Source of the DNA: an uncultured Actinomycetes bacterium
GTDB lineage: Bacteria > Actinomycetota > UBA4738 > HRBIN12
Direction: 5' to 3'
Assembly (NCBI GenBank): GCA_963746995.1
Contig: CAVVDF010000006.1
Coordinates: 15,403-79,402 of the forward strand
DNA length: 64,000 nucleotides
In this document: positions 1-64,000 of the stretch, one piece after another
How positions within the stretch are numbered: position 1 is the stretch's first letter
Layout of the letters: each line of letters opens with the position of its first letter
The notes under the pieces: generated by a model
Database searches by the model: none
Told to the model about the DNA's origin: nothing
The model's input: the letters and a program-made list of their open reading frames with translations, nothing else
Program-made: the position numbers and the translations under genes

Positions 1-553
1 TGGTCACGAACGCGACCCACCGGTCCCAGCCCTTCGGGACGTACGTCAACGAGTTGTAGCCATTGAGGTATTTCCCGACGAGCGCCGTCTGATAGCCGGC
101 CGCATCGAACCAGGTCGCGAGCGTCGACCCCTCCTTCGGCTTGAAGGCGAGCCACCCGCCCTTGCCCAGCTGGTTCACGTTGTTCCACACGCCGGTGGTG
201 TGCGAATAGTTGCCCGTGAGGATCGAGGCGCGGCTGGGACAGCAAAGGGAGTTCACGACGAACGCGTTCTTGGCGTAGAAGCCGTTGGTCGCCAGCCGTC
301 CTTTGATCACGGGCAGGTACCCCTGCGGGAACGTCTCGTTGAGAGCCGTGGGGACACCTGCTTCGTCCCAGCGCATGTCGTCCGTGAGGACCAGGATGAC
401 GTTGGGCGGGCTCACCGCCTGCGCGCGCGAGACCGGCGACCCCGGGGCCACCGCCGGCGCCAGAGCGGCCAACACGGCCAAGCCGGCTACGACCGCGATC
501 GATGCGATCCGCCGAGCGCCCCAGCGGGGGCCGGGGGCGTGACTGCGCGACAT
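1..553 (-). CDS. sulfatase (formylglycine-dependent arylsulfatase family), 3'-partial at the window edge
   Basis: The minus-strand reading frame starts at ATG 553 with a signal-peptide-like N-terminus (AIASIAVVAGLAVLAALAPA), then CCPSRASILTG, which matches the C-x-P-x-R formylglycine sulfatase signature. There is no stop before position 1. Confidence 0.8.
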   Translation of the reverse strand, partial: MSRSHAPGPRWGARRIASIAVVAGLAVLAALAPAVAPGSPVSRAQAVSPPNVILVLTDDMRWDEAGVPTALNETFPQGYLPVIKGRLATNGFYAKNAFVVNSLCCPSRASILTGNYSHTTGVWNNVNQLGKGGWLAFKPKEGSTLATWFDAAGYQTALVGKYLNGYNSLTYVPKGWDRWVAFVT

Positions 554-761
554 ACGAAACCCTCCCTTTACTGATTAGGCATCACCCTGTCCCATCGGGA
601 CACATCCGTCAATCAGCCTACGGATGTAGAGGGGCGGACCCAGAAGACGACGTAGGGCGATCGCTCCTGCACCCCACGACCTTGACCCGATCCGTAGCCC
701 GGCCCTACGATCGCGCAACCCCTCGCGGGCGATCACTCGCCCGCCCGGCCCCCTGGGAGGA

Positions 762-2699
762 TTGTTGCGACCCAAGCGACGGCTCCGTCGCACGGCGGCG
801 CTGGCGCTGCTGTTGCCGTTCGCATACGCAGTGCTCCCGGCCGCAACGCCATCCATCGCCGCACCCGCCGGATCCGCGCACGTGCGAGTGAACCAAGTCG
901 GGTATCCGACCGCGGTCTCGAAGCGCGCCTATCTGCTCTCGACCGATGACCAGACCGGGGCGACCTTCACGGTCCGCACGGGCGCCAGCCCGGCGTTCAC
1001 CGGCACGGTCGGCGCGGACCTCGGTCGCTGGAGCAAGACGTACACACACGTGTACCCGATCGACTTCGATGCGCTCTCAACCGCGGGCACGTACACCATC
1101 CAGGTGGCGGGCGCGATCCCGGCGACGTCGCCGTCCTTCCGGATCGGAACGGGAACCGAACTGTATGCGCGGAGCCTGACGAACGCGCTGAGCTTCTACC
1201 GGAACGAGCGCGACGGCGCGAGCTACATCCCGTCGACCCTCCGGACCGCCCCGGCGCACCTGCACGACGTGAACGCGATGACCTACCTCACGCCGCACGC
1301 GAACGCGAGCGGCCGATTCTCGGGCGATCTTCGCCGCTCGACAGCAGGATCGACGCGTCCGGCGGCTGGTGGGACGCCGGCGACTACATCAAGTTCGTGC
1401 AGACGACGAGCTACACGGTCGATCTCTTGCTGGCCGGCGTGCGCGACTTCCCGGCGCAGATGGGACGCGGGTCCTCGACCTCCAACTTCACCGACGAGGC
1501 TCGGTTCGGCGTGCGGTTCCTGCTGCGCATGTGGAACGACCGGACGTCGACGCTCTACTACCAGGTGGGGATCGGCTCCGGGAACTCGGGCATCGTGGGC
1601 GATCACGACATCTGGCGACTGCCGCAAGACGACGACGCGTTCGGCGGCACAGACGCACGCTATCGCTACATCCGTCACCGCCCGGTCTTCCGCGCCGCGC
1701 CGCCGGGCGCCCCGATCAGCCCGAATCTCGCCGGCCGCCTCGCTGCCGCGTTCGCGGAGTGCTCGCAGGTGTTCCGTGCGTCCAACACGGCGCTCGCGAA
1801 CCGATGCCTCTTGGCCGGCGCGCATGTCTACGACCTCGCCGACACGACGCCCTCCGGCGACCTGCTGACCGTGATCCCGTTCAGCTTCTACCCCGAGGAC
1901 GAGTGGCTGAGCGACATGGAGCTCGGCGCGACCGAGCTGGCGATGGCGACCGCGGCGACCGGGCTGCCCAGCCGGCGTGCCGCACACCTCGAGGGACTAC
2001 CTGGAAGACGCCGCGCACTGGGCGTCGCAGTACATGCAGAGTTCGTTCGACGCGGCCGACACGCTCAACCTCTACGACGTGTCCGGGTTCGCGCACTACG
2101 ACCTCCACCGCGCGATCCGGGCCGCAGGGAACCCCGCCGGTCTGGAGACGACGCAGGCGGCCTTGCTCGCCGACATCGCGAAGGCGCTCGACGGCGCGCT
2201 CGCGCAAGCGGCCACCGATCCCTTCGGGTTCGGGTTCCCGTGGGCATCGTGGGACACGACGTCGCACGGCGCCGGTCTGTCGGTGATGGCGAGCGAGTAC
2301 GACGAGTTGAGCGGCACCGATCGGTACGCCGACTGGCGCGTGCGCTGGCTCGACAACATCCTCGGCGCCAACGCATGGGGAACCTCGCTGATCGTCGGGA
2401 GCGGCTCCACGTTCCCCCACTGCATGCAGCATCAGGTCACGAACCTGATCGGCTCGCTCGACGGGTCGCCCCCGATCCTGGCCGGCGCCGTCGTCGAGGG
2501 GCCCAACGGCACCCTGTACCAGGGCTCGCTCGCCGGCATGGTGGCGTGCCCGCCCGACGGCATCGACGTGTTCGCCGCCTTCAACGGCAGCGGCGCGAAG
2601 TTCCGAGACGATGCGGAATCCTTCTCCACCGTGGAACCCGCGATCGACCTCACGGCCAGCTCGCCGCTCGCGTTCGCGCGGCAGATGGCGGGCCGATGA
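762..2699 (+). pseudogene. secreted glycoside hydrolase family 9 endoglucanase (N-terminal Ig-like CelD_N domain plus GH9 catalytic domain); reading frame broken twice
   Basis: Three successive ORF pieces (762-1868, 1397-2722, 1977-2699) lie in frames 0, 2 and 0 and together reconstruct one protein. It has a Sec signal peptide, an Ig-like N-terminal domain (VRVNQVGYPT...TFTV), the GH9 motif DASGGWWDAGDYIKF, and a C-terminal catalytic-domain segment. The frame switches fall near 1310-1335 and 1960-1985. Confidence 0.75.
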
Positions 2700-2718
2700 C
2701 CGAACCAAGGGAGGACAC

Positions 2719-3512
2719 ATGAAGCGCGCACGACGAGCGACGATCGTGGCGGCGATCGCCCTGATCGCGACGTCGATCGGATGGAGCCAGCCGGTGCTCA
2801 CCGCCCACGCGGTGACGCCGGTGGTGGTCACGATCGGATTCGACGACGGCACGTTGGATCAGTTCGACGCACGCACAGTGCTGAGCGACCACGACATGAA
2901 CGCGACCTTCTTCATCAACAGCGGCTTCATCGGCGACGCCGACCATATGAGCCGGAGGCAGCTGGAGCTCCTGGCGAGCGACGGCAACGAGATCGGCGGG
3001 CACACCGTCGACCACGCGAACATCCAGCCGCTCTCGGTCATCGACGCGACCGCCGAGGTCTGCGACGACCACACACCCTGACCAGCTGGGGGTTCGACGT
3101 GACCTCGTTCGCGTATCCGTTCGGTTCCTACGACGCGACCAGTGAGGAGATCGTGGCGTCGTGCGGCTACACAAGTGCGCGCACCGTTTCGGGCGTCTCG
3201 ATCCACGTGGGCAAGAACAAGGTGGGCGAGACGATCCCGCCGGCTGATGCGTTCGCAACGCGCACGCCGCCCAACGCCAAGAAGGCGACGAAGCTCTCGA
3301 CGATGGAGCAATTCGTGCTGAACGCGGAGTCCGTCGCGCAATCGAGTGGCCAGAGCCTGTGGATCCAGTTCGTGTTCCATCGCTACTGCGATGCGCACTG
3401 CGGCGCGTACACCGTGCAGCCGACGAAGTTCGACGCACTGCTCGACTTCCTGCAGACGGAGGAGGGCGCCGGCCGGGTCAGCGTGCAGACGACCGCCGAG
3501 GCGATCGGCTGA
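2719..3512 (+). pseudogene. polysaccharide deacetylase (carbohydrate esterase 4 / NodB-like), secreted; one frame break
   Basis: GGAGG RBS, then ATG 2719. Signal peptide, then NodB motifs TIGFDDG and HTVDHANI. The C-terminal half (SWGFDVTSFAYPFGSY...) continues in the ORF 2781-3512, with a frame switch near 3065-3085. Confidence 0.7.
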
Positions 3513-3521
3513 GCGGAGGCG

Positions 3522-4025
3522 TCACAGCCACGGCAGCCTGACCGAATGGCAGTACGCATCCCAGGAGGGGCCGAATCGCTGTGCGAGCTCGGCTTCCTCC
3601 CTTGGCGCGTATCGCCTAGTCGCGACGTAGAGCACGATCCCCATCGCGGCGCCCAGCCACGTATTGAGTAGGAAGCCGAGCCACGGGAGCACCAACAGCG
3701 CGACACCGGTGTAGAGCGGATGCTTCACCAGCGCGAACGGCCCGCTCGTGATCAGCTCGCCCCGAGGCACCTTCCACAGGATCAAGACGACGGACCAGAT
3801 CCAGACCGTGACGCCGGGGATGAGGACGAGGACGGAGATCGCCACCAGCGCTTGCGACGGTCCGCCGACATCGAACATGGACGGGACCGTGACGTTGAGA
3901 ACCAGTCCGACGAGGAGGAAGGGCAGCGCCAGGAGCGCGATCTTCTCTCCGCTCCCGACGAGATCCTTGAGGCCGATCGATCGCGTCGTGTCGGTGGTCA
4001 TGTCCGTCCAGGCCTCCACCTCCAT
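3522..4025 (-). CDS. isoprenylcysteine carboxyl methyltransferase (ICMT/PEMT) family membrane protein
   Basis: 167-aa polytopic membrane ORF with the family motif GPFALVKHPLYTG near the C-terminus. Convergent with the CE4 gene. Confidence 0.7.
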   Translation of the reverse strand: MEVEAWTDMTTDTTRSIGLKDLVGSGEKIALLALPFLLVGLVLNVTVPSMFDVGGPSQALVAISVLVLIPGVTVWIWSVVLILWKVPRGELITSGPFALVKHPLYTGVALLVLPWLGFLLNTWLGAAMGIVLYVATRRYAPREEAELAQRFGPSWDAYCHSVRLPWL

Positions 4026-4103
4026 CGTGACAGTGGCGCCCGAGCGAGCTTCTGGAGGAAGGGCCCATCGCTCGAGGGACGTTCGGCGGCGTCCCTCGAG
4101 CGG

Positions 4104-4832
4104 CTAATCCTTGAAGTCGGGCTGGGTCCGTTCGACCATCCGCAGCATCGCGGCCCAGTGCAGCCGGCCCCACTCGAGCATCCCCTGGCCGGTGAACTGC
4201 TCTCGCGTGCGATCGATCGTCTCCGAAGCGATCGGTGTGAGCGGGCCGAGGCCCGAGGTGAGCACCTGGAGTTGCGCGGCCTTCTCGAGCATGTAGAGGT
4301 CATCCATCGCCGACCCGAGCTCGCGACCGGCGACCAAGATCCCGTGGTGGCGCAGGAACATCACCTCGCTGGTGCCGAGCACCTTGGCGAGACGCTCGCC
4401 CTCATCGAGATCCGCCAGGCCCTCGTAGCGCTCGTCGTAGGCGACACGATCGGTGAACTGGAGCGAGGTCTGGCTGATCGGCTCGAGATGCTGCTCCTCC
4501 TTGACGGCCAGGGCCGTCGTCCACGGCTGGTGGGTGTGCAGCACGACGGTCGCCTGTGGGCAGAGCCGGTGGATCGGCGAATGGATCCCGATCCCGGTGG
4601 CCGGCGCCGTCCCGCTGATCGGCGTGCCGTCGATACCGACCACCGCCAGGCTGGAGGCCGTCACCTCCGAGAAGTGCAGCCCGAACGGATTGATCAGGAA
4701 CCGGTCGTCGTGCCCGGGCACCAGTATCGAGAAATGATTCGAGATCCCCTCATGGAAGTCGTAGAGCACGGCGACGCGGAATGCGGCAGCGAGCTCGATG
4801 CGAGCCTCGCGTTCATCGGCGGGTGGGTTCAT
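4104..4832 (-). CDS. class II aldolase/adducin family protein (fuculose-phosphate-aldolase-like)
   Basis: 242-aa ORF with aldolase_II-type segments (HFSILVPGHD, VVLHTHQPW, MFLRHHGILVAG). Confidence 0.8.
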   Translation of the reverse strand: MNPPADEREARIELAAAFRVAVLYDFHEGISNHFSILVPGHDDRFLINPFGLHFSEVTASSLAVVGIDGTPISGTAPATGIGIHSPIHRLCPQATVVLHTHQPWTTALAVKEEQHLEPISQTSLQFTDRVAYDERYEGLADLDEGERLAKVLGTSEVMFLRHHGILVAGRELGSAMDDLYMLEKAAQLQVLTSGLGPLTPIASETIDRTREQFTGQGMLEWGRLHWAAMLRMVERTQPDFKD

Positions 4833-4944
4833 CGGCGTCCTCCACGGTCAGGGTGACCCGGATAACGTAGCTGCCCGCGTACGCGCCCGCCACCTGCATC
4901 GTGGCCCCCTCACTCCCTCGGCGTCGGCGTGGCAGACTTGCCCC

Positions 4945-5223
4945 GTGCCTGACGACGAGCTGCTGACCCGCGCCGAACGGGCCCTGACCGAGATCAAGGT
5001 CAACCAGGGACTGTCTGAGGAGCACGAGGCGGTGCTGGCCGCGCTGCGCATCCGCCTCACGGGGAGCGACCCGACATCGCTCGAGGAGATGCTCGCGGCC
5101 GCGAGCGACGATCGCCAGACGAGCCTCGACGAGACCATCGCGGCGGTCGAAAGCCAGCCGAAGCCTTCCCTGGACGACCTGTTCGCCGAGGAGCCGAAGC
5201 CGCCTCCCGACTGGCCGTCCTGA
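4945..5223 (+). CDS. hypothetical small acidic protein, translationally coupled (TGATG) to the downstream P-loop gene
   Basis: GTG 4945 is in frame with ORF 4798-5223, and the stop overlaps the ATG of the next gene. No recognisable domain and a weak RBS. An upstream ATG 4798 would overlap the aldolase gene on the opposite strand. Confidence 0.3.
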   Translation: MPDDELLTRAERALTEIKVNQGLSEEHEAVLAALRIRLTGSDPTSLEEMLAAASDDRQTSLDETIAAVESQPKPSLDDLFAEEPKPPPDWPS

Positions 5224-5748
5224 TGGCCGATCGCTCCGATGCCGCCGCCGTGTTGATCACCGGCGTGTACGGCACCGGGAAGTCGACGCTCGTGGAGGCG
5301 ATCGCCGGCGAGCTCGAGGAGCGCAGCGATCCGCTACGGCGCGCTCGACCTCGATTGGCTCGGCTGGTTCGACCACGGCGTGCCCGGTGGCGGCCACGAG
5401 GCGGGCTGGCCCGTGAAGCTGAAGAACGTCGACGCCGTCGTCGGCAACTACTACGAGACAGGCGTGCGCCGGTTCGTGCTCGGAGGCTCGATCCTCACGC
5501 ACGCGACGATCGAGGAGATTCGAGCCGTGCTCGCGATGCCGATGTTCGTCGTGCGCCTAACCCTCCCGATCGAGGAGATCGAGCGCAGGCTCTCGTCGGC
5601 GGTCACCGCGGGCCGCGAGGACAACATCCGCGTGACGCGTGCGTGGGTCGCCGAGGGACGCGGCGAGGGGATCGGCGATCTTGTGCTCGTCAACGATCGC
5701 CCGATCCTCGACGCAGTGAACGACGTGCTTACCCACCTGGCGTGGTGA
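5223..5748 (+). pseudogene. P-loop NTPase / small-molecule-kinase-like protein; one frame break
   Basis: Walker A VLITGVYGTGKSTLV in ORF 5223-5972. The conserved remainder (IRYGALDLDWLGWFD...VLVNDRPILDAVNDVLTHLAW) sits in ORF 5380-5748, with a frame switch at about 5326-5334. Confidence 0.55.
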
Positions 5749-7174
5749 GCCCGTCCGCGAGGAGCCGGGCACCGATCTCTCGCACGACCAGCGGCACGAG
5801 GTCCACGTCCTCGGGCCTCGTCCGCCAGTTCACCAGGGCCGGGCGGAACGCGACGCGGCCGCCGTACTCGGTAGCGCCGAAGAACACGCGCCCGTCGAGC
5901 AGCGCCGCCTCGCCGATCCGGCGGTTCAGGTCGTTGAGCTCGGGACCGTCCTGCCACCCGTCGGGGCGATAGCGGAAGCAGACGATGTTCAGCTGCACGT
6001 CAGCCAGGCGCTCCAAGTCGGGCGCCGCATCGACGGACATCGAGAGCCCTTGAGCGAGGTCGAGGTCGTGTTCGACGATCGCACGGTAGCCGTCGCGGCC
6101 GTACGCACGCAGTGTCGCCCACACCGGCAACGACCGCGCCCGCCGCGACATCTCCGGTCCGAGGTACCCGAAGTTCGGCTGTGGATCGTCGATATCGGGC
6201 AGGTACGCGGCGCCCGATCCGAAGACGGCCGGTAGCAGGGCCGGGTCGCGCACGAACGCGAAGCCGTTCTCGTAGGGCACGTTCAACCACTTGTGCCCGT
6301 CCGCGATCACCGACTCGGCGCGCTCGACGCCCTCCACGAGATGCTTCGTTCGCGGGCTCACGGCGGCGAACAGCCCGAAGGCTCCGTCGACGTGGAACCA
6401 GGCATCGTGGCGCGCGGCGAGGTCCGCCATCGCAGGCAGCGGATCGAAGTCGCCGGCGTTCACCTCGCCGGCGCTCCCGATCACGATCGCGGGCGCGCCG
6501 TCGAGATCCCGGAGGGCGGTCTCCATCGCGTCGAGGTCGACACGACCGACATCGTCGCGGGCGAGCTTGTGCACGCGGGACCGGCCGATGCCGAGCATCC
6601 CGAGCGCCTTCACGTCGCTCGGATGGGTGTACCCGCCACCGAGGACGGTGATCGGGGGCGCCGCGCCCACGCCGAGCTCATCGATGTCCACACCCGCGCG
6701 CAACGCGCACCAGCGGCGTGCGCACGCGAGCGCCACGAAGTTGGCCATCGTGGCGCCGGTGGTGAGGACGCCTCCCCACGACGCCGGCAGGCCGAACAGG
6801 CTCTTCAGCCAGTCGATGGACACCTGCTCGAGGCGGGCAGCCAGCGGGGTGGAGACCCACGCTCCCGGATTCTGATCGAGGGTCGTCGCCAGCCAATCGG
6901 CTCCAAGCGCCGCCGGGGTGGTGCCCCCGTCCACGAAGTGGAAGAACTTCGGACCTGCCGAGTGCACGGCCGCGTCGAACCCGCCGACGAGTTCCTGCAG
7001 AGCAGCCAACGAGCCGACACCCTGCTCGGGCAGGGGCCCCCCGAAGGTCGCCGCGACCTCGTCGGCCCGCGGATCGCGTACCGGGCGGTCGGCGAGGGTG
7101 TCGAGGTAGTCACGCGACTCGTTCGCCGCGAAACGGATGACGTCGGGAAGCTCATCGGGATCGGGTCGACTCAT
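5729..7174 (-). CDS. pyridoxal-phosphate-dependent amino-acid decarboxylase (group II; aromatic-L-amino-acid/L-2,4-diaminobutyrate decarboxylase-like)
   Basis: 481 aa from ATG 7174 (MSRPDPDELPD...). PLP-lysine motif SVIADGHKWLNVPY and a typical group II decarboxylase fold signature throughout. Confidence 0.8.
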   Translation of the reverse strand: MSRPDPDELPDVIRFAANESRDYLDTLADRPVRDPRADEVAATFGGPLPEQGVGSLAALQELVGGFDAAVHSAGPKFFHFVDGGTTPAALGADWLATTLDQNPGAWVSTPLAARLEQVSIDWLKSLFGLPASWGGVLTTGATMANFVALACARRWCALRAGVDIDELGVGAAPPITVLGGGYTHPSDVKALGMLGIGRSRVHKLARDDVGRVDLDAMETALRDLDGAPAIVIGSAGEVNAGDFDPLPAMADLAARHDAWFHVDGAFGLFAAVSPRTKHLVEGVERAESVIADGHKWLNVPYENGFAFVRDPALLPAVFGSGAAYLPDIDDPQPNFGYLGPEMSRRARSLPVWATLRAYGRDGYRAIVEHDLDLAQGLSMSVDAAPDLERLADVQLNIVCFRYRPDGWQDGPELNDLNRRIGEAALLDGRVFFGATEYGGRVAFRPALVNWRTRPEDVDLVPLVVREIGARLLADGLTTPGG

Positions 7175-7224
7175 GGACGTCGATGGTACGCCCTGCGACG
7201 GTGGTCGATTCCCGGGCGAAGACC

Positions 7225-7352
7225 CGTCAACAAGGTGACGGAGGATATCCCCATCCACGCAGGAACCCGTCAATCGCTTGACGGGTGAGCGACGTCAACC
7301 GCCTGACGAGATCCCTCGTGAACACCCGCGACGCGCGTCAACCTGTTGACGG
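7225..7352. promoter_or_regulatory. array of four CGTCA-N6-TGACG palindromes (putative operator array) upstream of the decarboxylase gene
   Basis: The four sites are cgtcaacaaggtgacg (7225-7240), ccgtcaatcgcttgacgg (7267-7284), cgtcaaccgcctgacg (7293-7308) and cgtcaacctgttgacgg (7336-7352). Spacings are 43, 25 and 43 bp. They lie in the 163-bp gap between the decarboxylase start and the NYN gene stop. Confidence 0.5.
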
Positions 7353-8435
7353 GATGCCGAGCACGTAGTCGCCGTCGTCGGCGTCCCACTCGAGCGAGAC
7401 CACGCCCTGTGTTGCTGCCGCCTTCGCGAACTGGAGGAACCCTCCGTACCCGAACTTCTTCTCGCTGAAGTCGGGCTGCACCTTCCGCACCTTGTTCTTC
7501 AGGCCCGAGAGGTGTGCGACCTGACCCTTCGCCTGTAGATCGCCGACCACCGACTGGAGCACCGCGAACGCTTCTGTCTCGCCTCCGTGGGTCGGCAACG
7601 ACACCTCGGGATCGCCCTTCACAGAGCCCGACGACAGCTCGATCACGTTGCGCGACGCCAGCAGCCGCAACAGTTCCCCGAACGCACGGAAGCCGTAGTC
7701 GGCCTCGCTGAACGTCGGATCCTTGCGCAGGAGCGCGCGTTTGATGTTCGAGGCGAGCACCGCGCCCCCCGACGTTCGCTCGAGGCCGGCGACCGTCTGG
7801 GCAACGCGCACCGCCAACTGATCGATATCGCCGGACCCCGCGTCATCAACCTGCTCGATCTCTTCGACCGCCGGCGCGGCCGCAGCCGCCTTCTTTGTCG
7901 CGCCCGACCCGCCGCGGCCGCCTCGCGACCTGCGCCGGCCCGCGCCCTCCGGGACGTCCACACCCTCCAACGTCTCGTAGAAGAGGAACTCGTCGCACGC
8001 CGGCGGGAGGAGCTTCGACGTGGAGTCCTTGATGCCGACGCCGATCACGCGCTTGTTCAGCTCGCGGAGCTTGTGCACCAGCGGCGTCAGGTCGCTGTCA
8101 CCGGTGCAGATCACGAATGTCGAGATGTACTCACGTTCGAAGGCCATCTCGAGCGCATCGACCGCCATCTTGATGTCGGCGGCGTTCTTGCGTGACGTGC
8201 CCATCCGCTGTGGGATCTCGATCAGCTCGACATGGCCGCGCGTGAGCATCCGGCGGTCTTCCTCGAAGGCCGACCAGTCCGCGTACGCTTTGCGCGCGAT
8301 CACCCGCCCGCGCTCGGCCAGCGCGTCGAGCACCGGCTTCAGGTCGAAGGTGAGGCCGCCGAGCGCTTCGCGCGCCCCGATGGCCAGGTTCTCGTAGTCC
8401 AGGAACAGCGCGATCCGTTCTTCGTCGGTATCCAC
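7338..8435 (-). CDS. NYN (LabA-like) domain protein with C-terminal OST-HTH/LOTUS domains
   Basis: 365 aa with GTG start. N-terminal NYN signature (ALFLDYENL...ICTGDSDLTPLV), a Gly/Arg-rich linker, then OST-HTH-like repeats. Confidence 0.75.
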   Translation of the reverse strand: MDTDEERIALFLDYENLAIGAREALGGLTFDLKPVLDALAERGRVIARKAYADWSAFEEDRRMLTRGHVELIEIPQRMGTSRKNAADIKMAVDALEMAFEREYISTFVICTGDSDLTPLVHKLRELNKRVIGVGIKDSTSKLLPPACDEFLFYETLEGVDVPEGAGRRRSRGGRGGSGATKKAAAAAPAVEEIEQVDDAGSGDIDQLAVRVAQTVAGLERTSGGAVLASNIKRALLRKDPTFSEADYGFRAFGELLRLLASRNVIELSSGSVKGDPEVSLPTHGGETEAFAVLQSVVGDLQAKGQVAHLSGLKNKVRKVQPDFSEKKFGYGGFLQFAKAAATQGVVSLEWDADDGDYVLGIPSTG

Positions 8436-8462
8436 GTGGTCAGCCTAGTGCCCGTCCATCGT

Positions 8463-9224
8463 TCAGTCGCGGGCATCGAGGAGCGCACGCACGGGCGAGA
8501 GATCGAATGGAGCGCCGCGCATCACGATGAGATGGCCCGCGCCGGCCTCCAGGTAGTCGTCGATCCGACCGACCTCTGCGCCGTCGATCAACACGGTGCG
8601 TTCGATCTCCGCCGGATCGCGCCCGACCTCCTCGCACCAGCGGTCCAGCACGGCGTTCTTGTGGGCGTACCGCTCGGGTGGCCCGAACCCGTTCCACGCG
8701 TGCGCGTGCTGTGCCACAAGCTTCAGCGTCACCTGCTCGCCGCCGCCTCCGATCAGGATCGGCAACGGGTCCTGCACGGGCGGGGGGTTCAGCACCGCCA
8801 GACGGGACTCGATCCGTGGCAGCGCCGCCGCGAGGTCTGCGAGACGCGACCCCGCTGTGCCGAACGGGTAGCCGTACTCGTCGTAATCTCGCTCGAACCA
8901 GCCCGCGCCGATGCCGAGCGTCACACGTCCGGCGGAGAGGTGGTCGACCGTGCGCGCCATATCGGCCAGGAGTTCGGGATTCCGATAGGAGTTGCACGAC
9001 ACCATCGCGCCGAAGCGCACCCGCTCGGTTTCGATCGCCATCGCGGCGAGCTGCGTCCAGCCCTCGAAATGCGGCCCGTCCGGCTCCCCGTAGAGCGGGT
9101 AGAAGTGGTCCCAGGTCCACAGGCTGTCGGCGCCCATCGCGTCGACCTCACGCCAGACCCGGCGAAGCTCGTCCATCGACGCGTGCTGGGGTTGGATCTG
9201 AGCACCGACTTTGAAGCGGGGCAT
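8463..9224 (-). CDS. LLM class F420-dependent oxidoreductase (luciferase-like monooxygenase family)
   Basis: AGGAGG RBS, then ATG 9224 (MPRFKVGAQIQP...). LLM fold motifs (TLGIGAGW, LPILIGGGG). Confidence 0.8.
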   Translation of the reverse strand: MPRFKVGAQIQPQHASMDELRRVWREVDAMGADSLWTWDHFYPLYGEPDGPHFEGWTQLAAMAIETERVRFGAMVSCNSYRNPELLADMARTVDHLSAGRVTLGIGAGWFERDYDEYGYPFGTAGSRLADLAAALPRIESRLAVLNPPPVQDPLPILIGGGGEQVTLKLVAQHAHAWNGFGPPERYAHKNAVLDRWCEEVGRDPAEIERTVLIDGAEVGRIDDYLEAGAGHLIVMRGAPFDLSPVRALLDARD

Positions 9225-9283
9225 GCGACCTCCTGACATGGGACGCGACGCGAGCTCTCTCGACACAGGATAGGGTCGCCCGC

Positions 9284-9913
9284 ATGGCGACGTACGAACG
9301 CCGGCGCGAGGACGCGATCGCCGCCGGGATCGGCGCCTCGATCATCGTTGTCTGCGCGTTCCTGGCACGCAACGGCACGGTGGGCGATCTCGAGGCTCGC
9401 GTCTTCCGAGCGATCAACGGACTTCCCGACGCTCTCGCGCCGGTCATGACGAAGGCGCAGCTCCTGGGGGTGCTCGGTGTGGGGCCGCTCATCGCCGTGG
9501 TCGCGCTGATCGCTCGGCGGTGGCGCCTCGCCCTCGCGGCCCTGCTCGTGACCGTTGGCAAGCTCGCCGCCGAGCGGCTCGTCTGGCAGGTGGTCCAGCG
9601 AGAGCGGCCCGGCACCACGATCGTCGACGCGATCGTCCGAGGCGACACGCCACGCACAGGGCTGTCGTTCGTGTCGGGACACGTGATCTTGATCGTCGGC
9701 CTTGCCGTCGTGATCGAGCCTTACCTGCGCGGCCGGTGGCGCGTGGTTCCGTGGGCCGTCGTTGCACTGGTCATCTTCGCTCGTGTCTACCTCGGTGCGC
9801 ATGCGCCGCTCGACGTCCTCGGCGGCTTCGGCCTCGGGCTCGTCGTCGGCGGTCTCGCGAACGTGATCGTTGGCGTCCCGGCCGACGAGCATCTGGGAAC
9901 ATCGCCCGCGTGA
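9284..9913 (+). CDS. PAP2 family phosphatase (phosphatidic acid phosphatase type 2-like), membrane
   Basis: 209 aa with PAP2 motifs KLAAERLVWQVVQRERP, SFVSGH and ARVYLGAHAPLDVLGG. Confidence 0.8.
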   Translation: MATYERRREDAIAAGIGASIIVVCAFLARNGTVGDLEARVFRAINGLPDALAPVMTKAQLLGVLGVGPLIAVVALIARRWRLALAALLVTVGKLAAERLVWQVVQRERPGTTIVDAIVRGDTPRTGLSFVSGHVILIVGLAVVIEPYLRGRWRVVPWAVVALVIFARVYLGAHAPLDVLGGFGLGLVVGGLANVIVGVPADEHLGTSPA

Positions 9914-10615
9914 GCGACCCCGCCGTCGACCCGCTGCGGAACCATCGCCGCGTCCTGCTGTACTCCTTCTTGTTGTTGGCGGCGCTCGTGCTCCTGCTCT
10001 TGGGGGTCGGGCGTCACCCGGGCGAGCCCGGCACCACCACGACCCTGCCCGCCATCGGCACGTTCGACGGGAACGTCTACGAGTGGATCCAGCCGCACCG
10101 ATCCGCCTGGCTGACGGCGTTCGCGAAGTTCCTCAGTTTCATCGGCGCGGGGCTCGATCACGATCCCCCTGCGCATCGTGGTGGCGGTCATGCTGGCGGT
10201 ACGCAGACGCTGGCGCGCGTTCACGGCATGGCTGCTGACATGGGCGGTCGCGGAGCTGCTCCTCGAGTTCGCCAAGCGATACTTCGAGCGCACCCGGCCG
10301 CCCGATCAGCTCGTCGTGACGAGTGGGTACTCGTTCCCGTCGGGGCACTCGGTGGCGACGGCGTCGATCGTCGTGGCGCTCGTCCTGGCGTTCATGCCGG
10401 CGGGACCGCGCCGCCGCAAGTGGGAGGTGATCGCCGCGGCCGCCGCGTTCGTGATGGCGCTGTCTCGCGTCTATCTGAACGCCCACTGGTTCTCCGACGT
10501 GGTCGCCGGTGTGCTGCTCGGCACCACGGTCGCGCTCGCGTGCGTGGCCGTGATCCACGAAGTGATGCTGCTGTCGGCGCGGCGACGAACGCCCGCTTCA
10601 GCGGGCGGCGGCTAG
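9910..10615 (+). pseudogene. second PAP2 family phosphatase, start overlapping the previous stop (GTGA); one frame break
   Basis: The N-terminal TM region is in frame 1 from GTG 9910. The PAP2 motifs (KRYFERTRP, SFPSGHS, SRVYLNAHWFSDV) are in ORF 10178-10615, with a frame switch at about 10150-10165. Confidence 0.65.
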
Positions 10616-11560
10616 CAAGGCCTCGATCGCCTCAGCGTTGCCCATCGCCTCGTCGCGTGCGAGGTGCCGTGGCTCCTCCAGACCCCTCAGCGCGCGGTGG
10701 ATATGCCGGATCGCCGGGGTGAACGATCGCTCGCCGCTCGGCATCGCGTCCGCCGTTTCGACGACCTCGCCCTCGCGCACCACCGTGAGCGTGTCGCCCC
10801 CTTCCGGGTGGAACGGGTTCGTCATGACGAGCTCGCCTTCGGTCCCGCACACGCGCGTGGTCGTGTCGTACGCGCTGCGGAACCCGCACGAAAGCAGCAG
10901 GCGACGGTCGCCCGGGAACGTGAGCGCCCCCCACAGCTCGATGTCGACGCCTTCCCACACGGCATCGGCGACCGTACGATCCAGCCGCGGCTCGTCGTCG
11001 AACAGCAGCCGGGCCAGCCGGATCGGGTAGCACCCGACGTCTTGGGTCGCCCCCCCGCTGAGCTCCGCCAAGAGCCGCACGTCTTCGGGATCGTCGAGCG
11101 AGAAGTGGAACCGCGACACGATCTCGCGTACCTCGCCGATCGCGCCACCGGCGAGGAGCGCCTGCGCGTGCGTCATCTGATCGTGGAACGGGAAGACGAA
11201 CGCCTCCCACAGCGGCGGGCCGTTCACCGCCAGCACGTGCGAGGTTTCGGCCGGCGTGGCACAGAGCGGCTTCTCCGAGAACACCGCCTTGCCCGCCTCG
11301 AGCGCAGCGATCGTCCACGCCGCGTGCAACCCGTTGGGGAGCGGGATGTACACGGCCTCGATGGAAGGGTCCGCGAGCACGGCCTCGTAGGACCCGACAC
11401 CGCTCTTCACGCCATGCGCTGCCGCCCAGGCCGAGGCGCGGGCGGCATCGCGGCTGCCGACGACGACGGCCTCCCCGTCACCTGCCTCGGCGAGCGCCGG
11501 CAAGAAGGCGCCGGCCGCGATGCCGGCGGTCCCGAGGATGCCCCAGCGGATCGGCTCCAT
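10598..11560 (-). CDS. Gfo/Idh/MocA family NAD(P)-dependent oxidoreductase
   Basis: 320 aa from ATG 11560 (MEPIRWGILGTAGIA...). Rossmann motif GxLGxG and the EKPL motif (AVFSEKPLC). Confidence 0.85.
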   Translation of the reverse strand: MEPIRWGILGTAGIAAGAFLPALAEAGDGEAVVVGSRDAARASAWAAAHGVKSGVGSYEAVLADPSIEAVYIPLPNGLHAAWTIAALEAGKAVFSEKPLCATPAETSHVLAVNGPPLWEAFVFPFHDQMTHAQALLAGGAIGEVREIVSRFHFSLDDPEDVRLLAELSGGATQDVGCYPIRLARLLFDDEPRLDRTVADAVWEGVDIELWGALTFPGDRRLLLSCGFRSAYDTTTRVCGTEGELVMTNPFHPEGGDTLTVVREGEVVETADAMPSGERSFTPAIRHIHRALRGLEEPRHLARDEAMGNAEAIEALLAAAR

Positions 11561-11631
11561 GCCGGCACCGTACCGGATGCGGGTTCCCGCCCGGGAGGCG
11601 ATCGTGGGAGGATCCTGGGCGGGGGGTTCAG

Positions 11632-13717
11632 ATGGACCAACGTGAGCAGGTGGCGCGCCCGTCGGCCGATGCGGCTGCGGCCACGCACAGGCGTCGTCGG
11701 CCCACGGGCGCACCCCCGCCGCTGCCCAAGCACGTCGGCTTCACCGGTGTGCTCTGGCTCGCCCTGCTGTTGGTGGTGGTGGTGGCCGGCTGCCTCTGGC
11801 TCCGCGCCGATCCCGCGACGCTCGACAGGTTCGACGCGAGGATCACCGACGCCGTCATCTCGATGCGCGCCGGCTGGCTCGACACGCTCGCCCGGAGCCT
11901 GCACTCCGCGGGCTCGCGGGTCGGCCTCGCCGTGTTGGGGCTCGCGCTCGTCGTCGCCGCCTGCTGGTTCCGGCGCTGGCGGCACCTCGTTGTCTGGATC
12001 ATCTGCCTCGCCCTCGCCGGGGCGGCGGTGATGGGACTGACCTTGCTCGCTGAGCGAGCGAGGCCCTTCAGCATTCAGCAACTCGGGGCGTGGGAGGGCT
12101 ACGCGACCCCTTCGATCCCGATCACCGCGATCGCGGTCTGCGCGATCGGCGCGGCGTACATGCTGGTCGTCGCCGGTCGGCCACGCTTCTGGGCGAAGGT
12201 CGCCGTCGCCATCGTCGTCGCGTTGGCGGGCACGTTGCGGATCTATCTCGGCGTCGACCACTTCACCGACGTCGTCTTCGGGGCGATCGTCGCGATCGCC
12301 ATCCCGCTCGCGGGCTTCCGCGCATTCGCTCCCAACGACCTGTACCCGATCTCCTACGGGGCGCGGGGCAAGGCTGCGCACCTGGACGTAACCGGCCGAC
12401 GCGGAGAAGCGATCCGGAACGCGATGCAGGATCAGCTGGGCTACACAGTGCACGACATCAAGCCGGTCGGACTTGGAAGGATCCGGCGGGTCGACGCCCT
12501 TGAAGATGACGGTGACCGACGAGGACGGCCGCGACCGGACGGTCTTCGCCAAGCTCTACGCCAACACCCACGTCCGCGCCGACCGCTGGTACAAGCTCGG
12601 CCGATCCATGTTGTACGGGCGGCTCGAGGACGAGACGCCGTTCAAGACCGTTCGACGGTTCGTGGAGTACGAGGACTACACGCTTCGCCTGCTCGGCGAG
12701 TACGGGTTCTCGACGCCGGCGGCGCTCGGCATCGTCGAGATCACGCCCGAACGCGAGTACCTCATCGCGATGGACTTCTTCGACGACGCCGTCGAGATCG
12801 GCGACGCCGAGGTGGACGACCACGTGATCGACCAGGGCCTCACCATGATCCGGCGGATGTGGGACGTCGGGCTGTCGCATCGAGACATCAAGCCCGCGAA
12901 CCTGATGGTGCAGAATGGCGAGCTGCGGCTGATCGATGTCTTCTTCGTGCAGGTGCGGCCATCGCCGTGGCGACAGGCGGTCGACCTCGGCAACATGATG
13001 CTGGTGCTGGCGCTCCGCTCCGACGCGCACAGGGTCTACGAGGCCGCGTTGCGGTACTTCACACCCGACGAGCTGGCGGAGGCCTTCGCCGCCACGCGCG
13101 GTGTCGCCAGCCCCTCGCAGCTACGCCAACAGATGAAGCAGGACGGTCGGGATCTGCTCGCCGAGTTCCGAACGATGGCACCCGCACGCCGCCCGATCTC
13201 GGTGCAGCGTTGGAGCATCCGACGCATCGCACTGATCCTCGTCACCCTCGTGGTACTGCTACTGGCCGCGTTCACGGGCGTCGCGCTCTTCTTCCCGACC
13301 CGGGGCACCGTGAACTCGCCGACCTGCGGTACCGAGCAGACGATGCAGCTGATGGCCCAAGCGGTGCCGAGCGCGACGCAGCTGCCGTGTGTTTCGAAGC
13401 TACCGCTCGGCTGGGGTGTCGGCACCTCGGAGATCGTTCGGGGGCATGTCCTACTCGCCGTCGGTCTGAGCTCGGGCACTTCCACCGAGGTGACCGTGAC
13501 CTTGACCGAGACGTGCCCCGAGCCGGTGGACGGGACCACGCAGATCCCCTTCGAGGGCGGCTGCGTCACCTACCACTCGTCGATCGATGACGCCACGGTT
13601 CCGTCCTTCGAGCCCGGTGGGGGGCTTTCCTTCGTCCAGCGGGAGGATCTCGTTCGGACCGTGGCCGACGACGAGGAACAGATCCTCTGCGGAGCAGGAG
13701 CTCCGCCCTGCCCGTAA
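11632..13717 (+). pseudogene. PAP2-like membrane domain fused to a protein-kinase-like (Kdo/RIO/APH-like) domain, then a TM helix and a Cys-containing extracytoplasmic tail; one frame break at the junction
   Basis: The PAP2-like part is 11632 to about 12470 (RIYLGVDHFTDVVFGA). The kinase-like part is 12473-13717 (EGSGGSTPLKMTV..., HRDIKPANLMV, IDVFF). The frames join as ...GYTVHDIKPVG|LEGSGGSTPL near 12470. Alternatively these are two separate genes. Confidence 0.5.
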
Positions 13718-13923
13718 CCATCGCCTCACTGAACCTGCCACCGCGATTGCCGCGGCTTTCCTCAACTGCCTGGGGTTCCCGGGACGATACCTCTACCGAA
13801 AAGGGGGTATGGGGGATGAACACGTTGATGTCCAGTGGCGTCAGCATGCCGTCGGGCGGCCGCTCGCCGAGAGGAGCGACGGGATCGGGTCGAACCGGCG
13901 ACGGCACGGCGGTGGTCGGCGAG

Positions 13924-14796
13924 ATGACTCGGCTCGTTCGACATCGTGCGATGGGCACATCGATAGAGGTGCTGGGACCGGCTGGAATGCCGAGGGGGTA
14001 TGAAGCCGTCGCATCGGTGATCCGGCGCTTCGAGGTCGAGGAACAACGGTTCTCGCGGTTCTGCGGCGACAGCGAGCTGTCGAGCGTGAATCGCGCGGCT
14101 GGGCGGCGGACACGGGTCTCGCCGACCTACGCAACCGTGCTGGGGCTGGCACTTGAGGCGGCCCGAACCACCGGCGGTTCGTTCGATCCAACGGTGCACG
14201 ACGCCCTCACAGCGGCGCACGATTGCGGCCCCTTCCGCGAGGATCCGATCGAAGCAGTCGGCACCCTCCAGCCCTTGGTGCCATGTGGTCGCTGGCGCGA
14301 GATCAAGCTGGACGACGACACGGTCCTGCTACCGGAAGGCGTGCACGTGGACTTGGGCGGCATCCTCAAGGGGTGGACGGCTGATCGCGCAGCAGAGGAC
14401 GCGCTCGCGTCTGGCCTGCCATGGGTGCTCGTGAACGCCGGCGGCGACCTGCGGATCGCTGGCGACGCGCCCATGATCGACGTCGGGATCGAGGATCCCC
14501 TACAGGCCTGTGCGGTCGCGCACACCGTTCGGATCTCCGCGGGCGCCGTCGCCACGTCGTCCGTGTCGAAGCGGGCGTGGGGATTCGGCCGCCACCATGT
14601 CATCGATCCGGCAACGGGCGCTCCCGCCGACATCGGGACGATCCAGGCGACGATGTGGGCTCCGACGTGCGCCGAAGCGGAGGTGCGGGCGACCGCGGCG
14701 TTGCTCACGGGCCGCCCGGCGCTTCGATCGACGCCTGGCGTACTGATCTCCGCCACCGAAACAATCGTCTCGTTCCCTGTGGAAACGGCTGCGTAA
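13924..14796 (+). CDS. apbE: FAD:protein FMN transferase (ApbE family)
   Basis: 290 aa from ATG 13924. ApbE-type segments (GGSFDPT, GGILKGW, HHVIDPATG). Confidence 0.75.
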   Translation: MTRLVRHRAMGTSIEVLGPAGMPRGYEAVASVIRRFEVEEQRFSRFCGDSELSSVNRAAGRRTRVSPTYATVLGLALEAARTTGGSFDPTVHDALTAAHDCGPFREDPIEAVGTLQPLVPCGRWREIKLDDDTVLLPEGVHVDLGGILKGWTADRAAEDALASGLPWVLVNAGGDLRIAGDAPMIDVGIEDPLQACAVAHTVRISAGAVATSSVSKRAWGFGRHHVIDPATGAPADIGTIQATMWAPTCAEAEVRATAALLTGRPALRSTPGVLISATETIVSFPVETAA

Positions 14797-14970
14797 GGTG
14801 CGAGCCTAGCGACGATCGTCCGGCAAGCCGCCGACCGGGGGACAGGGGTCAAGGTCGAGCTTGAGTTCGAGCCGGATCTCTCGCTCCGGTCGATCGTGGT
14901 CAACGCCGGCTGTCCGGAACGCTGTCGGCGCGCTAGGTTCGATCCCGGACCCACACCCGGGAGGACTCGT

Positions 14971-15414
14971 ATGGCTTTGCACACACCCACCACACCCGAG
15001 CACCCCGCGCTGCGCGAGCACGCGACACAACGCGCCGAGAGCGCTCAGAACCGCATCGCCGACGGGATCACCCGCTTCGCCGGCTCGATGTGGTTCGTCT
15101 ATCTCAGCATCGTCTGGTTCGCACTGTGGATCGGATTCCGTGTCGAGCGCTACCCGTTCGGGCTGCTGACGATGATCGTGTCCCTCGAGGCGATCTTCCT
15201 GTCGACGTTCGTGATGATCAGCCAGAACCGCGCCGACGAGAAACGCCAGGTGCTCGCCGACAACCAGTGGGCGATCGTCCAGACGGAGGAGGCGCAGAAC
15301 GAGCAGCTCATCGCGTTGTCCACCCAGATCCTGGAGCTCACGAAGGCGATCCACGAGCTGACGCTCGCCCACACCCAGACGGGTTCGCCGACCCCTCCCG
15401 CCGACACACCGTAG
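14971..15414 (+). CDS. DUF1003 family membrane protein
   Basis: GGAGGA RBS, then ATG 14971. Conserved DUF1003 core (FGLLTMIVSLEAIFLSTFVMISQNRADEKRQ). Confidence 0.7.
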   Translation: MALHTPTTPEHPALREHATQRAESAQNRIADGITRFAGSMWFVYLSIVWFALWIGFRVERYPFGLLTMIVSLEAIFLSTFVMISQNRADEKRQVLADNQWAIVQTEEAQNEQLIALSTQILELTKAIHELTLAHTQTGSPTPPADTP

Positions 15415-15439
15415 GCTGGATGGAGAAGGAGGGCTGACG

Positions 15440-15784
15440 ATGACAGACGATGCCAAGCAAGCGTGGAGCACCGCAGGCGAGCGCTTCGGGGCGGTGGGCA
15501 AGCGCCTGGCCGACCGCTACCGGGAGGGTGGCAGTGACGAGGCTGCCGCCAAGGAGGCCGAGCGCAAGTTCGAGGAGATCACCAAGGAGCTGATCGACAA
15601 GGTCGGGCGCGCTGCCACCGCCGTCGACGGGACGGTTCGCGACGCCGAGTCGCGCAACGACTTCATCGAGGCGCTGAACGCCCTCGGTGAGGCGATCACC
15701 GCGACGGCGCGTGACGTGCAAAGCGCGGTGCGTCGCGACGGCGACACGAAGGACGAACCGCCTCGCCCTGACGACACCGCGTGA
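15440..15784 (+). CDS. hypothetical small hydrophilic protein
   Basis: 114 aa, GGAGAAGGAGG RBS, and the stop overlaps the next start (GTGA). No domain recognised. Confidence 0.5.
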   Translation: MTDDAKQAWSTAGERFGAVGKRLADRYREGGSDEAAAKEAERKFEEITKELIDKVGRAATAVDGTVRDAESRNDFIEALNALGEAITATARDVQSAVRRDGDTKDEPPRPDDTA

Positions 15785-16437
15785 CCGACAACGACCGCGG
15801 TGCGCCGCCGATCGATCTGAGCGCCGGGCGCCTGGAGGCGTTCAGCGACGCGGTGATGGCAGTCATCATCACGTTGCTCGCGTTCGCGCTGCGACCACCG
15901 CAGGACGGGTCGTGGGACGCGATCGCGGACAAGGTGCCGGGATTCGCGATCTACGTCCTGAGCTTCCTCTTCATCGCGATCTACTGGAACAACCATCACC
16001 ACTTGCTGCGCGCCACCACGGTGATCAGCGGCGGCGTGATGTGGGCGAACATGACGCTGCTGCTCTGTCTGTCGCTGATCCCGGTCACCGCCGAATGGAT
16101 CCGCGACGCGTACGAGACACAGCAGTCCGAAGCTGTCCGGCTCCATGACATCGAGGTCTCGGTCGCGTTCTTCGGTGTCGTCGGGCTTGCGGCGGCCTTG
16201 TCCTACTTCGTCCTCGTTCGAGCGATCATCCGCGCGAACGGACCCGACTCGCTCGTCGGCATATCCGTGCACGCCGACCTCAAGGGCAAGGTCTCCCTCG
16301 TCTTGTACGCGGTGGGAGCCGGCCTCGCATTCGTGAGCGTCTGGCTCGCCTACGCGTGCTACGCGGCCGTTGCCGTGATGTGGCTCGTGCCCGACCGGAG
16401 GTTCATGCACACGCACGACGGCGACGACACGGGCTAG
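15781..16437 (+). CDS. TMEM175 / DUF1211 family putative cation channel
   Basis: 218 aa with the signature RLEAFSDAVMAVIITLL at the N-terminus and a second half-repeat. Confidence 0.75.
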   Translation: MTDNDRGAPPIDLSAGRLEAFSDAVMAVIITLLAFALRPPQDGSWDAIADKVPGFAIYVLSFLFIAIYWNNHHHLLRATTVISGGVMWANMTLLLCLSLIPVTAEWIRDAYETQQSEAVRLHDIEVSVAFFGVVGLAAALSYFVLVRAIIRANGPDSLVGISVHADLKGKVSLVLYAVGAGLAFVSVWLAYACYAAVAVMWLVPDRRFMHTHDGDDTG

Positions 16438-17195
16438 CGACGGCGCCCAGCCATCCGGTGCGCGGCGGCCGACGCGGCGTCCATCGTCGCGCGAGCGAGT
16501 TGCGGCACCTCGCGGGCCGGCAGCCGATACGCCGGACCGGACACGCTGATCGCCGCGGTGGCGACCCCGTCGACCACGACCGGTGCGGCGATCGTCACCA
16601 ACCCGTCCTCGAGCTCCCCGACGCTCGCCGCGTACCCCTGGCGACGCACCTGTCGGAGCGTCTCCACGAGCCGGGCGGCGTCGGTGATCGTCCGGTCCGT
16701 GCGGCGCTCCAGCCGCCCGAGGCCGCGTGCGGCCGCCTCGGGGTCGAGCCGCCCGAACGCCAACAGCACCTTGCCGCTCGAGCTCGCATGGACCGGGCTC
16801 CGTCGCCCCACCCAGCTCGCCATCACGACGGTCTGCGCCGGCGTCACCTGATCGACGTAGACGACGTGGCGGCCGTCGCGGATCGCAAGGTTCACCGTCT
16901 CCGCGGTCTTCCCGGACAGATGTTCCAGTTCGGGACGCGCCTGGCTCACGACCGGCAACCGCCCGACCGCGGCCGCGGCGAGACCGACGACCCGCGCCCC
17001 GATCCGGTACCGGCCGGTCCCCGCCTCACGCTCCAAGAGTCCGCCCGCGGCGAGGGTGGCGAGCAGCCGCGACGACGTCGATGCGTGCACCCTCAGCCGT
17101 CGCGCCACCTCGCGCACCCCCAGACCGTCGGGACTCTCACCCAACAGATCGAGTACGTCGACCACGCGCTGAGCACCGTCGGTGGAACGGGACAT
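16434..17195 (-). CDS. IclR family transcriptional regulator
   Basis: 253 aa from ATG 17195. N-terminal wHTH (VVDVLDLLGESPDGLGVREVARRLRVHASTSSRLL) and a C-terminal IclR effector domain. Confidence 0.85.
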   Translation of the reverse strand: MSRSTDGAQRVVDVLDLLGESPDGLGVREVARRLRVHASTSSRLLATLAAGGLLEREAGTGRYRIGARVVGLAAAAVGRLPVVSQARPELEHLSGKTAETVNLAIRDGRHVVYVDQVTPAQTVVMASWVGRRSPVHASSSGKVLLAFGRLDPEAAARGLGRLERRTDRTITDAARLVETLRQVRRQGYAASVGELEDGLVTIAAPVVVDGVATAAISVSGPAYRLPAREVPQLARATMDAASAAAHRMAGRRR

Positions 17196-17222
17196 GAACG
17201 CTCGACCCCTTGCACATTCGTG

Positions 17223-17237
17223 TTGCCGAGACGGCAA
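17223..17237. promoter_or_regulatory. perfect 6-3-6 palindrome TTGCCGAGACGGCAA in the iclR / ABC-operon divergent intergenic region (putative IclR operator)
   Basis: ttgccg-aga-cggcaa lies 28 bp upstream of the iclR start and 44 bp upstream of the divergent gene. Confidence 0.4.
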
Positions 17238-17280
17238 TACTAGCCTTGTCCCGGCCGACGGTGGTCCGTAGGGTCCGCGC

Positions 17281-18084
17281 GTGCAGCCAGGGGGGACCGA
17301 GACCGCGACGGACCACACCGCCGACCTCGCACTCGCGATGGAGCTCGCCGACGCAGCGGCTGCCGTGACGCTCTCGTGGTTCGGCAACCGTCTCCCAGTG
17401 GAGTTGAAGGCGGACGCCACGCCGGTCACCGAGGTGGACCGAGCGGCTGAGACGGCGATCCGGGCCCACCTCGCGACCTACGCGCCCGGTGACGGCGTCC
17501 TCGGCGAGGAGCACGGCCATCGCACCGGCGCTACCGGCCGCACCTGGGTGATCGACCCGGTCGACGGCACGAAGCTCTACGCGGAAGGCATCCCGCTGTG
17601 GACGACCCTGATCGGGCTTGTCGTCGACGGCCGCGCCGTGCTAGGCGTCGCCGATGCGCCGGCGCTCGGCGTGCGCTATCACGCGGTCCGCGGTGGCGGC
17701 GCGTGGCGGGGCGATCATCGGCTCGCGACCTCGGACGTCGGCACCCTCGGCGCCGCGTTCGTCGGCCACTCCCCCCTCGAGGAATGGATGTCCACCGGCG
17801 ACGCACACCAGCTGGAGGCGGTCGCGGCGAAAGCCCGGCGCACCCGTGGCCTCTCCGATGCCTGGGCGCATCTGCTGGTGGCGCAGGGCTCGATGGAAGC
17901 GCTCCTGGAGCACGAGCCATGCTTCCCCTGGGACTGGACTGCGACCGAGGTCATCGTCGAGGAGGCCGGCGGACGTATGACGACGATGGAGGGCGTGGAC
18001 CCGGCGCCCGGCACCAACCTGTTGGTCACGAACGGGCACGTCCACGACGAGATCGTGACGGTGCTCCAAGGAGGATCCGCATGA
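17281..18084 (+). CDS. inositol monophosphatase family protein (histidinol-phosphatase HisN-like)
   Basis: IMPase motifs WVIDPVDGT and FPWDW. The start is GTG 17281, or ATG 17338. Confidence 0.8.
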   Translation: MQPGGTETATDHTADLALAMELADAAAAVTLSWFGNRLPVELKADATPVTEVDRAAETAIRAHLATYAPGDGVLGEEHGHRTGATGRTWVIDPVDGTKLYAEGIPLWTTLIGLVVDGRAVLGVADAPALGVRYHAVRGGGAWRGDHRLATSDVGTLGAAFVGHSPLEEWMSTGDAHQLEAVAAKARRTRGLSDAWAHLLVAQGSMEALLEHEPCFPWDWTATEVIVEEAGGRMTTMEGVDPAPGTNLLVTNGHVHDEIVTVLQGGSA

Positions 18085-19871
18085 GGAAGCACCGCAGGCT
18101 CCTGATCGCGACGATCGCACTCGGGCTCACCGGGCTCGCCTTCACGCTGCCCGCACGCGCACAATCGACGTCGCCGTCGGACAGCGGCGATGACGTCGTG
18201 CTCCGCGTCGGCGTCACCGCCGACCTCGACACCGACAACGTGTTCGCGGTGAGCGGCGGGAGCGATTGGACGGTCGCGACCTCCGAGTACGACATGATGC
18301 GGTCCTTCGCGCCGGAGGATCTGACCGCCGCGCCCGGTCTCGCGATCGGTTGCACGCACAACGATGACTACACGGTCTGGACCTGCGACATCCAACAGGG
18401 CCTGCAGTGGAGCGACGGCGAGCCGCTCACCGCCGAAGACATCGCATTCACCTACCGATTCGTGATCGACAACAAGATCCCGCAGTACAAGAGCTACTTC
18501 CCGTCCAACCCCACATTCACGACGCCCGACGATCACACGCTCGTGTGGACGAGCGAGAAGCCAACCTTCGCCCCGGACATGCCGCCTTGGGTGTACATCG
18601 TTCCCGAGCACGACTGGGCGCCGTACAACGGGAAGACGCTGAAGGAGATCCGTGCGGTCGACGGTATGGACACTGCCGTCAGCGGGCCGTACATGCTCAC
18701 CGAATGGACCCACGGACAGGGTTGGACGATGGAGAAGAACCCGTACTTCCGTGGGCCGGAGCCCGCGATCGACCGTGTCGACTACCACCTGTACACCAAC
18801 CAAGAGGCGATGATCCAAGCCCTGAAGAACGCGGAGATCGACGTCGCCGACGGTCTCCAACCGTCGTTGATCGGCTCGATCGAGAACGCACCGGAGATCA
18901 CCGTCCAGAAGGTCGTCTCGGACTGGTGGTTGAACCTTGCGTTCAACTTCGGTGGCCAGAACCCCGATGCGGACCCCTTGCCGGCGTTGCACGACCACGA
19001 CGTGCGTCGTGCGATCTCGATGGCGATCGACAAGCAGGCGATCGTCAACAAGGTGTACCAAGGCGCGGCGACGACCGGCGACACGATCATCCGTCCGGCA
19101 TCGACGTTCTGGCATCTCGATATCCCGGCCGACCAGGAGATCCCGTTCGATCCCGACGGCGCCAACGCGCTGCTGGACCAAGCTGGCTACGCCGACACGA
19201 ACGACGACGGGGTCCGCGAGGATCCACAGACGGGCCAGCCGCTCGAACTGCGGATCCCCGCGTCGTCGGACACGACGGGTGCCGTTGAGTCCGGTGAGCT
19301 GATCGTCGGGTTCTTGAAGCGGATCGGCATCAAGGTCGATCTCTTGCCGGCGACGGACTCGAAGATGAACGACTACTGGGGCTCCGGCGATTTCGACGCG
19401 TACATCTGGTATTGGAGCGGCGATCCGGACCCGAACTATCAGCTCTTCGTCTTCACGTCCGAGCAGTGCGGCGCCTGGGAGGACGGCTGTTGGAAGAACG
19501 CCCAGTTCGACGACCTGTACGAGCAGCAGCGTTCGATGATGGATCAGAACGCACGTCAGCAGATCGTCAAGCGCGCGCAGCAGGTCGCCTACGACGACAT
19601 GCCGGGCGTGGTGCTCGCCTACCCGAACTGGCTGGAGGCCTATCGCAACGACCGCTTCACCGGCTGGACGCCGTCGCCCGGGGCGAACGGCTACCTGCTG
19701 CCGACCTACAACTACACGACCTTGTTGACGGCAAAGCCCGTCGAGGGCGTGGCGACCGGCGGTTCGACCTCGTTGCCCGGGTGGGTGTGGCTGCTCGTGA
19801 TCGCCGCGGTGGTCGCGATCGTCGTCCTGCTCGTCCGCCGGGGGCGTCGGGTGGCTCCGGACGAGGCGTAG
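18081..19871 (+). CDS. ABC transporter substrate-binding protein, family 5 (peptide/nickel type), with a C-terminal transmembrane anchor
   Basis: GGAGGA RBS, then ATG 18081. Sec signal peptide (no lipobox Cys). SBP_bac_5-like body. The C-terminus is LPGWVWLLVIAAVVAIVVLLVRRGRR, a hydrophobic helix followed by basic residues. Confidence 0.85.
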   Translation: MRKHRRLLIATIALGLTGLAFTLPARAQSTSPSDSGDDVVLRVGVTADLDTDNVFAVSGGSDWTVATSEYDMMRSFAPEDLTAAPGLAIGCTHNDDYTVWTCDIQQGLQWSDGEPLTAEDIAFTYRFVIDNKIPQYKSYFPSNPTFTTPDDHTLVWTSEKPTFAPDMPPWVYIVPEHDWAPYNGKTLKEIRAVDGMDTAVSGPYMLTEWTHGQGWTMEKNPYFRGPEPAIDRVDYHLYTNQEAMIQALKNAEIDVADGLQPSLIGSIENAPEITVQKVVSDWWLNLAFNFGGQNPDADPLPALHDHDVRRAISMAIDKQAIVNKVYQGAATTGDTIIRPASTFWHLDIPADQEIPFDPDGANALLDQAGYADTNDDGVREDPQTGQPLELRIPASSDTTGAVESGELIVGFLKRIGIKVDLLPATDSKMNDYWGSGDFDAYIWYWSGDPDPNYQLFVFTSEQCGAWEDGCWKNAQFDDLYEQQRSMMDQNARQQIVKRAQQVAYDDMPGVVLAYPNWLEAYRNDRFTGWTPSPGANGYLLPTYNYTTLLTAKPVEGVATGGSTSLPGWVWLLVIAAVVAIVVLLVRRGRRVAPDEA

Positions 19872-19880
19872 GGTCGCGCG

Positions 19881-20846
19881 GTGGGGTCGCGGCGGTACCT
19901 CCTGAGCAAGACGCTCCAGGCGCTGGTGACCCTGTGGTTCGTGCTGACGTTCAACTTCTTCCTGTTCCGGATCCTGCCCGGTGATCCGGTCGCCACGCTT
20001 GCCCGCAGCGAACGGCTGACCGCCGACGACGTCGCGCGACTCCAGCACGAGCTCGGCCTCGACCGGCCGATGCTGCAGCAATACGCCATCTACATGCGCG
20101 AGATCCTCTCGGGTCATCTCGGCGAATCGCTCCGCAGCGCCGAGGACGTCAAGTCGATGATCGGGATCCGCGTGTGGCCAACCGTGCTGCTCGTGGGGCT
20201 CGGCACGCTGCTCGCGACCTACTTCGGGGTGCTGATCGGCATCCGCGGCGGGTGGTCACGCGGGAGCCGGTTCGATACGAGCTCGCAGTACAGCTCGCTG
20301 GTCCTGTACTCGATGCCCGAGGGGTGGCTCGGCATGCTCCTGCTGCTCGTGTTCTCGGGATGGCTCCACTGGTTCCCCGCGGGCGGCTACTCGAGCGGCG
20401 GGATGAGCGGTGTCTCGCACCTCGTCGACGTCGTCGACCACCTCTTCCTGCCACTGCTGACGCTCACCCTCGGCTACATCGGCGGCTACGCCATCATCAT
20501 GCGGTCGTCGATGATCGACACCGCACACGAGGATTTCGTGCAGACCGCGCGTGCGAAGGGCGTCCCTGAGCGGCTGGTGCGCAAACGACACGTCGTGCCG
20601 AACGCCTTCTTGCCGACGTTCACGCTGATCTTCTTGAGCTTCGGGTTCGTGCTGGGCGGCGCGATCGTGATCGAGACGGTGTTCTCGTGGCCAGGGCTCG
20701 GCTACCTCACGTACAACGCGATCCGCACGCTCGACTATCCGGTGATCCAGGCAGTGTTCCTGATCGCGAGCGCCGCCGTGATCGTCGCGAACCTGATCGC
20801 TGACCTCACCTACGGCTACCTCGATCCGCGGATCAAGCAGGCATAG
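19881..20846 (+). CDS. ABC transporter permease (DppB/OppB-like)
   Basis: 321-aa polytopic membrane protein with a BPD_transp_1 EAA-like loop (ARAKGVPERLVRKRHVVPNA). Confidence 0.85.
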   Translation: MGSRRYLLSKTLQALVTLWFVLTFNFFLFRILPGDPVATLARSERLTADDVARLQHELGLDRPMLQQYAIYMREILSGHLGESLRSAEDVKSMIGIRVWPTVLLVGLGTLLATYFGVLIGIRGGWSRGSRFDTSSQYSSLVLYSMPEGWLGMLLLLVFSGWLHWFPAGGYSSGGMSGVSHLVDVVDHLFLPLLTLTLGYIGGYAIIMRSSMIDTAHEDFVQTARAKGVPERLVRKRHVVPNAFLPTFTLIFLSFGFVLGGAIVIETVFSWPGLGYLTYNAIRTLDYPVIQAVFLIASAAVIVANLIADLTYGYLDPRIKQA

Positions 20847-21761
20847 ATGGCGACCACCGAGACCGTCGTACGCACTCGCAGGGTGAGCCCGTGGTCCCGA
20901 CGGCGCGCAACGTTCGCCGGCCACTGGGCGACCTTCCGGTCGAGCCGGCGCGGGTTGATCGGACTCGCGATCCTCGCGTTCTTCATCACGGTCGCGATCA
21001 CGTCACCCCTTCTCGTGTCGCCGGCGGATCTGGATCCGGCGCTCGCCACCGGCCCGCTGCACGCGCCGCCGCAGGCGGGGTATCCACTGGGCACGGACAA
21101 CTTCGGACGATCGGTGCTCGACTTGCTGATCGCCGGCACGCGCGTCTCGCTGCTGGTTGGGATCACCGCGGCGATCGGGGCGATGGTGATCGGCGCGGTG
21201 GTCGGGATCTCGGCCGGCTATTGGGGCGGCACCAAGGTCGACACCTTCTTGAACGCGTTCACGAACTGGTTCCTGGTGATCCCCTGGCTCGCGCTCGCGA
21301 TCGCTCTCGCGACCGTGCTCGGGGCGAGCCTCACGAACGTGATCATCGTGATCGCGGTCACGTCGTGGGCGAGCACGGCACGTATCGTCCGCGCGCAGTC
21401 GCTGACCGTGCGAGAACGCGGCTACGTCGAGCGCTCGCGCGCGATCGGCGGCGGCCAGTGGCACGTCATCACTCGCCACATCCTGCCCAACGTGTTCCCG
21501 ATCCTGTTCGCGAACACGATCCTGATGGTGGCGCTCGCGATCTTGTCCGAAACGACGCTCGCGATCTTGGGACTGTCGGACCCGGTCGCAATCTCGTGGG
21601 GCAAGACGATCGAGGCGTCGTTCACGGCGGGGGCGGCAACGGCAGGCTGGTGGTGGTGGTTGATCCCGCCGGGCGTCTGCATCGTGCTCGTGACGCTCGC
21701 GTTCACCATGGTGGGGTACGCGCTCGACGAGGTCCTCAGCCCGCGCCTGCGGCAGCGCTGA
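20847..21761 (+). CDS. ABC transporter permease (DppC/OppC-like)
   Basis: 304 aa with an EAA loop (SRAIGGGQWHVITRHILPN). No ATPase gene follows; the next gene is convergent. Confidence 0.85.
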   Translation: MATTETVVRTRRVSPWSRRRATFAGHWATFRSSRRGLIGLAILAFFITVAITSPLLVSPADLDPALATGPLHAPPQAGYPLGTDNFGRSVLDLLIAGTRVSLLVGITAAIGAMVIGAVVGISAGYWGGTKVDTFLNAFTNWFLVIPWLALAIALATVLGASLTNVIIVIAVTSWASTARIVRAQSLTVRERGYVERSRAIGGGQWHVITRHILPNVFPILFANTILMVALAILSETTLAILGLSDPVAISWGKTIEASFTAGAATAGWWWWLIPPGVCIVLVTLAFTMVGYALDEVLSPRLRQR

Positions 21762-21767
21762 CCCGGC

Positions 21768-22889
21768 TCACGCCGGGACGAGCCGGTACACCGGACCGTC
21801 CAGCGACAGCACGTACACCTCACCGTTCAGGTCCTCGCCGAACGACGCCGGGGCATCCACGTGCAACCCGAGGTCGCCGTGGTCGACAGCGCCGTCGGCC
21901 ACACGCAGCGTCTCGAGCTCACCCACGCACACGTCCGCGAACAGGTACGTCCCTGCCAGCGACGGGATCGCCGAGCCTCGGTAGACGTAGCCGCCCGTCA
22001 CCGCGCACTCGCCGTTATCGTGGCCGTAGTCGTAGATCGGCGGCTGCAAGGCGTCGCTCGGATCGCCTTGGAACGGGTGAGTTCCCTCGACGATGTTCCA
22101 GCCGTAGTTCTCGCCGCCGGATGACGATGCGGGCTGCAGGTCGATCTCCTCACGGTCGGACTGGCCGACGTCCCCGATCCACAGGTCGCCGGTCGCGCGG
22201 TCGAACGAGTAGCGCCACGGGTTCCGGAGACCGTACGCCCAGATCTCAGGACGCGCGTCCGGTTCGTCAACGAACGGATTGTCCGAAGGTATGGCGTACG
22301 GCAGGTTTCCCGCCGGTTGCGGATCGATCCGGAGCATCTTGCCGAGCAAGGTGCCGAGCGACTGGCCGTTGCCCAGCGGATCGCCCGCGCTCCCGCCGTC
22401 ACCGAGCCCGACATACAGGTATCCGTCGGGTCCGAATGCGAGGTTCCCACCGTTGTGGTTCGCGTAGGGCTGGGCGACGGCGAGCACCTGGCGGCGCGAT
22501 CGCCGCACGGGGGCGTCTGCCCGCATCGTGAAGGCATCGATCGACGTGTCGCCGTTGCGATCCGTGTAGTTGACGAACAGCGTCTCGCCGTCCGGCGCGA
22601 AGGCGAGGCCCAGGAGCCCTTGCTCGCCGGCCGCTTCCGTGCGACCGCGCAGATCCAGGACCACGAGCGGCTTGGCGCCGTCCGTGTCGATCGCGACGAC
22701 GGTGCCGTCTTGTTGGGCGACGTACAGCCGTGGGTCACCGGGACGCGTCGCCATCGCGACCGGTCGGTCCACGGTCGCGACCAGCTCCAGCTCGACACCC
22801 GAGCGCGCGGTGGGCTCGGCCGGCGAGGTCGCCGTCGACGTACACGAGACAACGAGCGCGAGACCGACGAGCAGCCACCACGTCTTCAC
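21768..22889 (-). CDS. PQQ-dependent sugar dehydrogenase (soluble glucose/sorbosone dehydrogenase family), lipoprotein
   Basis: GTG start and lipobox LVVSCTS. Beta-propeller motifs (GLLGLAF, HNGGNLAFGPDGYLYVGLGDGG, NYGWN). Confidence 0.8.
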   Translation of the reverse strand: MKTWWLLVGLALVVSCTSTATSPAEPTARSGVELELVATVDRPVAMATRPGDPRLYVAQQDGTVVAIDTDGAKPLVVLDLRGRTEAAGEQGLLGLAFAPDGETLFVNYTDRNGDTSIDAFTMRADAPVRRSRRQVLAVAQPYANHNGGNLAFGPDGYLYVGLGDGGSAGDPLGNGQSLGTLLGKMLRIDPQPAGNLPYAIPSDNPFVDEPDARPEIWAYGLRNPWRYSFDRATGDLWIGDVGQSDREEIDLQPASSSGGENYGWNIVEGTHPFQGDPSDALQPPIYDYGHDNGECAVTGGYVYRGSAIPSLAGTYLFADVCVGELETLRVADGAVDHGDLGLHVDAPASFGEDLNGEVYVLSLDGPVYRLVPA

Positions 22890-22953
22890 ATGACGATCGT
22901 ACGGCCCGATGCGCTGCAGAAGCGGTCACAGTCTTGACGCCGGTCGCGGTCGA

Positions 22954-25279
22954 TCAGCTCGAGCCTGCGACGATGAGGGCATCACCGAGCGCTTGCACGA
23001 CGCGGTCGATGTGCTCGGGACCGAACGCCAGGGGTGGTCGGATCTTCAAGACGTTGTCCAGCGGGCCGGTCGATCCGACCAGCACCCCCCGATCGCGCAT
23101 ACCGTTCTTCACGGCGCTCGCGAGCGCCGCGTCTGGCTTGCCGCCGGCACCGACCAGTTCGACACCCGTGAGCAGACCGACGCCGCGCACGTCGCCGATC
23201 GCCGGCGCCCCGATCCCGAGGATCGCGGTGCGCAGCGCGTCGCCGGTCGCCGCCGCCCGGCCGACGAGACCCTCATCCTCGAGCACGTCGAGCACCGCAA
23301 GCGCGGCGGCACACGCAACCGGGTTCCCGCCGAAGGTCGAGAACCACTCCGTGGTCTCGGCCAGGCGCTCGGTCAGCTCGCGCCGGGTGACCACCGCGGC
23401 AACAGGATGCCCGTTGCCCATCGGCTTGCCCATCGTGACGATGTCGGCCGCCACCCCCATCGCAGCGAACGACCACAGGTGCGCACCGGTGCGGCCGTGC
23501 CCGGCCTGGACCTCATCGGCGACATAGACCGCGCCAACCTCGTGGGTCCGCTCGCCGAGCGCGCGCACATAGTTGGACGGCGGCGCGAGGATCCCGTCGG
23601 AGGTGAATCCGCCGTCGACGAAGGTGGCCGCCGGAAGCAGACCCCGCTCCTGCAGCCGCTCGGTCGCGCGGAGGAGATCGTCGGCCGCCTCGTCCGGCGG
23701 CATAGGTGTGCGATACGGATCGAGCGGGTCGAACACCTCGACGTGCCGAGGGCGGTAGCCACCGATCCATTCCTCCGGCGAGACGTCGCTGATCGCTTGG
23801 GTCACGCCGTGGTAGGCGTACCTCGTCACAAGGGCGCCTCGGGCGTCCGTCCACGAGGTGGCCAGACGCCAGGCCGTGTCGTTCGCCTCGCTGCCGGAGT
23901 TGACCAACAGGACAGTGTCCAGGCCCGAGCCGGCGGGCATGCTCGCGACCAACCGCTCTCCCAGCTCAACGGCCGCCTCGTGGAGGTAGCGCATGTTCGT
24001 GTTCAGCAGCCGCGACTGTCGCGCGATCGCATCGCTCACCCTCGGGTGGCAATGCCCAACCACCGGCACGTTGTTGTAACAGTCGAGGAACCGTTCGCCA
24101 TCGACGTCGACGAGCCACACGCCGTCACCGCGAACCAGGTGCAACGGGCGCCCGTAGGTCAGCGGCGACAGAGCCGGCCCGAACACCCGCGTCCGACGGG
24201 CCGAGAGTGACGCATCCTTACTCGGTGACGCCGCGCGCAGCCGCGCGCGCAACGCGTCGCAGCCCTCGGCAACCCAGAAGTCGAGCGCAGGCCAGAGCGT
24301 CTCCTCCCAGCCGCGAAGATAGGCGTTGTCGGGATGCCGAGCCGCACGCCAACCGAACAACACCGCCACGGTCACGAGCCTCGTGGCGAGCAGGTCGGGC
24401 AGCACGTCCAACTCTTCCGGTTCGAGCGCGGTCACCGAGCGGTAGCCGTCGATGAAGCGCATCGCCATCGGCACCGTCTCGCGACGCGTCGCGACCGTCC
24501 AGCAGCGATTCCAGGGCGGAGGACAGGTCGCAGACGAGCGCCGTGTGGCTCATGTCGCCCCAGTCGATGATCCCGCTGATCCTCCCGTCGTCGTCGACCA
24601 GCGCGTTGTCGAGCGTCACGTCGCCATGGATCACCTGCGAGCGAAGCGCCGGCCACCGCGGCCACACTTCTTGTGCGAACCGCTCGAGGACGCGATCGAC
24701 GAGTGCCCGCTGCGCCGGCTCCCCGATCGCATCCGCCATCGGCCGAAGCGCCGCCGCGTGCTGCACGTCCCACAACAGCACCCGCCCCGCCGACGGGTGG
24801 AAGAACGATCGCATCGCACGCCCCAGTCGCGCGATCGTCACCCCATGGTCGTATAACGCATCCCCGCCGAGCTCCCGAGGATCCGCCGACGCACGCCCGG
24901 GCATGAACGAACTCATCCGCACCAGATGCCCGGCGCCGTCCGCGCCCGCTACCTCGGTCACATACGCCCCGGGGCCATCCGCCGGATCCGCGCCTCGCAG
25001 TGGCATCGGTTGCGCGAGCGGCAGCGAGGGATCTGCCGCTCGAGCGTGTAACGCCGCCTCGGTCTCCATGTCGACGATCGCACGCTGCTCGGACGCGTTC
25101 GAGATCTTCAGGACGCCGGCCGGCCCGTCGGGCCCATCGATCCGAAACCCCTGGTCGCGTTCGCTCCCGAGCGGGTGAGCATCCCCGGCGCTGTCGAACA
25201 GGTCCAGCGCGAGCGCAGATGCCGCCGCCGGCGTGAACGCCGGCGGCTCCCCCCGAAGGACGTCGCCGTGCAGCTCCAT
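22954..25279 (-). pseudogene. aminoglycoside-phosphotransferase-like kinase domain fused to a class III aminotransferase (hydroxylysine-kinase/phospho-lyase-like architecture); one frame break
   Basis: The APH domain runs from ATG 25279 (HGDVTLDNALVD, IIDWGDM). The class-III aminotransferase domain is in ORF 22954-24474 (VVGHCHP, ADEVQAGHGRTG, TMGKPMGNGHP). The frames join near 24480-24495. Confidence 0.65.
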
Positions 25280-25385
25280 GGCGCGGATGCTACCCGTCGG
25301 TCTCCGCGGGCCGTTCCTCGCGGCGTGCCAGGACGCGGGCTGTTGCCCGTACACTTCTACGGCCGCCGAACACTGGAGAACCTCG

Positions 25386-26324
25386 ATGCCCCGCCCCACC
25401 CGACTGGCCCTGGCGACGGTCGTCGCAGCGCTCGCGCTCGCGTGCATCACACCCGTCGCGACCGCAAGCCCGCTGGCAACCGATGGGGCGACATGCGTCG
25501 TTCACCGAGGCGCCGTCGGCCGGGCGAACGGCCATCCGATCCGCGACCTCGTGTCGACGAGCGGCCCGGACACACTCTCCCGTTGGATCCGCCGCCACCC
25601 CACGCTCGCCAGGACCGCTGCGGACAGGATCTCCGCGACGACCACCCCTGTCACGATCCCGGTCGCGTTCCACGTGCTCCGTCGCGGCCTGAAGCTCGCG
25701 GGCGGCAACATCCCGCGCGGCTGGATCCTGGCGCAGATCGCCGTCTTGAACGACGCATACAGCGGTGTCACCGGTGGCGCGGACACGGGCATCCAGTTCA
25801 CCCTCGCCTCGGTCGACCGCACGACCGACCCGGTGTGGTTCGAGCAAACCTCCAGCGCAGAGCGGAAGATGAAGGCAGCGCTGAAGGTCGGCGGTCTCGA
25901 CACGCTCAACGTGTACTCGGCCGATCTCGGACCCTCGCTGCTCGGATGGGCGTACCTCGCCCAGGATGCGGCCTCGGTGGGTGTCCTCGATGGTGTGGTG
26001 CTCCACTACAAGACGCTGCCGGGCGGCCCGTGGGGCGTGCACTACAGCCAAGGCGACACGGCCACCCACGAGGTCGGCCACTGGCTGAACCTGCTCCACA
26101 CCTTCAAGGGGGGCTGCAACAACGGGGATCTCGTCGACGACACACCGGCGGAGGCCTCCCCTGCCTTCCAGTGCCCGACCGGACGAGACAGCTGTCCGGC
26201 CGTTGGTGAGGATCCGATCACCAACTTCATGGACTACACCTACGACTCCTGCATGGACCAATTCACCGACGGCCAGGCGGTTCGCATGCAGCAGGCCTGG
26301 ACGGCCTTCCGGGCACCCGCGTAG
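25386..26324 (+). CDS. secreted zinc metalloprotease, peptidase M43 (pappalysin/ulilysin-like)
   Basis: ATG 25386 and a signal peptide. The sequence HEVGHWLNLLHTF matches the extended M43 zinc-binding motif, and the Cys pattern is typical of the family. Confidence 0.75.
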   Translation: MPRPTRLALATVVAALALACITPVATASPLATDGATCVVHRGAVGRANGHPIRDLVSTSGPDTLSRWIRRHPTLARTAADRISATTTPVTIPVAFHVLRRGLKLAGGNIPRGWILAQIAVLNDAYSGVTGGADTGIQFTLASVDRTTDPVWFEQTSSAERKMKAALKVGGLDTLNVYSADLGPSLLGWAYLAQDAASVGVLDGVVLHYKTLPGGPWGVHYSQGDTATHEVGHWLNLLHTFKGGCNNGDLVDDTPAEASPAFQCPTGRDSCPAVGEDPITNFMDYTYDSCMDQFTDGQAVRMQQAWTAFRAPA

Positions 26325-26430
26325 CGCCGCCTGTGCCACAAGGCTTCTGAGACCTGCCGCGGGCTCACTCAAGCCGTTCCTTCAGCCGCCGAAGCCTTCC
26401 GAGAGAACGATTCCGGGAAGGTTCGCGGGG

Positions 26431-27513
26431 ATGGACGCAGCAGAGCTGCTTCGGTATGCGGTCGAACGGCGCGCCAGCGACGTCCACATCAAGGCCGGCA
26501 GCGTGCCCTTCATCCGGGTCGACGGCGAGTTGCTGCCCGCCCCGTTCCCGGAGGTGACACCGACCGAAGCACGTCAGATGGCCGATGCGCTGATGCCGCC
26601 GCACAAGGCGGAGGAGTTCTCGCGAACGCGCGAAGCCGACTTCGCGTACACGGCCGAAGGCATCGGACGATTCCGCGTGAACGTGCTTCGGCAATCGGAC
26701 ACCGTCGGTCTGGCGATCCGATGGGTGAGCCCGGAGGATCTGACATTCGACGAACTCGGACTCCCAGCGGCGATCGGAGGGTTGGCCGACGCCCGGCGAG
26801 GCCTGATCCTCGTCACGGGCCCGACCGGAGCCGGCAAGACGACGACGATCGCGACACTGCTCGGGTTCGTCAACCGGACCCGCCGAGCGCACATCGTCAC
26901 GATCGAGGACCCGATCGAGGTCGTATTCACCGATGCGATGTCCGTGATCCGCCAGCGCGAGGTGGGTCGCGACACCGAGTCGTACGCGACCGCGCTACGC
27001 CAGTCGTTGCGGCAGGACCCTGACGTGATCTTCCTCGGAGAGATCCGCGATCACGAGACCGCGCTGGCGGCCATCCAAGCTGCACAGACCGGGCATCTCG
27101 TGATGTCGACAATGCACACGATCGACGCGGCCGAGACGATCTCGCGGATCGTGGAGATGTTCCCGCCGGAGCAGCAACAGCAGATGCGCGTGTCGGTGGC
27201 AGGGGCGCTCCGCGGCGTGGTGTCGCAGCGCTTGCTCGAGCGTGCCGACGGGCGCGGCCGGGTGCCCGCCGTCGAGATAATGCTGAACACTGGCCGGATC
27301 TACGACCGGATCTTGGACCCCGACCTGGAGCCGTCGATCCACGAGGTGATCGCCGAGAGCCGATTCGACGGGATGCAGACGTTCGACCAGTCGCTCCTCG
27401 ACCTCGTACGCGACGGGCTCGTGACCTCGGAGGACGCGCGCGCGGTGGCCACCAACCCCCACGACTTTAGCCTCGCGCTCGCCACCACGGCGGCCGGGAG
27501 TGGGGATGGATAG
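26431..27513 (+). CDS. pilT: PilT-family type IV pilus retraction ATPase-like protein
   Basis: 360 aa. Walker A GPTGAGKTT, aspartate box IVTIEDPIE, and His box HLVMSTMHT. Confidence 0.8.
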   Translation: MDAAELLRYAVERRASDVHIKAGSVPFIRVDGELLPAPFPEVTPTEARQMADALMPPHKAEEFSRTREADFAYTAEGIGRFRVNVLRQSDTVGLAIRWVSPEDLTFDELGLPAAIGGLADARRGLILVTGPTGAGKTTTIATLLGFVNRTRRAHIVTIEDPIEVVFTDAMSVIRQREVGRDTESYATALRQSLRQDPDVIFLGEIRDHETALAAIQAAQTGHLVMSTMHTIDAAETISRIVEMFPPEQQQQMRVSVAGALRGVVSQRLLERADGRGRVPAVEIMLNTGRIYDRILDPDLEPSIHEVIAESRFDGMQTFDQSLLDLVRDGLVTSEDARAVATNPHDFSLALATTAAGSGDG

Positions 27514-30500
27514 CGCAGGCACCGCGACCGCACCCCCCGTCACCTACCCCGTGTTCGGCGCGGTCGCACTCGGGATCACGGGTCGGTCGGTCTACGACGT
27601 GATCGAGCAGGTGGGTGGCATGTTTGAGTCAGTGGGCGCGGTCTTCGAGGGGTCGCCCGATGCGCCCGGCACCCTGATCGCCCTCCTGCCGCCCTCTGAG
27701 GACGCCGCGATCCGCGCCGCCAGGATGGCGTTGCAGGCGCAGGCCGTGGCTCCGGCTCTTCGGATCGGGGTGGATGCGACCCAGGTCCGCGCGAAGAAGG
27801 AACAGGACGCGAGATGGCAGCAGGTGATCGACAGCGCGGTCCGGCTCCAGAAGGCGGCGCGCACGGGCGAGTCGATCGCGGGCGACGCTATCCGCGACCT
27901 CTCGGCCGGTGGCGCCGCGACGCAAGCGCTCGCGGTCGGCGAGGAGACGTTCCTCCTGCTCACCGGTGTCAGCGACGAGGTCGCCGCACCGCGGGCTGTG
28001 CCAACGGCTGCGGTCGCGCCCGCTGTCCCGATGCCCGAGCCTGCCGCCGCTCCGGCCGAAGCCGAACCGCTCCCGCCCCAGACCGCACGTGCGCCCGGCC
28101 AACCGCAGACGGCACCCGACGTCACCCCGGTTGCCGCCGACGACCCCGAGCCGGTCCCGATCCCTGTCCTCGAACAACCGGTCGCCGATTCGCCGTCCTC
28201 CGAGGTCCAGCCGAACGCCGGAACCGCAGCCGGAGGCGCGCCGCCTGTGATGAACCCCGCCGTTCGGTTCGCAGGTCCGTTGATCGGGCGCGAGCAGCAG
28301 CTGGCGGACCTGCGAGGTCGGTTCGACCGTGTCGTCACGGACCGCGCCGCCGCGTGTGTGGTGGTGACAGGCGAGCCCGGTGTCGGTCGGACGAGGCTGG
28401 CCGAGGAGCTCCTGCAGACCAGCGGAGCTGACGTTCGCCGATTCCGGGTCGGCTGCCTCCCCGTCGACGACGGTGGGGCGCGCTGGCCGCTGGCCGCGCT
28501 GATCGAGGCCTGCACCGACGTCTCACCGACCGACCCTCCCGCGCAGGTGCAGGAACGACTCGCCGCCCACCTCGCCGACGCACCCGACGCCGAGCGACTC
28601 ATCTCGGAGCTGCTCGCTATGCAGGCGCTGGACGGCCGCCTCCAGACCGACGATGTGCGTTGGGCCATCCGCCGGCTCCTCGAGGTCTCGGTCGGTGACG
28701 AACCGACGATCCTCGTGATCGAGGACGCCGACCGGCCCGGCGCTGGCTTCATACGGCTGCTGGCAGATGTGGTGGCCGTGATGCGCGACAGCGCGTTGCT
28801 GGTGGTGCTCACCGCCGTCCGAGAGTCGGAGGCTGTGCCGGCGATCCGGCTCGCGCCACTTCCGCCGACCGAAGCCGCGGCGCTCGTCCGAAGCCTCCTC
28901 GGTGCCGTCGACCCCGGTGTGGACGATGCGATCGCCGCGCGAACGAGCGGTTCGCCGTTCGACATCGAGCAGACGCTCGCGGTCCTCACCGAAACGGGCG
29001 CGCTCGCGCCGGGGCAGGGAACCTGGATGCCGCTCGCGGACATGCGGAGCGTGCCGCTCCCCGACGGGCCGACAGGACTCGTGCGCAGGCGGCTTCAAAC
29101 GTTGCACCCGCATGCGCTCGCCGTGCTCGGCATGGCGGCCGTCGTCGGCGAGATCGTTCAGCCCGCGAGCCTGCTCGAGATCATCCCGCCCGACGCGCGC
29201 GGAACGATGCCCGGGCACCTCACCACCCTCGTCGACCGCGGCCTCCTGGTCGACGTCGGCGATGGCGAGTATCGATTCCGGCATGCACTCGTGCGCGCGG
29301 CAACGACCGGCGGCGTGCCGGCATGGGCGCAGGCGATGGCGCACCTCCGGGTCGCCCGCGACCTCGAGATCGGCGCCGGGGACCGGCTCTGGCGTGTCGC
29401 CGATCGCGTCGGTGGACATCTCGCAGCCGCCTGCGCACGCACGCCGGATCCGCCGACGAGCGACCGCGACGACGCCCTCGAGCTCTTGACGTGGGCGGCA
29501 GCTGCAGCGGTCGAGCACGGTGACCTCGACGGCGCAGCCCGCCTCGAGTACCTGTCCGCGAGCCTCGTCGATCACGACCCGGTCCGCCGGGCCGAGCTGC
29601 TGTACCTGGCTGCGGAGCACGGCGCAACGGCGGCGCCGGAACGGCCCGCCGACCGTGAGATCGCCGAGGCCGCCCTCGCGGCCTCCGTCGCCGGCGACGA
29701 CGTGGATTGGCGAGTGCGGCTCTTGCGAGCCCGGCTCCGCACCACAGCCGGACATGAGGACGCACTCGAGGGCGCTCGGGCGACTGCCGACGACGCGATC
29801 GCCGCGTTCGACGACGATGCCTTGAGCTGGGCGCTCGCGTCGGCGTGGGCGCTCCGCGGGCTCGTGCACGCGGCACGGGCACAGAACGGCATGGTCGCCG
29901 ACGACCTCGCTCGAGCCGCCGACAACGCCGCGGCGGCGGGGCGCTGGCGCGAAGAGACCGCGGCGCTCCGCGGCGCCGCTGCGGCGTTGCTCGACGGACC
30001 CGCCGGCGTCGAGGACGCGGAGGCACGGTGTCGGGGATTCCTCGGACGCGTCCGCGGCCCGCTCGCCGAGCACGACCTGCGGGGTGCGATCGCGCTCCTG
30101 CAAGCGCGCCGCGCGGCGTTCGACGAGGCGCGGGCAACGATCGCGGGATCCGCCGCGGCGCTCGAAGAACTCGGGGCTGCGGCAGACCTCGCCGTGCTGC
30201 TGCGCCGAAGCGCGGAGATCGAAACCCTCGCCGGCGAGGGCCCGGCCGCGGAGCTCCAGATGCAACGAGCGATGGCGGCCGTCACGAACGCGCGCGATGA
30301 ACGCCTGCGAGCGGAGATCGCCGGTGCGTTCGCGCATCTGCTCGCGGCGGACGACGACCGACTCGACGAAGCGCTCGCGCTCGCCGACGTCGCCGAGACC
30401 CACGCCGGCGGGATCGCGGCTCAGGTCGCCTGGCGCATGGCGCGGGCACGCGTGATGGTGCGGCGCGGTCGGGGCGCCCACGCCGAGCGCCTCGTACGCG

Positions 30501-31216
30501 AAGGGCTCAGCCTTGCGGAGCAGACCGACTCAACCGACCTGCGCGCCAACACGCTTGTGCATACGGGTGACGTGCGACGGTTCGCCGGCCGACCGGCGGA
30601 GGCCGAGCCGTTCGAACGTCGCGCGCTGCGTCTCTTCGAGCGTCGCGGGGCGACCGCGCAGGCCGATGCCGTGAGAGCCGTCGTGCGCCCGGCCGAGACC
30701 CCCGAGCCCATGGAGGATCCGCCGACCCACACGGCCGAGCCGTCGGGGCCCACGGCGGCTGATCCGGGCCCCGAGCGCGCGTCACACGATGCGGGCTACA
30801 CGGTGGCCGACGACCTGATGGCACTCACGATGGCCACACCGGACCCTGAACGAGGCCGATGGAGCCGGACACGAGTCCGGCTCCATCGAGACGCCCTCCC
30901 TGGGATCCACGCCCGGCGCGGAGGCCGAGTCGCAGCGTCGCTGGTTCAGCCGCTGACCGGTGGGGGCGGCACCTCATCGTCGGGCGGCGTCGGGGGACCC
31001 ACCGGCGCGCCCGGGACCATGTCGGCCACGGACCGATGCTTGCCGGATTCCGTCTCGACCCTCTCGACGACGGCGTCGAGGGCTTTCTTCGCCGACCCCA
31101 TGCCCTTGTCGCTGCCGCCCCCACCGGCGAACGTCTTCATCAGGGTCGCGGCGAGCCCGTCGAGCGAGCCGCCGTTACTCCCGGTGACGAGCACCTCCGG
31201 CACGACGGTCACGTGA
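27500..31216 (+). CDS. large STAND-type NTPase with a degenerate N-terminal class III adenylate/guanylate cyclase-like domain, an AAA (NB-ARC-like) domain and a helical/TPR-like C-terminal region; the 3' end is uncertain
   Basis: The start (GTG 27500 or ATG 27506) overlaps the pilT stop. A cyclase-like segment (LRIGVDATQV...GDAIRDL) lacks the metal-binding Asp residues. The P-loop is VVVTGEPGVGRTRLAEEL. A long Ala/Leu-rich helical region follows. The last roughly 90 codons (30946-31216) overlap the flotillin gene on the opposite strand, so the true C-terminus may be about 30950. Confidence 0.6.
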   Translation: MGMDSAGTATAPPVTYPVFGAVALGITGRSVYDVIEQVGGMFESVGAVFEGSPDAPGTLIALLPPSEDAAIRAARMALQAQAVAPALRIGVDATQVRAKKEQDARWQQVIDSAVRLQKAARTGESIAGDAIRDLSAGGAATQALAVGEETFLLLTGVSDEVAAPRAVPTAAVAPAVPMPEPAAAPAEAEPLPPQTARAPGQPQTAPDVTPVAADDPEPVPIPVLEQPVADSPSSEVQPNAGTAAGGAPPVMNPAVRFAGPLIGREQQLADLRGRFDRVVTDRAAACVVVTGEPGVGRTRLAEELLQTSGADVRRFRVGCLPVDDGGARWPLAALIEACTDVSPTDPPAQVQERLAAHLADAPDAERLISELLAMQALDGRLQTDDVRWAIRRLLEVSVGDEPTILVIEDADRPGAGFIRLLADVVAVMRDSALLVVLTAVRESEAVPAIRLAPLPPTEAAALVRSLLGAVDPGVDDAIAARTSGSPFDIEQTLAVLTETGALAPGQGTWMPLADMRSVPLPDGPTGLVRRRLQTLHPHALAVLGMAAVVGEIVQPASLLEIIPPDARGTMPGHLTTLVDRGLLVDVGDGEYRFRHALVRAATTGGVPAWAQAMAHLRVARDLEIGAGDRLWRVADRVGGHLAAACARTPDPPTSDRDDALELLTWAAAAAVEHGDLDGAARLEYLSASLVDHDPVRRAELLYLAAEHGATAAPERPADREIAEAALAASVAGDDVDWRVRLLRARLRTTAGHEDALEGARATADDAIAAFDDDALSWALASAWALRGLVHAARAQNGMVADDLARAADNAAAAGRWREETAALRGAAAALLDGPAGVEDAEARCRGFLGRVRGPLAEHDLRGAIALLQARRAAFDEARATIAGSAAALEELGAAADLAVLLRRSAEIETLAGEGPAAELQMQRAMAAVTNARDERLRAEIAGAFAHLLAADDDRLDEALALADVAETHAGGIAAQVAWRMARARVMVRRGRGAHAERLVREGLSLAEQTDSTDLRANTLVHTGDVRRFAGRPAEAEPFERRALRLFERRGATAQADAVRAVVRPAETPEPMEDPPTHTAEPSGPTAADPGPERASHDAGYTVADDLMALTMATPDPERGRWSRTRVRLHRDALPGIHARRGGRVAASLVQPLTGGGGTSSSGGVGGPTGAPGTMSATDRCLPDSVSTLSTTASRAFFADPMPLSLPPPPANVFIRVAASPSSEPPLLPVTSTSGTTVT

Positions 31217-33045
31217 CCGTCACTGACGGCCTGGGCGATGGCGACAACCGCGGTGGCACCCGAGCCAAGCGCGTCGGTCTGCGCCTCGTAGCCGACGGCG
31301 CGGGCGAGCCCCTGCGCCTCGATCGCCGAGCTTCCGCGACACCGATCGCCTGCGTCCTGGCGGCCTCCGCCTCACCGGTCATGCGGGTGAAGTTCGCCTG
31401 ACCCTCGGCCTCCGCCGTCCGCGCCGCCGCATTGTTCTTCTGCACGTCCACGTCGACCTGCGCGCGGGCCAGCGCGAACTGCATGTCGGCCGTGCCCTTC
31501 GCCTTCTCGACGTCGATCCGGGCATGCTGCGCCTCCTGCTCGCGCGCGAAGGTCGCCGCTGCTGGACCGCGAGCTCGCGCGCCGACAGCACCTCGACGAG
31601 TGCATCCGGCAGCACGACGTCTTGGATGTACACACCCTTGGTCTCGACGTTGTACTTGCCCAGGTACTCGGTTATGTAGCGCTCGGCCTTGTCCTGCACC
31701 TCCTGGCGTGTCTCGATGAACTGCACCGCCGGCAGTCCCTGCAGCGTGTTGCGGAAGTAGTTGCCGACCGCCGACTGCAGCACCTCGTTCACGAGGTTCA
31801 GCATCGTGCCCACCATCGAGATCACGCGGGGCGCCTGTGTGTCGGGCACGTGGATCTGCACCTGCAGGTCGATCAGGAACGAGAAGCCTTCGCGGCTCTT
31901 CGCGTCGATCGACGACAGTTGCGCATCGAGCGCGTGTGCGTGCGAGGTCGCCTCTGCCCAGTTCAAGGTGAGGATCGCCGTCGGGACGACCTCCGCCTGA
32001 TACACGCGCGGGTTGATCGCGTACTTGCCGGTGCGCAACGGCTCCGACCAGATCCCTCGGTGCCCCGGGTGCACGATCGAGCCGAACTTGAAGGCCTCGC
32101 CGCTCGTATCCTCCGTCGACAACCCGAGGAACGACTTCACGACCGCCACCTCGCCCTGGTTCACCACGAGCATCGGCACGCGTTCGACCTTCACCAGGAA
32201 CGGGTTGAGCAGGTAGGCGCCGTACAGCAGCGGGTCGTGTTGCAGTCCGATCTTGCCGCCGTTGTCCAAGAACGCCTGGAAGTCCTGGTAGTTGTTGTGC
32301 AGCCGGTTCTTCGAGCCGAGCAGCACGTCGATGATCTCGGCGTCGCTTCGCCCCTCCGATTCCATCTGCAGGATGTCGTCGGAACCACCGAGCCGTCCGG
32401 CGATGTCGCCCGACGGGAGCGGATCACCCTCCTGCGTGGTGACGATCCCGACGTAGTCCTGCCCGCCCTCAGGGGCGATCCGCACGACCTGCAGGTCGGA
32501 GGCCGACAGACCGAACGACTCATAGGACAGCCCGCTCGTTTGCGTGATCCCCAGCACGTCGGGCGAGACCGGCAGCCCGAAGGACTGCACATAGGTCAGC
32601 ACGAGGAAGCCGATCGGATGCATCGGGACCAACGACCCGGGGGAAGCACCGGCCGCTGCACGCCCTGCTGGCCGCCCAGTTCCACGAATGCGCGTACGTT
32701 GTCGAAGTTGCCGAATTCGGGCTTGTAGACGGCGCTCTTCGCGCCGGCCGGCAACGCGTGGCCGATCTGTGCGAGGACGACGCCGATCCCATCCGCCGGC
32801 ACCTGCACCCAGGGGTACTTCTTCACCGAGTACAGCAGTGCCGGACGGAAGCGCAGCCCCGGCATCAACAGGTTCGCCTGGTAGCCGGCTTCCCGCTTGA
32901 AGGCGATCACGTGGCCTTCCCTGAGGCGCCGACCCAGCCGCTTGGCGACGAGTCCTACCTCCGTCGGGCCGATGTAGCTGAACGACGCCAGCACGTAGAG
33001 GATCACCAACGCGACCACGATGATCGTGATCAGTGAGGAACTCAT
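30946..33045 (-). pseudogene. flotillin / SPFH (band 7) family protein (YqiK/FloT-like); reading frame broken three times
   Basis: Start ATG 33045 (MSSSLITIIVVALVILYVL...). The gene is reconstructed from ORFs 32596-33132, 31379-32632, 31209-31484 and 30946-31212. Frame switches fall near 32600-32630, 31551-31562 and 31327-31337. The flotillin C-terminal region EAEGQANFTR...VVPEVLVTG is present. Confidence 0.7.
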
Positions 33046-33194
33046 CTCCCGCACGCTCCTTCCGCAGATGTTGCGGTCTTGTGACGATTCGCCATGCCCT
33101 GCCTCGGCGGTTCTATCCGAAGACACTCGCACGGAACGTTCCTGAGCGCGACCGCGCGCTCAAGGAAGTACCGTCCGTCGGCCGATAGGAGGAC

Positions 33195-33845
33195 ATGCTG
33201 CAATCATCCCGCCTCCGCCTGATCCTTGCCGTCGTCGCCGTTGCCCTCGTTTTGGGCGCCGGGAGCGCCCTTGCCGCCAGTGGCGACGATGTCACCGTCG
33301 CTGATCCGTGCCCGTCGATCGAGCCGTCTCTTGAGCCGTCCGTTGAGCCGTCCGTTGAGCCGTCCGTTGAGCCGTCGGTCGACGCATCCGTGGAGCCCTC
33401 CGTCGAGCCATCGGAGGAGGGAACGACCGATGGGTCCGAGGATCCAGGCGAATGCTCGGATCCGAGCGAGGCGCCCGAGCCGAGCGAGAACCCCGATTCT
33501 GGCGAGGCAGTAGATCCCACAACCGCTCCTGAACCCGACGCCGAGCGCACGGCGGCCTGCTTCGACGCCGCGAAGGTCGATCCCGAGGCCGAGCCGACCA
33601 CCGAGAAGGTGACCGGTCTCGACAACGCGATCCAGCACGTGCTCGACAACTGCATCAAGAACCCGCAGGCCCCTGGCCTCCTGAACGCTCTCGAACACCT
33701 GCGCGCGAACCAGGAACGGCACGCTGTGCAGCAGGCAGCCAAGGCAGAGCGGACTGCTTCGAGGGCGGCGGCGAAAGCCGCGCGCGACGCAGCGAAAGCG
33801 GCGGGCGAGCACGGCAACAGCGGCGAGCACGGGAACAGCCACTAG
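33195..33845 (+). CDS. secreted low-complexity protein with (V/L)EPS tandem repeats
   Basis: AGGAGGA RBS, then ATG 33195. Signal peptide. Eight 12-nt repeats encode EPSL/EPSV units. Acidic Pro/Glu-rich region and an Ala/Lys-rich C-terminus. Confidence 0.6.
   Translation: MLQSSRLRLILAVVAVALVLGAGSALAASGDDVTVADPCPSIEPSLEPSVEPSVEPSVEPSVDASVEPSVEPSEEGTTDGSEDPGECSDPSEAPEPSENPDSGEAVDPTTAPEPDAERTAACFDAAKVDPEAEPTTEKVTGLDNAIQHVLDNCIKNPQAPGLLNALEHLRANQERHAVQQAAKAERTASRAAAKAARDAAKAAGEHGNSGEHGNSH
33321..33416 (+). repeat. 8 x 12-bp tandem repeat (consensus gagccgtccgtt) inside the EPSV-repeat gene
   Basis: The copies are gagccgtctctt, then gagccgtccgtt x3, then gagccgtcggtc, gacgcatccgtg, gagccctccgtc and gagccatcggag. 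Confidence 0.7.
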
Positions 33846-33868
33846 CGGCCCGTCGGACGTATTCGAAA

Positions 33869-33896
33869 GGGCCCCGCGCGGAGCGCGGGGCCCTTT
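33869..33896 (+). terminator. intrinsic-terminator-like hairpin: 11-bp GC stem (gggccccgcgc / gcgcggggccc), 3-nt loop, then TTT
   Basis: The perfect inverted repeat is flanked by aaa and ttt, 24 bp downstream of the EPSV-repeat gene stop. Confidence 0.5.
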
Positions 33897-33916
33897 CGCG
33901 TGGCAGCATCCCGGCC

Positions 33917-35045
33917 ATGGATGTCGCGATCGTCGGCGGCGGCGTGATCGGCCTCGCGTGCGCGAACGCGCTCGCCGAGGCGGGTGTTGACGTCTGCGTC
34001 CTCGAGGCTGCGGACGCGACCGGCCAAGGGTCCTCGGCGCGCGCCAACGGCGGCTTCCGAGCGCAATTCACCACGACGAGCAACATCGCGTTCTCCCGTT
34101 ACTCGATCGAGGCATTCGAGGCGATGCCCGCCGAGCAGATCGGGCTGCACCAGACCGGGTACCTCCTCGTCACTTCGACCCGACAAGGCGAGCGGTCGTT
34201 GCGGGCTGCAGTCGACCTCCAACGGGGTCTCGGCGTCGATACAGCATGGCTCGATCCCGATGCGATCCGTGCGCGCGCCCCGTTCATGCGGATGGACGGC
34301 GTGCGCGCGGGCAGCTTCCACGCGCGCGATGGATTCCTGGATCCGGCCGGTATCTGCCAGGTGTACGCGCATTCGGCACTCCGACACGGCGCCGCGCTCC
34401 GCACGGCTGCCGCCGTCACCGCGATCGAGCGATCGGCCCGAGGCTTCACCGTGCATGCGGGACGAGACGGGGTCCGCGCCGACCTCATCGTGAACGCAGC
34501 CGGAGCCGATGCCCGTTCCATCGCTCTCCTTGCCGGATCCGACCTGCCGGTCGAGCCGGTGCGGCGGAACCTCGCCCACGTCCACGACGTGCCAGGGCCG
34601 CTGACGCCGATGGTCGTCGACCTCGAGAGCGGCGTGCTCGTTCGCCGGGAGCCCGGCGGCGGCTGGGTGCTCGCCTACGCGAACCCCGCCGACCCCCCCG
34701 GCCGCGCCACGACGGTGGATCCGCGGTTCCTCGGAGACCTTGCTGAACGACTGCCCGTCCGGTTCCCCTTCCTCGTCGACCTGCCGATCGACCCGCGCCA
34801 GTGCTGGGCGGGGTTGTACCCGGAAACGCCCGATCACCACGCGATCATCGGCGCAGACCCCGCGGTGCCGGGGTTGCTGCACGCAGCGGGCTTCGGGGGC
34901 CATGGGGTGATGCACGCGCCCGCCGCCGGGCGGGCGATCGCCGACCTCGTGCTGACCGGTTCGAGCACCACGTTCGACCTGCGCCCGCTTGCGGCCGTCC
35001 CGGTTCGCCGAGGACGACCTGATCGTCGAGACCTCAGTGTTCTGA
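33917..35045 (+). pseudogene. FAD-dependent oxidoreductase (DAO family; sarcosine-oxidase-beta/glycine-oxidase-like); one frame break near the 3' end
   Basis: The N-terminus VAIVGGGVIGLACA is a dinucleotide-binding motif. The conserved C-terminal motif HAAGFGGHGVMHAPAAG is present. The family-typical end RPSRFAEDDLIVETSVF* lies in frame 0 and stops at 35043-35045, whereas the main ORF is in frame 2. The switch is at about 34985-34995. Confidence 0.7.
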
Positions 35046-35051
35046 AACCGT

Positions 35052-36301
35052 CTAGAAACGGCCGGGCGAGAACGGCGCGAGATCCACGCCGGCGTCGCCG
35101 TCGGTCAGAAGCCGAGTCACGAGCTGCCCGGTGATAGGTGCAAGCGTGACCCCGAGCATGTTGTGCCCGGTCGCGACCACCACGCGTGGATGGCCGGGAA
35201 CCGGTCCGATGATCGGGAGACCGTCGGGCGTGACCGGGCGCGGCCCGACCCATTCGTTCGTCCGGTCATGGAGATCAACCGCGCGGAGGAACGGAGCGGT
35301 CGCACGAACGATGGCGTCGATCCGGCGGCCGGTTGAAGCGATCCATCGTCCCGTCGAACTCCATCGTGCCGGCGACGCGCAGGCGATCGGGGTAGGGCGT
35401 GAGCATCACGTGCGCGTCCGGCAGATGCAGCACGTGATCGGGCAGTCGGTCCGGCCGCACCTCGAAGCTGTACCCCTTGCCCGGGTACAACGGGAGCTTG
35501 ATACCGAGCGGCGTGACGAGCTCGCGCGTCCAGGCGCCCGCCGACGACCACCACGCGGTCGGCGTCGACCGAGCCGAGCGCTGCGTCGATCTCGATCCCG
35601 TCCCCGAGATCCACGACGCGCCGCACGGCGCACGACGTGTGGATCACCACTCCCGCGGCGGCGAGCGACGTGGTCAGCTCGTCAACCAACACGCCTGCGT
35701 CGATCCACCGTTCCCCAGGCAGCAGGAAGCCGGCGACGACGCGTTCGGAGACGAGCGGCTCGATCGCGCGGACGGTCGCGCCGTCGAGGATCGGACCCGG
35801 CGGCCGGCACGCGCCCAGCGACGCCATCCTCTCGATGTGCGCGCGTTCCGACGCAGCACCATCGGCCGTCGCGTGCAGGGTGAGGTAGCCGTCGAGACGC
35901 GCGCTCGAGCCGATCCCGGCCTCGGCCATCGCGTCGTAGGCCGCGGTCACCCCACGTGCCAGCGCGACCATGGCGAGAAGACCGCGCTCGAAGGCGGCAG
36001 GCGTCGCTGCCTGCGTGAACCGTCGGATGAACCCGGCCATCCGCGGCATGACCGACGGGTGCACGTGCAGCGCCGCATCCGGGCGCCCAAGGTCGCGCAG
36101 CACGGCACGGACGGCGTCGGGTCCGGCCAACGGCTGGGTCATCGACGGGCAGATCGCGCCGGCGTTCCCACGAGAGGCGCCCGCCCCCGTCCGGTCGGCG
36201 GCCTCGAGGATCGTCACGTCGACGCCGGCACGACAGAGGAACCACGCGCACGACAACCCCACGATCCCCCCGCCGATCACCACGACGCGCTTGCGTGGCA
36301 T
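35052..36301 (-). pseudogene. FAD-dependent oxidoreductase (D-amino-acid dehydrogenase DadA-like); reading frame broken twice
   Basis: N-terminus VVVIGGGIVGLSCA. The middle segment PLYPGKGYSFEV... is in ORF 35275-35490. The C-terminus ...HNMLGVTLAPITGQLV...FSPGRF* stops at 35052-35054. Frame switches fall near 35530-35545 and 35322-35334. Confidence 0.7.
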
Positions 36302-36311
36302 GTGACCGCCG

Positions 36312-36785
36312 TCAGCTCACCTGCAACGTGCCCACCATCGTGGCCGGATGGGCGTAGCAGTTGAACGCGTATGTCCCCGCCGACAGCGCGGGAACGTCAT
36401 AGGTCACCGTGGCCACGCCGGTGATGAGCTCGTTGCCAACCGGCGCCCAGAGCGGCGTGCCGGTGGTCGACGTGCCGGCGAAGATCTGGACGTTGTGCGG
36501 GATGCCGTCGTCGTCATTCACGAATTCGATCCGCAGCGCTTCGTCTGCCGGCGCGACGAGTTCCGTCGGATCGAACCCTGACAGGGTCGAGCCGACCGGT
36601 GCCTTCACCCGCAACCGAGGGCTGGCGGGTTCCTGCGAGGACGACGACGAAGGCGACGCCGGCGTGATCGAGCTCGGCACGACGCTCGCGTTCGAGTCGG
36701 TCGATCCGCCATCATCGGCACCGCTGCACGCGATCAGCATGAGCACCGACACGCAGGCCGCCGCGATCGTCCGTCCGAGCCGCAT
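36312..36785 (-). CDS. cupredoxin (type 1 blue copper) lipoprotein
   Basis: AAGGAGG RBS, then ATG 36785. Lipobox LMLIACSG. C-terminal ligand loop FNCYAHPATMVGTLQV (Cys, His, Met). Confidence 0.7.
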   Translation of the reverse strand: MRLGRTIAAACVSVLMLIACSGADDGGSTDSNASVVPSSITPASPSSSSSQEPASPRLRVKAPVGSTLSGFDPTELVAPADEALRIEFVNDDDGIPHNVQIFAGTSTTGTPLWAPVGNELITGVATVTYDVPALSAGTYAFNCYAHPATMVGTLQVS

Positions 36786-36891
36786 CGAACCTCCTTCGTC
36801 ATCATGGATCCCGCTCCTCGCCCCGGAACCGTACCGTGACGACCCTGCTCGGTGGTACCGCGACCGGCGGGCGGTGCTAGGGTCGCGAGCC

Positions 36892-37749
36892 ATGACGGAT
36901 GCGACCCACCGGGTGGGACCCGTCGACATCACTGCGATCGTCGACGCGGACATCGAGGAGGCCCCGATCGTCGAGGCGTTCCCCGACATCCCGCCGGACG
37001 ACCTGCTGGCTGAGAAGGCAACGTACCCCGGCGTCTACACCGAGGACGACCGATGGCGCCTGCGCGTGCGTGTCTGGCTGGTTCGGCACCCCGAAGGACT
37101 GCTCCTCATGGATACGGGGATCGGCGGTGCATCGTCCCCGTCGCAGGGGTGGGCACCATCGCCGGGCGCGCTCACCGAGCGGCTCGCCGACCTCGGGATC
37201 GCGCCGCACCACATCGACACCGTCGTGATCAGTCACGTCCACGACGACCATCTGGGCGGCGTGCTCACGGACGACGGGGAACCGAGCTACCCCAATGCGC
37301 GCTACCTCGTGCAGCGGGCCGACGTCGCCTGGCAGCGCGAGCTCGCGCGCGAGTCCGAGGACGACGCTGAGATCGCCGCGCTCCTGGACGGCCTCGAGGC
37401 AGCTGAGGTGCTCGACATGCTGGATGGTGACCGGACCCTGACCCAACATCTGGCGCTGCAGCACCTGCCCGGACACACGCCGGGGCATCAGATCCTGCGG
37501 GTCGCCGGCGACGGCGCTCGGCTCATCGCGTCGGCCGACACGTGGAACCATCCGTCGCAGTTCGCGCATCCCGATTGGCCGAGCGGTCCCGACGCGCACC
37601 ACGCCGAGGCGGCCGCGGCGCGACGCACCCTGCTGACCGACGTCTTGTCGCATCCGGGCACCGTGCTCGCTCCGACGCATCTCGCCGAACCCTTCGGCAT
37701 CGTGAGCTCCGGCCCCGACGGGCTCGCCCGCTGGTCTCCCGTCGCCTGA
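36892..37749 (+). CDS. MBL-fold metallo-hydrolase
   Basis: 285 aa. Motif ISHVHDDHLGG (HxHxDH), plus downstream His and Asp ligands. Confidence 0.8.
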   Translation: MTDATHRVGPVDITAIVDADIEEAPIVEAFPDIPPDDLLAEKATYPGVYTEDDRWRLRVRVWLVRHPEGLLLMDTGIGGASSPSQGWAPSPGALTERLADLGIAPHHIDTVVISHVHDDHLGGVLTDDGEPSYPNARYLVQRADVAWQRELARESEDDAEIAALLDGLEAAEVLDMLDGDRTLTQHLALQHLPGHTPGHQILRVAGDGARLIASADTWNHPSQFAHPDWPSGPDAHHAEAAAARRTLLTDVLSHPGTVLAPTHLAEPFGIVSSGPDGLARWSPVA

Positions 37750-37943
37750 CACGCCCCACCCACAAGGCGAACAGCGGGCCGTTGCGGATGAAGCACCACG
37801 CGGATCGAGACGTTCACATCCTTGGCGCGCAAGGGTTCTCCTGGCAACTGTGGACGGCGTGTGGAAAACGCGGTCGACATCTCGACGGCTTCTTCACACG
37901 TCGTGGCGGCCCGCTGCCGGTTCTGCTGGGTAGCCTGGGGCCC

Positions 37944-38378
37944 GTGTTTCGCCGTGTCGCTGCCCCAACAGCCGTCCTCTTTCTTCTCCTGACCTTCTTC
38001 TCGGCTCTCCCAGCGCATGCGGGTCACCGGTCGAAGGTCTTCGGTTTGGTGAACCATTTCCGGCGTTCCCACGGTCTACCGGCGGTGCGCGAGAACCGCG
38101 ACGTCGACCGGATGGCCCGGCGGCACTCGGTGTCGATGGCCAATGAGGGAGTGCTGTATCACACGGTCGACCTCCAGCAGAAGCTCCGCACGAAGAGTCC
38201 GACGATGTGGGGCGAGATCATCGCGATGAAGAAGACGGTGCGTTCCACCGTGCGCGCGTGGATCAACAGCCCGCCCCATCGGTCGATCATGCTGACCGGC
38301 GGCTACCGGCGTGCGGGCGTGGGGGTGGTGCGGGCGCGCGGCGTCCTGTGGGTCACGATGATCTTCTACAGAAGCTGA
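37944..38378 (+). CDS. CAP (SCP/PR-1-like) domain protein, secreted
   Basis: GTG 37944, then a signal peptide (VFRRVAAPTAVLFLLLTFFSALPAHA). CAP motifs (FGLVNHFRRSHGL, HYTQVVW-like AWINSPPHRSIML, GVGVV). The start is uncertain. Confidence 0.6.
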   Translation: MFRRVAAPTAVLFLLLTFFSALPAHAGHRSKVFGLVNHFRRSHGLPAVRENRDVDRMARRHSVSMANEGVLYHTVDLQQKLRTKSPTMWGEIIAMKKTVRSTVRAWINSPPHRSIMLTGGYRRAGVGVVRARGVLWVTMIFYRS

Positions 38379-38391
38379 CGCACCCCCGCCG

Positions 38392-41300
38392 CTAGTTCGC
38401 GAGCGACCGGATCTGCCGCAGGGCCACCGTCACCTGGCTGAGATCCCCGACCCCCTCCAGCTTGAGACCGTGCAAGAACCGCCGGACGCGCTCGGTCGCT
38501 TGCTCGTGTTCGGCGAAGTACCGCTCGACCGCCTCATCGATCGGCGCGCCCCCGGCAGACTCCAGCACGCGCTCGCAGAGACGCCGCCGCAGCGAGAACA
38601 GATCGTCCTCCATCGACTGCTGCGCCCACCGCTGCCACCGCGTGCTCGCCGGGAGTTGTTCGAGTTGCGCCTCGAGCCAGTCGATGTCGAGCCGCTCGCC
38701 GAGCACGAAGAAGCCGCGCGCGACCTCCAGAGGGGGGCGGCCGGTCGCGTGCGCCACCGCGATGATGTCGGGCGCGTGCACTAACTCCGGCTGGAAGGCG
38801 TGCCGATGCGCCACCGACTCGGGTACGCCCTCGGCGACCAATCGCCGGGCGGCGTGCTCGTGCTCCTCGCGCCACACGTCGGGACCGATCTGGCTGATCG
38901 CGTCGGAGACCTCCGAGAAGGACGCGCGCGCCATCTCGACAGCGTCGGCAAGCCGGGTCCCTGCCCCCTGGACCAAGTACCAGCGTGACGTGGTCTCGAC
39001 GAGCCAGTCCACGCCGCTCATCAACTCGGACTGGACCGCCGGGTCGATCAAGCCGTCGAGGGCCTCGACGTCGGACCAGCGCCCGACGGCCCCGGTGATG
39101 TCCCGCGCGATCCGGAACGCCTTGATCACGTCCGCCGCCGCGGAGCCGGTTTCCGTGATCATCCGCGACACGAACGTGATGCCTTGGGAGTTCACGACGT
39201 CGTTCGCGGCGATCGTCGCGATGATCTCGCGCTTCAATGGGTGGTCGGCAAGCAAGTGCCCGAACCGGCCGACGATCTTCGGCGGGAAGTACCGTGCCAG
39301 ATCGGCGGCCAGGTACTCGGTGTCGGGCAGGTCGGAGGCCAGCAGCGCCGCGTAGACCTGGCGCTTCGCGTAGGCGAGGAGGACCGCCAACTCCGGTCGC
39401 GTCATCCCCCGGCCGGCTGCGCGCCGCTCGCCCATCTCGTCGGCCGCGGGCAGGAACTCCACTTCGCGCTCGAGCTCGCCGTCCGCCTCGAGCTGCTGCA
39501 TCAATTCCTCGTAGGACTCGATCCGTTGTGCGGAGACCTCCTCTTCCTGCGACAGGATCTGCGCTTGCAGGTAGTTGTCGTACAAGACGTGCTGCACGAC
39601 ATCGGGCGCGCAGTCCTGCAGGAGCTCGTTGCGACCGTCGAGCGTGAGCTCGCCACGCTGGACGGCCAATCCGAGCAGGATCTTCCAGTTCACCTCGTGG
39701 TCTGAGGTGTCGACGCCGGCGGAGTTGTCGATGAAATCCGTGTTGATCCGGCCGCCCGCGGACGCGTACTCGATCCGTCCGCGCTGCGTGCACCCGAGGT
39801 TGCCGCCCTCGCCCACCACTCGCGCTCGCAGCTGGGCGCCATTCACCCGCACCGCGTCGTTCGTCCGGTCCCCGACATCACTCTGCGTCTCGCGCGTCCC
39901 CTTCACATACGTGCCGATCCCGCCGTTCCACAGCAGGTCGACCGGCGCCTGCAAGATCGCTCGGATCAGCTGGTCGGGGGTCATCTCGTCGGGAGCGTCG
40001 TCGGCGATCCCGAGCGCGGTGCGCACCTCCTTCGACGGGGTGACGGCCTTGGCCTTGCGGTCGAGGATCGCACCCCCCGGCGAGAGCCGCGACGGGTCGT
40101 AGTCCGCCCACGACGATCCCGGCAGGGCGTACAGCCGCCGGCGTTCCGCGAAGGAGGCAACCGGATCGGGATCGGGGTCGAGGAATACATTGCGGTGGTC
40201 GAAGGCAGCGACGAGTCGCACGGTCTCGGTGTAGAGCATGCCGTTCCCGAATACATCACCGGACATATCGCCGATGCCCACACACGTGAACGGATCGCGC
40301 AGCACGTCCACACCGAGCTCGCGGAAATGACGCTTCACTGACTCCCAGGCGCCGCGTGCGGTGATGCCGAGCGCCTTGTGGTCGTAGCCGGCGCTACCGC
40401 CGGAGGCGAAGGCGTCCCCGAGCCAGAACCCGTATTCCTCGCTCACCCCGTTCGCCGTGTCCGAGAAGGCGGCGGTGCCTTTGTCCGCCGCGACGACCAG
40501 GTACGGGTCGTCACCGTCGAGCACTCGGACACCCTCGGGGTGTTGCACGAGGCCCTGCACGAGGTTGTCGGTCACGTCGAGCAAGCCCCGCATGAAGGTC
40601 ACGTACTGCGTGGCCACCTCCTGTTTCAACTCCGCCGGCGTCGAGGTCGGGCGCTTGAGGATGAACCCTCCCTTGGACCCGTCGGGCACGATGACCGCGT
40701 TCTTCACCTTCTGGGCCTTCATGAGGCCGAGCACCTCGGTGCGATAGTCCTCCTTACGATCCGACCACCGGATCCCGCCGCGCGCGACCATGCCACCGCG
40801 CAAGTGGATCGCTTCCATCTGCGAGGAGTACACGAAGATCTCGACCAGCGGGAACGGTTTCGGCATCTCCGGGACGATGGCCGACCGGATCTTCAGCGCG
40901 AGCGCCGGGCGGTCGGAGAGATAGGCGTTCGTCCGGACGGTCGCGAGGATCGTGCCAAGCATCGAGCGCAGGATCAGATCCTGGTCGAGGGACGCAACCG
41001 CTTTGAGGTCCTCGCGGATCTGCTGCCGGATCGCCTCCGCGTCGGAGCCGGGCTGTGCACGGATCGGGTCGAACTTCGCCTCGAACAACTCGGAGAGCCG
41101 CCGCGCGATATGCGGGTGCTCGGCGAGCGCGTCGTTCCGGTACTCCTCGGTGAATCGGGTCGAAACTCGCATCCGGTACTTGCGATACGCGCGCAGGATG
41201 TGCACCTGGTGCCACGACAATCCGGCGAAGATCACGAGGCGGTTCAACGAATCGACCTCGGCGTCGCCGCGCCACATCGCGGTCAGGGCATCTTGCACGA

Positions 41301-43218
41301 GGTCGTCCTCGGCTTCGAGGTTCAACACGGCGCCGCGCGCGTCGAGGACGCCGAAATCATGGACGTAGACACGGCCCTCGCCGTGCAGCGCGATCGGGAT
41401 CTCCTCGACCGCCCGCAATCCGAGGGACTCGAGTAACGGCATGAAGGCCGACAGATCGACCTTGCCGCCCGTCTTATACAGCTTCACACGCGTGAGCCGC
41501 TCGCCGACGCTCTCGTTCGCGATCCCGATCACGAACCCGTCGGTTTCCGACGACAGTTGCTCGAGCCGCTCGACATCCAACGCGACCTGTGCCCAATCGG
41601 TCTCGGTCGTCTTGTAGTAGTCGGGGAAGCGTGGCCCGTACTGCGCCGCGAGCTGCGGTCCGCGTTCGGATCCAAGACGCGCGGTCATCTCGTCGAGGAG
41701 ATCGTCCTCCCACGTCCGCGCGAGGCGCTCGACCTCCTCTTCCAGCTCCTCGTACGGGATCTCGGGGATCTGTCTGCCCTGCTCGACGTGAACGGTGAAG
41801 AAGATCTTCGCGGACTCGGTCTCCCCGAGCGACAGGTGGTAGTCGATCGACGTGCCCTCGAACCGAGCCAAGAACATGTCTTGCAGGCGTTTGCGGAGCG
41901 TCGCGCTGAACCGCTCCCGCGGGAGCGCCACCACGATCGACACCTGCCGGCCGAACAGATCCTTGCGCACAAGCACACGGATCCCGCCGTGCTTCTCCAG
42001 CTGCAGCAGGCCGACGACGAGCATGCGGAGCTCCTCGGTCGGCGCCTGAAAGAGCTCGTCGCGAGGGAAGGACTCGAAAAGCTCGACCGTCTCCTTGTAG
42101 TCGTGCGAGCCGGGGATCAGATCTTCGGCCACGATGATCTGCTCCAGCTTGTGGTGCAGCAGCGGCGTCTTCGACGCCGGCTCCATGTAGGCCTTCGACG
42201 TGAACAGCCCGATCAGCCGGGCCTCCCCGATAACTTGCCCCTCGGCGGAGACCATGCGCACGCCGACGTAGTCCATCCGGGCACGGCGGTGCACCGTGCT
42301 GTAGGCCTTCGTCTTCGTGATCACCAGTAGGTCGCCCTGCTCGATGCGCCGTCGGACATCGGGCGCGAGGCTGTCGAGCGGCGTTGCGTCTGCGAACGCG
42401 CTCATCGAGACGTCGGACAGGATGCCGAGACCCGAGCCGGGCACCGCCAGGATCACGCGACCCTCCGGACGCTCTTCGATCCGGTACTCGCGATAGCCGA
42501 GCAAGACGAAGTTCAACTGCAGCAGCCAATCCACGAAGTCGACCGTCTCGCCGACCTCCTGTGGGGAGTACGAGACCGTCGCCTGCCGGGCCAGCTCCGC
42601 CATGTGCCGCACCCGCTCTTGCATCGGCTCGAAGTCCCGGACGACGAGCCGCACGTCGTGCAGGATCGCCCGGATCCGCCCTTCGAGTTCCTCGCGATCG
42701 CGCTCCGAGAGTCGCCGGTCAAGCTCGAAGTGCATCAGGGACTCCCGATGCGAGGCGTCACGGCTCGCCAGCACACGCTCGAGGTGGCCGTCCTCGGCGC
42801 GGTGGGTGCCGATCATCGGGTGCAACAGCATCCGCACGGAGAGGTTCCGGGCGTTCAGCTCTTCGGTCACCGAATCGACCAGGAAGGGCGAGTCGTCGGT
42901 ATTCGTCTCGATCACCGTCCCGGGCACGTCGTAGCCGTCGGCGTCGATCGTTGGCACGAACACGCGCACAACCGCGGGGTGATTCCCGCGGGCATCGACG
43001 AACCGGAAGGCCGACAGGACTGTGCCAAGAAGGTCTGCAACGGAGCGTGACTCGAGTTCCTCGACGCTCAGCCGCCGCAGGAACATGCGGGCGAACGTGA
43101 GGAGAGCGTCCCGGCGATCCGGCGGTGCGCCCGATTCGATCTCGGCGACGAGTGCGGCGAGGGTGGGGTGGGTAGCGGTCTGAATGGTCTCTGCGGGCTG
43201 CGCAGCCGGGTCGGACAC
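38392..43218 (-). CDS. gdh: NAD-specific glutamate dehydrogenase, large (about 1600 aa) GdhB/Gdh4 type
   Basis: Single intact 1609-aa reading frame from GTG 43218. It is collinear with the large NAD-GDH family: N-terminal ACT-like regions, a central GDH catalytic core (GGIRWSDR, KGGFIL), and a long C-terminal domain. Confidence 0.85.
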   Translation of the reverse strand: MSDPAAQPAETIQTATHPTLAALVAEIESGAPPDRRDALLTFARMFLRRLSVEELESRSVADLLGTVLSAFRFVDARGNHPAVVRVFVPTIDADGYDVPGTVIETNTDDSPFLVDSVTEELNARNLSVRMLLHPMIGTHRAEDGHLERVLASRDASHRESLMHFELDRRLSERDREELEGRIRAILHDVRLVVRDFEPMQERVRHMAELARQATVSYSPQEVGETVDFVDWLLQLNFVLLGYREYRIEERPEGRVILAVPGSGLGILSDVSMSAFADATPLDSLAPDVRRRIEQGDLLVITKTKAYSTVHRRARMDYVGVRMVSAEGQVIGEARLIGLFTSKAYMEPASKTPLLHHKLEQIIVAEDLIPGSHDYKETVELFESFPRDELFQAPTEELRMLVVGLLQLEKHGGIRVLVRKDLFGRQVSIVVALPRERFSATLRKRLQDMFLARFEGTSIDYHLSLGETESAKIFFTVHVEQGRQIPEIPYEELEEEVERLARTWEDDLLDEMTARLGSERGPQLAAQYGPRFPDYYKTTETDWAQVALDVERLEQLSSETDGFVIGIANESVGERLTRVKLYKTGGKVDLSAFMPLLESLGLRAVEEIPIALHGEGRVYVHDFGVLDARGAVLNLEAEDDLVQDALTAMWRGDAEVDSLNRLVIFAGLSWHQVHILRAYRKYRMRVSTRFTEEYRNDALAEHPHIARRLSELFEAKFDPIRAQPGSDAEAIRQQIREDLKAVASLDQDLILRSMLGTILATVRTNAYLSDRPALALKIRSAIVPEMPKPFPLVEIFVYSSQMEAIHLRGGMVARGGIRWSDRKEDYRTEVLGLMKAQKVKNAVIVPDGSKGGFILKRPTSTPAELKQEVATQYVTFMRGLLDVTDNLVQGLVQHPEGVRVLDGDDPYLVVAADKGTAAFSDTANGVSEEYGFWLGDAFASGGSAGYDHKALGITARGAWESVKRHFRELGVDVLRDPFTCVGIGDMSGDVFGNGMLYTETVRLVAAFDHRNVFLDPDPDPVASFAERRRLYALPGSSWADYDPSRLSPGGAILDRKAKAVTPSKEVRTALGIADDAPDEMTPDQLIRAILQAPVDLLWNGGIGTYVKGTRETQSDVGDRTNDAVRVNGAQLRARVVGEGGNLGCTQRGRIEYASAGGRINTDFIDNSAGVDTSDHEVNWKILLGLAVQRGELTLDGRNELLQDCAPDVVQHVLYDNYLQAQILSQEEEVSAQRIESYEELMQQLEADGELEREVEFLPAADEMGERRAAGRGMTRPELAVLLAYAKRQVYAALLASDLPDTEYLAADLARYFPPKIVGRFGHLLADHPLKREIIATIAANDVVNSQGITFVSRMITETGSAAADVIKAFRIARDITGAVGRWSDVEALDGLIDPAVQSELMSGVDWLVETTSRWYLVQGAGTRLADAVEMARASFSEVSDAISQIGPDVWREEHEHAARRLVAEGVPESVAHRHAFQPELVHAPDIIAVAHATGRPPLEVARGFFVLGERLDIDWLEAQLEQLPASTRWQRWAQQSMEDDLFSLRRRLCERVLESAGGAPIDEAVERYFAEHEQATERVRRFLHGLKLEGVGDLSQVTVALRQIRSLAN

Positions 43219-43313
43219 GTTTCGGGCGCCTCGTCGTCGGGTCGGCGGTTCCGTGCCGGCACGGAACCCGTACGGTGCACCATCGTAGCCGCTCGAGACA
43301 GGCCCCGGAACGC

Positions 43314-45179
43314 TCAGACGATCGTGCTGCGTGCCGCTTCGACCACATCGGCCGCCCGGTCGTACCGGCCGAACTGCGGCATCACGTAGATACCGGCGAC
43401 CCCCGCCGAGCGGAGCGAGCCGACGAGGTCGATCGCGAGGCCGCGACCTGTTGCCCAGGCACGGTCCGCGTCTTCGCCGGCGGCGGCCATCGCTGCACGC
43501 GTCGACTCGGGGATCTCGATCCCCGGAACCTCGTTGTGCAGGAACGCAGCGTGCCGCGCGGAGACGAGCGGCAACACTCCGGCGAGGATCGGCACCTCGA
43601 GCGGCTCCCCGGTCGTGCGCTCGTACGCGGCATGCAGGCGCACGATCGACGCGACGTCGTAACACGGCTGCGTCAGCAGGAAGCGCGCGCCGGATCGCAC
43701 CTTCTTGGCGAGCAGGCGAACCTCACGGTCGATATCCGGCGCGTTCGGCGACACGGCGGCCCCGGCGACGAACGAGGTCGGCTCTCCGATCGAGGAGCCC
43801 GCGCGATCGACGCCGGCGTTGAAGTGCTCGGTGATCAGCTGCAGCAAACCGGTCGCCGTCACGTCAACGTCGTTCGAGCCGTGCGGGTAATCGCCGATCG
43901 TGACCGGATCGCCCACGCACACGAACAGGGTGCGGATGCCGAGCGCATGCGCGCCCAGCAGATCTCCCTGTAGCCGCAGGATGTTGCGGCCCCGCGTCGG
44001 GAAGTGCAGCACCGTCTCGACGCCGACCTGGTCTTGGATCAACCGACACGCGGCCCAGGCGCTCATCCGCATCTTCGCCATGGGCGAGTCGGCGACGTCG
44101 ATCGCGGTCGCGCCCGCATCGCGCAGCGTCTCCGCGGCGGCCACGAGTCGCTGGGCGTTGAACGATCGCGGTGGCTCCATCTCGACGGTGATCGCGAACG
44201 TGCCATCGGTCAAGGCGCGCTCGAGCGCCGTCGGCACCTCGACGACCGTCCGCTCGGCAGGTCCCGTGTCCTCCGGCGGCGGGAACGTCACCACCGAACG
44301 CGTCGCAGCGTCGGCGATCGCGTTGACGATGGCAGCCGTGTGCGCCGGGCCGGTGCCGCAACAACCCCCGACGATCGCCACGCCCGCCGCGACCAGATCC
44401 CGCGCAACGTCGGCAACGTAGTCAGGCGTCGCCGGGTAGACGAACCGCCCCGCGACCTCGGTGGGGCCACCGGCGTTCGGGCGCGCCACGATCGGGCAGC
44501 GGGCGGCCGCAGGCATCATCGCCGCAACGATCCGGACCGCCTGCGCCGGGCCCTCCCCGCAGTTCACACCGAGCGCGTCCACCTGGAGTTCGCCGAGCGC
44601 GGCCGCGACCAACCCGGGTGTGTCACCGAGGAGCGTCCGGTCGTCGCGCGTGAACGTGGCGCTCGCGATCACCGGTATCCCCGGGGCCGCGGCTCGGGCG
44701 GCGGCGACCGCCTGCTCCAGTTCCCGCAGGTCGGTTTGCGTCTCGATCACGAGGACGTCGACGCCCGCCTCGGCGAGCGCAGCCGCCTGCTCCCGATACG
44801 CCTCGTACGCCTCCGCCGGTGCGACCCGACCGTAGGGCTGCAACCGCACACCGAGCGGCCCGATCGATCCGGCGACGAGCGGTGCCCCGGCGTCGCGCGC
44901 TCGCGCCACCCCCGCGCGGCACAAAGCGTCGACCTCGCCGGCGAGACCGTGCTGCTCCAGCCGGAAGCGGTTCGCGCCGAACGTGTTCGTCGCGAGGAGC
45001 CGGGCGCCGGCGCCGACGAAGGCCGCGTGGATACCCACGACACGCGCCGGCGCCCGGACGTTCAGCGCCTCCATGCAGGCGCCCACAGGCACCCCGGCGT
45101 CGATCAGCGCGGTCCCCATACCGCCGTCCGCCACTAACGGCCCTTCGGCGAGGAGCGCGCGGAACGCGGCTGTGTCCAT
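43314..45179 (-). CDS. bifunctional homocysteine S-methyltransferase / 5,10-methylenetetrahydrofolate reductase (YitJ-like fusion)
   Basis: 622 aa from ATG 45179. The N-terminal Hcy-binding domain has GGMGT and a Cys-rich zinc site GGCCGTGP. The C-terminal MTHFR domain has MSAWAACRL...VGDP. Confidence 0.8.
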   Translation of the reverse strand: MDTAAFRALLAEGPLVADGGMGTALIDAGVPVGACMEALNVRAPARVVGIHAAFVGAGARLLATNTFGANRFRLEQHGLAGEVDALCRAGVARARDAGAPLVAGSIGPLGVRLQPYGRVAPAEAYEAYREQAAALAEAGVDVLVIETQTDLRELEQAVAAARAAAPGIPVIASATFTRDDRTLLGDTPGLVAAALGELQVDALGVNCGEGPAQAVRIVAAMMPAAARCPIVARPNAGGPTEVAGRFVYPATPDYVADVARDLVAAGVAIVGGCCGTGPAHTAAIVNAIADAATRSVVTFPPPEDTGPAERTVVEVPTALERALTDGTFAITVEMEPPRSFNAQRLVAAAETLRDAGATAIDVADSPMAKMRMSAWAACRLIQDQVGVETVLHFPTRGRNILRLQGDLLGAHALGIRTLFVCVGDPVTIGDYPHGSNDVDVTATGLLQLITEHFNAGVDRAGSSIGEPTSFVAGAAVSPNAPDIDREVRLLAKKVRSGARFLLTQPCYDVASIVRLHAAYERTTGEPLEVPILAGVLPLVSARHAAFLHNEVPGIEIPESTRAAMAAAGEDADRAWATGRGLAIDLVGSLRSAGVAGIYVMPQFGRYDRAADVVEAARSTIV

Positions 45180-45586
45180 CACGGGCCCTCCACGCGCACG
45201 TCGTAGGACAGATCGACCACACCGCGGAGTGTCGCCGCGACCGCGCAGTACTTCCCCTCTGCCAGCGCCACCGCGCGATCGGCCTTGTGGGGGTCGACGT
45301 CGCCGGTCACGACCCACGTCACGTGGATCCCGCGGAACGTCCAGGGCGGCTCCGGATCTTGCGTGGACGACACGATCGCCTCGAGCGCCCGCAGATCCTG
45401 TCGCTGTTTGCGAAGGATCGCGACCACGTCGTACGCGGTGCAGGCCGCGAGCGACAGCGGCAGCAGGTCGGAGGGCTTCGCGCCGGGGCCGTCCGCATCG
45501 CCGCCGATCGCGACGGGCCCACCGTAGCCGGGTGTTCCGAGGAACTGGAGCCGGTCCCCCGTCCAGGTCAACCTGACCTCACCCAT
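45179..45586 (-). CDS. OsmC/Ohr family peroxiredoxin-like protein
   Basis: 135 aa with the conserved paired Cys (AACTAYD ... KYCAVAATL). Confidence 0.8.
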   Translation of the reverse strand: MGEVRLTWTGDRLQFLGTPGYGGPVAIGGDADGPGAKPSDLLPLSLAACTAYDVVAILRKQRQDLRALEAIVSSTQDPEPPWTFRGIHVTWVVTGDVDPHKADRAVALAEGKYCAVAATLRGVVDLSYDVRVEGP

Positions 45587-45725
45587 GGGTGGCGGAGTCT
45601 AACGCCCTAGGTCCGGCGCGCTCCTCGGCCCCGTCAGGAGGGGACCGATGTCGGTAGCTCGGCCCACAGCACGATGAGTACGCTCGTCGAGCACGGCCGA
45701 AGGGGCGGCCGTCGTTGGGAGAGGG

Positions 45726-46067
45726 ATGAACCTGCGGAACGTTCGTGTGGTCGTGGGCCATGGCGATCCACCGTCGGACGCGACCATCATGGATGCGCTC
45801 GACGGGGAGGGGATCGTCGTGATCGGCGACGCCTCGACACCGGAGGATCTCGCGCGCATCTTGCGGGCGGAGTCGCCCGATGTGGTCGTGCTGGACGACA
45901 TGATCGGGGTCGCCGCGGTCCAGGTCGTTGCAGACGAGGCGCCGGATGCGAGGCTCGTCGTCGTCTGGCCCGCCGCCGTGCTGCCGATCGCCGGGGCGAC
46001 CAGGGTCGATGCGGCCCATGTCGCGGAGGCACTTCGTCCCCCGGCGCCGATCGCGACCCGCCGGTAG
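45726..46067 (+). CDS. hypothetical protein, receiver(REC)-like fold suggested but degenerate
   Basis: 113 aa. The segment DVVVLDDMIG resembles the acceptor-Asp region of response regulators. There is no output domain. Confidence 0.35.
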   Translation: MNLRNVRVVVGHGDPPSDATIMDALDGEGIVVIGDASTPEDLARILRAESPDVVVLDDMIGVAAVQVVADEAPDARLVVVWPAAVLPIAGATRVDAAHVAEALRPPAPIATRR

Positions 46068-46077
46068 CATCCGGCAC

Positions 46078-46911
46078 ATGAACGCGTACGGGACCGTCGA
46101 GCGCATCTATGTCCGCCCGCCCGATACCGACGCGCTCGCGAACTGGCGGGACTACGGGTGGCACGTCGCGCCCGAGGTCGATGCGGTGCACGCCGAGCAC
46201 GCCGAGTTCGTAGAGATCCTGCGTTCCCTCGTGCCGGATGTGATCGTCGGGTCGTTGCCCGTCCCCGGCGATCCCGATGCGATCTATGCATACGATCCGA
46301 CCCTGCTTACCGATGCGGGCGTGCTGCCGCTGATCCCCGGGAAACAGGGCCGTCGCGCGGAGCCCGCCGTGGTCGCCGCGGATCTCGCCGCGGCAGGGAT
46401 CGCGACGCTCCCCGGTCTCGAGCCGCCCGCGATAGCCGAAGGCGGCGACATGCTCTTCCTTGACGAACGAACACTGCTTGTGGGCATCGGCTACCGCACG
46501 AACGAGTCCGCAGTCGCGCAGCTCCGCGTGCGGCTCGATGTCGAGATCGCGGCGTTCGATCTGCCGCACTTCCACGGGCCTGCCGAGTGCCTGCACCTCA
46601 TGTCGTTCATCTCGATGCTCGACGCCGACCTCGCTGTCGGCTACCTGCCCATGATGCCGGTGCGCCTCGCCCAGCTGCTCGCCGAGCGTGGCGTCGCGAT
46701 CGTGCCGGTGCCCGACGAGGAGTTCTCCACCATGGGTTCGAACGTGCTGGCCCTCGGGCCACGGCGTGCGCTCGCACTCGACGGCAACCCGGTAACTCGG
46801 GAGCGGATGGAGGCTGCCGGCGTCGAGGTGCTCACCTATCGAGGCGAGCACATCAGCCGCAATGGCGACGGCGGCCCGACCTGCCTGACCCGACCACTGG
46901 CGCGCCGCTGA
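46078..46911 (+). CDS. amidinotransferase-superfamily enzyme (dimethylarginine dimethylaminohydrolase / arginine-deiminase-like)
   Basis: 277 aa. The C-terminal catalytic-Cys segment GGPTCLTRPL is typical of DDAH/ADI-type pentein enzymes. Confidence 0.7.
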   Translation: MNAYGTVERIYVRPPDTDALANWRDYGWHVAPEVDAVHAEHAEFVEILRSLVPDVIVGSLPVPGDPDAIYAYDPTLLTDAGVLPLIPGKQGRRAEPAVVAADLAAAGIATLPGLEPPAIAEGGDMLFLDERTLLVGIGYRTNESAVAQLRVRLDVEIAAFDLPHFHGPAECLHLMSFISMLDADLAVGYLPMMPVRLAQLLAERGVAIVPVPDEEFSTMGSNVLALGPRRALALDGNPVTRERMEAAGVEVLTYRGEHISRNGDGGPTCLTRPLARR

Positions 46912-47037
46912 GCTGGTCCCGCCGTCCCTGGGACCTTCGACTCGTGGCGCCCCCCAACGCGACGCCTAGCGTTCGAATGGACGGCACGAACCGTCCGTCA
47001 CCCGGTTCCCGACCCCCCTCGGGCTCCGGGCTCGGGT

Positions 47038-47062
47038 GCGGGCGCCGCGAAGCGGCGCCCGC
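47038..47062. terminator. GC-rich hairpin gcgggcgccgc-gaa-gcggcgcccgc between the DDAH-like gene and the next gene
   Basis: Perfect 11-bp inverted repeat with a 3-nt loop. The following T-run is weak (accaaccttt). Confidence 0.3.
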
Positions 47063-47083
47063 ACCAACCTTTACCCTTCCTGC

Positions 47084-47554
47084 ATGACCGACCTCTGGGT
47101 GTTCCTCCACCTCGCGGCTGTCGCGATGTTCCTGCTGTTCCACGGAGTGCAGGTGTGGGCGTTGTTCGCGCTGGCGCCGGCGTTCCCCGATCGCGAACGG
47201 ATCTTCGACCGGGCGGAGCAGTCGCGGATGGCGAGCACTCCCATGTACGTCGCGCTCGGCGTGCTGGTCCTCTTCGGCGTGATCGCGGGCATCGACGGCT
47301 CGTATTTCTCGAACGGGTGGTGGCTGTGGGGGTCGATCGTCGTCCTGCTCGCGACGATCGGCGCGATGGCCTCGATGGCCGGGCCGTACATGAAGCGCGT
47401 TCGCGAGGCGACCACTCGGTGGGCCGACGGCTCGTACACCATGTCGGACGAGGACCTCGAGACGATGCTGCGTGGTTCGCGTCCGAGGACGATCGCCGCG
47501 ATCGGGATCGCGGGTCTCCTGATCATCCTGTGGCTGATGGTGGCGAAGCCGTGA
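47084..47554 (+). CDS. hypothetical integral membrane protein (4 TM)
   Basis: 156 aa and hydrophobic throughout. The stop overlaps the serC GTG start. Confidence 0.55.
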   Translation: MTDLWVFLHLAAVAMFLLFHGVQVWALFALAPAFPDRERIFDRAEQSRMASTPMYVALGVLVLFGVIAGIDGSYFSNGWWLWGSIVVLLATIGAMASMAGPYMKRVREATTRWADGSYTMSDEDLETMLRGSRPRTIAAIGIAGLLIILWLMVAKP

Positions 47555-48678
47555 CCGGGCGCCGCGCCGCCTTCACCGCGGGGCGTGTCGTCAACTTCTC
47601 GGCCGGACCCGGGATGTTGCCGCTCTCTGTTCTGGAGCAGGCGCAGGCCGACCTGGTGTCGATCCCCGGCGTCGGCGCGTCCCCCTTGGAGGTCTCGCAT
47701 CGTGGCGCGTGGTTCACCGACGTGATCGCCGAAGCGGAGGCGAGCCTTCGCTCGCTCTTGGAGATCCCCAACACGTACCGAGTGCTCTTCCTGCAGGGTG
47801 GGGCGACGATGCAATTCCACATGGTGCCGGCGAACCTCGGGCACGGCTCGGACCGCCAGGCCGACTACGTCGTCACCGGCTCGTGGGGCGCGAAGGCCGT
47901 TGCAGAAGCCACGAAGGAAGGCGCCGCGCGCACCGCCTGGTCGGACGCGGACGTGGGCTTCACTCGCGTCCCGGACACTGAGGAGCTCCTCGAGTCGATC
48001 GACGCGGCGCCCGCGTACGTCCACGTCACGACCAACGAAACGATCCAGGGTGTCGAGTTCCCGGACACACCGATCGTGCCCGACGACGTTCGACTCGTCG
48101 CGGACTGTTCGAGCGACTTCCTGTCTCGGCCGATCGACGTCCCACGGTATGGGCTGCTCTACGCCGGCGCCCAGAAGAACGCGGGCCCCGCCGGGGTCAC
48201 CGTGGTGATCGTGCGCGACGACGTGCTCGCGCGCGTCCCCGACGGGCTTCCCACGATGCTCGACTACCGGACGTATGCCGAGCACGGCTCCTTGTACAAC
48301 ACGCCGCCCGTGTTCTCGATCTACGTCCTGATGCTGGTGACCCGGTGGCTGCGCGACGAGATCGGTGGGCTCGAGGCGATGCATGCCCACAACCGCGAGA
48401 AGGCGGCGCTCCTGTACGACGTGCTCGACGAGCTGCCGACCTTCTACCGCGGGCACACGGAACGCGGATCCCGCTCGTTGATGAACGTGACGTTCCGGCT
48501 TCCCAGCGAGGACCTCGACACGCTCTTCGTCGCTGAGGCGACCGAGCAGGGGCTCACCGAACTCCGTGGGCACCGCAGCGTCGGTGGCATCCGCGCCTCG
48601 ATCTACAACGCGATGCCGCTCGAGGGCGTGGCACAGCTCGCCGCGTTCATGCGGTCGTTCGCCCGCGACCGCGGCTAG
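47551..48678 (+). CDS. serC: phosphoserine aminotransferase
   Basis: N-terminal NFSAGPGMLP and the PLP-lysine region GLLYAGAQKNAGPAGVTVVIV. 375 aa from GTG 47551. Confidence 0.85.
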   Translation: MTGRRAAFTAGRVVNFSAGPGMLPLSVLEQAQADLVSIPGVGASPLEVSHRGAWFTDVIAEAEASLRSLLEIPNTYRVLFLQGGATMQFHMVPANLGHGSDRQADYVVTGSWGAKAVAEATKEGAARTAWSDADVGFTRVPDTEELLESIDAAPAYVHVTTNETIQGVEFPDTPIVPDDVRLVADCSSDFLSRPIDVPRYGLLYAGAQKNAGPAGVTVVIVRDDVLARVPDGLPTMLDYRTYAEHGSLYNTPPVFSIYVLMLVTRWLRDEIGGLEAMHAHNREKAALLYDVLDELPTFYRGHTERGSRSLMNVTFRLPSEDLDTLFVAEATEQGLTELRGHRSVGGIRASIYNAMPLEGVAQLAAFMRSFARDRG

Positions 48679-48684
48679 CGAACA

Positions 48685-49041
48685 TCACTGCACAACGGTC
48701 ACATCGAACTCGTTGCCCTCCGGGTCGAGCAGCGTTCGCCAGCGGGCTCGTCCAAGCGTGTGCTCCGCGCCGAGCCACGACCCCCCGAGCTCCTCGACCT
48801 GCCGGGTGGCTGCATCGAGATCCTCGACCTGGAAGTCGAGATGCAGCCGATTCTTCACCGTCTTCGCCTCAGCCACACGATGCAGACACAGCATCGGCAT
48901 CCCATCCGAGCCCGGGATGAACGTGAACCGACCGTCGTCCATCGAGTCGCCGACCGGCGCCTCGAGGAAGGCCGACCAGAACGCCGCGACGCGCTCGGGG
49001 TCGGTCGCGTCCATCGTGACGAACTCGAACGTCGGCGCCAT
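48685..49041 (-). CDS. VOC (glyoxalase/bleomycin-resistance) family protein
   Basis: 118 aa with a betaalphabetabetabeta module (PMLCLHRV...RLHLDFQVEDLDA). Confidence 0.75.
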   Translation of the reverse strand: MAPTFEFVTMDATDPERVAAFWSAFLEAPVGDSMDDGRFTFIPGSDGMPMLCLHRVAEAKTVKNRLHLDFQVEDLDAATRQVEELGGSWLGAEHTLGRARWRTLLDPEGNEFDVTVVQ

Positions 49042-49044
49042 CGT

Positions 49045-50403
49045 CTACGTCCCGATCAGCTCGTCCGCGGCCTGGCCGAAGACCTCGGTGTGTCGGTCGA
49101 CGTCCTCGGCGGTCGTGGCCGGCGACATCAACGCCATGTTGTGGAACGGCGTCATCAGGATGCCTCGGTTCAACAGGTACAGATGGATGAACGGATCCAG
49201 CTCCTCGTCCTGACCGGCGGCCGCCTCGCTGCCGTCGCGCGCACGCTCCGGCCGGAAGAGGTACTCCACGCGGCAGCCGAGCCGGACCACGTGCCACGGC
49301 AGCCCGCTGCTTTCGATGACCGAACGGACCCCATCCTCGAATCGCTCGCCGAGCTGGATCATGCGGTCGAACGCTTCGTCCGTCATCACCTCGCCAAGCG
49401 TGGCGCGCATCGCCGCCAGCGACAGCGCGTTGCCGGCGAGCGTTCCGCCGACCCCGCCGACATCGGCGTTCTTCCAGTCGGTCGTGGCGTACACGCGCTG
49501 GCTGAGCTCCTCGCTCATCCCGTAGGCGGCGCAGGCGATCCCGGCGCCGAGAGTCTTCCCGATCGTGACGATGTCGGGCTGCAGGTTCCACGCCTTCGTA
49601 CAGCCACCGGGACCGGCGCTGATCGTATGGGTCTCGTCGATCAACAGGAGCGTTCCGTATTTCGTGCAGAGCTCGCGGACCGCCTCGTGATAGCCGGGCT
49701 CCGGGAGGACGATGCCGATATTGGTCAATGCCGGCTCGAACATGCAGACCGCAACATCGCCGTGCGCGAGCGCCGCTTCGAGCCCGGCCAGATCGTTGAT
49801 CTCCACGACCCGCGTCGTCTCCTCGAGCGGCACCGGCATGCCGACGTTCCCCTCGCGGGCCACGACGTCGCCGGCCTCGTCAAGCGTCGCGAACGTCTCG
49901 TCGACCGACCCGTGGTAGCACCAGTTGTGCACGACAACCTTGGTGCGCCCCGTCACCTGGCGCGCCCATCGGATCGCGAACCGATTCGCATCCGTCGCCG
50001 TCAGCGTGAAGTTCCAGTACGGGATACCGAACCGGCGGGCAAGCTCGGAGCCCACCCAGGCGGCGTCCTCGGTCGGGAGCATCAGCGTGATGCCGTTTGC
50101 CGCCTGATGCGCGATCGCATCAACGCTCACCTTCGGCGAATGCCCCGCCATCCCGCCTGTGTCGCCCAAGCAGAAGTCGACGAACTCGTTCCCGTCCACG
50201 TCCCAGAACCGCGCACCCTCCGCCCGGTCGACGAAGACCGGGTAGTCGCCCGGCCACCGGGTCATCCAGTTCATCGGCACGCCGAACAGCAGCGAGCGCT
50301 TAGCCTCCTCGGCGAGGTGCCCGGACCGGGGGTGGGCCTCGCGGAACGTCCGGCGCTCGCGCTCCATCAGGTCGTGCAGGCGCGTGCGATCGATCTCAGT
50401 CAC
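49045..50403 (-). CDS. class III (aspartate aminotransferase family) aminotransferase, glutamate-1-semialdehyde aminomutase-like
   Basis: 452 aa with LLIDETHT and IVTIGKTLGAG (PLP lysine). Confidence 0.85.
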   Translation of the reverse strand: MTEIDRTRLHDLMERERRTFREAHPRSGHLAEEAKRSLLFGVPMNWMTRWPGDYPVFVDRAEGARFWDVDGNEFVDFCLGDTGGMAGHSPKVSVDAIAHQAANGITLMLPTEDAAWVGSELARRFGIPYWNFTLTATDANRFAIRWARQVTGRTKVVVHNWCYHGSVDETFATLDEAGDVVAREGNVGMPVPLEETTRVVEINDLAGLEAALAHGDVAVCMFEPALTNIGIVLPEPGYHEAVRELCTKYGTLLLIDETHTISAGPGGCTKAWNLQPDIVTIGKTLGAGIACAAYGMSEELSQRVYATTDWKNADVGGVGGTLAGNALSLAAMRATLGEVMTDEAFDRMIQLGERFEDGVRSVIESSGLPWHVVRLGCRVEYLFRPERARDGSEAAAGQDEELDPFIHLYLLNRGILMTPFHNMALMSPATTAEDVDRHTEVFGQAADELIGT

Positions 50404-50487
50404 AGTGACGCTCCCTTCCGATGGGTGTCGCGCAGTGTACGCCGAGGCTGCAGGCGTCCCGGCGCGCCGCCTGTATCGTGATGGGCC

Positions 50488-51957
50488 ATGAAGCGGGTCC
50501 TCGCGGTGTTCGCCATGCTCACGTGCGTGGCGTTCGCGCAGCCGGCCTCAGCCGCCACGCCGCGGTGGATAACGAGGATCGATCGGCTCGTCGCCGGCCA
50601 TCCGATGTCCGTGGTGGTCGGCAACGACGGCGAGTCGTGGTACCGCCATGCCGCCGCGTACCGCCGGGCGCCCGCCTCGAACGAGAAGCTGCTGTTATCG
50701 ATGGCCTTGTTCGAGCGGTTCGGCACCCATCACACGTTCCGGGTGCGCGCGATGGCCACCCGCGTCTCGCCCGCCGGCGTCGTCGACGGCGACCTCTACC
50801 TCCGTGGGGAAGGTGATCCCCGGACCGACGACCGAACCCTGCGGCGGCTCGCCGGGGCGATCGAAGCCGCCGGGGTCACAAGGATCAGCGGTCGCATCGT
50901 CGGTCAGACGGGTCCGTTCCACCGGGATTGGTTCGCCCCCGGCTGGAAGTCGTACTTCCCCGAGGACTACGTCGCGCTGCCGACCGCACTCACCTTCCAC
51001 GGCAACGCGACGGCGACCGGGGTGCACGTCACCGACCCCGAGCGACGAGCTGCCACCTTCCTGCGAACCGTCTTGCGCAACCGCGGCGTGGCGGTGCGCG
51101 GCACTGCCACCGCGGGGCCCGCGATCGCCGGGCTCCATGGGGTGACCACCGTCACATCGGCGCCGCTCGCGTCGCTCGTCCTTCGGATGAACCGCGTCTC
51201 GAACAACTTCTCGGCCGAGGTCCTCGGAAAGGCGCTCGCCTACGACCGCACCGGCGTCGGGTCGATCGCGGCTGCGGCCGCCGCGGTCTGTGGCTTCGAG
51301 GCGGCCCACGGGGTGAGCGCGACGACCTGTCACGACGCGTCGGGGCTCTCCTACGCCAACCGCCAGACGGCGCTGGGCGTCGTGCGGATGCTCTGGTTCG
51401 CCGACACACAACCGTGGGCGCCGGATCTTCGGCGGTCGCTCCCCGCAGGGAACCAGGGCACCCTCAAGGGTCGCTTGTCGAACGTCCGGCTCCGAGCGAA
51501 GACGGGCACGCTCGACAACGTCTCTGCCCTCTCGGGGTGGGTCTGGAGCGACGCGGCGAGCGACTGGATCGAGTTCTCGCTGCTGACGAGCGGCATGGAC
51601 GAGTGGAAGGCGAAGGACCTCGAGGACACGGTTGTGCGGTGCTTGCCAACCGGGCGAGCGACCCGACGCCCTAGAGGTCGATCGCGTAGCGAACCTCGGT
51701 GTACGACACGTCGATCGACGGAGTACGTCGGCACCACCGTCCGATCGCCACCCCTCCGCCTCATAGAATCGTCGCGCCCCCGCGTTCTCGAGCAAGAACC
51801 CAGAGCACCGCGCCGTCGAACCCCTGGGCCCGGAGTTCACCGGTCGCGTGTGCGAGTAGCCTTCGCCCGATCCCCGTGCGGGTCGACTCTTCAAGCAGAT
51901 AGACCGCGTAGACCTCACCGATATCGCCGAGCGGTTCCTCGTCGGCCCGTGTGCTGA
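50488..51957 (+). CDS. dacB: D-alanyl-D-alanine carboxypeptidase/endopeptidase (PBP4 / peptidase S13 family); the real 3' end is probably near 51675
   Basis: Signal peptide and active-site SxxK (ASNEKLL), then SNN-like and KTG (RAKTGTL) motifs. The last roughly 95 codons are Arg-rich and overlap the convergent GNAT gene. An alternative-frame TAG at 51672-51674 would give a normal-length protein. Confidence 0.7.
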   Translation: MKRVLAVFAMLTCVAFAQPASAATPRWITRIDRLVAGHPMSVVVGNDGESWYRHAAAYRRAPASNEKLLLSMALFERFGTHHTFRVRAMATRVSPAGVVDGDLYLRGEGDPRTDDRTLRRLAGAIEAAGVTRISGRIVGQTGPFHRDWFAPGWKSYFPEDYVALPTALTFHGNATATGVHVTDPERRAATFLRTVLRNRGVAVRGTATAGPAIAGLHGVTTVTSAPLASLVLRMNRVSNNFSAEVLGKALAYDRTGVGSIAAAAAAVCGFEAAHGVSATTCHDASGLSYANRQTALGVVRMLWFADTQPWAPDLRRSLPAGNQGTLKGRLSNVRLRAKTGTLDNVSALSGWVWSDAASDWIEFSLLTSGMDEWKAKDLEDTVVRCLPTGRATRRPRGRSRSEPRCTTRRSTEYVGTTVRSPPLRLIESSRPRVLEQEPRAPRRRTPGPGVHRSRVRVAFARSPCGSTLQADRPRRPHRYRRAVPRRPVC

Positions 51958-52150
51958 AGGCGACGAACCCGACGATCCGATCGGCGACCACCGCAACTGC
52001 AACACCGCCGCGCGGGCTCGCGTCGGCCCACATCGCCTCGCGATCCGCGACCGAGAGCTTGCAGCGTACTCGTCGGCGATCAGCCCGCGATACGCCCAGC
52101 GCCAGGCCGCGACATGGATCTGCGCGATGGTGCTGGTGTCATCGATCGTC
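51672..52150 (-). pseudogene. GNAT family N-acetyltransferase; frame broken at least twice and start unclear
   Basis: The pieces are IAQIHVAAWRWAYRGLI, GVAVAVVADRIVGFVAF...RTGIGRRLL (acetyl-CoA motif) and ENAGARRFYEAEGW. They lie in different frames, with switches near 52065-52075 and 51770-51790. Confidence 0.45.
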
Positions 52151-52178
52151 GCGGCCGGATCGACGCGGCCGCGGGAGC

Positions 52179-53774
52179 TCAGTCCTCGGCGAGCGCGCGT
52201 GGGTGCAACAGCCCGTAGGTGTATGCGTCAACGAGCGCCTCCCACGAGGCCTCGATGATGTTCTCGCTGACGCCGACGGTGGTCCACTCACGCTCGCCGT
52301 TCGACATGTCGATCAGCACACGCACGACGGCGCCCGCGCCGACGCTCCGATCGAGTACACGCACGCGGAAGTCCTCGAGTTCCATGTCGTCCAGCTGGGG
52401 GTAGTCGTTCGCAAGCGCCTTTCGCAACGCGTTGTCGAGTGCGCCGACCGGCCCTTGGCCCTCGGCGCTCTCGATGTGACGCGTGCCCTTCGTCGTCACC
52501 TTGACGGTCGCCTCAGCGAGCGGATCCTCGCCGTCGCCGACGCGCTCCTCCACGTGCACGCGGTAGCTCTCGATCCGGAAGTACTCCTGGGACCAGCCGC
52601 CCGCCCGGCGAAGCAGCAGCTCGAGCGAGGCCTCCGCCAGATCGAACGTGTAGCCCTCGGACCCACGAGCCTTGAGCTCCTCGACGGCAACCGGGATCGC
52701 CGCGTCGTCGATCGGCAGGCCGAACTCGTCGGCTTTCATCCGGATCGACGCGCCGCCGCTGTAGTCGGAGGCGACCACGCCTCGGCGGTTACCGACGGCC
52801 TCCGGGGGCACGTGCTCGTACGCGCGGGACACGCGCGCGACCCCACTCGTGTGCAGTCCGGCCTTGTGCGTGAAGGCATACCGACCGGCGTAGGGCTGCC
52901 GCGCCTCCGGCGCGAGGTTCGCGATCTCAGCGACATAGTGCGCAAGCTCGGTGAGGTGTTCGACGGCGCCGGCGGGCAATGCATCGGTCACGCCGAGCTT
53001 CAGCGCGAGGTTTGCGGCGATCGGCACGATGTCGGCGTTGCCCGTGCGCTCGCCGTAGCCGTTGACCGTTCCTTGGACCTGCAGAACCCCAGCGTCCACC
53101 GCGACGAGCGAGTTCGCCACGGCACAGCCCGCGTCGTTGTGCACATGGATCCCGAGCGGCACGCCGGTCTGTTCCTTCACGGTCTTGACGACGCGGGCGA
53201 TGTCGAACGGCAGCATGCCCCCGTTCGTGTCGCACAGCACCAGACGTTCGGCGCCCGCCTCCTCCGCGGCCGCCAGCACCGACATCGCGAACGCGGGATC
53301 GCTCGCGTACCCATCGAAGAAGTGCTCCGCGTCGAAGAACACGCGCCGGCCCTGCCCGCGCAGGAAGGTGACGGAATCTCGCACCATCGCGACACCCTCG
53401 TTAAGGTCTGTGCGCAGCGCCTCGGTGACGTGCAGATCCCAGGCCTTGCCGACCAAGCAGACGACCTCGGTGCCGGCGTCCAGCAGGTCTCGGAGCGCCT
53501 GTGCGTCCTGGGTGCGTTCGCCCGCCCGCCTGGTCATCCCGAACGCGGTCAGCTCCGCGTGCTGCAGCGTCTCCTTCGTCGCCAGCTGGAAGAACTCCGT
53601 GTCGCGGGGGTTCGCCCCCGGCCAGCCGCCTTCGATGTACGGGAAGCCGATCTGGTCGAGCTTGTGCAGGATGCGCAGGCGATCCTCGACCGTGTACGAC
53701 AGATCCGCTTGCTGGGCGCCGTCGCGCAGCGTGGTGTCGTACAGCTCGACCGAGACCGGCATGCGGTCGCTCAC
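52179..53774 (-). CDS. cimA: (R)-citramalate synthase / long-form 2-isopropylmalate-synthase homologue
   Basis: 531 aa intact with YDTTLRDGAQQ and HVHNDAGCAVANSL, plus a C-terminal LeuA-dimer regulatory domain. Confidence 0.75.
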   Translation of the reverse strand: MSDRMPVSVELYDTTLRDGAQQADLSYTVEDRLRILHKLDQIGFPYIEGGWPGANPRDTEFFQLATKETLQHAELTAFGMTRRAGERTQDAQALRDLLDAGTEVVCLVGKAWDLHVTEALRTDLNEGVAMVRDSVTFLRGQGRRVFFDAEHFFDGYASDPAFAMSVLAAAEEAGAERLVLCDTNGGMLPFDIARVVKTVKEQTGVPLGIHVHNDAGCAVANSLVAVDAGVLQVQGTVNGYGERTGNADIVPIAANLALKLGVTDALPAGAVEHLTELAHYVAEIANLAPEARQPYAGRYAFTHKAGLHTSGVARVSRAYEHVPPEAVGNRRGVVASDYSGGASIRMKADEFGLPIDDAAIPVAVEELKARGSEGYTFDLAEASLELLLRRAGGWSQEYFRIESYRVHVEERVGDGEDPLAEATVKVTTKGTRHIESAEGQGPVGALDNALRKALANDYPQLDDMELEDFRVRVLDRSVGAGAVVRVLIDMSNGEREWTTVGVSENIIEASWEALVDAYTYGLLHPRALAED

Positions 53775-54823
53775 GCCGAGCCCTCGACGACGAGATCGCC
53801 GATCTCACTTGTCGTGAAGCCCATCTCGCCGGCACGCATGCTCTTCATCTGGCTCGTCGCCGCGCGGATCCCGCGGTCGACGCGTTCGGCGGCCTGGGTT
53901 TCGCCGAGCTGGCGCAGCAGCATCTCGAGCGCACCGATGGCGGCGAGCGGATTGATCGTGCCCTTGCCGGTCTCGCTCGGCGCCGTACCTCCGATCGGCT
54001 CGAACATCGACACGCCGTCGGGATTGATATTGCCGCCCGCGGCGATGCCCATCCCGCCTTGGATCATCGCGCCGAGGTCCGTGATGATGTCGCCGAACAT
54101 GTTGTCGGTGACGATCACGTCGAACCGCGACGGCGAGTCCAGGAAGTAGATGCACGCCGCGTCGACGTGCACGTAGTCGGTCTCGACGAGCGGGAACTCG
54201 GTTGCGACGTCGTCGACGACTCGCTGGTAGAGGTCGCCGGCGAAGGTCAACACATTCGTCTTGTGCACGAGGGTGAGCTGCCTGCGTCGAGCGGGCGAGG
54301 CGGCTAACTCGAATGCGTAACGGACGATCCGCTCCACTCCGTGCCGCGTGTTGATGGACTCCTGCACGGCAACCTCATGCTGCGTGCCCTTGCGATGGAA
54401 GCCGCCCGCGCCGCTGTACAGGCCTTCGGAGTTCTCACGGACGACGACGAGGTTGACGTCGTCCTCGGCGTGGCTCGGCACGAGCGTCTGCACGCCCGGA
54501 TACCGCACGACCGGGCGGAGGTTGACCCACTGATCGAGCTGGAACCGGATCTTCAAGAGCAGCTCGCGCTCGAGGACGCCGGGCTTCACCCGCGGATCGC
54601 CAACCGCGCCGAGGAAGATCGCGTCGCAGGCCGCGAGCTGCTCGAGGTCTGCGTCTGGGAGCACCTCGCCCGTCCGGAGGTACCGATCGGCGCCGAGATC
54701 GAAGTCGACGAGCTCGACCTCGAAACCGTTGCGGACGGCGTCGAGCACCTTGAGCCCCTCGCCGACGACCTCGGGTCCGGTGCCGTCGCCCCGGATCACC
54801 CCGATCCGGTACGAACCGGTCAC
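53771..54823 (-). CDS. leuB: 3-isopropylmalate dehydrogenase
   Basis: 350 aa intact with the IDH/IMDH signature [25 protein letters not shown]. Confidence 0.9.
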
Positions 54824-56418
54824 GGGGTGACCTCGTTCGTTTGTGCCTCGTCCTTCGCTTGTACCCGCAGCGCGCGGTTCACCGCCGCGAGGTACGCGCG
54901 CGCGCTCGCCTCGACGACGTCGGTCGCGACGCCGCGGCCCGTCACGCGCCGCCCGTCGATGTCGAGCTGCACCACGACGTCGCCGAGCGCGTCGGTGCCA
55001 CCGGTCACCGCCGAGACGTGGAAGTTCACGAGCCGGGCCTCGACGCCGGCGGCGCGCGCGATCGCGCCCATCACCGCGTCGATCAATCCGTCGCCGATCG
55101 CCGACTCCTCGATCGTCTCATCGCCCTTCGTGAGGTGGACCGTGGCCCGCGGCTGCAGATGCGTGCCGCCGCCCACGACCACCGATTCGAGAAGGAAGAC
55201 GTCAGCCTCCGCCGCGCCCAGTCTCCTCGGCGACGATCGCGGCCAGATCCTGGTCGGTGAGCTGAACCTTGCGGTCGGCGAGGTCCTTGAAGCGCGTGAA
55301 CGCGCGGTTGCAACTGCGCGTCGTCGAGCGTGATGCCCAGCTTGTCCAGCGCGTCGACGAACGCGTGCCGGCCGCTGTGCTTGCCCAGCACCAGCTGGTT
55401 GCCCTCGAGCCCGATCTCGAGCGGGTCCATGATCTCGTAGGTCGCGCGGTTCGCGAGCACGCCGTGCTGGTGGATGCCGCTCTCGTGCGCGAACGCGCTC
55501 GAGCCGACCACCGCCTTGTTCGGCTGCACGCTGTACCCGGTCATCATCGACACCAGCCGCGACGTCCGGGTGATCTCCTTGATGTTGAGGCCGTGCTGCA
55601 CGCCGAGGTGCTCGCCGACGCGTGCGGACGATCATCGCGATCTCCTCGAGCGAGCAGTTGCCGGCGCGCTCGCCGATCCCGTTGACGGCGACCTCGATCT
55701 GGCGAGCGCCGTTCTCGATGCCGGCCAGCGCGTTCGCGACCGCCAGACCGAGATCGTTGTGGCAGTGCGTCGAGATGACGACCTCGTCGGGCAGCTCCTG
55801 GCGCACGATCCGGACCAGCTCGCCGAACTCCGTCGGCGTCGCGTACCCAACCGTGTCGGGCACGTTGATCGTCGTCGCGCCGTGCTCGACGGCGAGCCGG
55901 TAAGCACTCGAGCAGGAACTCCAGCTCGGTGCGCGTCGCGTCCTGCGCGGAGAACTCGACGTCGTCGGTGTAGGTCTTCGCCAGCTTGACGTTGTCCTCG
56001 ATCGCCTGCAGCACCTGCTGGTTCGACATCTTCAGCATCGCGCCCATCTGGATGTCGCTCGTCGAGATGAAGGTGTGGATGCGCCAGCGATCGGCGCCTT
56101 TGAGCGCCTCTGCGGCGCGCTCGATGTCGCCGGTGGCCGTGCGCGCGAGCGCGGCGATCACGGGGCCGTGCACCGAATCGGCGATCTCGCGCACGGCTTC
56201 GAACTCGCCCTGCCCGAGATCGGGAACCCCGCCTCGAGGATGTCGACGTTCAGCCGGGCGAGTTGTTCGGCGATCTCGACCTTCTCGGCGCGGGTCAGCG
56301 CGATGCCGGGCGCTTGTTCGCCGTCGCGCAGGGTCGTGTCGAAGATCCGTACTACGTCTGATTGGCCTACCGCTTCGCTGCTTGAGCCCTGTACGTCGGG
56401 GTCTGCATCCGTACTCAT
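54820..56418 (-). pseudogene. leuA: 2-isopropylmalate synthase, reading frame broken about five times
   Basis: All LeuA segments are present in order across ORFs 56158-57435 (C-terminal part), 55544-56194, 54820-55863 and 55083-55601. They include [28 protein letters not shown] and the [13 protein letters not shown] region. Frame switches fall near 56200, 55890, 55620, 55300 and 55210. Confidence 0.8.
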
Positions 56419-56420
56419 GG

Positions 56421-57435
56421 TCAACTCGGCACTTTCTTCTCGGACTCCAACCAGGGCATCATCTGGCGCAGCTGCCGTCCCACGTCTTCGAGCTGGGAGG
56501 TCTGCGCCTGCTTGCGAAGTCGGAGGAACTCCGGGAAACCGGCGTCCGCCTCGCCGATCCACTTCTTGGCGAACGTGCCGTCCTGGATCTCGGCGAGGAT
56601 CTGCTCCATCGCCTGCGCGGGAATGCTCGTCGACCACCCGCGGGCCGCTCTGGTAGTCGCCCCATTCGGCGGTGTCGGAAACGCTGTAGCGCATCCACGA
56701 CAGGCCGCCCTCGTAGATCAGGTCGATGATCAGCTTCAGCTCGTGCAGACACTCGAAGTAGGCGATCTCCGGCTGGTAGCCGGCGGCCACCAGCGTGTCG
56801 AAGCCCGTTCTTGACGAGGCTCGGAGACGCCACCGCACAGGACGGACTGCTCGCCGAAGAGGTCGGTCTCGGTCTCTTCCTTGAAGCGTGGTCTCGATGA
56901 TGCCGGCGCGGGCGCAGCCGATCCCGGCCCCGTAGGCGAGCGCGCGGGCTTTCGCCGCGCCCGTCGCGTCCTGCTGCACCGCCACGAGACCGGGCGTGCC
57001 GATCCCTTGCTCGTAGGTACGGCGCACAAGGTGGCCCGGGCCCTTTGGCGCGATCATCGTCACGTCCACACCCGCCGGCGGCACCACCGTGGCGAAGTGG
57101 ATCGAGAAGCCGTGGGCGAACATCAGCATGTCGCCGTCCTCCAGGTTCGGGCGCGATGTCCACGCGTAGACGGCGCCGTGCGACGTGTCGGGCAGCAGGC
57201 ACATGATCACATCGGCGTCCGCGACGGCGTCGGCGGTGTCGAGCACCTTCAGCCCGGCCTCCTCGGCCTTGACGCGACTCGACGATCCGGGGCGAAGCCC
57301 CACGCGGACGTCATGCCCGCTGTCCTGCAGGTTCTGGGCGTGTGCGTGACCCTGCGAGCCGAACCCGAGCACCGCGATCTGCTGTCCGGCGAGCGCGTTC
57401 GGCTCGGTCTCCGCCTCGTAGTAGATCGTGGCCAT
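56421..57435 (-). pseudogene. ilvC: ketol-acid reductoisomerase, reading frame broken about three times
   Basis: The N-terminus has [17 protein letters not shown] intact. The middle ([19 protein letters not shown]) and C-terminus ([14 protein letters not shown]...) are in other frames, in ORFs 56736-57029 and 56421-56609. Confidence 0.8.
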
Positions 57436-57484
57436 GGTCGGCGTCCTTCCTTCCTCGTCGGTGCGTTCGCGGCCCAGGGTCGCC

Positions 57485-58013
57485 TCAGGCGTCGTTCGCG
57501 ACCTTGAGAGACCGGTCCTTGATACCGCGGCCGCCGCGGCCGAGCGCGATCCGCCCGGTGCGCGAGAGCTCGACGACGCCGAAGTCGCGCAGCAATCCGA
57601 GCAACGCCTCGAGCTTCTCGGACTTGCCGGCGGCCTCGAGCGTGAGCGTCGTCTTGCGTCACGTCGACGACGTTCACGCGGAACACGTCGGCGATCTCCA
57701 TCACGCGGGCTCGCCCGTCGCCGTCGGCGCGCACCTTGACGAGCATCAGCTCGCGTTCGACCGCCGAGCCGGGATCGTGCTCGAGGATCTTGATCACGTT
57801 CACCAGCTTGTTCAGCTGCTTCGTGACCTGTTCGAGCGGCTTGTCCTCGACATTGATCACGATCGTCATCCGCGAGATCCCCGGTTGCTCCGTCGCGCCG
57901 ACGGCGAGCGAGTCGATGTTGAACCCGCGCGCCGCGAACAGACCCGCGATCCGGGTGAGCACGCCGGGCCGGTCCTCGACGAGCACCGAGATCGTGTGCA
58001 GGTGGCCGTTCAT
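57485..58013 (-). pseudogene. ilvN: acetolactate synthase small (regulatory) subunit; one frame break
   Basis: The ACT domain is [28 protein letters not shown]. The C-terminal part [16 protein letters not shown]...KVANDA* is in another frame, with a switch near 57645-57668. Confidence 0.75.
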
Positions 58014-59758
58014 ACGATCGGCGCCTCCCCCGGGATCTCGTGGGGCGCGAACTCGGGCCCGAGGATGATGTCGTCGTTCGATGCGCCCGCGGGCACCATC
58101 GGGAACACGCCCTCGCGCGGGTCGACCCGGAAGTCGATCACGACACTGCGATCCTCCACCGCATACGCCTTCTCGATCGCCGCGTCGACCTCCTCGGGGC
58201 TCTCCACCCGGAACCCCACCGCCCCGTACGCCTCGGCGAGCCGCACGTAGTCGGGCGACGTCCGGATTGAGGTACACGCCCGAGTAGCGCTCGTCGAAGA
58301 ACAGCTCCTGCCATTGGCGGACCATCCCGAGATAGCCGTTGTTCAGGATCGCCGTGATGAACGGGATCTGTTCGGTGTTGCTCGTCGCGAGCTCCTGCGC
58401 CGTCATCTGGAAACAGCCGTCGCCGTCGATCGCGACCACCCGTTTGTCGGGCTGGCCGGTCTTCGCGCCGAGCGCCGCGGGCACGGCGAAGCCCATCGTG
58501 CCGAGCCCGCCGGAGTTGATCCAATGCCGCGGCCGCTCGAAGCGCCAGTACTGCGCACGCGTACATCTGGTGCTGTCCCACGCCCGGCCACGAGGATCGT
58601 GTCGTCGTCGGCGAAGTGCGCGCAGCCGCTCCACGCAATACTGCGGCTTGAGCCGGTCCGATTCCTGGCCGTAGCGCAGGGGGTACTGCTGCCGCCAGTC
58701 GGCGAGCTGTCCGAGCCAGGCGGACCGGTCGGGCGCGCCGTGCTCGCCCTGCCGCTTCGCCAGCTCGACGGCGAGCTTGCCGATCACGTCCTTGCAGTCG
58801 CCGACGATCGGCACGTCGGCGACCCGGTTCTTACCGATCTCGGCCGGGTCGACGTCGACGTGCACGATCTTCGCGTCGGGGGCGAAGGCCGCGAGCTTGC
58901 CGGTGACGCGGTCGTCGAACCGCGCGCCGAGCGCGACCAACAGATCGGCGCGCTGCATCGACGTGACCGCGGTGTAGTTCCCGTGCATGCCCGGCATGCC
59001 GAGGCAGAGCTCGTGCGAATCGGGGAACGCGCCCCGCGCCATCAAGGTCGTGACGACCGGGAGGCCGGCCGATCGTGGCGAGCTCGAGCAGCTCCGGGGG
59101 CGGCGTCGGCCTTGATGACGCCGCCGCCGACGTAGAGGACCGGCCGCTCCGCCGCGAGGATCAGCTTCACGGCCTCGGATACCTGGCGGTTGTTGCCCTT
59201 CGTCGTCGGCCGGTAGCCCGGCAGGTTGATCTTCTCGGGCCAACGTACTCGACGTCGGCGTTCAGCACGTCCTTCGGCAGGTCGACCAGCACGGGGCCGG
59301 GGCGGCCGGTGCTCGCGATGTGGAACGCCTCGCGTACGGTCTCGACGATGTCCTCGGCCCGCTTCACCAGGAAGTTGTGCTTCGTCACCGGGATCGTGAT
59401 GCCGGTGATGTCGGCTTCCTGGAAGGCGTCGTTGCCCACGACCGGCGTCGGCACCTGGCCGGTGAGCGCGACGATCGGCACCGAATCCATCTTCGCGTCG
59501 GCGAGCGGCGTCACGAGGTTGCGTCGCGCCCGGTCCGCTGGTCGCCATGCACACGCCGACCTTGCCGGTCGCCCAGGCGTAGCCCTCCGCCGCGTGGCCG
59601 GCGCCTTGCTCGTGACGGCAGAGCACATGGCGGATCGGCGACCGGTCGACCAGCGGGTCGTAGATCGGCATGCTGGCGCCGCCGGGGATGCCGAAGATGA
59701 CCTCGACGCCCTCCTGCTCGAGGGCCTTGAGGACGGCGTCCGCGCCCTTGACGGTCAT
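58010..59758 (-). pseudogene. ilvB: acetolactate synthase large subunit, reading frame broken at least six times
   Basis: All TPP-enzyme segments are present across ORFs 59042-60073, 59167-59628, 57249-59243, 58138-58638 and 58010-58246. They include GIPGG, GPGATNLVT and GLGTMGFAVPAALGAKTG...AIDGDGCFQM. Confidence 0.8.
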
Positions 59759-59760
59759 CC

Positions 59761-60073
59761 GCGCGGCCACCTCGCGCTGTTCGACGGGCCCGGTCTCGAC
59801 CCGGCGGACCTGCGCCTGCAGCCGATGCGCGAGGTTGCGGCACGCACGCTCGAACTCCCAGGGTGTCCAGTCGCGCCGACGCATCTGCAACACGTCGGGA
59901 ACCTCCTCGTCGCCCATGTCGAACCCGCCGCCCAGATACACCACCTCCGAGGAGAGGTACCGGTCGACCGTCGCACGGGTGGAGTTGTCGATCGCGTCGA
60001 CCGTCACTTGGCCGGGGCCCTCCCACAGAACGCTCGCGACGACGGTGCCGTCTCGCTCGAATTCGTACCGCAT
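59761..60073 (-). CDS. hypothetical small ORF between the ilv attenuator and ilvB (reads into the ilvB start with no intervening stop)
   Basis: AGGAAGGAG RBS, then ATG 60073 ([22 protein letters not shown]...). No homology recognised. It may be a separate small gene whose stop was lost through an indel, or a spurious extension. Confidence 0.3.
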
Positions 60074-60135
60074 GGTGGGTCTCCTTCCTCATGGTCCCCG
60101 CCGAAGGGTCGGGGCCCGGTTGTCGTTGCGGGATA

Positions 60136-60202
60136 CAAAAAGCCCCCCGCTGGGCGGAGGGCATCTGGCGCGGGGGTCTTCGGGCCCGTGGGCCCCCCGC
60201 GC
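60136..60202 (-). terminator. transcription attenuator of the ilv operon: mutually exclusive antiterminator and terminator hairpins, followed by a U-run
   Basis: The minus-strand transcript has region 1 gcgcggggg (which abuts the leader stop codon), region 2 cccccgcgc, and a terminator gccctccg-cccag-cggggggc followed by uuuuugu. Region 2 can pair either with region 1 or with the terminator 3' arm. Confidence 0.6.
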
Positions 60203-60253
60203 CTAGGCGATAAGTACGAGGACGCTGTGTCCGGTCACAGCCTTGTTCGACAT
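60203..60253 (-). CDS. ilvL: ilv operon leader peptide MSNKAVTGHSVLVLIA (16 aa), rich in Val/Leu/Ile regulatory codons
   Basis: ATG 60253 to TAG 60205-60203. The five consecutive branched-chain codons VLVLI sit immediately before the stop, which abuts attenuator region 1. A TTGACA -35 element, a 17-bp spacer and a cacact -10 lie just upstream at 60263-60291. Confidence 0.55.
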   Translation of the reverse strand: MSNKAVTGHSVLVLIA

Positions 60254-60301
60254 CGTTCAGACAGTGTGCGGCCCAACCGCCGAGGTGTCAACCTCGGGGC
60301 T

Positions 60302-62381
60302 TCACTGTGTCCCGCGCGAAGACTGCGGCGTGACGAAGAAGTCCTGGTGCATGCCCATCGCGTAGTGCCCGGGGAGGTTGCACACCACGGCGTCATGCCC
60401 CGGGGCGAGATCCAGGGTCAGCATCATCACCGCACCGGGCTCCATATCGCCGGTCTCCCCGACGTTGGTGACCCCCTTGGCGTCTTCGTCGATCCGGTTG
60501 GCCTCGCCCTCGAAGCTCACGATCGGGAATGCGGCGGCCGGGGTGTCGGTGGCGAGCACCACGAACTCATGCTTCTTCGCACCGTTGTTCGTCACGAGGA
60601 ACGAGACCTTGCCCTGGGGTGCGAAGGGTTGGGACAGATCGATCGCCATGTGGGTGGCGTCGGTCTCGGACAGCCCCACCTCGACGGGGGTGGCGCCGGT
60701 GGGCGTGACGAAGAAGTCCTGGTGCATGCCCATCGCGTAGTGCCCGGGGAGGTTGCACACCACGGCGTCATGCCCCGGGGCGAGATCCAGGGTCAGCATC
60801 ATCACCGCACCGGGCTCCATATCGCCGGTCTCCCCGACGTTGGTGACCCCCTTGGCGTCTTCGTCGATCCGGTTGGCCTCGCCCTCGAAGCTCACGATCG
60901 GGAATGCGGCGGCCGGGGTGTCGGTGGCGAGCACCACGAACTCATGCTTCTTCGCACCGTTGTTCGTCACGAGGAACGAGACCTTGCCCTGGGGTGCGAA
61001 GGGTTGGGACAGATCGATCGCCATGTGGGTGGCGTCGGTCTCGGACAGCCCCACCTCGACGGGGGTGGCGCCGGTGGGGCGTGACGAAGAAGTCCTGGTG
61101 CATGCCCATCGCGTAGTGCCCGGGGAGGTTGCACACCACGGCGTCATGCCCCGGGGCGAGATCCAGGGTCAGCATCATCACCGCACCGGGCTCCATATCG
61201 CCGGTCTCCCCGACGTTGGTGACCCCTTTGGCGTCTTCGTCGATCCGGTTGGGCCTCGCCCTCGAAGCTCACGATCGGGAATGCGGCGGCCGGGGTGTCG
61301 GTGGCGAGCACCACGAACTCATGCTTCTTCGGCACCGTTGTTCGTCACGAGGAACGAGACCTTGCCCTGGGGTGCGAAGGGTTGGGACAGATCGATCGCC
61401 ATGTGGGTGGCGTCGGTCTCGGACGAGCCCCACCTCGACGGGGGTGGCGCCGGTGGGGCGTGACGAAGAAGTCCTGGTGCATGCCCATCGCGTAGTGCCC
61501 GGGGAGGTTGCACACCACGGCGTCATGCCCCGGGGCGAGATCCAGGGTCAGCATCATCACCGCACCGGGCTCCATATCGCCGGTCTCCCCGACGTTGGTG
61601 ACCCCTTTGGCGTCTTCGTCGATCCGGTTGGGCCTCGCCCTCGAAGCTCACGATCGGGAATGCGGCGGCCGGGGTGTCGGTGGCGAGCACCACGAACTCA
61701 TGCTTCTTCGCACCGTTGTTCGTCACGAGGAACGAGACCTTGCCCTGGGGTGCGAAGGGTTGGGACAGATCGATCGCCATGTGGGTGGCGTCGGTCTCGG
61801 ACGAGCCCCACCTCGACGGGGGTGGCGCCGGTGGGCGTGACGAAGAAGTCCTGGTGCATGCCCATCGCGTAGTGCCCGGGGAGGTTGCACACCACGGCGT
61901 CATGCCCCGGGGCGAGATCCAGGGTCAGCATCATCACCGCACCGGGCTCCATATCGCCGGTCTCCCCGACGTTGGTGACCCCTTTGGCGTCTTCGTCGAT
62001 CCGGTTGGCCTCGCCCTCGAAGCTCACGATCGGGAATGCGGCGGCCGGGGTGTCGGTGGCGAGCACCACGAACTCATGCTTCTTCGCACCGTTGTTCGTC
62101 ACGAGGAACGAGACCTTGCCCTGGGGTGCGAAGGGTTGGGACAGATCGATCGCCATGTGGGTGGCGTCGGTCTCGGACAGCCCCACCTCGATCACCGGGA
62201 TCGGGGCGTCGTAGCCCTGGATCGGCGGCCCGCTCTGCGCCGCACCGCCGGTGTAGCCGGGGATCATGGCAACGGTCTCGCCACCGCCCTGGGTGTTGAC
62301 GGAGCAGCTCATCAGCAAGGCCACGATCCCCAGCACCAGCCACCCACGAGCGCGGAACCCGAGCTTCCCGATGCGCGTCAT
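60302..62381 (-). CDS. lipoprotein composed of five tandem, near-identical type-1 (blue) copper cupredoxin domains; the frame is interrupted by small indels in repeat copies 3 and 4
   Basis: AGGAGA RBS, then ATG 62379-62381, then lipobox LLMSCSVN. A 125-aa unit (...HMAIDL...AKKHEFVV...CNLPGHYAMGMHQDFFVTP) is repeated five times and carries the His/Cys/His/Met ligand pattern. The gene lies 9 bp downstream of the cytochrome c gene in the same orientation. Confidence 0.7.
60330..62190. repeat. tandem repeat of 5 x about 376 bp (periods 375, 376, 379, 376), more than 98% identical
   Basis: Unit starts (gtgacgaagaagtcctggtgcatgcccatcg) are at 60330, 60705, 61081, 61460 and 61836. The copies differ only by a few single-base indels or substitutions (ggttggcc vs ggttgggcc, gacagcccc vs gacgagcccc, cccttggc vs cctttggc). 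Confidence 0.9.
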
Positions 62382-62390
62382 CTCGATCTC

Positions 62391-62849
62391 CTATCCCCCG
62401 CTGGGCGTGCGCCAGTCGGGGCGCGCCGGCGCCGTGGCTTCCCAGGAGCGCATGTACACGACCATCGCTTGGATCTGCTCCTCGGTCAGCGGGCCGCCGT
62501 AGTCGCTCAGCCACGCAGGCATCTCGGTCCCCGGGATGCCGCCGCGCATGATGTCGCGGATCTGTGCGTCGGTGACCGTCGTCAGGAACTCCTGGGAGTT
62601 CAACGCGGGCGCGCTCACCCCTTCCCCTAGCGGGCCGTGACACACCGCGCAGTTCGCCGCCCACAATTGGGTGCCGGCGGCGATCTGTGCCTGCTCCTGT
62701 TCGGCGGTGGCATCGGCGCGGCGCGTGCCTTCCGTGAGCTTGTACAGCGGAAAGGACAACACCAGGATCAGGAGCAACCAGACGCCGGCGAGCTGCCACC
62801 GGCGTGTCGATCGAACGAGGGTCGGATCGTCGAGCGGGGGCGCGCTCAT
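62391..62849 (-). CDS. monoheme c-type cytochrome (membrane-anchored, class I)
   Basis: ATG 62849 overlaps the Rieske stop. An N-terminal TM helix, then heme-binding CAVCHG and a distal Met (GTEMPAW). 152 aa. Confidence 0.8.
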
Positions 62850-63487
62850 GGCGTACCTCCCGACGGCGAGGCGTCCGGAGACGCGCTTCCCGGCGAGGGA
62901 GAGACGTCGCCGGGTGGCGCTGGCGTTGCCGCCGCCTCGCCCTCCACGGACGTGCACGACGGGCCGTTCGCCTCATTCGGGCCGGTCAGAACGCCCTTCG
63001 CGGGACCGGGAAGCACCGTGGCCGTGTCAACCAGGACGCGGCCATCCTCGCTGATCGTGATCTTGAAGCGATCCATCCCCCGTGGTGCCGGTCCTTGGAG
63101 GTACTCGCCGATCAGGTTGTAGAAGCTGCCGTGGCACGGGCACTCGAACTGACCCGAGCTGTCGCAGAAGGGCACCCGACAGCCCAGGTGCGGGCATTTC
63201 TGATACAGCGCACGAAGGCCGCCTTGGTACTGCGTGACGTAGAACCGCCCGCTCAGGAAATACTGAACGGTGCCTTCCTCCGCGTACTCGTCCACGGGAC
63301 CGGCGTCGATGACGGAGCCGGCCCCTTGGCTCGACCGAGGATTCAAGATGTCGTAGCTCGTCCAAGCCCCCTCGGCGATCAGCACGACACCGAGGGCCTT
63401 CCAGGTGGTATTCAGGAACCGTCGCCTGTCGATCTCCGGTCCGGTCTCTGTCGCCGACGGCTCGTCAACATCGTTGGGATCAGGCAT
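62846..63487 (-). CDS. qcrA: Rieske [2Fe-2S] iron-sulfur subunit of a cytochrome bc-type complex (Tat signal)
   Basis: RRRFL twin-arginine motif. The two cluster boxes are CPHLGC and CPCHGS. GGAG RBS. Confidence 0.85.
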
Positions 63488-63488
63488 C

Positions 63489-63998
63489 TCAGAACTCCGC
63501 GTACGAGTGCTGCCACGGTGGGACCCAGCTCCAGCCGGGGCCCCGGAAGAACGTGCCCACGACCGTCAGCACGAGCGCGAGCACGGCGACGATCGTGAAG
63601 ACGGTGACGACGAACGTCCGAGCGCGAACCCGGTGGTCCGTCCCTCGGTCGATGTACGGGAGCGCGAAGAGCCAGACGAGCGCTGCTCCCGGGATCAGGA
63701 TGCCCGCCACCATGGGGGCGAAGTGCGAGAGCAACTCCTGCAGCCCTGCGAAGTACCACGGGGCCTTCGCGACCTCAGGCGTTGCGTTCGGGTTGGCGAT
63801 CTCCTTCAGCGGCGCGTTAAACACGATCGCGAGGACGAACACCACAGCGATCGTCGCCGCCGCCACGACCACGTGGCGGACAAGAAGATGGGGCCACGTG
63901 AAGACCTCGTCCTGGGGCTCGAGCCGGTCCTTCTGTTCGACCTCCTTCTCGACGACACCGAGCAGTCGGTAGCGAGGCTCCTGGTCACTCGTGGGCAT
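63489..63998 (-). CDS. cytochrome b C-terminal domain protein (b6f subunit IV / PetD-like), indicating a split b6-type cytochrome b
   Basis: ATG 63998 (3 nt from the window end). [15 protein letters not shown] aligns with the PetD EPAWPNDLL region, and [13 protein letters not shown] is the PEWY-type quinol-site motif. Three TM helices. The cytochrome b6 partner is presumably upstream, outside the window. Confidence 0.7.
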
Positions 63999-64000
63999 CG

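What the first reader, a model, noticed from the sequence alone, without database searches (positions are those of the whole stretch)
60136..60291. Classical attenuator with leader peptide MSNKAVTGHSVLVLIA upstream of the ilvBNC-leuA-leuB-cimA operon
A 16-codon minus-strand ORF (60253 to 60203) ends in Val-Leu-Val-Leu-Ile-Ala. Its stop abuts a G-rich segment (region 1) that can pair with region 2 (cccccgcgc). Region 2 can alternatively pair with the 3' arm of a terminator (gccctccg-cccag-cggggggc plus UUUUU). This is the textbook three-structure arrangement for ribosome-mediated attenuation by branched-chain amino-acid supply. A TTGACA, 17-bp spacer and cacact promoter sit 7-35 bp upstream of the ATG, which implies a leaderless or nearly leaderless leader transcript.
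Basis: partly seen in the sequence, partly recalled or inferred. Interest (0 to 1): 0.65.

Follow-up and report, generated by a model that had tools for sequence, protein, structure and literature searches.

The report
Leader-peptide attenuator before ilvB operon
A 16-codon mini-gene ending in Leu-Val-Leu-Ile, followed by two hairpins and a transcription stop signal, sits ahead of the branched-chain amino-acid genes; it is real and conserved, but it belongs to a regulatory device already known in actinobacteria and probably does not switch the textbook way.

Summary
That includes the TTGACA/17 nt/CACACT promoter, the 16-codon ORF MSNKAVTGHSVLVLIA, a hairpin (P1) that starts in the stop codon, and a 9-bp terminator with U5. 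This terminator is the only canonical one found in the 64 kb.

The module is conserved in 101 distinct sequences from uncultured soil Actinomycetota. P1 and the terminator show compensatory changes. The promoter keeps a fixed distance to the ATG and there is no Shine-Dalgarno sequence. The sensor codons CUC GUA CUU AUY are rare codons, and they recur in ilvB leaders across Actinobacteria.

It is therefore a member of the known actinobacterial ilvB leader-peptide attenuators. These have been studied experimentally in Corynebacterium glutamicum and Mycobacterium tuberculosis.

- **Antiterminator.** The proposed pairing (region 2 with the terminator 3' arm) forms in this window but is not conserved. 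It shows no covariation and uses the arm that is made last. No alternative pairing is conserved either.
- **First gene.** The first gene downstream is a conserved 105-aa ORF of unknown function, not ilvB.

The conserved geometry places a stalled ribosome flush against an intact P1, while a ribosome at UAG melts P1's 7-bp base. This favours the M. tuberculosis/C. glutamicum logic over the E. coli one.

The parts
60286..60291 (-). -35 hexamer TTGACA
   Evidence: Read directly. TTGAC lies 37-41 nt upstream of an in-frame ATG in 87 of 101 relatives and is visible in L001-L004.
60263..60268 (-). -10 hexamer CACACT, 17 nt after the -35 and 9 nt before the ATG
   Evidence: Read directly. The family consensus is TACACT at -15..-10 relative to the ATG, followed by a conserved GACC at -4..-1, with no Shine-Dalgarno. 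The inferred transcription start is 2-4 nt before the ATG; this is not measured.
60203..60253 (-). Leader ORF: 16 codons plus TAG, encoding MSNKAVTGHSVLVLIA
   Evidence...(S/T)xLVLI-x-stop is conserved in L001-L005 and L024, which were found through the protein downstream. It is also conserved in 101 distinct sequences. Peptide length is 16 aa in 51 and 17 aa in 18 of 87. The N-terminal part varies.
60209..60220 (-). Sensor codons CTC GTA CTT ATC (Leu12 Val13 Leu14 Ile15)
   Evidence: In three intact genes of this window, GTA is 0.8% of Val codons and CTT is 5.7% of Leu codons. In 54 actinobacterial ilvB leaders, GTA is 83% of Val codons in the ILV run against 1.6% in ilvB; CTT is 37% against 1.8%; ATT is 44% against 3.3%.
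60167..60203 (-). Hairpin P1, 13 bp, -26.5 kcal/mol. Its lower stem P1a is GGCGCGG (60203-60197) paired with CCGCGCC (60173-60167); the first G is the G of the TAG stop codon.
   Evidence: P1 is present in the MFE of all 101 relatives. P1a is 98% paired with compensatory changes at its two inner pairs. The two strands coevolve: same-sequence duplex -29.2 against swapped -24.6 kcal/mol, 0 of 2000 permutations as low.
60163..60166 (-). Spacer AGAU between P1 and the terminator
   Evidence: The spacer is 4-5 nt in 85 of 101 close relatives and 0-2 nt in 51 of 54 wider actinobacterial leaders.
60137..60162 (-). Intrinsic terminator: stem GCCCUCCGC / GCGGGGGGC (9 bp, loop CCA; 60162-60142) plus U5 (60141-60137)
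   Evidence: It is the only such site in the window. Six of its eight aligned pairs show changes on both sides; P1a plus terminator together are 95.8% paired, with 71 double-change cells against 15.2 +/- 7.8 in shuffles (0 of 500).
59755..60073 (-). First downstream gene: a ~105-aa ORF of unknown function (MRYEFERDG...), RBS GGAAGGAG at 60088-60081. In relatives its TGA overlaps the ilvB ATG (ATGA); in the window it is fused in frame to ilvB by one extra G near 59759-60.
   Evidence: There are at least 520 stand-alone homologues of ~105 aa, all labelled hypothetical. No Pfam match. The AF2 model has pLDDT 69 and no PDB fold match. This ORF follows the leader in 69 of 79 relatives that have enough DNA.
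52179..59758 (-). Structural genes ilvB (ATG 59758; split across frames), ilvN, ilvC (split), leuA (split), leuB (53771-54823) and a cimA-like gene (52179-53774)
   Evidence: Pfam: TPP_enzyme_N/M/C, ACT_AHAS_ss, KARI_N/C, HMGL-like + LeuA_dimer, Iso_dh, HMGL-like + HCS_D2 + LeuA_dimer. ORF map.

Best explanation
This is a ribosome-mediated transcription attenuator of the actinobacterial ilvB type.

**Proposed sequence of events**
1. A conserved sigma-70-like promoter starts the transcript 2-4 nt before the ATG, so the 16-codon uORF is translated without a Shine-Dalgarno sequence.
2. The uORF's only conserved codons, CUC GUA CUU AUC, are rare Leu/Val/Leu/Ile codons. They slow the ribosome when charged branched-chain tRNAs are scarce.
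3. One codon later comes UAG, whose G opens the 7-bp base of hairpin P1.
4. Four nucleotides after P1 lies a strong intrinsic terminator. By default it ends the transcript after about 120 nt, ahead of the small ORF, ilvBNC, leuA, leuB and the cimA-like gene.

**The switch** is whether the base of P1 is intact. A ribosome that reaches UAG has the whole 7-bp lower stem inside its mRNA channel. A ribosome held on any of the four sensor codons stops flush against an intact, or nearly intact, P1.

**Polarity.** I favour, at about 0.5, the reading proposed for M. tuberculosis ilvB1 and C. glutamicum ilvBNC: P1 intact (starvation) gives read-through, and P1 melted by the terminating ribosome (plenty) gives termination. 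About 0.3 goes to the classical polarity listed under rivals.

**Shown versus inferred.** Shown here: the parts, their conservation, the codon bias and the geometry. Inferred: the transcription start, stalling, regulated read-through, and above all how an intact P1 would defeat a terminator it does not overlap.
For: **Anatomy and uniqueness.**

**Conservation found through the downstream protein.** L001-L005 and L024 keep the peptide ending, the same codons, TAG-GCGCGG, P1 and the terminator.

**Family of 101 distinct sequences.** All fold as P1 plus terminator. Covariation is 95.8% paired, with 71 double changes against 15.2 +/- 7.8 in shuffles (0 of 500); slid controls give 42-62% paired. 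P1 strands and terminator arms each coevolve (0 of 2000 permutations).

**Promoter and leaderless layout.** Conserved in 87 of 101.

**Association.** The module stays with the small ORF plus ilvB (78 of 79). It does not travel with the upstream cupredoxin gene, which has no hit in 200 loci.

**Codon bias.** Rare codons are strongly enriched in ILV runs of 54 leaders that were found through IlvB similarity, not by nucleotide pattern.

**Geometry in those 54 leaders.**
- Last GUA to the first P1 pair: 10-11 nt in 41 of 54.
- Last ILV codon to P1: 7-8 nt in 38 of 54.
- P1 3' end to terminator: 0-2 nt in 51 of 54.

**Ribosome masks in the 101 close relatives.** P1a keeps 7, 7, 7 and 6 of 7 pairs with Leu12, Val13, Leu14 or Ile15 in the A site, and 0 of 7 at the stop codon. 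This uses the helicase boundary, about +11 from the P site, which I take from my own knowledge of Takyar et al. 2005.

**Literature.**
- M. tuberculosis ilvB1: a ~120-nt attenuated transcript and a translated uORF. Changing LVVI to AAAA abolishes induction. The authors' model is 'stall lets the anti-terminator form, ribosome at the stop masks it' (PMC13236596).
- C. glutamicum: control codons CUU and GUA, with the antiterminator abutting the terminator and competing for a boundary trinucleotide (PMC11857589).
- Leader peptides with terminators upstream of ilvB in Corynebacterium, Mycobacterium and Streptomyces (PMC1262725).
Against: - There are no transcript or expression data for this organism.
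- P1 and the terminator are not mutually exclusive. Both appear in the MFE of all 101 sequences. The terminator is 96-99% formed under every ribosome mask.
- In this sub-family P1 and the terminator are 4-5 nt apart. P1 extends into the first terminator nucleotides in only 28 of 101 sequences, and not in the window. The favoured polarity therefore lacks a demonstrated way for P1 to block termination.
- With the wider nuclease-footprint boundary (A site +12), a ribosome on Ile15 would leave only about 2 of 7 P1a pairs. That would fit the classical polarity instead.
- In S. coelicolor, mutating the candidate regulatory codons of the ilvB leader reportedly had no effect on regulation (as cited in PMC1262725).
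- The LVLI codons and TAGGCG are invariant in the 101-sequence set by construction of the search pattern. Their conservation rests on the sets found through protein similarity.
Confidence: 0.75

Rival explanations
1. Classical (E. coli trp/leu-like) polarity, which includes the first reader's scheme. P1 acts as an anti-antiterminator. A ribosome stalled on Leu14/Ile15 unzips the base of P1, and the freed strands cross-pair with the terminator arms. There are two versions: region 2 (CCCCCGC) with the 3' arm (GCGGGGG); or the G-run of region 1 with the 5' arm (GCCCUCCGCC), an alternative I found.
For: - Both cross-pairings are strong in this window. Duplex energies are -18.2 kcal/mol (2:4) and -19.7 (1:3), against -18.6 for the terminator itself.
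- With Leu14 or Ile15 in the A site and the +12/13 boundary, region 1b captures the terminator 5' arm before the 3' arm exists (gain of -7.3 and -5.7 kcal/mol). This capture disappears with the ribosome at the stop.
- With Ile15 in the A site, the 2:4 state is within 1.7 kcal/mol of the terminator state.
- Narunsky et al. also propose an antiterminator that uses the right shoulder of the terminator in Corynebacterium.
Against: - Neither pairing is a family property. 2:4 is 64% paired with 0 double changes, equal to shuffles. 1:3 is 59% paired with no significant covariation.
- Same-sequence and swapped-partner duplex energies are equal, at about -10 to -11 kcal/mol.
- Family median gains are only -1.5 and -2.8 kcal/mol, no better than with a shuffled arm. 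The window is the single strongest case for the Leu14 stall.
- No consensus alternative structure emerges from the alignment.
- 2:4 uses the arm made last, so the local hairpin should win kinetically (inference).
- The sensor codons lie outside region 1, at the distance where P1 is just tolerated.
Confidence: 0.25
2. The hairpin plus U-run is merely the terminator or insulator of the upstream cupredoxin-repeat gene (which ends at 60302), and the short ORF is a chance reading frame. On this view there is no amino-acid sensing.
For: The terminator lies about 140 nt downstream of the upstream gene on the same strand. Equilibrium folding predicts termination in every modelled state.
Against: - A conserved promoter sits between that gene and the ORF.
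- The cupredoxin gene is absent from all 200 related loci, while the leader stays with the small ORF and ilvB.
- The reading frame, the LVLI ending, the rare codons and the stop-in-stem geometry are all conserved.
Confidence: 0.03
3. The ~120-nt promoter-to-terminator unit is primarily a gene in its own right, encoding a trans-acting small RNA or a functional 16-aa peptide, and not only a cis attenuator.
For: It has its own promoter and terminator. Abundant short leader transcripts exist in M. tuberculosis. Leader peptides with trans functions are known elsewhere (peTrpL; title seen).
Against: - Only the last five or six codons of the peptide are conserved and the rest varies freely. This fits a codon sensor rather than a functional peptide.
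- The unit is always immediately upstream of the same operon.
- There is no Rfam match.
Confidence: 0.05
4. P1 is a ligand- or protein-binding element, such as a riboswitch (for example a ppGpp riboswitch, as in some Firmicutes ilvB leaders) or the target of an RNA-binding regulator.
For: The lower stem GGCGCGG/CCGCGCC is highly conserved and the spacer AGAU/AGAC recurs.
Against: - No Rfam family matches at gathering score or at E <= 10, apart from chance-level hits.
- The upper part and the loop of P1 vary freely in sequence and length.
- The Corynebacterium relative did not respond to ppGpp in in-line probing.
Confidence: 0.02

Closest known systems
Mycobacterium tuberculosis ilvB1NC uORF attenuator (Nat Microbiol 2026, PMC13236596)
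   Same: Both lie upstream of ilvB and have a short translated uORF with a run of Leu/Val/Ile codons that includes GUA. Both have a hairpin whose 5' strand follows the sensor codons and whose 3' strand ends next to a U-tract terminator, giving an attenuated transcript of about 120 nt. The GCGCG/CGCGC helix and CUC GUA are shared at nucleotide level with Mycobacterium loci.
   Different: In mycobacteria the uORF reads through the 5' strand of the hairpin (...GRRVGG-stop), and the hairpin abuts the terminator with a 0-2 nt spacer. Here the uORF stops at a UAG that forms the first pair of the hairpin, and the spacer is 4-5 nt. Regulation was tested there and not here.
Corynebacterium ilvBNC attenuator / ilvB-II motif (Morbach 2000 as cited; Narunsky 2023, PMC10272879; Ryabchenko 2025, PMC11857589)
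   Same: Both have a leader peptide translated without a ribosome-binding site, with the transcription start next to the start codon. Both use CUU and GUA as control codons, have two or three hairpins followed by a U-tract terminator, and serve ilvB.
   Different: In C. glutamicum the antiterminator and terminator share a boundary trinucleotide, and a third hairpin covers the start region. Here P1 and the terminator share no nucleotides. The ORF-internal hairpin seen in the window is not conserved (median z = -0.13). I had no covariance model of ilvB-II to test membership.
Streptomyces ilvB leader (MRTRILVLGKRVG; Seliverstov 2005, PMC1262725, citing Craster 1999)
   Same: The sensor motif AUU CUC GUA CUU, the GCGCG-type long-range helix ending at the terminator, and the strong CCCCUCG...CGAGGGG-U6 terminator are shared.
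   Different: The uORF continues through the helix, and an additional hairpin sits inside the long-range helix. Mutation of the regulatory codons reportedly had no effect in S. coelicolor.
Classical enterobacterial attenuators (trp, leu, ilvGMEDA, ilvBN); own knowledge of the Yanofsky model
   Same: Both have a leader peptide rich in the pathway's amino acids, with rare codons as in the E. coli leu leader. Both sense ribosome position and have an intrinsic terminator before the first structural gene.
   Different: In the classical cases the regulatory codons lie within region 1, regions 2 and 3 pair as the antiterminator, and the leader has a Shine-Dalgarno sequence. Here regions 2 and 3 are both C-rich and cannot pair. 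The sensor codons lie 8-17 nt upstream of the hairpin. The transcript is nearly leaderless.

Membership tests
Actinobacterial ilvB leader-peptide attenuator (Seliverstov 2005; M. tuberculosis ilvB1; C. glutamicum ilvBNC) | Located directly upstream of the ilvB operon on the same strand | tested here: met
   The leader lies 64 nt upstream of a small ORF that overlaps ilvB (ATGA), followed by ilvN, ilvC, leuA, leuB and a cimA-like gene. The same context holds in 78 of 79 relatives.
Actinobacterial ilvB leader-peptide attenuator (Seliverstov 2005; M. tuberculosis ilvB1; C. glutamicum ilvBNC) | Short uORF with a run of Ile/Leu/Val codons near its end | tested here: met
   The window has VLVLI at codons 11-15 of 16. 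LVLI is conserved in relatives found through the protein. ILV-run uORFs with a terminator are found in 54 of 80 actinobacterial ilvB loci.
Actinobacterial ilvB leader-peptide attenuator (Seliverstov 2005; M. tuberculosis ilvB1; C. glutamicum ilvBNC) | uORF translated without a Shine-Dalgarno sequence, with the transcription start at or next to the start codon | tested here: inconclusive
   The promoter hexamers sit at a fixed 9-nt distance from the ATG, and there is no SD, in 87 of 101. The transcription start itself cannot be measured with these tools.
Actinobacterial ilvB leader-peptide attenuator (Seliverstov 2005; M. tuberculosis ilvB1; C. glutamicum ilvBNC) | GC-rich hairpin plus U-tract terminator before the first structural gene | tested here: met
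   Covariation.
Actinobacterial ilvB leader-peptide attenuator (Seliverstov 2005; M. tuberculosis ilvB1; C. glutamicum ilvBNC) | Hairpin whose 5' strand follows the sensor codons and whose 3' strand ends next to, or overlaps, the terminator 5' arm (the 'anti-terminator' of the M. tuberculosis and C. glutamicum models) | tested here: inconclusive
   P1 is present and conserved. However, it lies 4 nt from the terminator and shares no nucleotide with it, so both form together in all 101 MFE folds.
Actinobacterial ilvB leader-peptide attenuator (Seliverstov 2005; M. tuberculosis ilvB1; C. glutamicum ilvBNC) | Read-through rises on branched-chain amino-acid limitation and depends on the ILV codons | not testable with these tools
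   This needs a reporter fusion or RNA end mapping. It has been shown for M. tuberculosis and C. glutamicum.
Classical three-structure attenuator (E. coli trp type) | Mutually exclusive antiterminator formed by region 2 with the terminator 5' arm (region 3) | tested here: not met
   Regions 2 (CCCCCGCGCC) and 3 (GCCCUCCGC) are both C-rich and cannot pair. The substitutes 2:4 and 1:3 are not conserved.
Classical three-structure attenuator (E. coli trp type) | Regulatory codons positioned so that the stalled ribosome covers region 1 | tested here: not met
   The sensor codons start 8-17 nt upstream of the first P1 pair. P1a keeps 6-7 of 7 pairs for all four stall positions with the helicase boundary. 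With the footprint boundary it keeps 7, 7, 5 and 2 pairs. The geometry is conserved in 54 leaders.
Rfam families (including the ppGpp/ykkC-type riboswitches and the T-box) | Match to a curated covariance model | tested here: not met
   No match at gathering score in the whole window. Only chance-level hits (E 0.5-8, 12-19 bits against cut-offs of 42-90) in 59900-60500.

The most novel reading that the evidence does not exclude
In this stop-in-stem sub-family there is no RNA antiterminator at all. P1 and the terminator are compatible in free RNA, and no alternative pairing is conserved. What is conserved is geometry: a ribosome stalled on the rare codons sits flush against the base of P1, and the other strand of P1 leads within a few nucleotides into the terminator 5' arm.

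P1 could therefore act as a rigid bridge. [quoted passage not shown] The bottom terminator pairs would then be blocked, sterically or kinetically, from forming in the RNA-polymerase exit channel. A ribosome that reaches UAG melts P1 and releases that constraint.
Probability: 0.12. Interest if true: 0.7.

Novelty: new member of a known kind. Interest (0 to 1): 0.3.

Why it matters
**For annotation.** The result gives a conserved promoter, uORF and terminator, and therefore the operon start, for a clade of uncultured soil Actinomycetota. It also shows that a 105-aa protein of unknown function is co-regulated with, and translationally coupled to, acetolactate synthase.

**For the field.** Actinobacterial ilvB attenuators are only now being dissected in M. 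tuberculosis and C. glutamicum, and their mechanism is called unclear in the papers I read. This family offers more than 100 natural variants in which the hairpin and the terminator do not overlap. Together with the pan-actinobacterial rules found here, it makes the question 'what actually prevents termination?' sharply testable. Those rules are:
- GUA makes up 83% of Val sensor codons.
- GUA lies 10-11 nt before the hairpin.
- The hairpin ends 0-5 nt before the terminator.

**Limit.** The kind of element itself is not new.

Tried and rejected
- **Rfam.** A gathering-score scan of the whole window and a permissive scan of the locus gave nothing meaningful.
Tested by column counts, partner swapping and constrained folding. 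It is not conserved.
- **My own alternative (1:3).** The G-run of region 1 pairing with the terminator 5' arm looked attractive in the window. It fails the same family tests, and the window is an outlier because of its G6/C5 runs.
- **Consensus folding of truncated or masked alignments.** This was meant to reveal any other alternative helix and found none.
- **Extension of P1 into the terminator base** (the C. glutamicum 'boundary trinucleotide' idea). It reaches the terminator in only 28 of 101 sequences, and not in the window.
- **A conserved hairpin within the ORF that pairs the AUG with the LVLI codons** (an H1-like element). It is present in the window's MFE but not conserved (median z = -0.13).
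- **Terminator belonging to the upstream gene.** Rejected on context.
- **Function of the small ORF.** Pfam, an AF2 model and a PDB Foldseek search all gave nothing.
- **Not done.** I did not build a covariance model, and I did not resolve the organism beyond 'uncultured Actinomycetota/Actinomycetes MAGs'.
Full report
**1. What is in the sequence**

On the minus strand the region reads, in order:
- TTGACA at 60291-60286, a 17-nt spacer, and CACACT at 60268-60263.
- Nine nucleotides, then ATG at 60253.
- A 16-codon ORF, MSNKAVTGHSVLVLIA, ending in TAG at 60205-60203.
- A G-rich strand, GGCGCGGGGGGCC, starting with the G of TAG. It pairs with CCCCCGCGCC (60176-60167) to form hairpin P1.
- The spacer AGAU.
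- A 9-bp, 8-GC hairpin at 60162-60142, followed by UUUUU at 60141-60137.

The MFE fold of the transcript is P1 plus terminator, with an additional hairpin inside the ORF. It has -61.2 kcal/mol and z = -2.9. The terminator scan calls this site. In a scan of the whole window, on both strands, it is the only hairpin of <= -12 kcal/mol lying directly before a run of five or more T. The ILV-rich short ORF is 64 nt upstream of that run.

**2. What lies downstream**

The next start codon is ATG 60073, behind GGAAGGAG. It opens a reading frame whose first ~105 residues have no Pfam match. The frame then runs into the N-terminal TPP domain of IlvB.

In five relatives these 100-105 residues form a separate gene. 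Its TGA overlaps the ilvB ATG, as ...CGATGA. The window has one extra G there, which fuses the two frames.

The small protein has at least 520 stand-alone homologues of ~105 aa, all labelled hypothetical. Its AF2 model has pLDDT 69 and no PDB fold match.

After it come ilvB, ilvN, ilvC, leuA, leuB and a cimA-like synthase. ilvB, ilvC and leuA are each split across reading frames in this window. That suggests indel errors in the assembly or decay of the genes; I cannot tell which.

**3. Conservation**

A genome scan with the downstream protein returned 80 actinobacterial ilvB loci.

*Close relatives.* The six closest (L001-L005 and L024, all uncultured Actinomycetota) keep the following:
- a peptide ending (S/T)xLVLI-x-stop;
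- the identical codons CTC GTA CTT ATY;
- TAG-GCG at the hairpin base;
- a P1 with different but complementary inner sequences;
- a terminator with compensatory differences.

*Wider set.* Most other loci, including Streptomyces, Mycobacterium, Nocardia and Actinomadura, have an ILV-run uORF followed by a terminator. This matches the description by Seliverstov et al. 2005.

*Metagenome family.* A metagenome scan with CTCGTACTTATYNNNTAGGCG gave 120 more stretches. I aligned 101 distinct full-length leaders.
- All 101 fold as P1 plus terminator.
- On the alignment the two helices are 95.8% paired. They have 71 cells changed on both sides, against 15.2 +/- 7.8 in shuffles (0 of 500). Controls with the partner slid by 1-3 columns give 42-62% paired.
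- P1 strands and terminator arms each fit their own partner better than partners from other sequences (0 of 2000 permutations).

*Caveat.* The LVLI codons and TAGGCG are fixed in this set by the search pattern. Their conservation rests on the loci found through protein similarity.

**4. Promoter and leaderless layout**

In 87 of 101 sequences TTGAC lies 37-41 nt upstream of an in-frame ATG. The 17 nt before the ATG read (C)(C)TACACT-G-N-C-N-N-GACC, and no Shine-Dalgarno sequence is present.

A start 6-8 nt after the -10 hexamer would leave a 2-4 nt leader. The same layout is documented for C. glutamicum, where the start of transcription is one nucleotide from the leader's start codon (Morbach 2000, as cited).

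**5. Sensor codons**

In three intact genes of the window, GTA is 0.8% of Val codons, CTT is 5.7% of Leu codons, and ATT is 0% of Ile codons.

Across 54 leaders found through IlvB similarity, codon use in the ILV runs compares with the ilvB coding sequence as follows:

| Codon | Share in leader ILV runs | Share in ilvB CDS |
|---|---|---|
| GTA (Val) | 83% | 1.6% |
| CTT (Leu) | 37% | 1.8% |
| ATT (Ile) | 44% | 3.3% |

CUC GUA CUU recurs from Streptomyces to the window's clade. The C. glutamicum and M. tuberculosis papers single out CUU and GUA as control codons. I did not see this enrichment quantified across the phylum in the papers I read.

**6.

The pairing CCCCCGC (region 2) with GCGGGGG (terminator 3' arm) exists in the window, with a duplex energy of -18.2 kcal/mol. 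Across the family, however:
- the same columns are only 64% paired, with no compensatory change, equal to shuffles;
- same-sequence and swapped-partner duplex energies are equal, at about -11 kcal/mol;
- with the P1 5' strand masked, the terminator still wins by a median of 9-12 kcal/mol.

The pairing also uses the arm that emerges last, so it cannot form ahead of the terminator (inference).

I found a second candidate that uses the 5' arm: the G-run of region 1 pairing with GCCCUCCGCC. In the window this is -19.7 kcal/mol as a duplex. With Leu14 or Ile15 in the A site it gains -7.3 or -5.7 kcal/mol before the 3' arm exists, and it vanishes with the ribosome at the stop. It fails the same family tests. 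The window is the extreme case, because of its G6 and C5 runs.

Three further checks were negative:
- Consensus folding of masked or truncated alignments shows no other helix.
- Extension of P1 into the terminator base occurs in only 28 of 101 sequences, and not in the window.
- The ORF-internal hairpin is not conserved.

In equilibrium folds the terminator forms under every ribosome position. No conserved RNA antiterminator is detectable. 'Textbook three-structure arrangement' is therefore not an accurate description.

**7. What is conserved instead: geometry**

In the 54 wider leaders:
- the last GUA lies 10-11 nt before the first P1 pair in 41 of 54;
- the last ILV codon lies 7-8 nt before it in 38 of 54;
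- P1 ends 0-2 nt before the terminator in 51 of 54.

In the window's sub-family the spacer is 4-5 nt.

The stop codon is placed in one of two ways. It is either the first pair of P1, as in the window and also in Nakamurella, Aeromicrobium, Propionimicrobium and Terrabacter loci. Or it lies 10-15 nt further on, so that the ORF reads through the 5' strand of P1.

I took the ribosome's unwinding point as about +11 from the P site (own knowledge: Takyar, Hickerson and Noller 2005). On that basis P1's 7-bp base keeps 7, 7, 7 and 6 pairs with Leu12, Val13, Leu14 or Ile15 in the A site. It keeps 3 pairs with codon 16 and 0 pairs with UAG in the A site. With the wider nuclease-footprint boundary the numbers are 7, 7, 5, 2, 0 and 0.

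So a stalled ribosome stops at, or just inside, the base of P1, and a terminating ribosome removes the base entirely.

**8. Most likely mechanism**

The element is a ribosome-mediated attenuator of the actinobacterial ilvB type (confidence about 0.75-0.8).

The geometry matches the logic proposed for M. tuberculosis ilvB1: stalling lets the hairpin after the sensor codons form, and a ribosome at the stop codon masks it so that the terminator forms. In that system, changing LVVI to AAAA abolishes induction. The geometry also matches C. glutamicum, where the antiterminator abuts the terminator. On this basis I favour 'P1 intact = read-through' at about 0.5, against about 0.3 for the classical polarity.

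The weak point is that here P1 and the terminator share no nucleotides and coexist in all folds. How P1 would defeat the terminator is not shown. It could be steric or kinetic: a ribosome parked at the P1 base sits only a few nucleotides of RNA away from the terminator 5' arm. This is speculation, and I list it as the novel case.

**9. Comparison and novelty**

Leader peptides with terminators upstream of actinobacterial ilvB have been known since 2005. Leaderless translation of the C. glutamicum leader has been known since 2000 (as cited). Experimental dissection exists for C. glutamicum and M. tuberculosis.

The window's element shares with these the position, the sensor motif, the GCGCG helix and the terminator. 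It is a new member of this kind, in an architectural sub-type (UAG inside the stem base, 4-5 nt spacer, a small unknown ORF as first gene) that is not in Rfam. It is a sound annotation and a useful comparative data set, but not a surprise.

Noticed in passing
window 59755-60073 (-): A conserved ~105-aa ORF of unknown function (MRYEFERDG...[14 protein letters not shown]...) is the first gene after the attenuator and overlaps the ilvB start (ATGA) in relatives. It has at least 520 stand-alone homologues, no Pfam match and no PDB fold match. It follows the leader in 69 of 79 related loci.
   Followed up: partly
window 54820-60073 (-), e.g. 59759-59760: ilvB, ilvC and leuA are each split across two or three reading frames. 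A single extra G fuses the small ORF to ilvB. leuB and the cimA-like gene are intact. This looks like indel errors of the assembly, or else pseudogenes.
   Followed up: partly
window 60327-62191: Five tandem copies of a 375-bp unit, 99% identical, encode repeated cupredoxin (SoxE/sulfocyanin-like) domains in the gene just upstream of the leader's promoter. This is either a real multi-domain copper protein or an assembly artefact. No homologue is present next to the leader in any related locus.
   Followed up: partly
L001-L080 (upstream of the IlvB match): Across Actinobacteria the ILV runs of ilvB leaders use rare codons almost exclusively for Val (GTA 83% against 1.6% in ilvB) and often for Leu and Ile (CTT 37%, ATT 44%). 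The motif CUC GUA CUU is shared from Streptomyces to uncultured clades. GUA sits 10-11 nt before the hairpin in 41 of 54.
   Followed up: yes
window 60129-60136 (-) and alignment A1 columns after the U-run: The bases just after the U-run are conserved: (G/C)U(A/U)(C/U)CCC, with T126, C129 and C130 at >= 90%. This C-run could pair with the G-run of the terminator 3' arm in read-through transcripts. Its function is unknown.
   Followed up: no
window ~60096-60115 (-); L001 and L003 at the same place: A further small hairpin, CCCCG-loop-CGGGG, lies between the terminator and the RBS of the small ORF. It is shared with L001 and L003 with different loops and is absent in L002 and L004.
   Followed up: no
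window, both strands: Only one hairpin-plus-T5 terminator (<= -12 kcal/mol) exists in 64 kb of this high-GC sequence, and it is the attenuator's. Ordinary gene ends here evidently do not use canonical L-shaped terminators.
   Followed up: no
window 62391-64000 (-): ORFs upstream of the cupredoxin repeats look like the cytochrome bc1 genes: a c-type cytochrome with CxxCH, a Rieske protein and cytochrome b. This was judged by eye from the translations only.
   Followed up: no

Follow-up and report, generated by a model that had tools for sequence, protein, structure and literature searches.

One-base insertions in and beside a five-domain cupredoxin gene of an uncultured actinomycete are probably consensus or assembly errors

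The window, the whole stretch of 64,000 nucleotides that was analysed from a contig of an uncultured member of the Actinomycetota, closes with genes of a cytochrome b/Rieske/cytochrome c operon, all on the minus strand. These code for a cytochrome b C-terminal or PetD-like subunit (63489-63998), a Rieske protein (62846-63487) and a cytochrome c (62391-62849, or to 62957). The three are recognized by Pfam and have no private 1-bp indels, private being used here for an indel found in one assembly alone. The full operon, as seen in the related assemblies L008 and L009, comprises a Fer4/Pyr_redox_2 gene and those for cytochrome b, the cytochrome b C-terminal subunit, the Rieske protein and the cytochrome c. 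Its last gene in the window (60302..62381, minus strand; ATG at 62381, stop codon at 60302-60304) we identify as that of a five-domain cupredoxin lipoprotein from a SoxE match, intact orthologues and a fold model. About 140 nt past its stop codon, at 60142..60162 on the minus strand, a terminator-like hairpin is followed by TTTTTGTAT. Beyond this lie the branched-chain amino-acid genes ilvB, ilvN, ilvC and leuA. A conserved ORF of about 104 amino acids (59762-60073, minus strand) is always found directly upstream of ilvB (in the window, L001, L002, L005 and L006) and is retained by ilvB even where the cupredoxin operon does not adjoin it; it matches nothing in NCBIfam, and in Pfam only the ilvB part of a longer ORF is assigned to a family. 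A search of the interval from 54 to 64 kb against Rfam gave no match.

With seven extra bases removed, the cupredoxin gene gives a stop-free translation of 690 amino acids. The intact gene underneath is a 2,073-bp ORF with five near-identical type-1-copper cupredoxin domains, and the corrected protein has a signal peptide with the lipobox LLMSC, a Gly/Pro-rich linker and five domains of 125 amino acids, d1-d5. The sequence similarity of these domains to the sulfocyanin family is weak: a single domain scores 21.0 bits against Pfam SoxE (PF06525), exactly at the cut-off of 21, and 16.6 bits against the sulfocyanin equivalog of NCBIfam, TIGR03094, under its cut-off of 168.4. Hence, we refer to the protein as sulfocyanin-like and not as a sulfocyanin. 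Homologues have precomputed matches to PF06525, PF13473 and PF00127, and the name “sulfocyanin-like copper-binding protein” is given to them by several sources. A sequence search of the PDB recovered auracyanin B (E = 0.0055) in an alignment that matches the Cys-x4-His-x4-Met motif. Among 38 aligned homologues there is no variation at the residues H47, C110, H115 and M120, and the ligand set is present in all five copies. An AlphaFold2 model forms a beta-sandwich (pLDDT 92.2, pTM 0.86), for which the top Foldseek matches are auracyanins, the cupredoxin domain of EfeO, rusticyanin and azurin (E 9e-8 to 1e-5), the best PDB entries being the auracyanins 6kol, 1qhq and 2aan, the EfeO N-domain and rusticyanin. 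The modeled fold, a Greek-key beta-sandwich, together with the His/Cys/His/Met ligands identifies the domains as predicted cupredoxins of the type-1 blue copper class. Auracyanins, sulfocyanin (SoxE) and rusticyanin share with them this fold and this ligand set, as well as anchoring in the membrane and linkage of the gene to a cytochrome b/Rieske complex; however, those proteins are single domains, whereas here five lie in tandem in one lipoprotein. From fold and gene context, the most plausible role would be that of a membrane-anchored, multisite copper carrier that takes electrons from the bc-type complex.

The five domains are encoded by a single tandem array at 60327-62191, for which Tandem Repeats Finder gives a period of 375, 5.0 copies and 99% matches. 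Split on a common 27-mer anchor, the 5 x 375 bp array falls into copies that begin, in plus-strand order, at 60330, 60705, 61081, 61460 and 61837 and measure 375, 376, 379, 377 and 375 bp; copy 1 corresponds to d5 and copy 5 to d1 in gene order. The true unit is 375 bp, or 125 codons, and not the 376 bp given in an earlier, sequence-only reading of this DNA. Alignment of the copies accounts for all differences in their length by seven extra G’s on the plus strand. The first, at 61078, sits at the junction of copies 2 and 3, where GGG has become GGGG (GGTGGGCG to GGTGGGGCG), and is without a counterpart in L001, L002 and L009. Copy 3 contains three, at 61251 (GG to GGG, GGTTGG becoming GGTTGGG), at 61331 (G to GG, CTTCG becoming CTTCGG, in this copy only) and at 61425, which is outside any homopolymer (GAC|G|AGC). 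The one at 61457, at the junction of copies 3 and 4, is at the site equivalent to 61078. The remaining two are in copy 4, with 61630 at the unit position of 61251 (again GGTTGG to GGTTGGG) and 61803 at that of 61425, the context in the latter pair changing from GACAGCC to GACGAGCC. Six of these bases had been listed in the sequence-only reading, and all six are present as a G on the plus strand; that at 61457 had been overlooked. The same reading had copies 3 and 4 differing from the others solely by insertions, but one substitution also runs through the array and separates copies 1 and 2, which have C (60476 and 60851), from copies 3-5, which have T (61227, 61606 and 61983). It is synonymous (AAG/AAA, Lys). 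The array therefore holds four to seven indel events against a single substitution. Counts of 31-mers in the window, with the insertion versus without it, are 2:3 for TTCGTCGATCCGGTTGGGCCTCGCCCTCGAA and TTCGTCGATCCGGTTGGCCTCGCCCTCGAAG, 2:2 for GCGTCGGTCTCGGACGAGCCCCACCTCGACG and GCGTCGGTCTCGGACAGCCCCACCTCGACGG, 2:2 for GGGTGGCGCCGGTGGGGCGTGACGAAGAAGT and GGGTGGCGCCGGTGGGCGTGACGAAGAAGTC, and 1:4 for AACTCATGCTTCTTCGGCACCGTTGTTCGTC and AACTCATGCTTCTTCGCACCGTTGTTCGTCA.

Taken at face value, the insertions break the gene. Along the minus strand the cumulative shift climbs through +1, +2, +3, +4, +5 and +6 to a net +7: the insertions at 61803, 61630 and 61457 sum to +3, those at 61425, 61331 and 61251 to a further +3, and the seventh is that at 61078. 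Frame 0 is regained for merely 31 nt and then for 172 nt; owing to the insertion at 61078, the frame of the last two domains is not that of the start codon. Read in frame 0, the sequence that begins with the ATG at 62381 already meets a stop codon at 61698-61700, past d1 and ahead of the first restoration. What remains is a fragment of 227 amino acids (61698..62381, minus strand), with the signal peptide, the linker, d1 and some out-of-frame residues before the stop, and one of 281 amino acids (60302..61147, minus strand), which has 23 out-of-frame residues followed by d4 and d5 in the correct frame and which lacks a signal peptide. The sequence-only reading had the frame shifted and then restored, which is right to the extent that two triplets of insertions each sum to +3, but the net shift and the early stop override this; and were the insertions real, the exported protein would be without four of its five domains, rather than two of the five being inactivated.

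Such a row of shifts raises the question of regulation, be it phase variation at short G tracts or programmed ribosomal frameshifting, and four of the seven sites do extend a run of G. The runs, though, are just 2-4 bases long, two sites are outside any run, no known mechanism would read through seven shifts with a net +7 and a stop at 61698, relatives are without any such shift, and identical defects strike ilvB, ilvN, ilvC and leuA (see below). We give this explanation next to no weight and reject it on the grounds of the net shift, the early stop and the equal lesions in housekeeping genes.

Comparison with other genomes indicates how the array behaves over time. In four genomes, the DNA of its copies is 99.5-100% identical within a genome, versus 77-94% between genomes, the latter being about equal to the identity of the flanking DNA; no differences are seen among the inner copies, and the few SNPs are confined to the edge copies. 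With paralogous copies more alike than orthologous ones, the array evolves in concert. Exactly five units are found in six assemblies: the window, L001 (10199-12052), L002 (10199-12052), L003 (10085-11947), L009 (8199-10054) and L008 (5159-7016). In L008, the five domains share about 85% identity and show a mosaic of identical tracts. As this array is diverged and nevertheless has five domains, the five-domain architecture is older than the homogenization; the domains are held nearly identical by concerted evolution in most lineages. Among the called proteins of the wider cupredoxin family there are 1-4 copper sites, with many of these proteins coming from short-read assemblies, which would collapse identical repeats, or being fragments. 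Long, near-identical tandem repeats under concerted evolution are also a feature of the streptococcal alpha C/Rib surface proteins. The copies there, as here, are near-identical within a genome and diverged between genomes; here, however, the copy number is constant at five in all six assemblies, the diverged L008 included, and the unit is a whole redox domain instead of a structural spacer. In L003, an extra single-domain cupredoxin lipoprotein (LLCNLTKHFEKGM) is encoded at 12305-12835, just downstream of the five-domain gene.

The distribution of the extra bases over the copies is far from random. All three insertions of copy 4 are at positions also struck in copy 3, which has four; under independent random placement, the probability of this coincidence is about 5e-7, and the insertions of the two copies hence have a common cause. 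That cause could be biological. If the insertions were real mutations, the cupredoxin gene and the leuA/ilvCNB genes would be very young pseudogenes, with conversion or duplication having spread a frameshifted inner unit to its neighbor. The identical unit positions of three insertions in the adjacent copies 3 and 4 would follow from this, the array is homogenized in vivo in relatives, in which the inner copies are 100% identical, and half of the insertions lie outside homopolymers. Stated in terms of the array, the insertions would then represent concerted evolution caught mid-process, a frameshifted unit having been copied onto the adjacent one by the same conversion that homogenizes the domains, and the gene would be inactivated, in a lineage where the synthesis of branched-chain amino acids is being lost as well. 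Gene conversion, which is clearly at work in this array, would indeed also yield identical insertions in adjacent inner copies, and this counts against reading them as an artefact. The shared positions alone do not discriminate between artefact and gene conversion; what does discriminate is the regional context, the bias in base and strand and the unchanged dN/dS.

The defect is regional, extending over about 6.6 kb, rather than specific to the repeat. A second error patch, at 55221..59761 on the minus strand, has 18 1-bp insertions and three 1-bp deletions private to the window, which break leuA, ilvC, ilvN and ilvB, so that the interval 55221-61803 holds 25 private 1-bp insertions in total. 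We aligned the window with L001 and L002, with L001, L002, L005 and L006, and with L009, L001 and L002; L005 and L006 had been reached through ilvB homologues and L008 and L009 through cupredoxin homologues. In these three-, five- and four-way alignments, all 7 insertions of the array and the 18 others are unique to the window. Their density within the array, 3.7 per kb, is similar to the 4.0 per kb of leuA/ilvC/ilvN/ilvB. On either side, at 61804-64000 and 51800-55220, the alignment with L001 and L002 shows no private 1-bp indels in coding sequence. Similarly, a GC3 frame plot has about 30 frame switches in 54.9-62 kb, as against about 1 per kb in the remaining window, and where neighboring ORFs were sampled in other parts of the window, they proved to be distinct genes whose Pfam domains are complete. 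Poor quality throughout the window was therefore rejected, the frame plot and the Pfam check of adjacent ORFs being ordinary outside the stretch. When corrected, the products of leuA, ilvC, ilvN and ilvB are full length and 86-92% identical to those of L002. L005 and L006, the closest relatives by ilvB with 96-97% amino-acid identity, helped place the insertions in the ilv/leu genes. Upstream of ilvB, these two assemblies have an allene-oxide-cyclase-like gene and an amino-acid permease, and no bc operon or cupredoxin is found there; the junction of the respiratory operon with the ilv cluster would hence be lineage-specific. Just upstream of leuA in L002 (15960-16105) is a 39-nt tandem repeat of 3.8 copies with 96% matches, of which an extra 116 nt are missing from the window and from L001.

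The two patches are separated by a clean interval. The 1.3 kb at 59762-61077, repeat copies 1 and 2 included, has no insertion, although the regional density predicts about 5 (P = 0.005). The defect is thus patchy, and the clean copies 1 and 2 together with the sequence down to 59762 are a second point against an artefact. They also bear on a further explanation, by which the consensus is a chimera of coexisting strains or of copy-number variants of the array, an artefact, then, but one triggered by real heterogeneity of the population. Metagenome assemblies do merge close strains, one of the patches ends within the array, and the synonymous SNP divides the copies 2:3. Nevertheless, the indels come without accompanying substitution heterogeneity; moreover, five copies are seen in six of six assemblies. 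We regard a chimeric consensus as very improbable.

The spectrum of the 25 insertions is strongly skewed. Twenty of them are a G on the plus strand, where G makes up 34% of the bases (binomial p = 3e-6, or 4e-5 with shared events counted once), and they are accompanied by only three to five deletions, all of these indels being private and of 1 bp, a ratio of at least 5:1. The sequence-only reading had proposed a comparison of homopolymer contexts as a check; about half of the insertions are indeed in runs, but 12 of 25 are in runs of length 1. This led us to reject a model of homopolymer errors only, and it is a third point against an artefact, since it is unlike the textbook Nanopore error. 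Selection, on the other hand, seems to have taken no notice of the insertions. With the private insertions deleted, dN/dS relative to L002 is 0.083 for the cupredoxin gene, 0.10 for ilvB, 0.27 for ilvN, 0.24 for ilvC and 0.15 for leuA, compared with 0.08-0.25 for the undamaged flanking genes, and the corrected genes of the damaged stretch have no internal stops. The relaxed selection that is the hallmark of pseudogenes is not seen in these values (0.08-0.27, the same as in the flanks), and purifying selection has not been relaxed in the damaged stretch. If the mutations were real, some 25 +1 insertions would have had to accumulate within 6.6 kb while deletions stayed almost absent and the array took on only one substitution; the insertions would have an 80% bias to one base on one strand, dN/dS would be unchanged, and four branched-chain amino-acid genes would have been lost simultaneously. 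We therefore consider it very improbable that the insertions are genuine, and give just as small a chance to the conversion of a frameshifted unit having been caught midway.

The other assemblies point the same way. An uninterrupted ORF with exactly five domains is present in L001, L002 and L003. Insertions of the same kind are, however, found in relatives at positions other than those of the window: over about 10 kb, the private 1-bp changes of L009 number 23 insertions and 2 deletions, with 2 of the insertions inside its array; L001 has 10-11; and in L008, 2 within the array split the gene into products of 346 and 341 amino acids. No private 1-bp insertion was seen in L002 in the alignments with the window and relatives. 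That like insertions, private to each assembly, recur elsewhere in relatives points to the method and not to the lineage. L001-L003 are metagenome-assembled genomes (MAGs) of the Microflora Danica (MFD) catalogue, for which Nanopore reads were assembled with Flye (--meta --nano-hq) and the result was put through Medaka once, with no polishing by short reads (PMC12313526). The window may well derive from a similar assembly. We also looked for the strain itself in other data. Exact-protein look-ups gave no match for the 227-aa fragment, for three further ORFs of the window or for the cytochrome c of 152 amino acids, the Rieske ORF being the only one to match. The Logan contig from run ERR11523661 (L004) that it matched is 100% identical to window positions 62535-63514 over its 980 bp, which places the same strain in that run; the contig breaks off 150 bp before the cupredoxin gene. 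When the corrected protein was used to search for homologues, none exceeded 86% identity, which indicates that no independent assembly of the same-strain array is on record. A pattern that admits both forms of the 61251-type site, that with the extra G and that lacking it, had 0 matches in a scan of JGI metagenomes.

Taking these findings together, we propose, with a probability of nearly nine in ten, that the seven extra G’s of the array are consensus or assembly errors rather than mutations and that the indels are not a real feature of the gene. This judgment comes from the occurrence of the same type of insertion in the adjoining essential genes and from the intactness of the gene in related genomes. 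The preference of the sequence-only reading for consensus or assembly error over biology is thereby borne out, with strong, if indirect, backing from the insertion density in the neighboring genes, the base and strand bias, dN/dS, the intact relatives and the private insertions in other assemblies. The errors would most likely have arisen in a metagenome assembled from long reads, where the effective coverage was poor locally, and a single technical cause could account for the positions shared by copies 3 and 4. One candidate is a basecalling error specific to context and strand, which might persist in the inner copies, since unique placement there requires reads that span all 1.9 kb of the array. 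Alternatively, a repeat loop in the assembly graph may have been traversed twice, such that one draft unit was written out twice. In several respects, the errors resemble the residual indels of Nanopore MAGs assembled with Flye and Medaka, which are likewise private, 1 bp in size, gene splitting, specific to an assembly and located in regions of weak support, and which strike housekeeping genes as readily as others. They differ from these in the excess of insertions over deletions, in that half of them are outside homopolymers and in the presence of identical errors in two neighboring repeat copies.

The consequences for the biology read from this contig are considerable. An annotation at face value would list two cupredoxin fragments and broken leuA, ilvC, ilvN and ilvB genes and, if uncorrected, would falsely imply a pseudogenized electron carrier in a branched-chain amino-acid auxotroph; spotting the error-rich stretch averts this. 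What emerges in its place, a five-domain type-1-copper lipoprotein encoded on a cytochrome b/Rieske/cytochrome c operon of an uncultured member of the Actinomycetota, is noteworthy in itself.

Follow-up and report, generated by a model that had tools for sequence, protein, structure and literature searches.

A split APWY-type cytochrome b, Rieske, cytochrome c and blue copper gene cluster, probably part of one operon, in an uncultured actinobacterium

Introduction

Discussion of Rieske/cytochrome b complexes linked to NAD(P) has centred almost entirely on anammox bacteria, a difficult group to study experimentally. Those of Kuenenia are also a subject of Kartal 2013 and de Almeida 2016. Briefly, Kuste4569-4574 and Kustd1480-1485 are anammox Rieske/cytochrome b complexes that contain an NAD(P) oxidoreductase (Hauser 2025, PMC12954380). 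Their Rieske potentials lie above +300 mV, and quinol-based bifurcation has been proposed for them; this mechanism is a proposal resting on AlphaFold3 models (PMC12954380). The flavoprotein subunit resembles structures 9bp5 and 5t5i, and nitrite reduction has been proposed as the high-potential acceptor for one anammox complex (PMC12954380). Large NAD(P)-binding FeS proteins also co-occur with short cytochromes b (PMC5600118).

Two further groups are relevant. The APWY clade of Kao & Hunte 2014 takes in split cytochromes b from four actinobacterial genera, Rubrobacter, Patulibacter, Conexibacter and Ilumatobacter (PMC4122944). Its members pair with Mid+ to high-potential Rieske proteins, and none of the complexes is reported to have been characterised biochemically (PMC4122944). 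In Geobacter, the extHIJKLMNOPQS cluster encodes a Rieske protein (ExtO), a cytochrome b (ExtP) and a membrane protein (ExtQ) (PMC5877670). Here, we describe a locus that shares features with each of these systems.

Results

Arrangement of the locus

The locus occupies one end of a 64-kb stretch of DNA, which we call the window. Its features are listed below, with sequence-family support where relevant.

60142..60162, minus strand: terminator-like hairpin, ~140 nt past the cupredoxin stop codon
60302..62381, minus strand: gene for a sulfocyanin/auracyanin-like type 1 copper lipoprotein, five 375-bp tandem units (PF06525, SoxE)
62391..62849, minus strand: monohaem class I cytochrome c, 152 aa (PF13442, 1.2e-12)
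62846..63487, minus strand: 213-aa Rieske [2Fe-2S] protein whose C-terminal tail is rich in Pro and Ser (PF00355, 4.1e-9)
63119..63196, minus strand: Rieske cluster-binding boxes CPHLGC (residues 98-103) and CPCHGSFY (residues 116-123), from sequence motifs
63413..63427, minus strand: twin-arginine motif RRRFL (Rieske residues 21-25), followed by a hydrophobic anchor, at motif level
63489..63998, minus strand: separate 169-aa subunit IV, PetD-like and corresponding to the C-terminal part of cytochrome b (PF00032, 7.7e-12)
63753..63764, minus strand: Qo-site motif APWY (subunit IV residues 79-82), replacing PEWY/PDWY and invariant in alignments
63873..63899, minus strand: TWPH..RH motif (T34-H37, R41 and H42) at the cytoplasmic end of subunit IV helix 1, invariant
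63985..64000, minus strand: 3' end of a cytochrome b6 gene (D-A-H-E, then TGA), from translation of the frame at the window edge

The open reading frames for subunit IV, the Rieske protein and cytochrome c were verified on the minus strand between 62391 and 63998, where the preliminary description had placed them. The GC fraction of 62391-64000 is 0.673. Subunit IV and Rieske genes meet in TGAgATG, Rieske and cytochrome c genes in ATGA, and GGAG-type ribosome-binding sites are found at these junctions. We searched 60302-64000 for promoter-like and terminator-like sites and found none. The hairpin at 60142..60162 probably marks the operon end. The close coupling of these genes, with no terminator-like site before the end of the cupredoxin gene, speaks for a single operon. 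Other genes in the 64-kb window are for amino-acid metabolism only (leuA, leuB, ilvBN, GDH and MetH-like); the window holds no oxidase genes and no sign of lithotrophy, and an Rfam scan of its full length gave zero matches. Frameshifts are seen elsewhere in the window, in ilvB/N and in the cupredoxin gene.

Cytochrome b is split

Subunit IV aligns with PetD (1q90_D) over residues 34-151 (2.2e-6), from the TWPH motif onward. Hydropathy and an AlphaFold2 model place three hydrophobic helices at residues 35-59, 81-116 and 128-150. The model, made from a 45-sequence alignment, has a mean pLDDT of 60.1. This is too low for a meaningful fold search and the model was used for the three-helix layout only.

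Only 2 nt separate the ATG of subunit IV from the window edge, and no full codon precedes it. Hence, a claim that the gene has its own ATG needs support from relatives. Such support was found. The protein is 166-171 aa long in 119 of its 120 best homologues, and M1 does not vary across an alignment of 45 of them. In the related locus L012, no other start codon lies between an in-frame stop and this ATG. At the window edge itself, the residues DAHE and a stop codon (63987-63985, minus strand) are encoded in a different frame from subunit IV, overlapping its start by 14 nt. The separate b6 protein of L012 (271 aa; PF00033, 9.8e-46) ends in HADAHE and a stop codon, with the same overlap. The DAHE at the window edge thus matches the C-terminus of L012's separate b6, and we conclude that cytochrome b is split, not fused. 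This overlap of the subunit IV start with an other-frame stop is kept in L002, L004, L007, L012, L013 and the window. A fused QcrB was rejected on the homologue lengths and the overlap, and an in-frame fusion at 63998 was looked for and is absent. Consistent with the preliminary description, the locus encodes a PetD-like subunit IV with its own start, and not the C-terminus of a full-length QcrB.

Two motifs of subunit IV stand out. APWY was present in 90 of 90 loci, a count that is biased because one scan pattern contained APWY. In TWPH..RH, PetD has Asn at the position of H37 and no His at that of H42. This second motif may make contact with a quinone or a haem.

The Rieske protein, cytochrome c and blue copper gene

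The closest structures to the Rieske protein in the PDB are Kuenenia Kustd1480 (9rk3, 5.8e-19) and Kuste4569 (9rk4, 3.5e-16). PetC of b6f complexes follows at ~1e-14, and QcrA reaches 2e-5. The RR-x-F-L pattern occurs in most relatives' Rieske proteins, and the motif suggests putative Tat dependence. An extra conserved cysteine, Cys108, lies between the two cluster boxes. By the signature rule given in PMC4122944, S-Y or S-F indicates a Mid+ to high potential. The protein encoded here carries S-Y, which predicts a high-potential centre. Most relatives also have S-Y and others S-F; the exceptions are one CPCHGTQF and three matches without the pattern.

Cytochrome c has one hydrophobic N-terminal helix, residues 17-39, as membrane anchor. 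A single haem motif, CAVCH, is encoded at 62637-62651, and a candidate Met ligand lies in TEMPAW (62517-62525). Both the ATGA overlap and a GGAGG site speak for this start. Domains of CcoP and QcrC are the top PDB matches. One CxxCH is found in the cytochromes of 80 of 85 relatives, which are 152-158 aa long. A dihaem, QcrC-like cytochrome was rejected on the single CAVCH and these lengths, and the 152-aa monohaem protein stands as first described. So does the contrast drawn earlier with QcrCAB: the Rieske protein is small, as is cytochrome c, and QcrA scores 2e-5 against ~6e-19 for the best Rieske match.

The copper gene contains a tandem repeat (60327-62191) that is 99% identical. Its frame is broken in units 2-3 in the present assembly, while the L012 orthologue is intact at 687 aa. 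The Cys, His and Met ligands of auracyanin B (1ov8) align with KKH, C-x-L-P-G-H and M of the cupredoxin. On this alignment, the His, Cys, His and Met ligands of a type 1 (blue) cupredoxin are predicted. The protein also has a lipobox-like LLMSC.

Related loci add a flavoprotein and cytochrome b6

A scan of species-representative genomes gave 594 confirmed stretches, mostly in Actinomycetota genomes (MAGs). Ilumatobacteraceae and Solirubrobacterales MAGs are among them, and the hosts are soil and freshwater Actinomycetota, plus other environmental metagenomes. Of the apparent double copies within one MAG, L080 and L083 are 95% identical and are strain duplicates, and L017 and L032 are 70% identical. 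Over 10 kb, the window is collinear with L012 and L013, at ~85% nucleotide identity.

The gene order in relatives is small 2-TM protein, NfnB/GltD-like FeS flavoprotein, b6, subunit IV, Rieske protein, monohaem cytochrome c and poly-cupredoxin, with gaps between called genes of at most 10 nt, or overlaps. In every related locus with enough upstream DNA, a flavoprotein of 600-620 aa precedes b6, and synteny runs from flavoprotein through b6, subunit IV and Rieske protein to cytochrome c. This adjacency of flavoprotein and b6 spans at least two classes; in L012 and L013 the flavoprotein gene is directly upstream of b6. A cupredoxin gene invariably lies next to these genes, on the downstream side in the clade that resembles the window and on the upstream side in an Acidimicrobiia-like clade.

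The relatives' flavoprotein matches NfnA (9bov/9bp5, 2.6e-86) best, along with NfnI-L and GltD, and its C-terminus is like FwdF (5t5i). It has no transmembrane segment, 20 cysteines, a GAGPAG motif and two CxxCxxCxxxC motifs. The relatives' b6 is best matched by b6 of b6f complexes (2.5e-44, ungapped) and by the NCBIfam model ExtP (7e-77), and far worse by QcrB. Four haem-ligand histidines are conserved, with a helix D spacing of 14 residues. At the position of the haem ci/cn cysteine (Cys35) there is Arg, giving RLGF for CxGG, and 62 of 84 b6 sequences are cysteine-free.

Discussion

Identity of the module and a proposed mechanism

We conclude that the three genes are very probably the distal half of one operon for a b6-type Rieske/cytochrome b complex of the APWY clade. 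Going by relatives and the 16 nt at the edge, genes for the 2-TM protein, the flavoprotein and b6 should lie just beyond 64000. The preliminary description regarded such a complex as unusual for the phylum. This does not hold: the 594 stretches are mostly from Actinomycetota, and split APWY cytochromes b have already been reported there (PMC4122944). The kind is common in uncultured soil Actinomycetota and already catalogued. Hence, it is not a new system. A literature search on the module in Thermoleophilia/Acidimicrobiia, or with sulfocyanin, found nothing specific. The earlier suggestion of an electron route from quinol through cytochrome c to copper fares better. This branch is plausible because the blue copper gene is a conserved partner.

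Most likely, the complex oxidises quinol and passes one electron to cytochrome c and copper, with the other possibly reaching NAD(P)+. In the scheme that we propose, b6 and subunit IV would form a Qo site (APWY) that lacks a carboxylate, and menaquinol would be oxidised there. The first electron would pass to the high-potential Rieske centre, then to membrane-anchored cytochrome c and to lipoprotein blue copper domains outside the membrane, and from there presumably to a terminal oxidase. The second would cross the membrane via the two b haems to a cytoplasmic flavoprotein, with its FeS chain and FAD, and so to NAD(P)+. Such a scheme would equate to quinol-based electron bifurcation as put forward for anammox complexes. 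Energy for the uphill branch would come from the steep fall in potential between menaquinol (~-70 mV) and a Rieske centre above +260 mV. Differences from the anammox version in the haem cn cysteine, the helices of subunit IV and the electron carriers count against the scheme. We hold the whole mechanism tentatively, at slightly short of an even chance.

A more specific version can be framed. The invariant extra histidines (H35, H55 and H129 of b6; H37 and H42 of subunit IV) might bind an extra haem or quinone as a bridge between haem bN and the flavoprotein. The module would then be a compact quinol-bifurcating, NAD(P)H-producing complex of six to seven genes, widespread in soil Actinomycetota, whose high-potential branch runs via cytochrome c and blue copper, presumably to oxygen and not, as proposed for one anammox complex, to nitrite reduction. 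We consider this version speculative and rather doubtful.

Alternative explanations

The module could instead be an ordinary forward complex III, that is a menaquinol:cytochrome c/cupredoxin oxidoreductase with a normal Q cycle that feeds a terminal oxidase. The flavoprotein would then be an accessory input from NAD(P)H to the b haems or quinone, or a separate, co-transcribed enzyme. The core subunits are complete, and the relatives' b6 keeps its four haem-ligand histidines. Carriers such as cytochrome c and copper proteins are typical acceptors, and the metabolism encoded around the module is plain housekeeping. Furthermore, the invariant R41 and H42 of subunit IV could belong to a Qi-type site; an ordinary quinone-reduction site formed by these residues would favour a normal Q cycle. 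Against this, the flavoprotein gene abuts b6 in all related loci, which span at least two classes. A carboxylate-free Qo site with a predicted high-potential Rieske protein is also at odds with a presumably menaquinone-using phylum; typical menaquinol oxidisers pair PDWY with a low-potential Rieske protein (PMC4122944). That source further assigns actinobacterial split cytochromes b to either a PEWY-cytochrome c clade or the APWY clade, and gives Rubrobacter xylanophilus two split cytochrome b homologues (PMC4122944). With two homologues and two clades, the APWY type may be a second, specialised complex, which again speaks against an ordinary complex III. We regard this explanation as possible, if on the unlikely side.

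Reverse or confurcating operation is less probable still, and we think it improbable. Here, an extracytoplasmic high-potential donor would deliver electrons via cupredoxin and cytochrome c to the menaquinone pool, pushed by the proton-motive force or by NAD(P)H electrons from the flavoprotein. The multi-domain blue copper lipoprotein could be the entry wire, and Kao & Hunte call APWY characteristic of complexes that operate in reverse (PMC4122944). However, the idea is based on a single argument from a Geobacter p-cresol gene cluster. No enzyme that oxidises a donor occurs in or beside the module in any locus examined, and the hosts are soil and freshwater Actinomycetota, with the window showing nothing that indicates lithotrophy.

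The preliminary description saw an organisation typical of Firmicutes, cyanobacteria and heliobacteria, that is a b6c or b6f complex unexpected in a high-GC actinobacterium. Cytochrome b is indeed split, helix D has the b6-like histidine spacing, and, among classical complexes, b6 and PetD give the best solved-structure matches. The motif tests largely refute this interpretation, which we consider very unlikely. The Qo motif is APWY, not PDWY or PEWY, and the haem ci cysteine of CxGG is missing. Subunit IV is not fused to cytochrome c, cytochrome f is absent and the gene order is different. NCBIfam models for b6f and PetD score far below their cut-offs, with ExtP and ExtQ higher, and the module is widespread in, and already reported from, Actinomycetota.

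Finally, the 169-aa frame is almost certainly not an artefact in which the window edge or a frameshift has left the C-terminal piece of a longer, unsplit QcrB: the window's other frameshifts and the few 50%-cluster representatives of 429-444 aa, with the subunit IV part at their C-terminus, are outweighed by the lengths of 119 of 120 close homologues, their conserved Met1 and the other-frame stop overlap in five related loci and the window.

Significance

A Rieske/cytochrome b complex with an NAD(P) oxidoreductase is among the few proposed cases of quinol-based bifurcation towards NAD(P)+. The same core, in a simpler form with monohaem cytochrome c and copper, at 594 sites suggests that this chemistry, whatever its nature, is widespread. 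If the bifurcating scheme is true, menaquinol-fed cells would make NAD(P)H without running complex I in reverse. Were the APWY genes of cultured Ilumatobacter or Conexibacter to sit in the same module, the mechanism could be tested in cultivable bacteria. For annotation, these genes should not be called 'menaquinol-cytochrome c reductase, Bacillus type', nor taken as a sign of a Firmicute-like chain.

Comparison with known complexes

The module fits the APWY clade, in which we place it by its motifs and by the list of hosts in PMC4122944. Shared features are the APWY Qo motif, split cytochrome b, an S-F/S-Y Rieske protein (S-Y in the window) and deep-branching actinobacterial hosts. A CxGG haem ci motif is reported for the clade, in contrast to RLGF and a mostly cysteine-free b6 in the present relatives. 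The passages of that paper that were searched do not mention a flavoprotein, monohaem cytochrome c or cupredoxin among the clade's neighbouring genes, all features of the relatives.

Resemblance to the anammox complexes is also extensive. Both have a b6-like, four-helix cytochrome b with a separate subunit IV-like protein, and a Rieske protein of high-potential type, for which the Kuenenia structures are the best PDB matches. A cytoplasmic NAD(P)/FAD/FeS subunit resembling NfnA (9bp5) and FwdF (5t5i) is encoded in the anammox clusters and in those of the relatives, and its gene would lie beyond the window edge here. However, anammox complexes have hexa- and octahaem cytochromes and an HAO-like protein in place of monohaem cytochrome c and blue copper. 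Their subunit IV has five transmembrane segments, compared with three helices here, and their haem cN contrasts with the missing haem cn cysteine of the relatives' b6. Their hosts are anammox bacteria, while the present module belongs to Actinomycetota from soil and other environmental metagenomes. Hence, with no multihaem cytochrome, 5-TM subunit IV or haem cN, the module is at most a variant of the anammox complex and not the same.

Geobacter ExtOPQ is likewise a split, uncharacterised Rieske/cytochrome b module, and provides the closest named NCBIfam models. The relatives' b6 scores 257.9 bits against ExtP (cut-off 290) and subunit IV of the window 54.7 against ExtQ (cut-off 150). These scores are below the equivalog cut-offs and the proteins are thus not members of ExtP or ExtQ. 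Besides these proteins, the ext cluster encodes multihaem cytochromes, a porin and a rhodanese and, as described, no NAD(P) flavoprotein or cupredoxin.

The b6f complexes share split b6 and subunit IV, full-length alignment with PetB and PetD, the 14-residue spacing of helix D histidines and a PetC-like Rieske fold family. They differ in having PEWY, a CxGG haem cn site and cytochrome f, where the present loci have APWY and RLGF and all lack a cytochrome f gene. The small Pet subunits are not seen in our gene lists, and a flavoprotein gene is present. Consistent with this, NCBIfam b6f models are far under their cut-offs (TIGR01156, 28 bits against 127; PetC, 63 against 250).

In the b6c complex of Bacillus, subunit IV is fused to cytochrome c, CxGG and PDWY are present, the Rieske protein is of low potential and the gene order is qcrA-B-C. 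This Firmicute complex (QcrABC) resembles the module in its split cytochrome b and its Gram-positive, presumably menaquinone-using lineage. Here, subunit IV and cytochrome c have a gene each, the Rieske gene lies in between, and the motifs are APWY and RLGF. Actinobacterial QcrCAB is further removed. It has an unsplit cytochrome b of ~540 aa, dihaem QcrC and large QcrA, compared with split cytochrome b, a 152-aa monohaem protein and a 213-aa Rieske protein. The NCBIfam models for QcrA, QcrB and QcrC give 25, 125 and 38 bits against cut-offs of 275, 500 and 200.

A membrane-tethered type 1 copper protein beside a quinol-oxidising complex is also found in archaeal SoxM/SoxLN with sulfocyanin and in Chloroflexus ACIII with auracyanin. 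In those modules the copper protein replaces cytochrome c, whereas here it accompanies cytochrome c. Furthermore, the copper protein is a five-fold tandem and, unlike SoxM or ACIII, the quinol oxidase is a bacterial split-b6 complex. A copper protein in this setting probably carries electrons to an oxidase.

Subunit IV, Rieske and cytochrome c genes

The three respiratory genes had been accurately described from the sequence; the open reading frames, domains and motifs were all found. Together with a cupredoxin gene, they are arranged as follows.

Respiratory genes and repeat array in the window
63998-63489 (-): subunit IV, 169 aa; cytochrome b C-terminal/PetD domain (PF00032, 7.7e-12)
63487-62846 (-): Rieske protein, 213 aa (PF00355, 4.1e-9)
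62849-62391 (-): class I cytochrome c, 152 aa (PF13442, 1.2e-12)
starts 62381 (-): SoxE-like cupredoxin gene, by domain match
60327-62191 (-): poly-cupredoxin repeat array; five 375-bp tandem units, 99% identical

Residues 79-82 of subunit IV read APWY. The Rieske protein has RRRFL, CPHLGC and CPCHGSFY, all at the expected positions, and cytochrome c has a single CAVCH with one hydrophobic helix at the N-terminus. All three proteins align end to end with their orthologues. For subunit IV, AF2 gave a low-confidence model. Two further cysteines are conserved in the Rieske protein. One lies between the cluster-binding boxes, in PFC (63164-63172, -), and one in GPSC (62954-62965, -), close to where a C-terminal tail rich in Pro and Ser begins. 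These may form an additional disulfide.

Successive genes meet at TGAgATG, ATGA and then a 9-nt spacer, with a GGAG-type ribosome-binding site before each. Across these genes, no promoter-like or terminator-like site was found upstream of a hairpin at 60162-60142 (-), the first terminator-like site. Hence, the four genes from subunit IV to cupredoxin appear to be transcribed as a single unit.

A split cytochrome b

At the window edge, no complete codon precedes the ATG at 63998, so the window by itself cannot prove that translation starts there. However, 119 of the 120 best subunit IV homologues (67-91% identity) are 166-171 aa long, and an alignment of 45 of the 120 shows Met1 in every sequence. 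Two Microflora Danica MAG contigs, L012 and L013, are collinear with window positions 54001-64000 at ~85% nucleotide identity. In L012, an in-frame stop precedes the equivalent ATG, and no other start codon lies between the two. A separate cytochrome b6 gene (271 aa; PF00033, 9.8e-46) overlaps this ATG by 14 nt in another frame. The encoded b6 ends ...HADAHE*; the final 16 nt of the window, cGATGCCCACGAGTGA, likewise encode D-A-H-E-stop in the b6 frame. Homologue lengths and Met1, the L012 layout and the D-A-H-E-stop together establish a split cytochrome b, with a b6 gene that starts just beyond the window edge. The stand-alone subunit IV with its own ATG, as claimed in the preliminary description, is thus borne out.

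Two other arrangements raised there were examined and neither was found. In-frame fusion to a full-length QcrB is ruled out by the b6 stop, which is in a different frame with a 14-nt overlap in L012. Cytochrome c is not a piece of a longer dihaem protein; in relatives it is 152-158 aa and monohaem.

Integrity of the cupredoxin gene and its surroundings

Predicted type 1 copper ligands of the cupredoxin align with those of auracyanin B. The frame is broken ~6 times in repeat units 2-3 (61815-61060, -). Nearby, the Pfam domains of ilvB/ilvN (acetolactate synthase large and small subunits; 57249-60073, -) lie in at least four different frames, in part joined to one another. Assembly indel errors or pseudogenes are indicated, which calls for caution on every gene call in the window. 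The L012 cupredoxin orthologue is intact (687 aa, five SoxE domains). Given the frame breaks in both genes, the integrity of the cupredoxin gene in the window is uncertain. Relatives differ in the number of repeat units, and their gene products range from 181 to 687 aa.

Elsewhere, a LeuA/CimA-like protein (52179-53804, -) is 100% identical to database protein P0121. A very large NAD-specific glutamate dehydrogenase (38392-43722, -; ~1,776-aa open frame, Bac_GDH_CD at 3e-232) neighbours leuA, leuB, aminotransferase and MetH-like genes. Nowhere in the 64 kb was a respiratory oxidase gene found.

A conserved module in Actinomycetota

A scan of species-representative genomes gave at least 600 pattern matches; 594 of the matches listed encode a relative. 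The best 80 of these 594 are nearly all Actinomycetota MAGs (unclassified Actinomycetota, Solirubrobacterales, Acidimicrobiia, Ilumatobacteraceae and Microthrixaceae), plus one from Gemmatimonadaceae. The order flavoprotein, b6, subunit IV, Rieske, cytochrome c occurs in each locus with sufficient upstream DNA. The SoxE-like cupredoxin gene is downstream in the window-like clade and just upstream of the flavoprotein in the Acidimicrobiia-like clade. At 50% clustering (E <= 1e-3), the subunit IV family comprises 1,879 clusters, among them certain fusions of 429-444 aa and some proteins with an N-terminal extension.

Window-like loci also have a two-TM ORF (71 aa) in front of the module. Such conserved ORFs (66-80 aa; L012 7111-7326 and the equivalent position in ~45 related loci) directly precede and overlap the flavoprotein gene. 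They have no Pfam or NCBIfam match and may encode an extra membrane subunit. In some relatives an additional ORF separates the cytochrome c gene from the cupredoxin gene, as in locus L002 (11528-11944, 138 aa), where it has no Pfam match. The Gemmatimonadaceae locus (JAXLXW010000009.1) has the same five-gene module with 52% subunit IV identity, which suggests lateral transfer or mis-binning.

Type of complex

The b6 of relatives aligns ungapped to b6 of b6f (2.5e-44), and scores lower against bc1 cytochrome b (~1e-33) and actinobacterial QcrB (~1e-26 to 1e-28). Helix D histidines have the 14-residue, b6-like spacing in 83/84 sequences. RLGF stands where CxGG would supply the haem ci/cn cysteine, and cysteine is wholly absent from 62/84. 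APWY occurs in all relatives, a count biased by its being part of one scan pattern. The top PDB matches of the window Rieske protein are from Kuenenia stuttgartiensis (9rk3, Kustd1480, 5.8e-19; 9rk4, Kuste4569, 3.5e-16), ahead of b6f PetC (~1e-14) and QcrA (2e-5 only). Geobacter ExtP/ExtQ are the closest NCBIfam models for b6 and subunit IV, yet scores are under the cut-offs; the PetD, PetC and QcrABC models are far from this complex. We are confident that it is an APWY-type split-b6 Rieske/cytochrome b complex. The organisation first observed is confirmed, and its interpretation is supported in part.

Proposed electron transfer

The b6 and flavoprotein genes are outside the window, apart from the final 16 nt of b6, and their features are known from relatives. 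Briefly, the flavoprotein (~600-620 aa by gene calls) has 20 cysteines and no TM segment or signal. It consists of Fer4_20, Pyr_redox_2 and NAD-binding domains with a 2x[4Fe-4S] domain at the C-terminus. The closest solved structures are NfnA of Bfu-type NfnABC (9bov/9bp5, 2.6e-86), NfnI-L and GltD; the C-terminus resembles FwdF (5t5i). Topology signals are the Rieske RR motif, the cytochrome c N-terminal anchor and a lipobox-like LLMSC in the cupredoxin.

Invariant histidines occur in subunit IV (H37 and H42; 63873-63899, -) and b6 (H35, H55 and H129, L012 numbering; 83 relatives). These have no counterparts in PetD and b6 of b6f. They might bind an additional haem on the cytoplasmic side, like that modelled with His43/His62 in anammox, or contribute to a quinone site there.

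Our leading, though tentative, interpretation is bifurcation from menaquinol to cytochrome c/copper and NAD(P)+. Menaquinol would be oxidised at the APWY site. The first electron would pass through a high-potential Rieske centre to cytochrome c, blue copper and an oxidase. The second would cross the membrane by way of the b haems, reach the flavoprotein and reduce NAD(P)+. A plain forward Q-cycle complex is less probable, and reverse or confurcating operation quite improbable.

Comparison with known systems

The literature searched gave no description of this module in its actinobacterial form, which combines a monohaem cytochrome c with blue copper. Kao & Hunte 2014 (PMC4122944) list Rubrobacter, Patulibacter, Conexibacter and Ilumatobacter as having the only split actinobacterial cytochromes b, in the APWY or PEWY-cytochrome c clade. 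There, APWY cytochromes b pair with Rieske proteins of S-F or S-Y signature, and none of the APWY-type complexes is characterised. The window Rieske protein has the S-Y signature. According to Dibrova et al. (PMC5600118), one subfamily has short cytochromes b that occur together with large NAD(P)-binding FeS proteins, "in many other cases" besides planctomycetes. Hauser et al. (PMC12954380) measured both Kuenenia Rieske proteins at > +300 mV and make the case for quinol bifurcation towards NAD(P)+; the oxidoreductase subunit there likewise resembles 9bp5 and 5t5i. Given these reports, we conclude that this kind of complex is already known, though uncharacterised. Its interest lies chiefly in the conserved tie to an NAD(P) flavoprotein and the abundance of the module in Actinomycetota.
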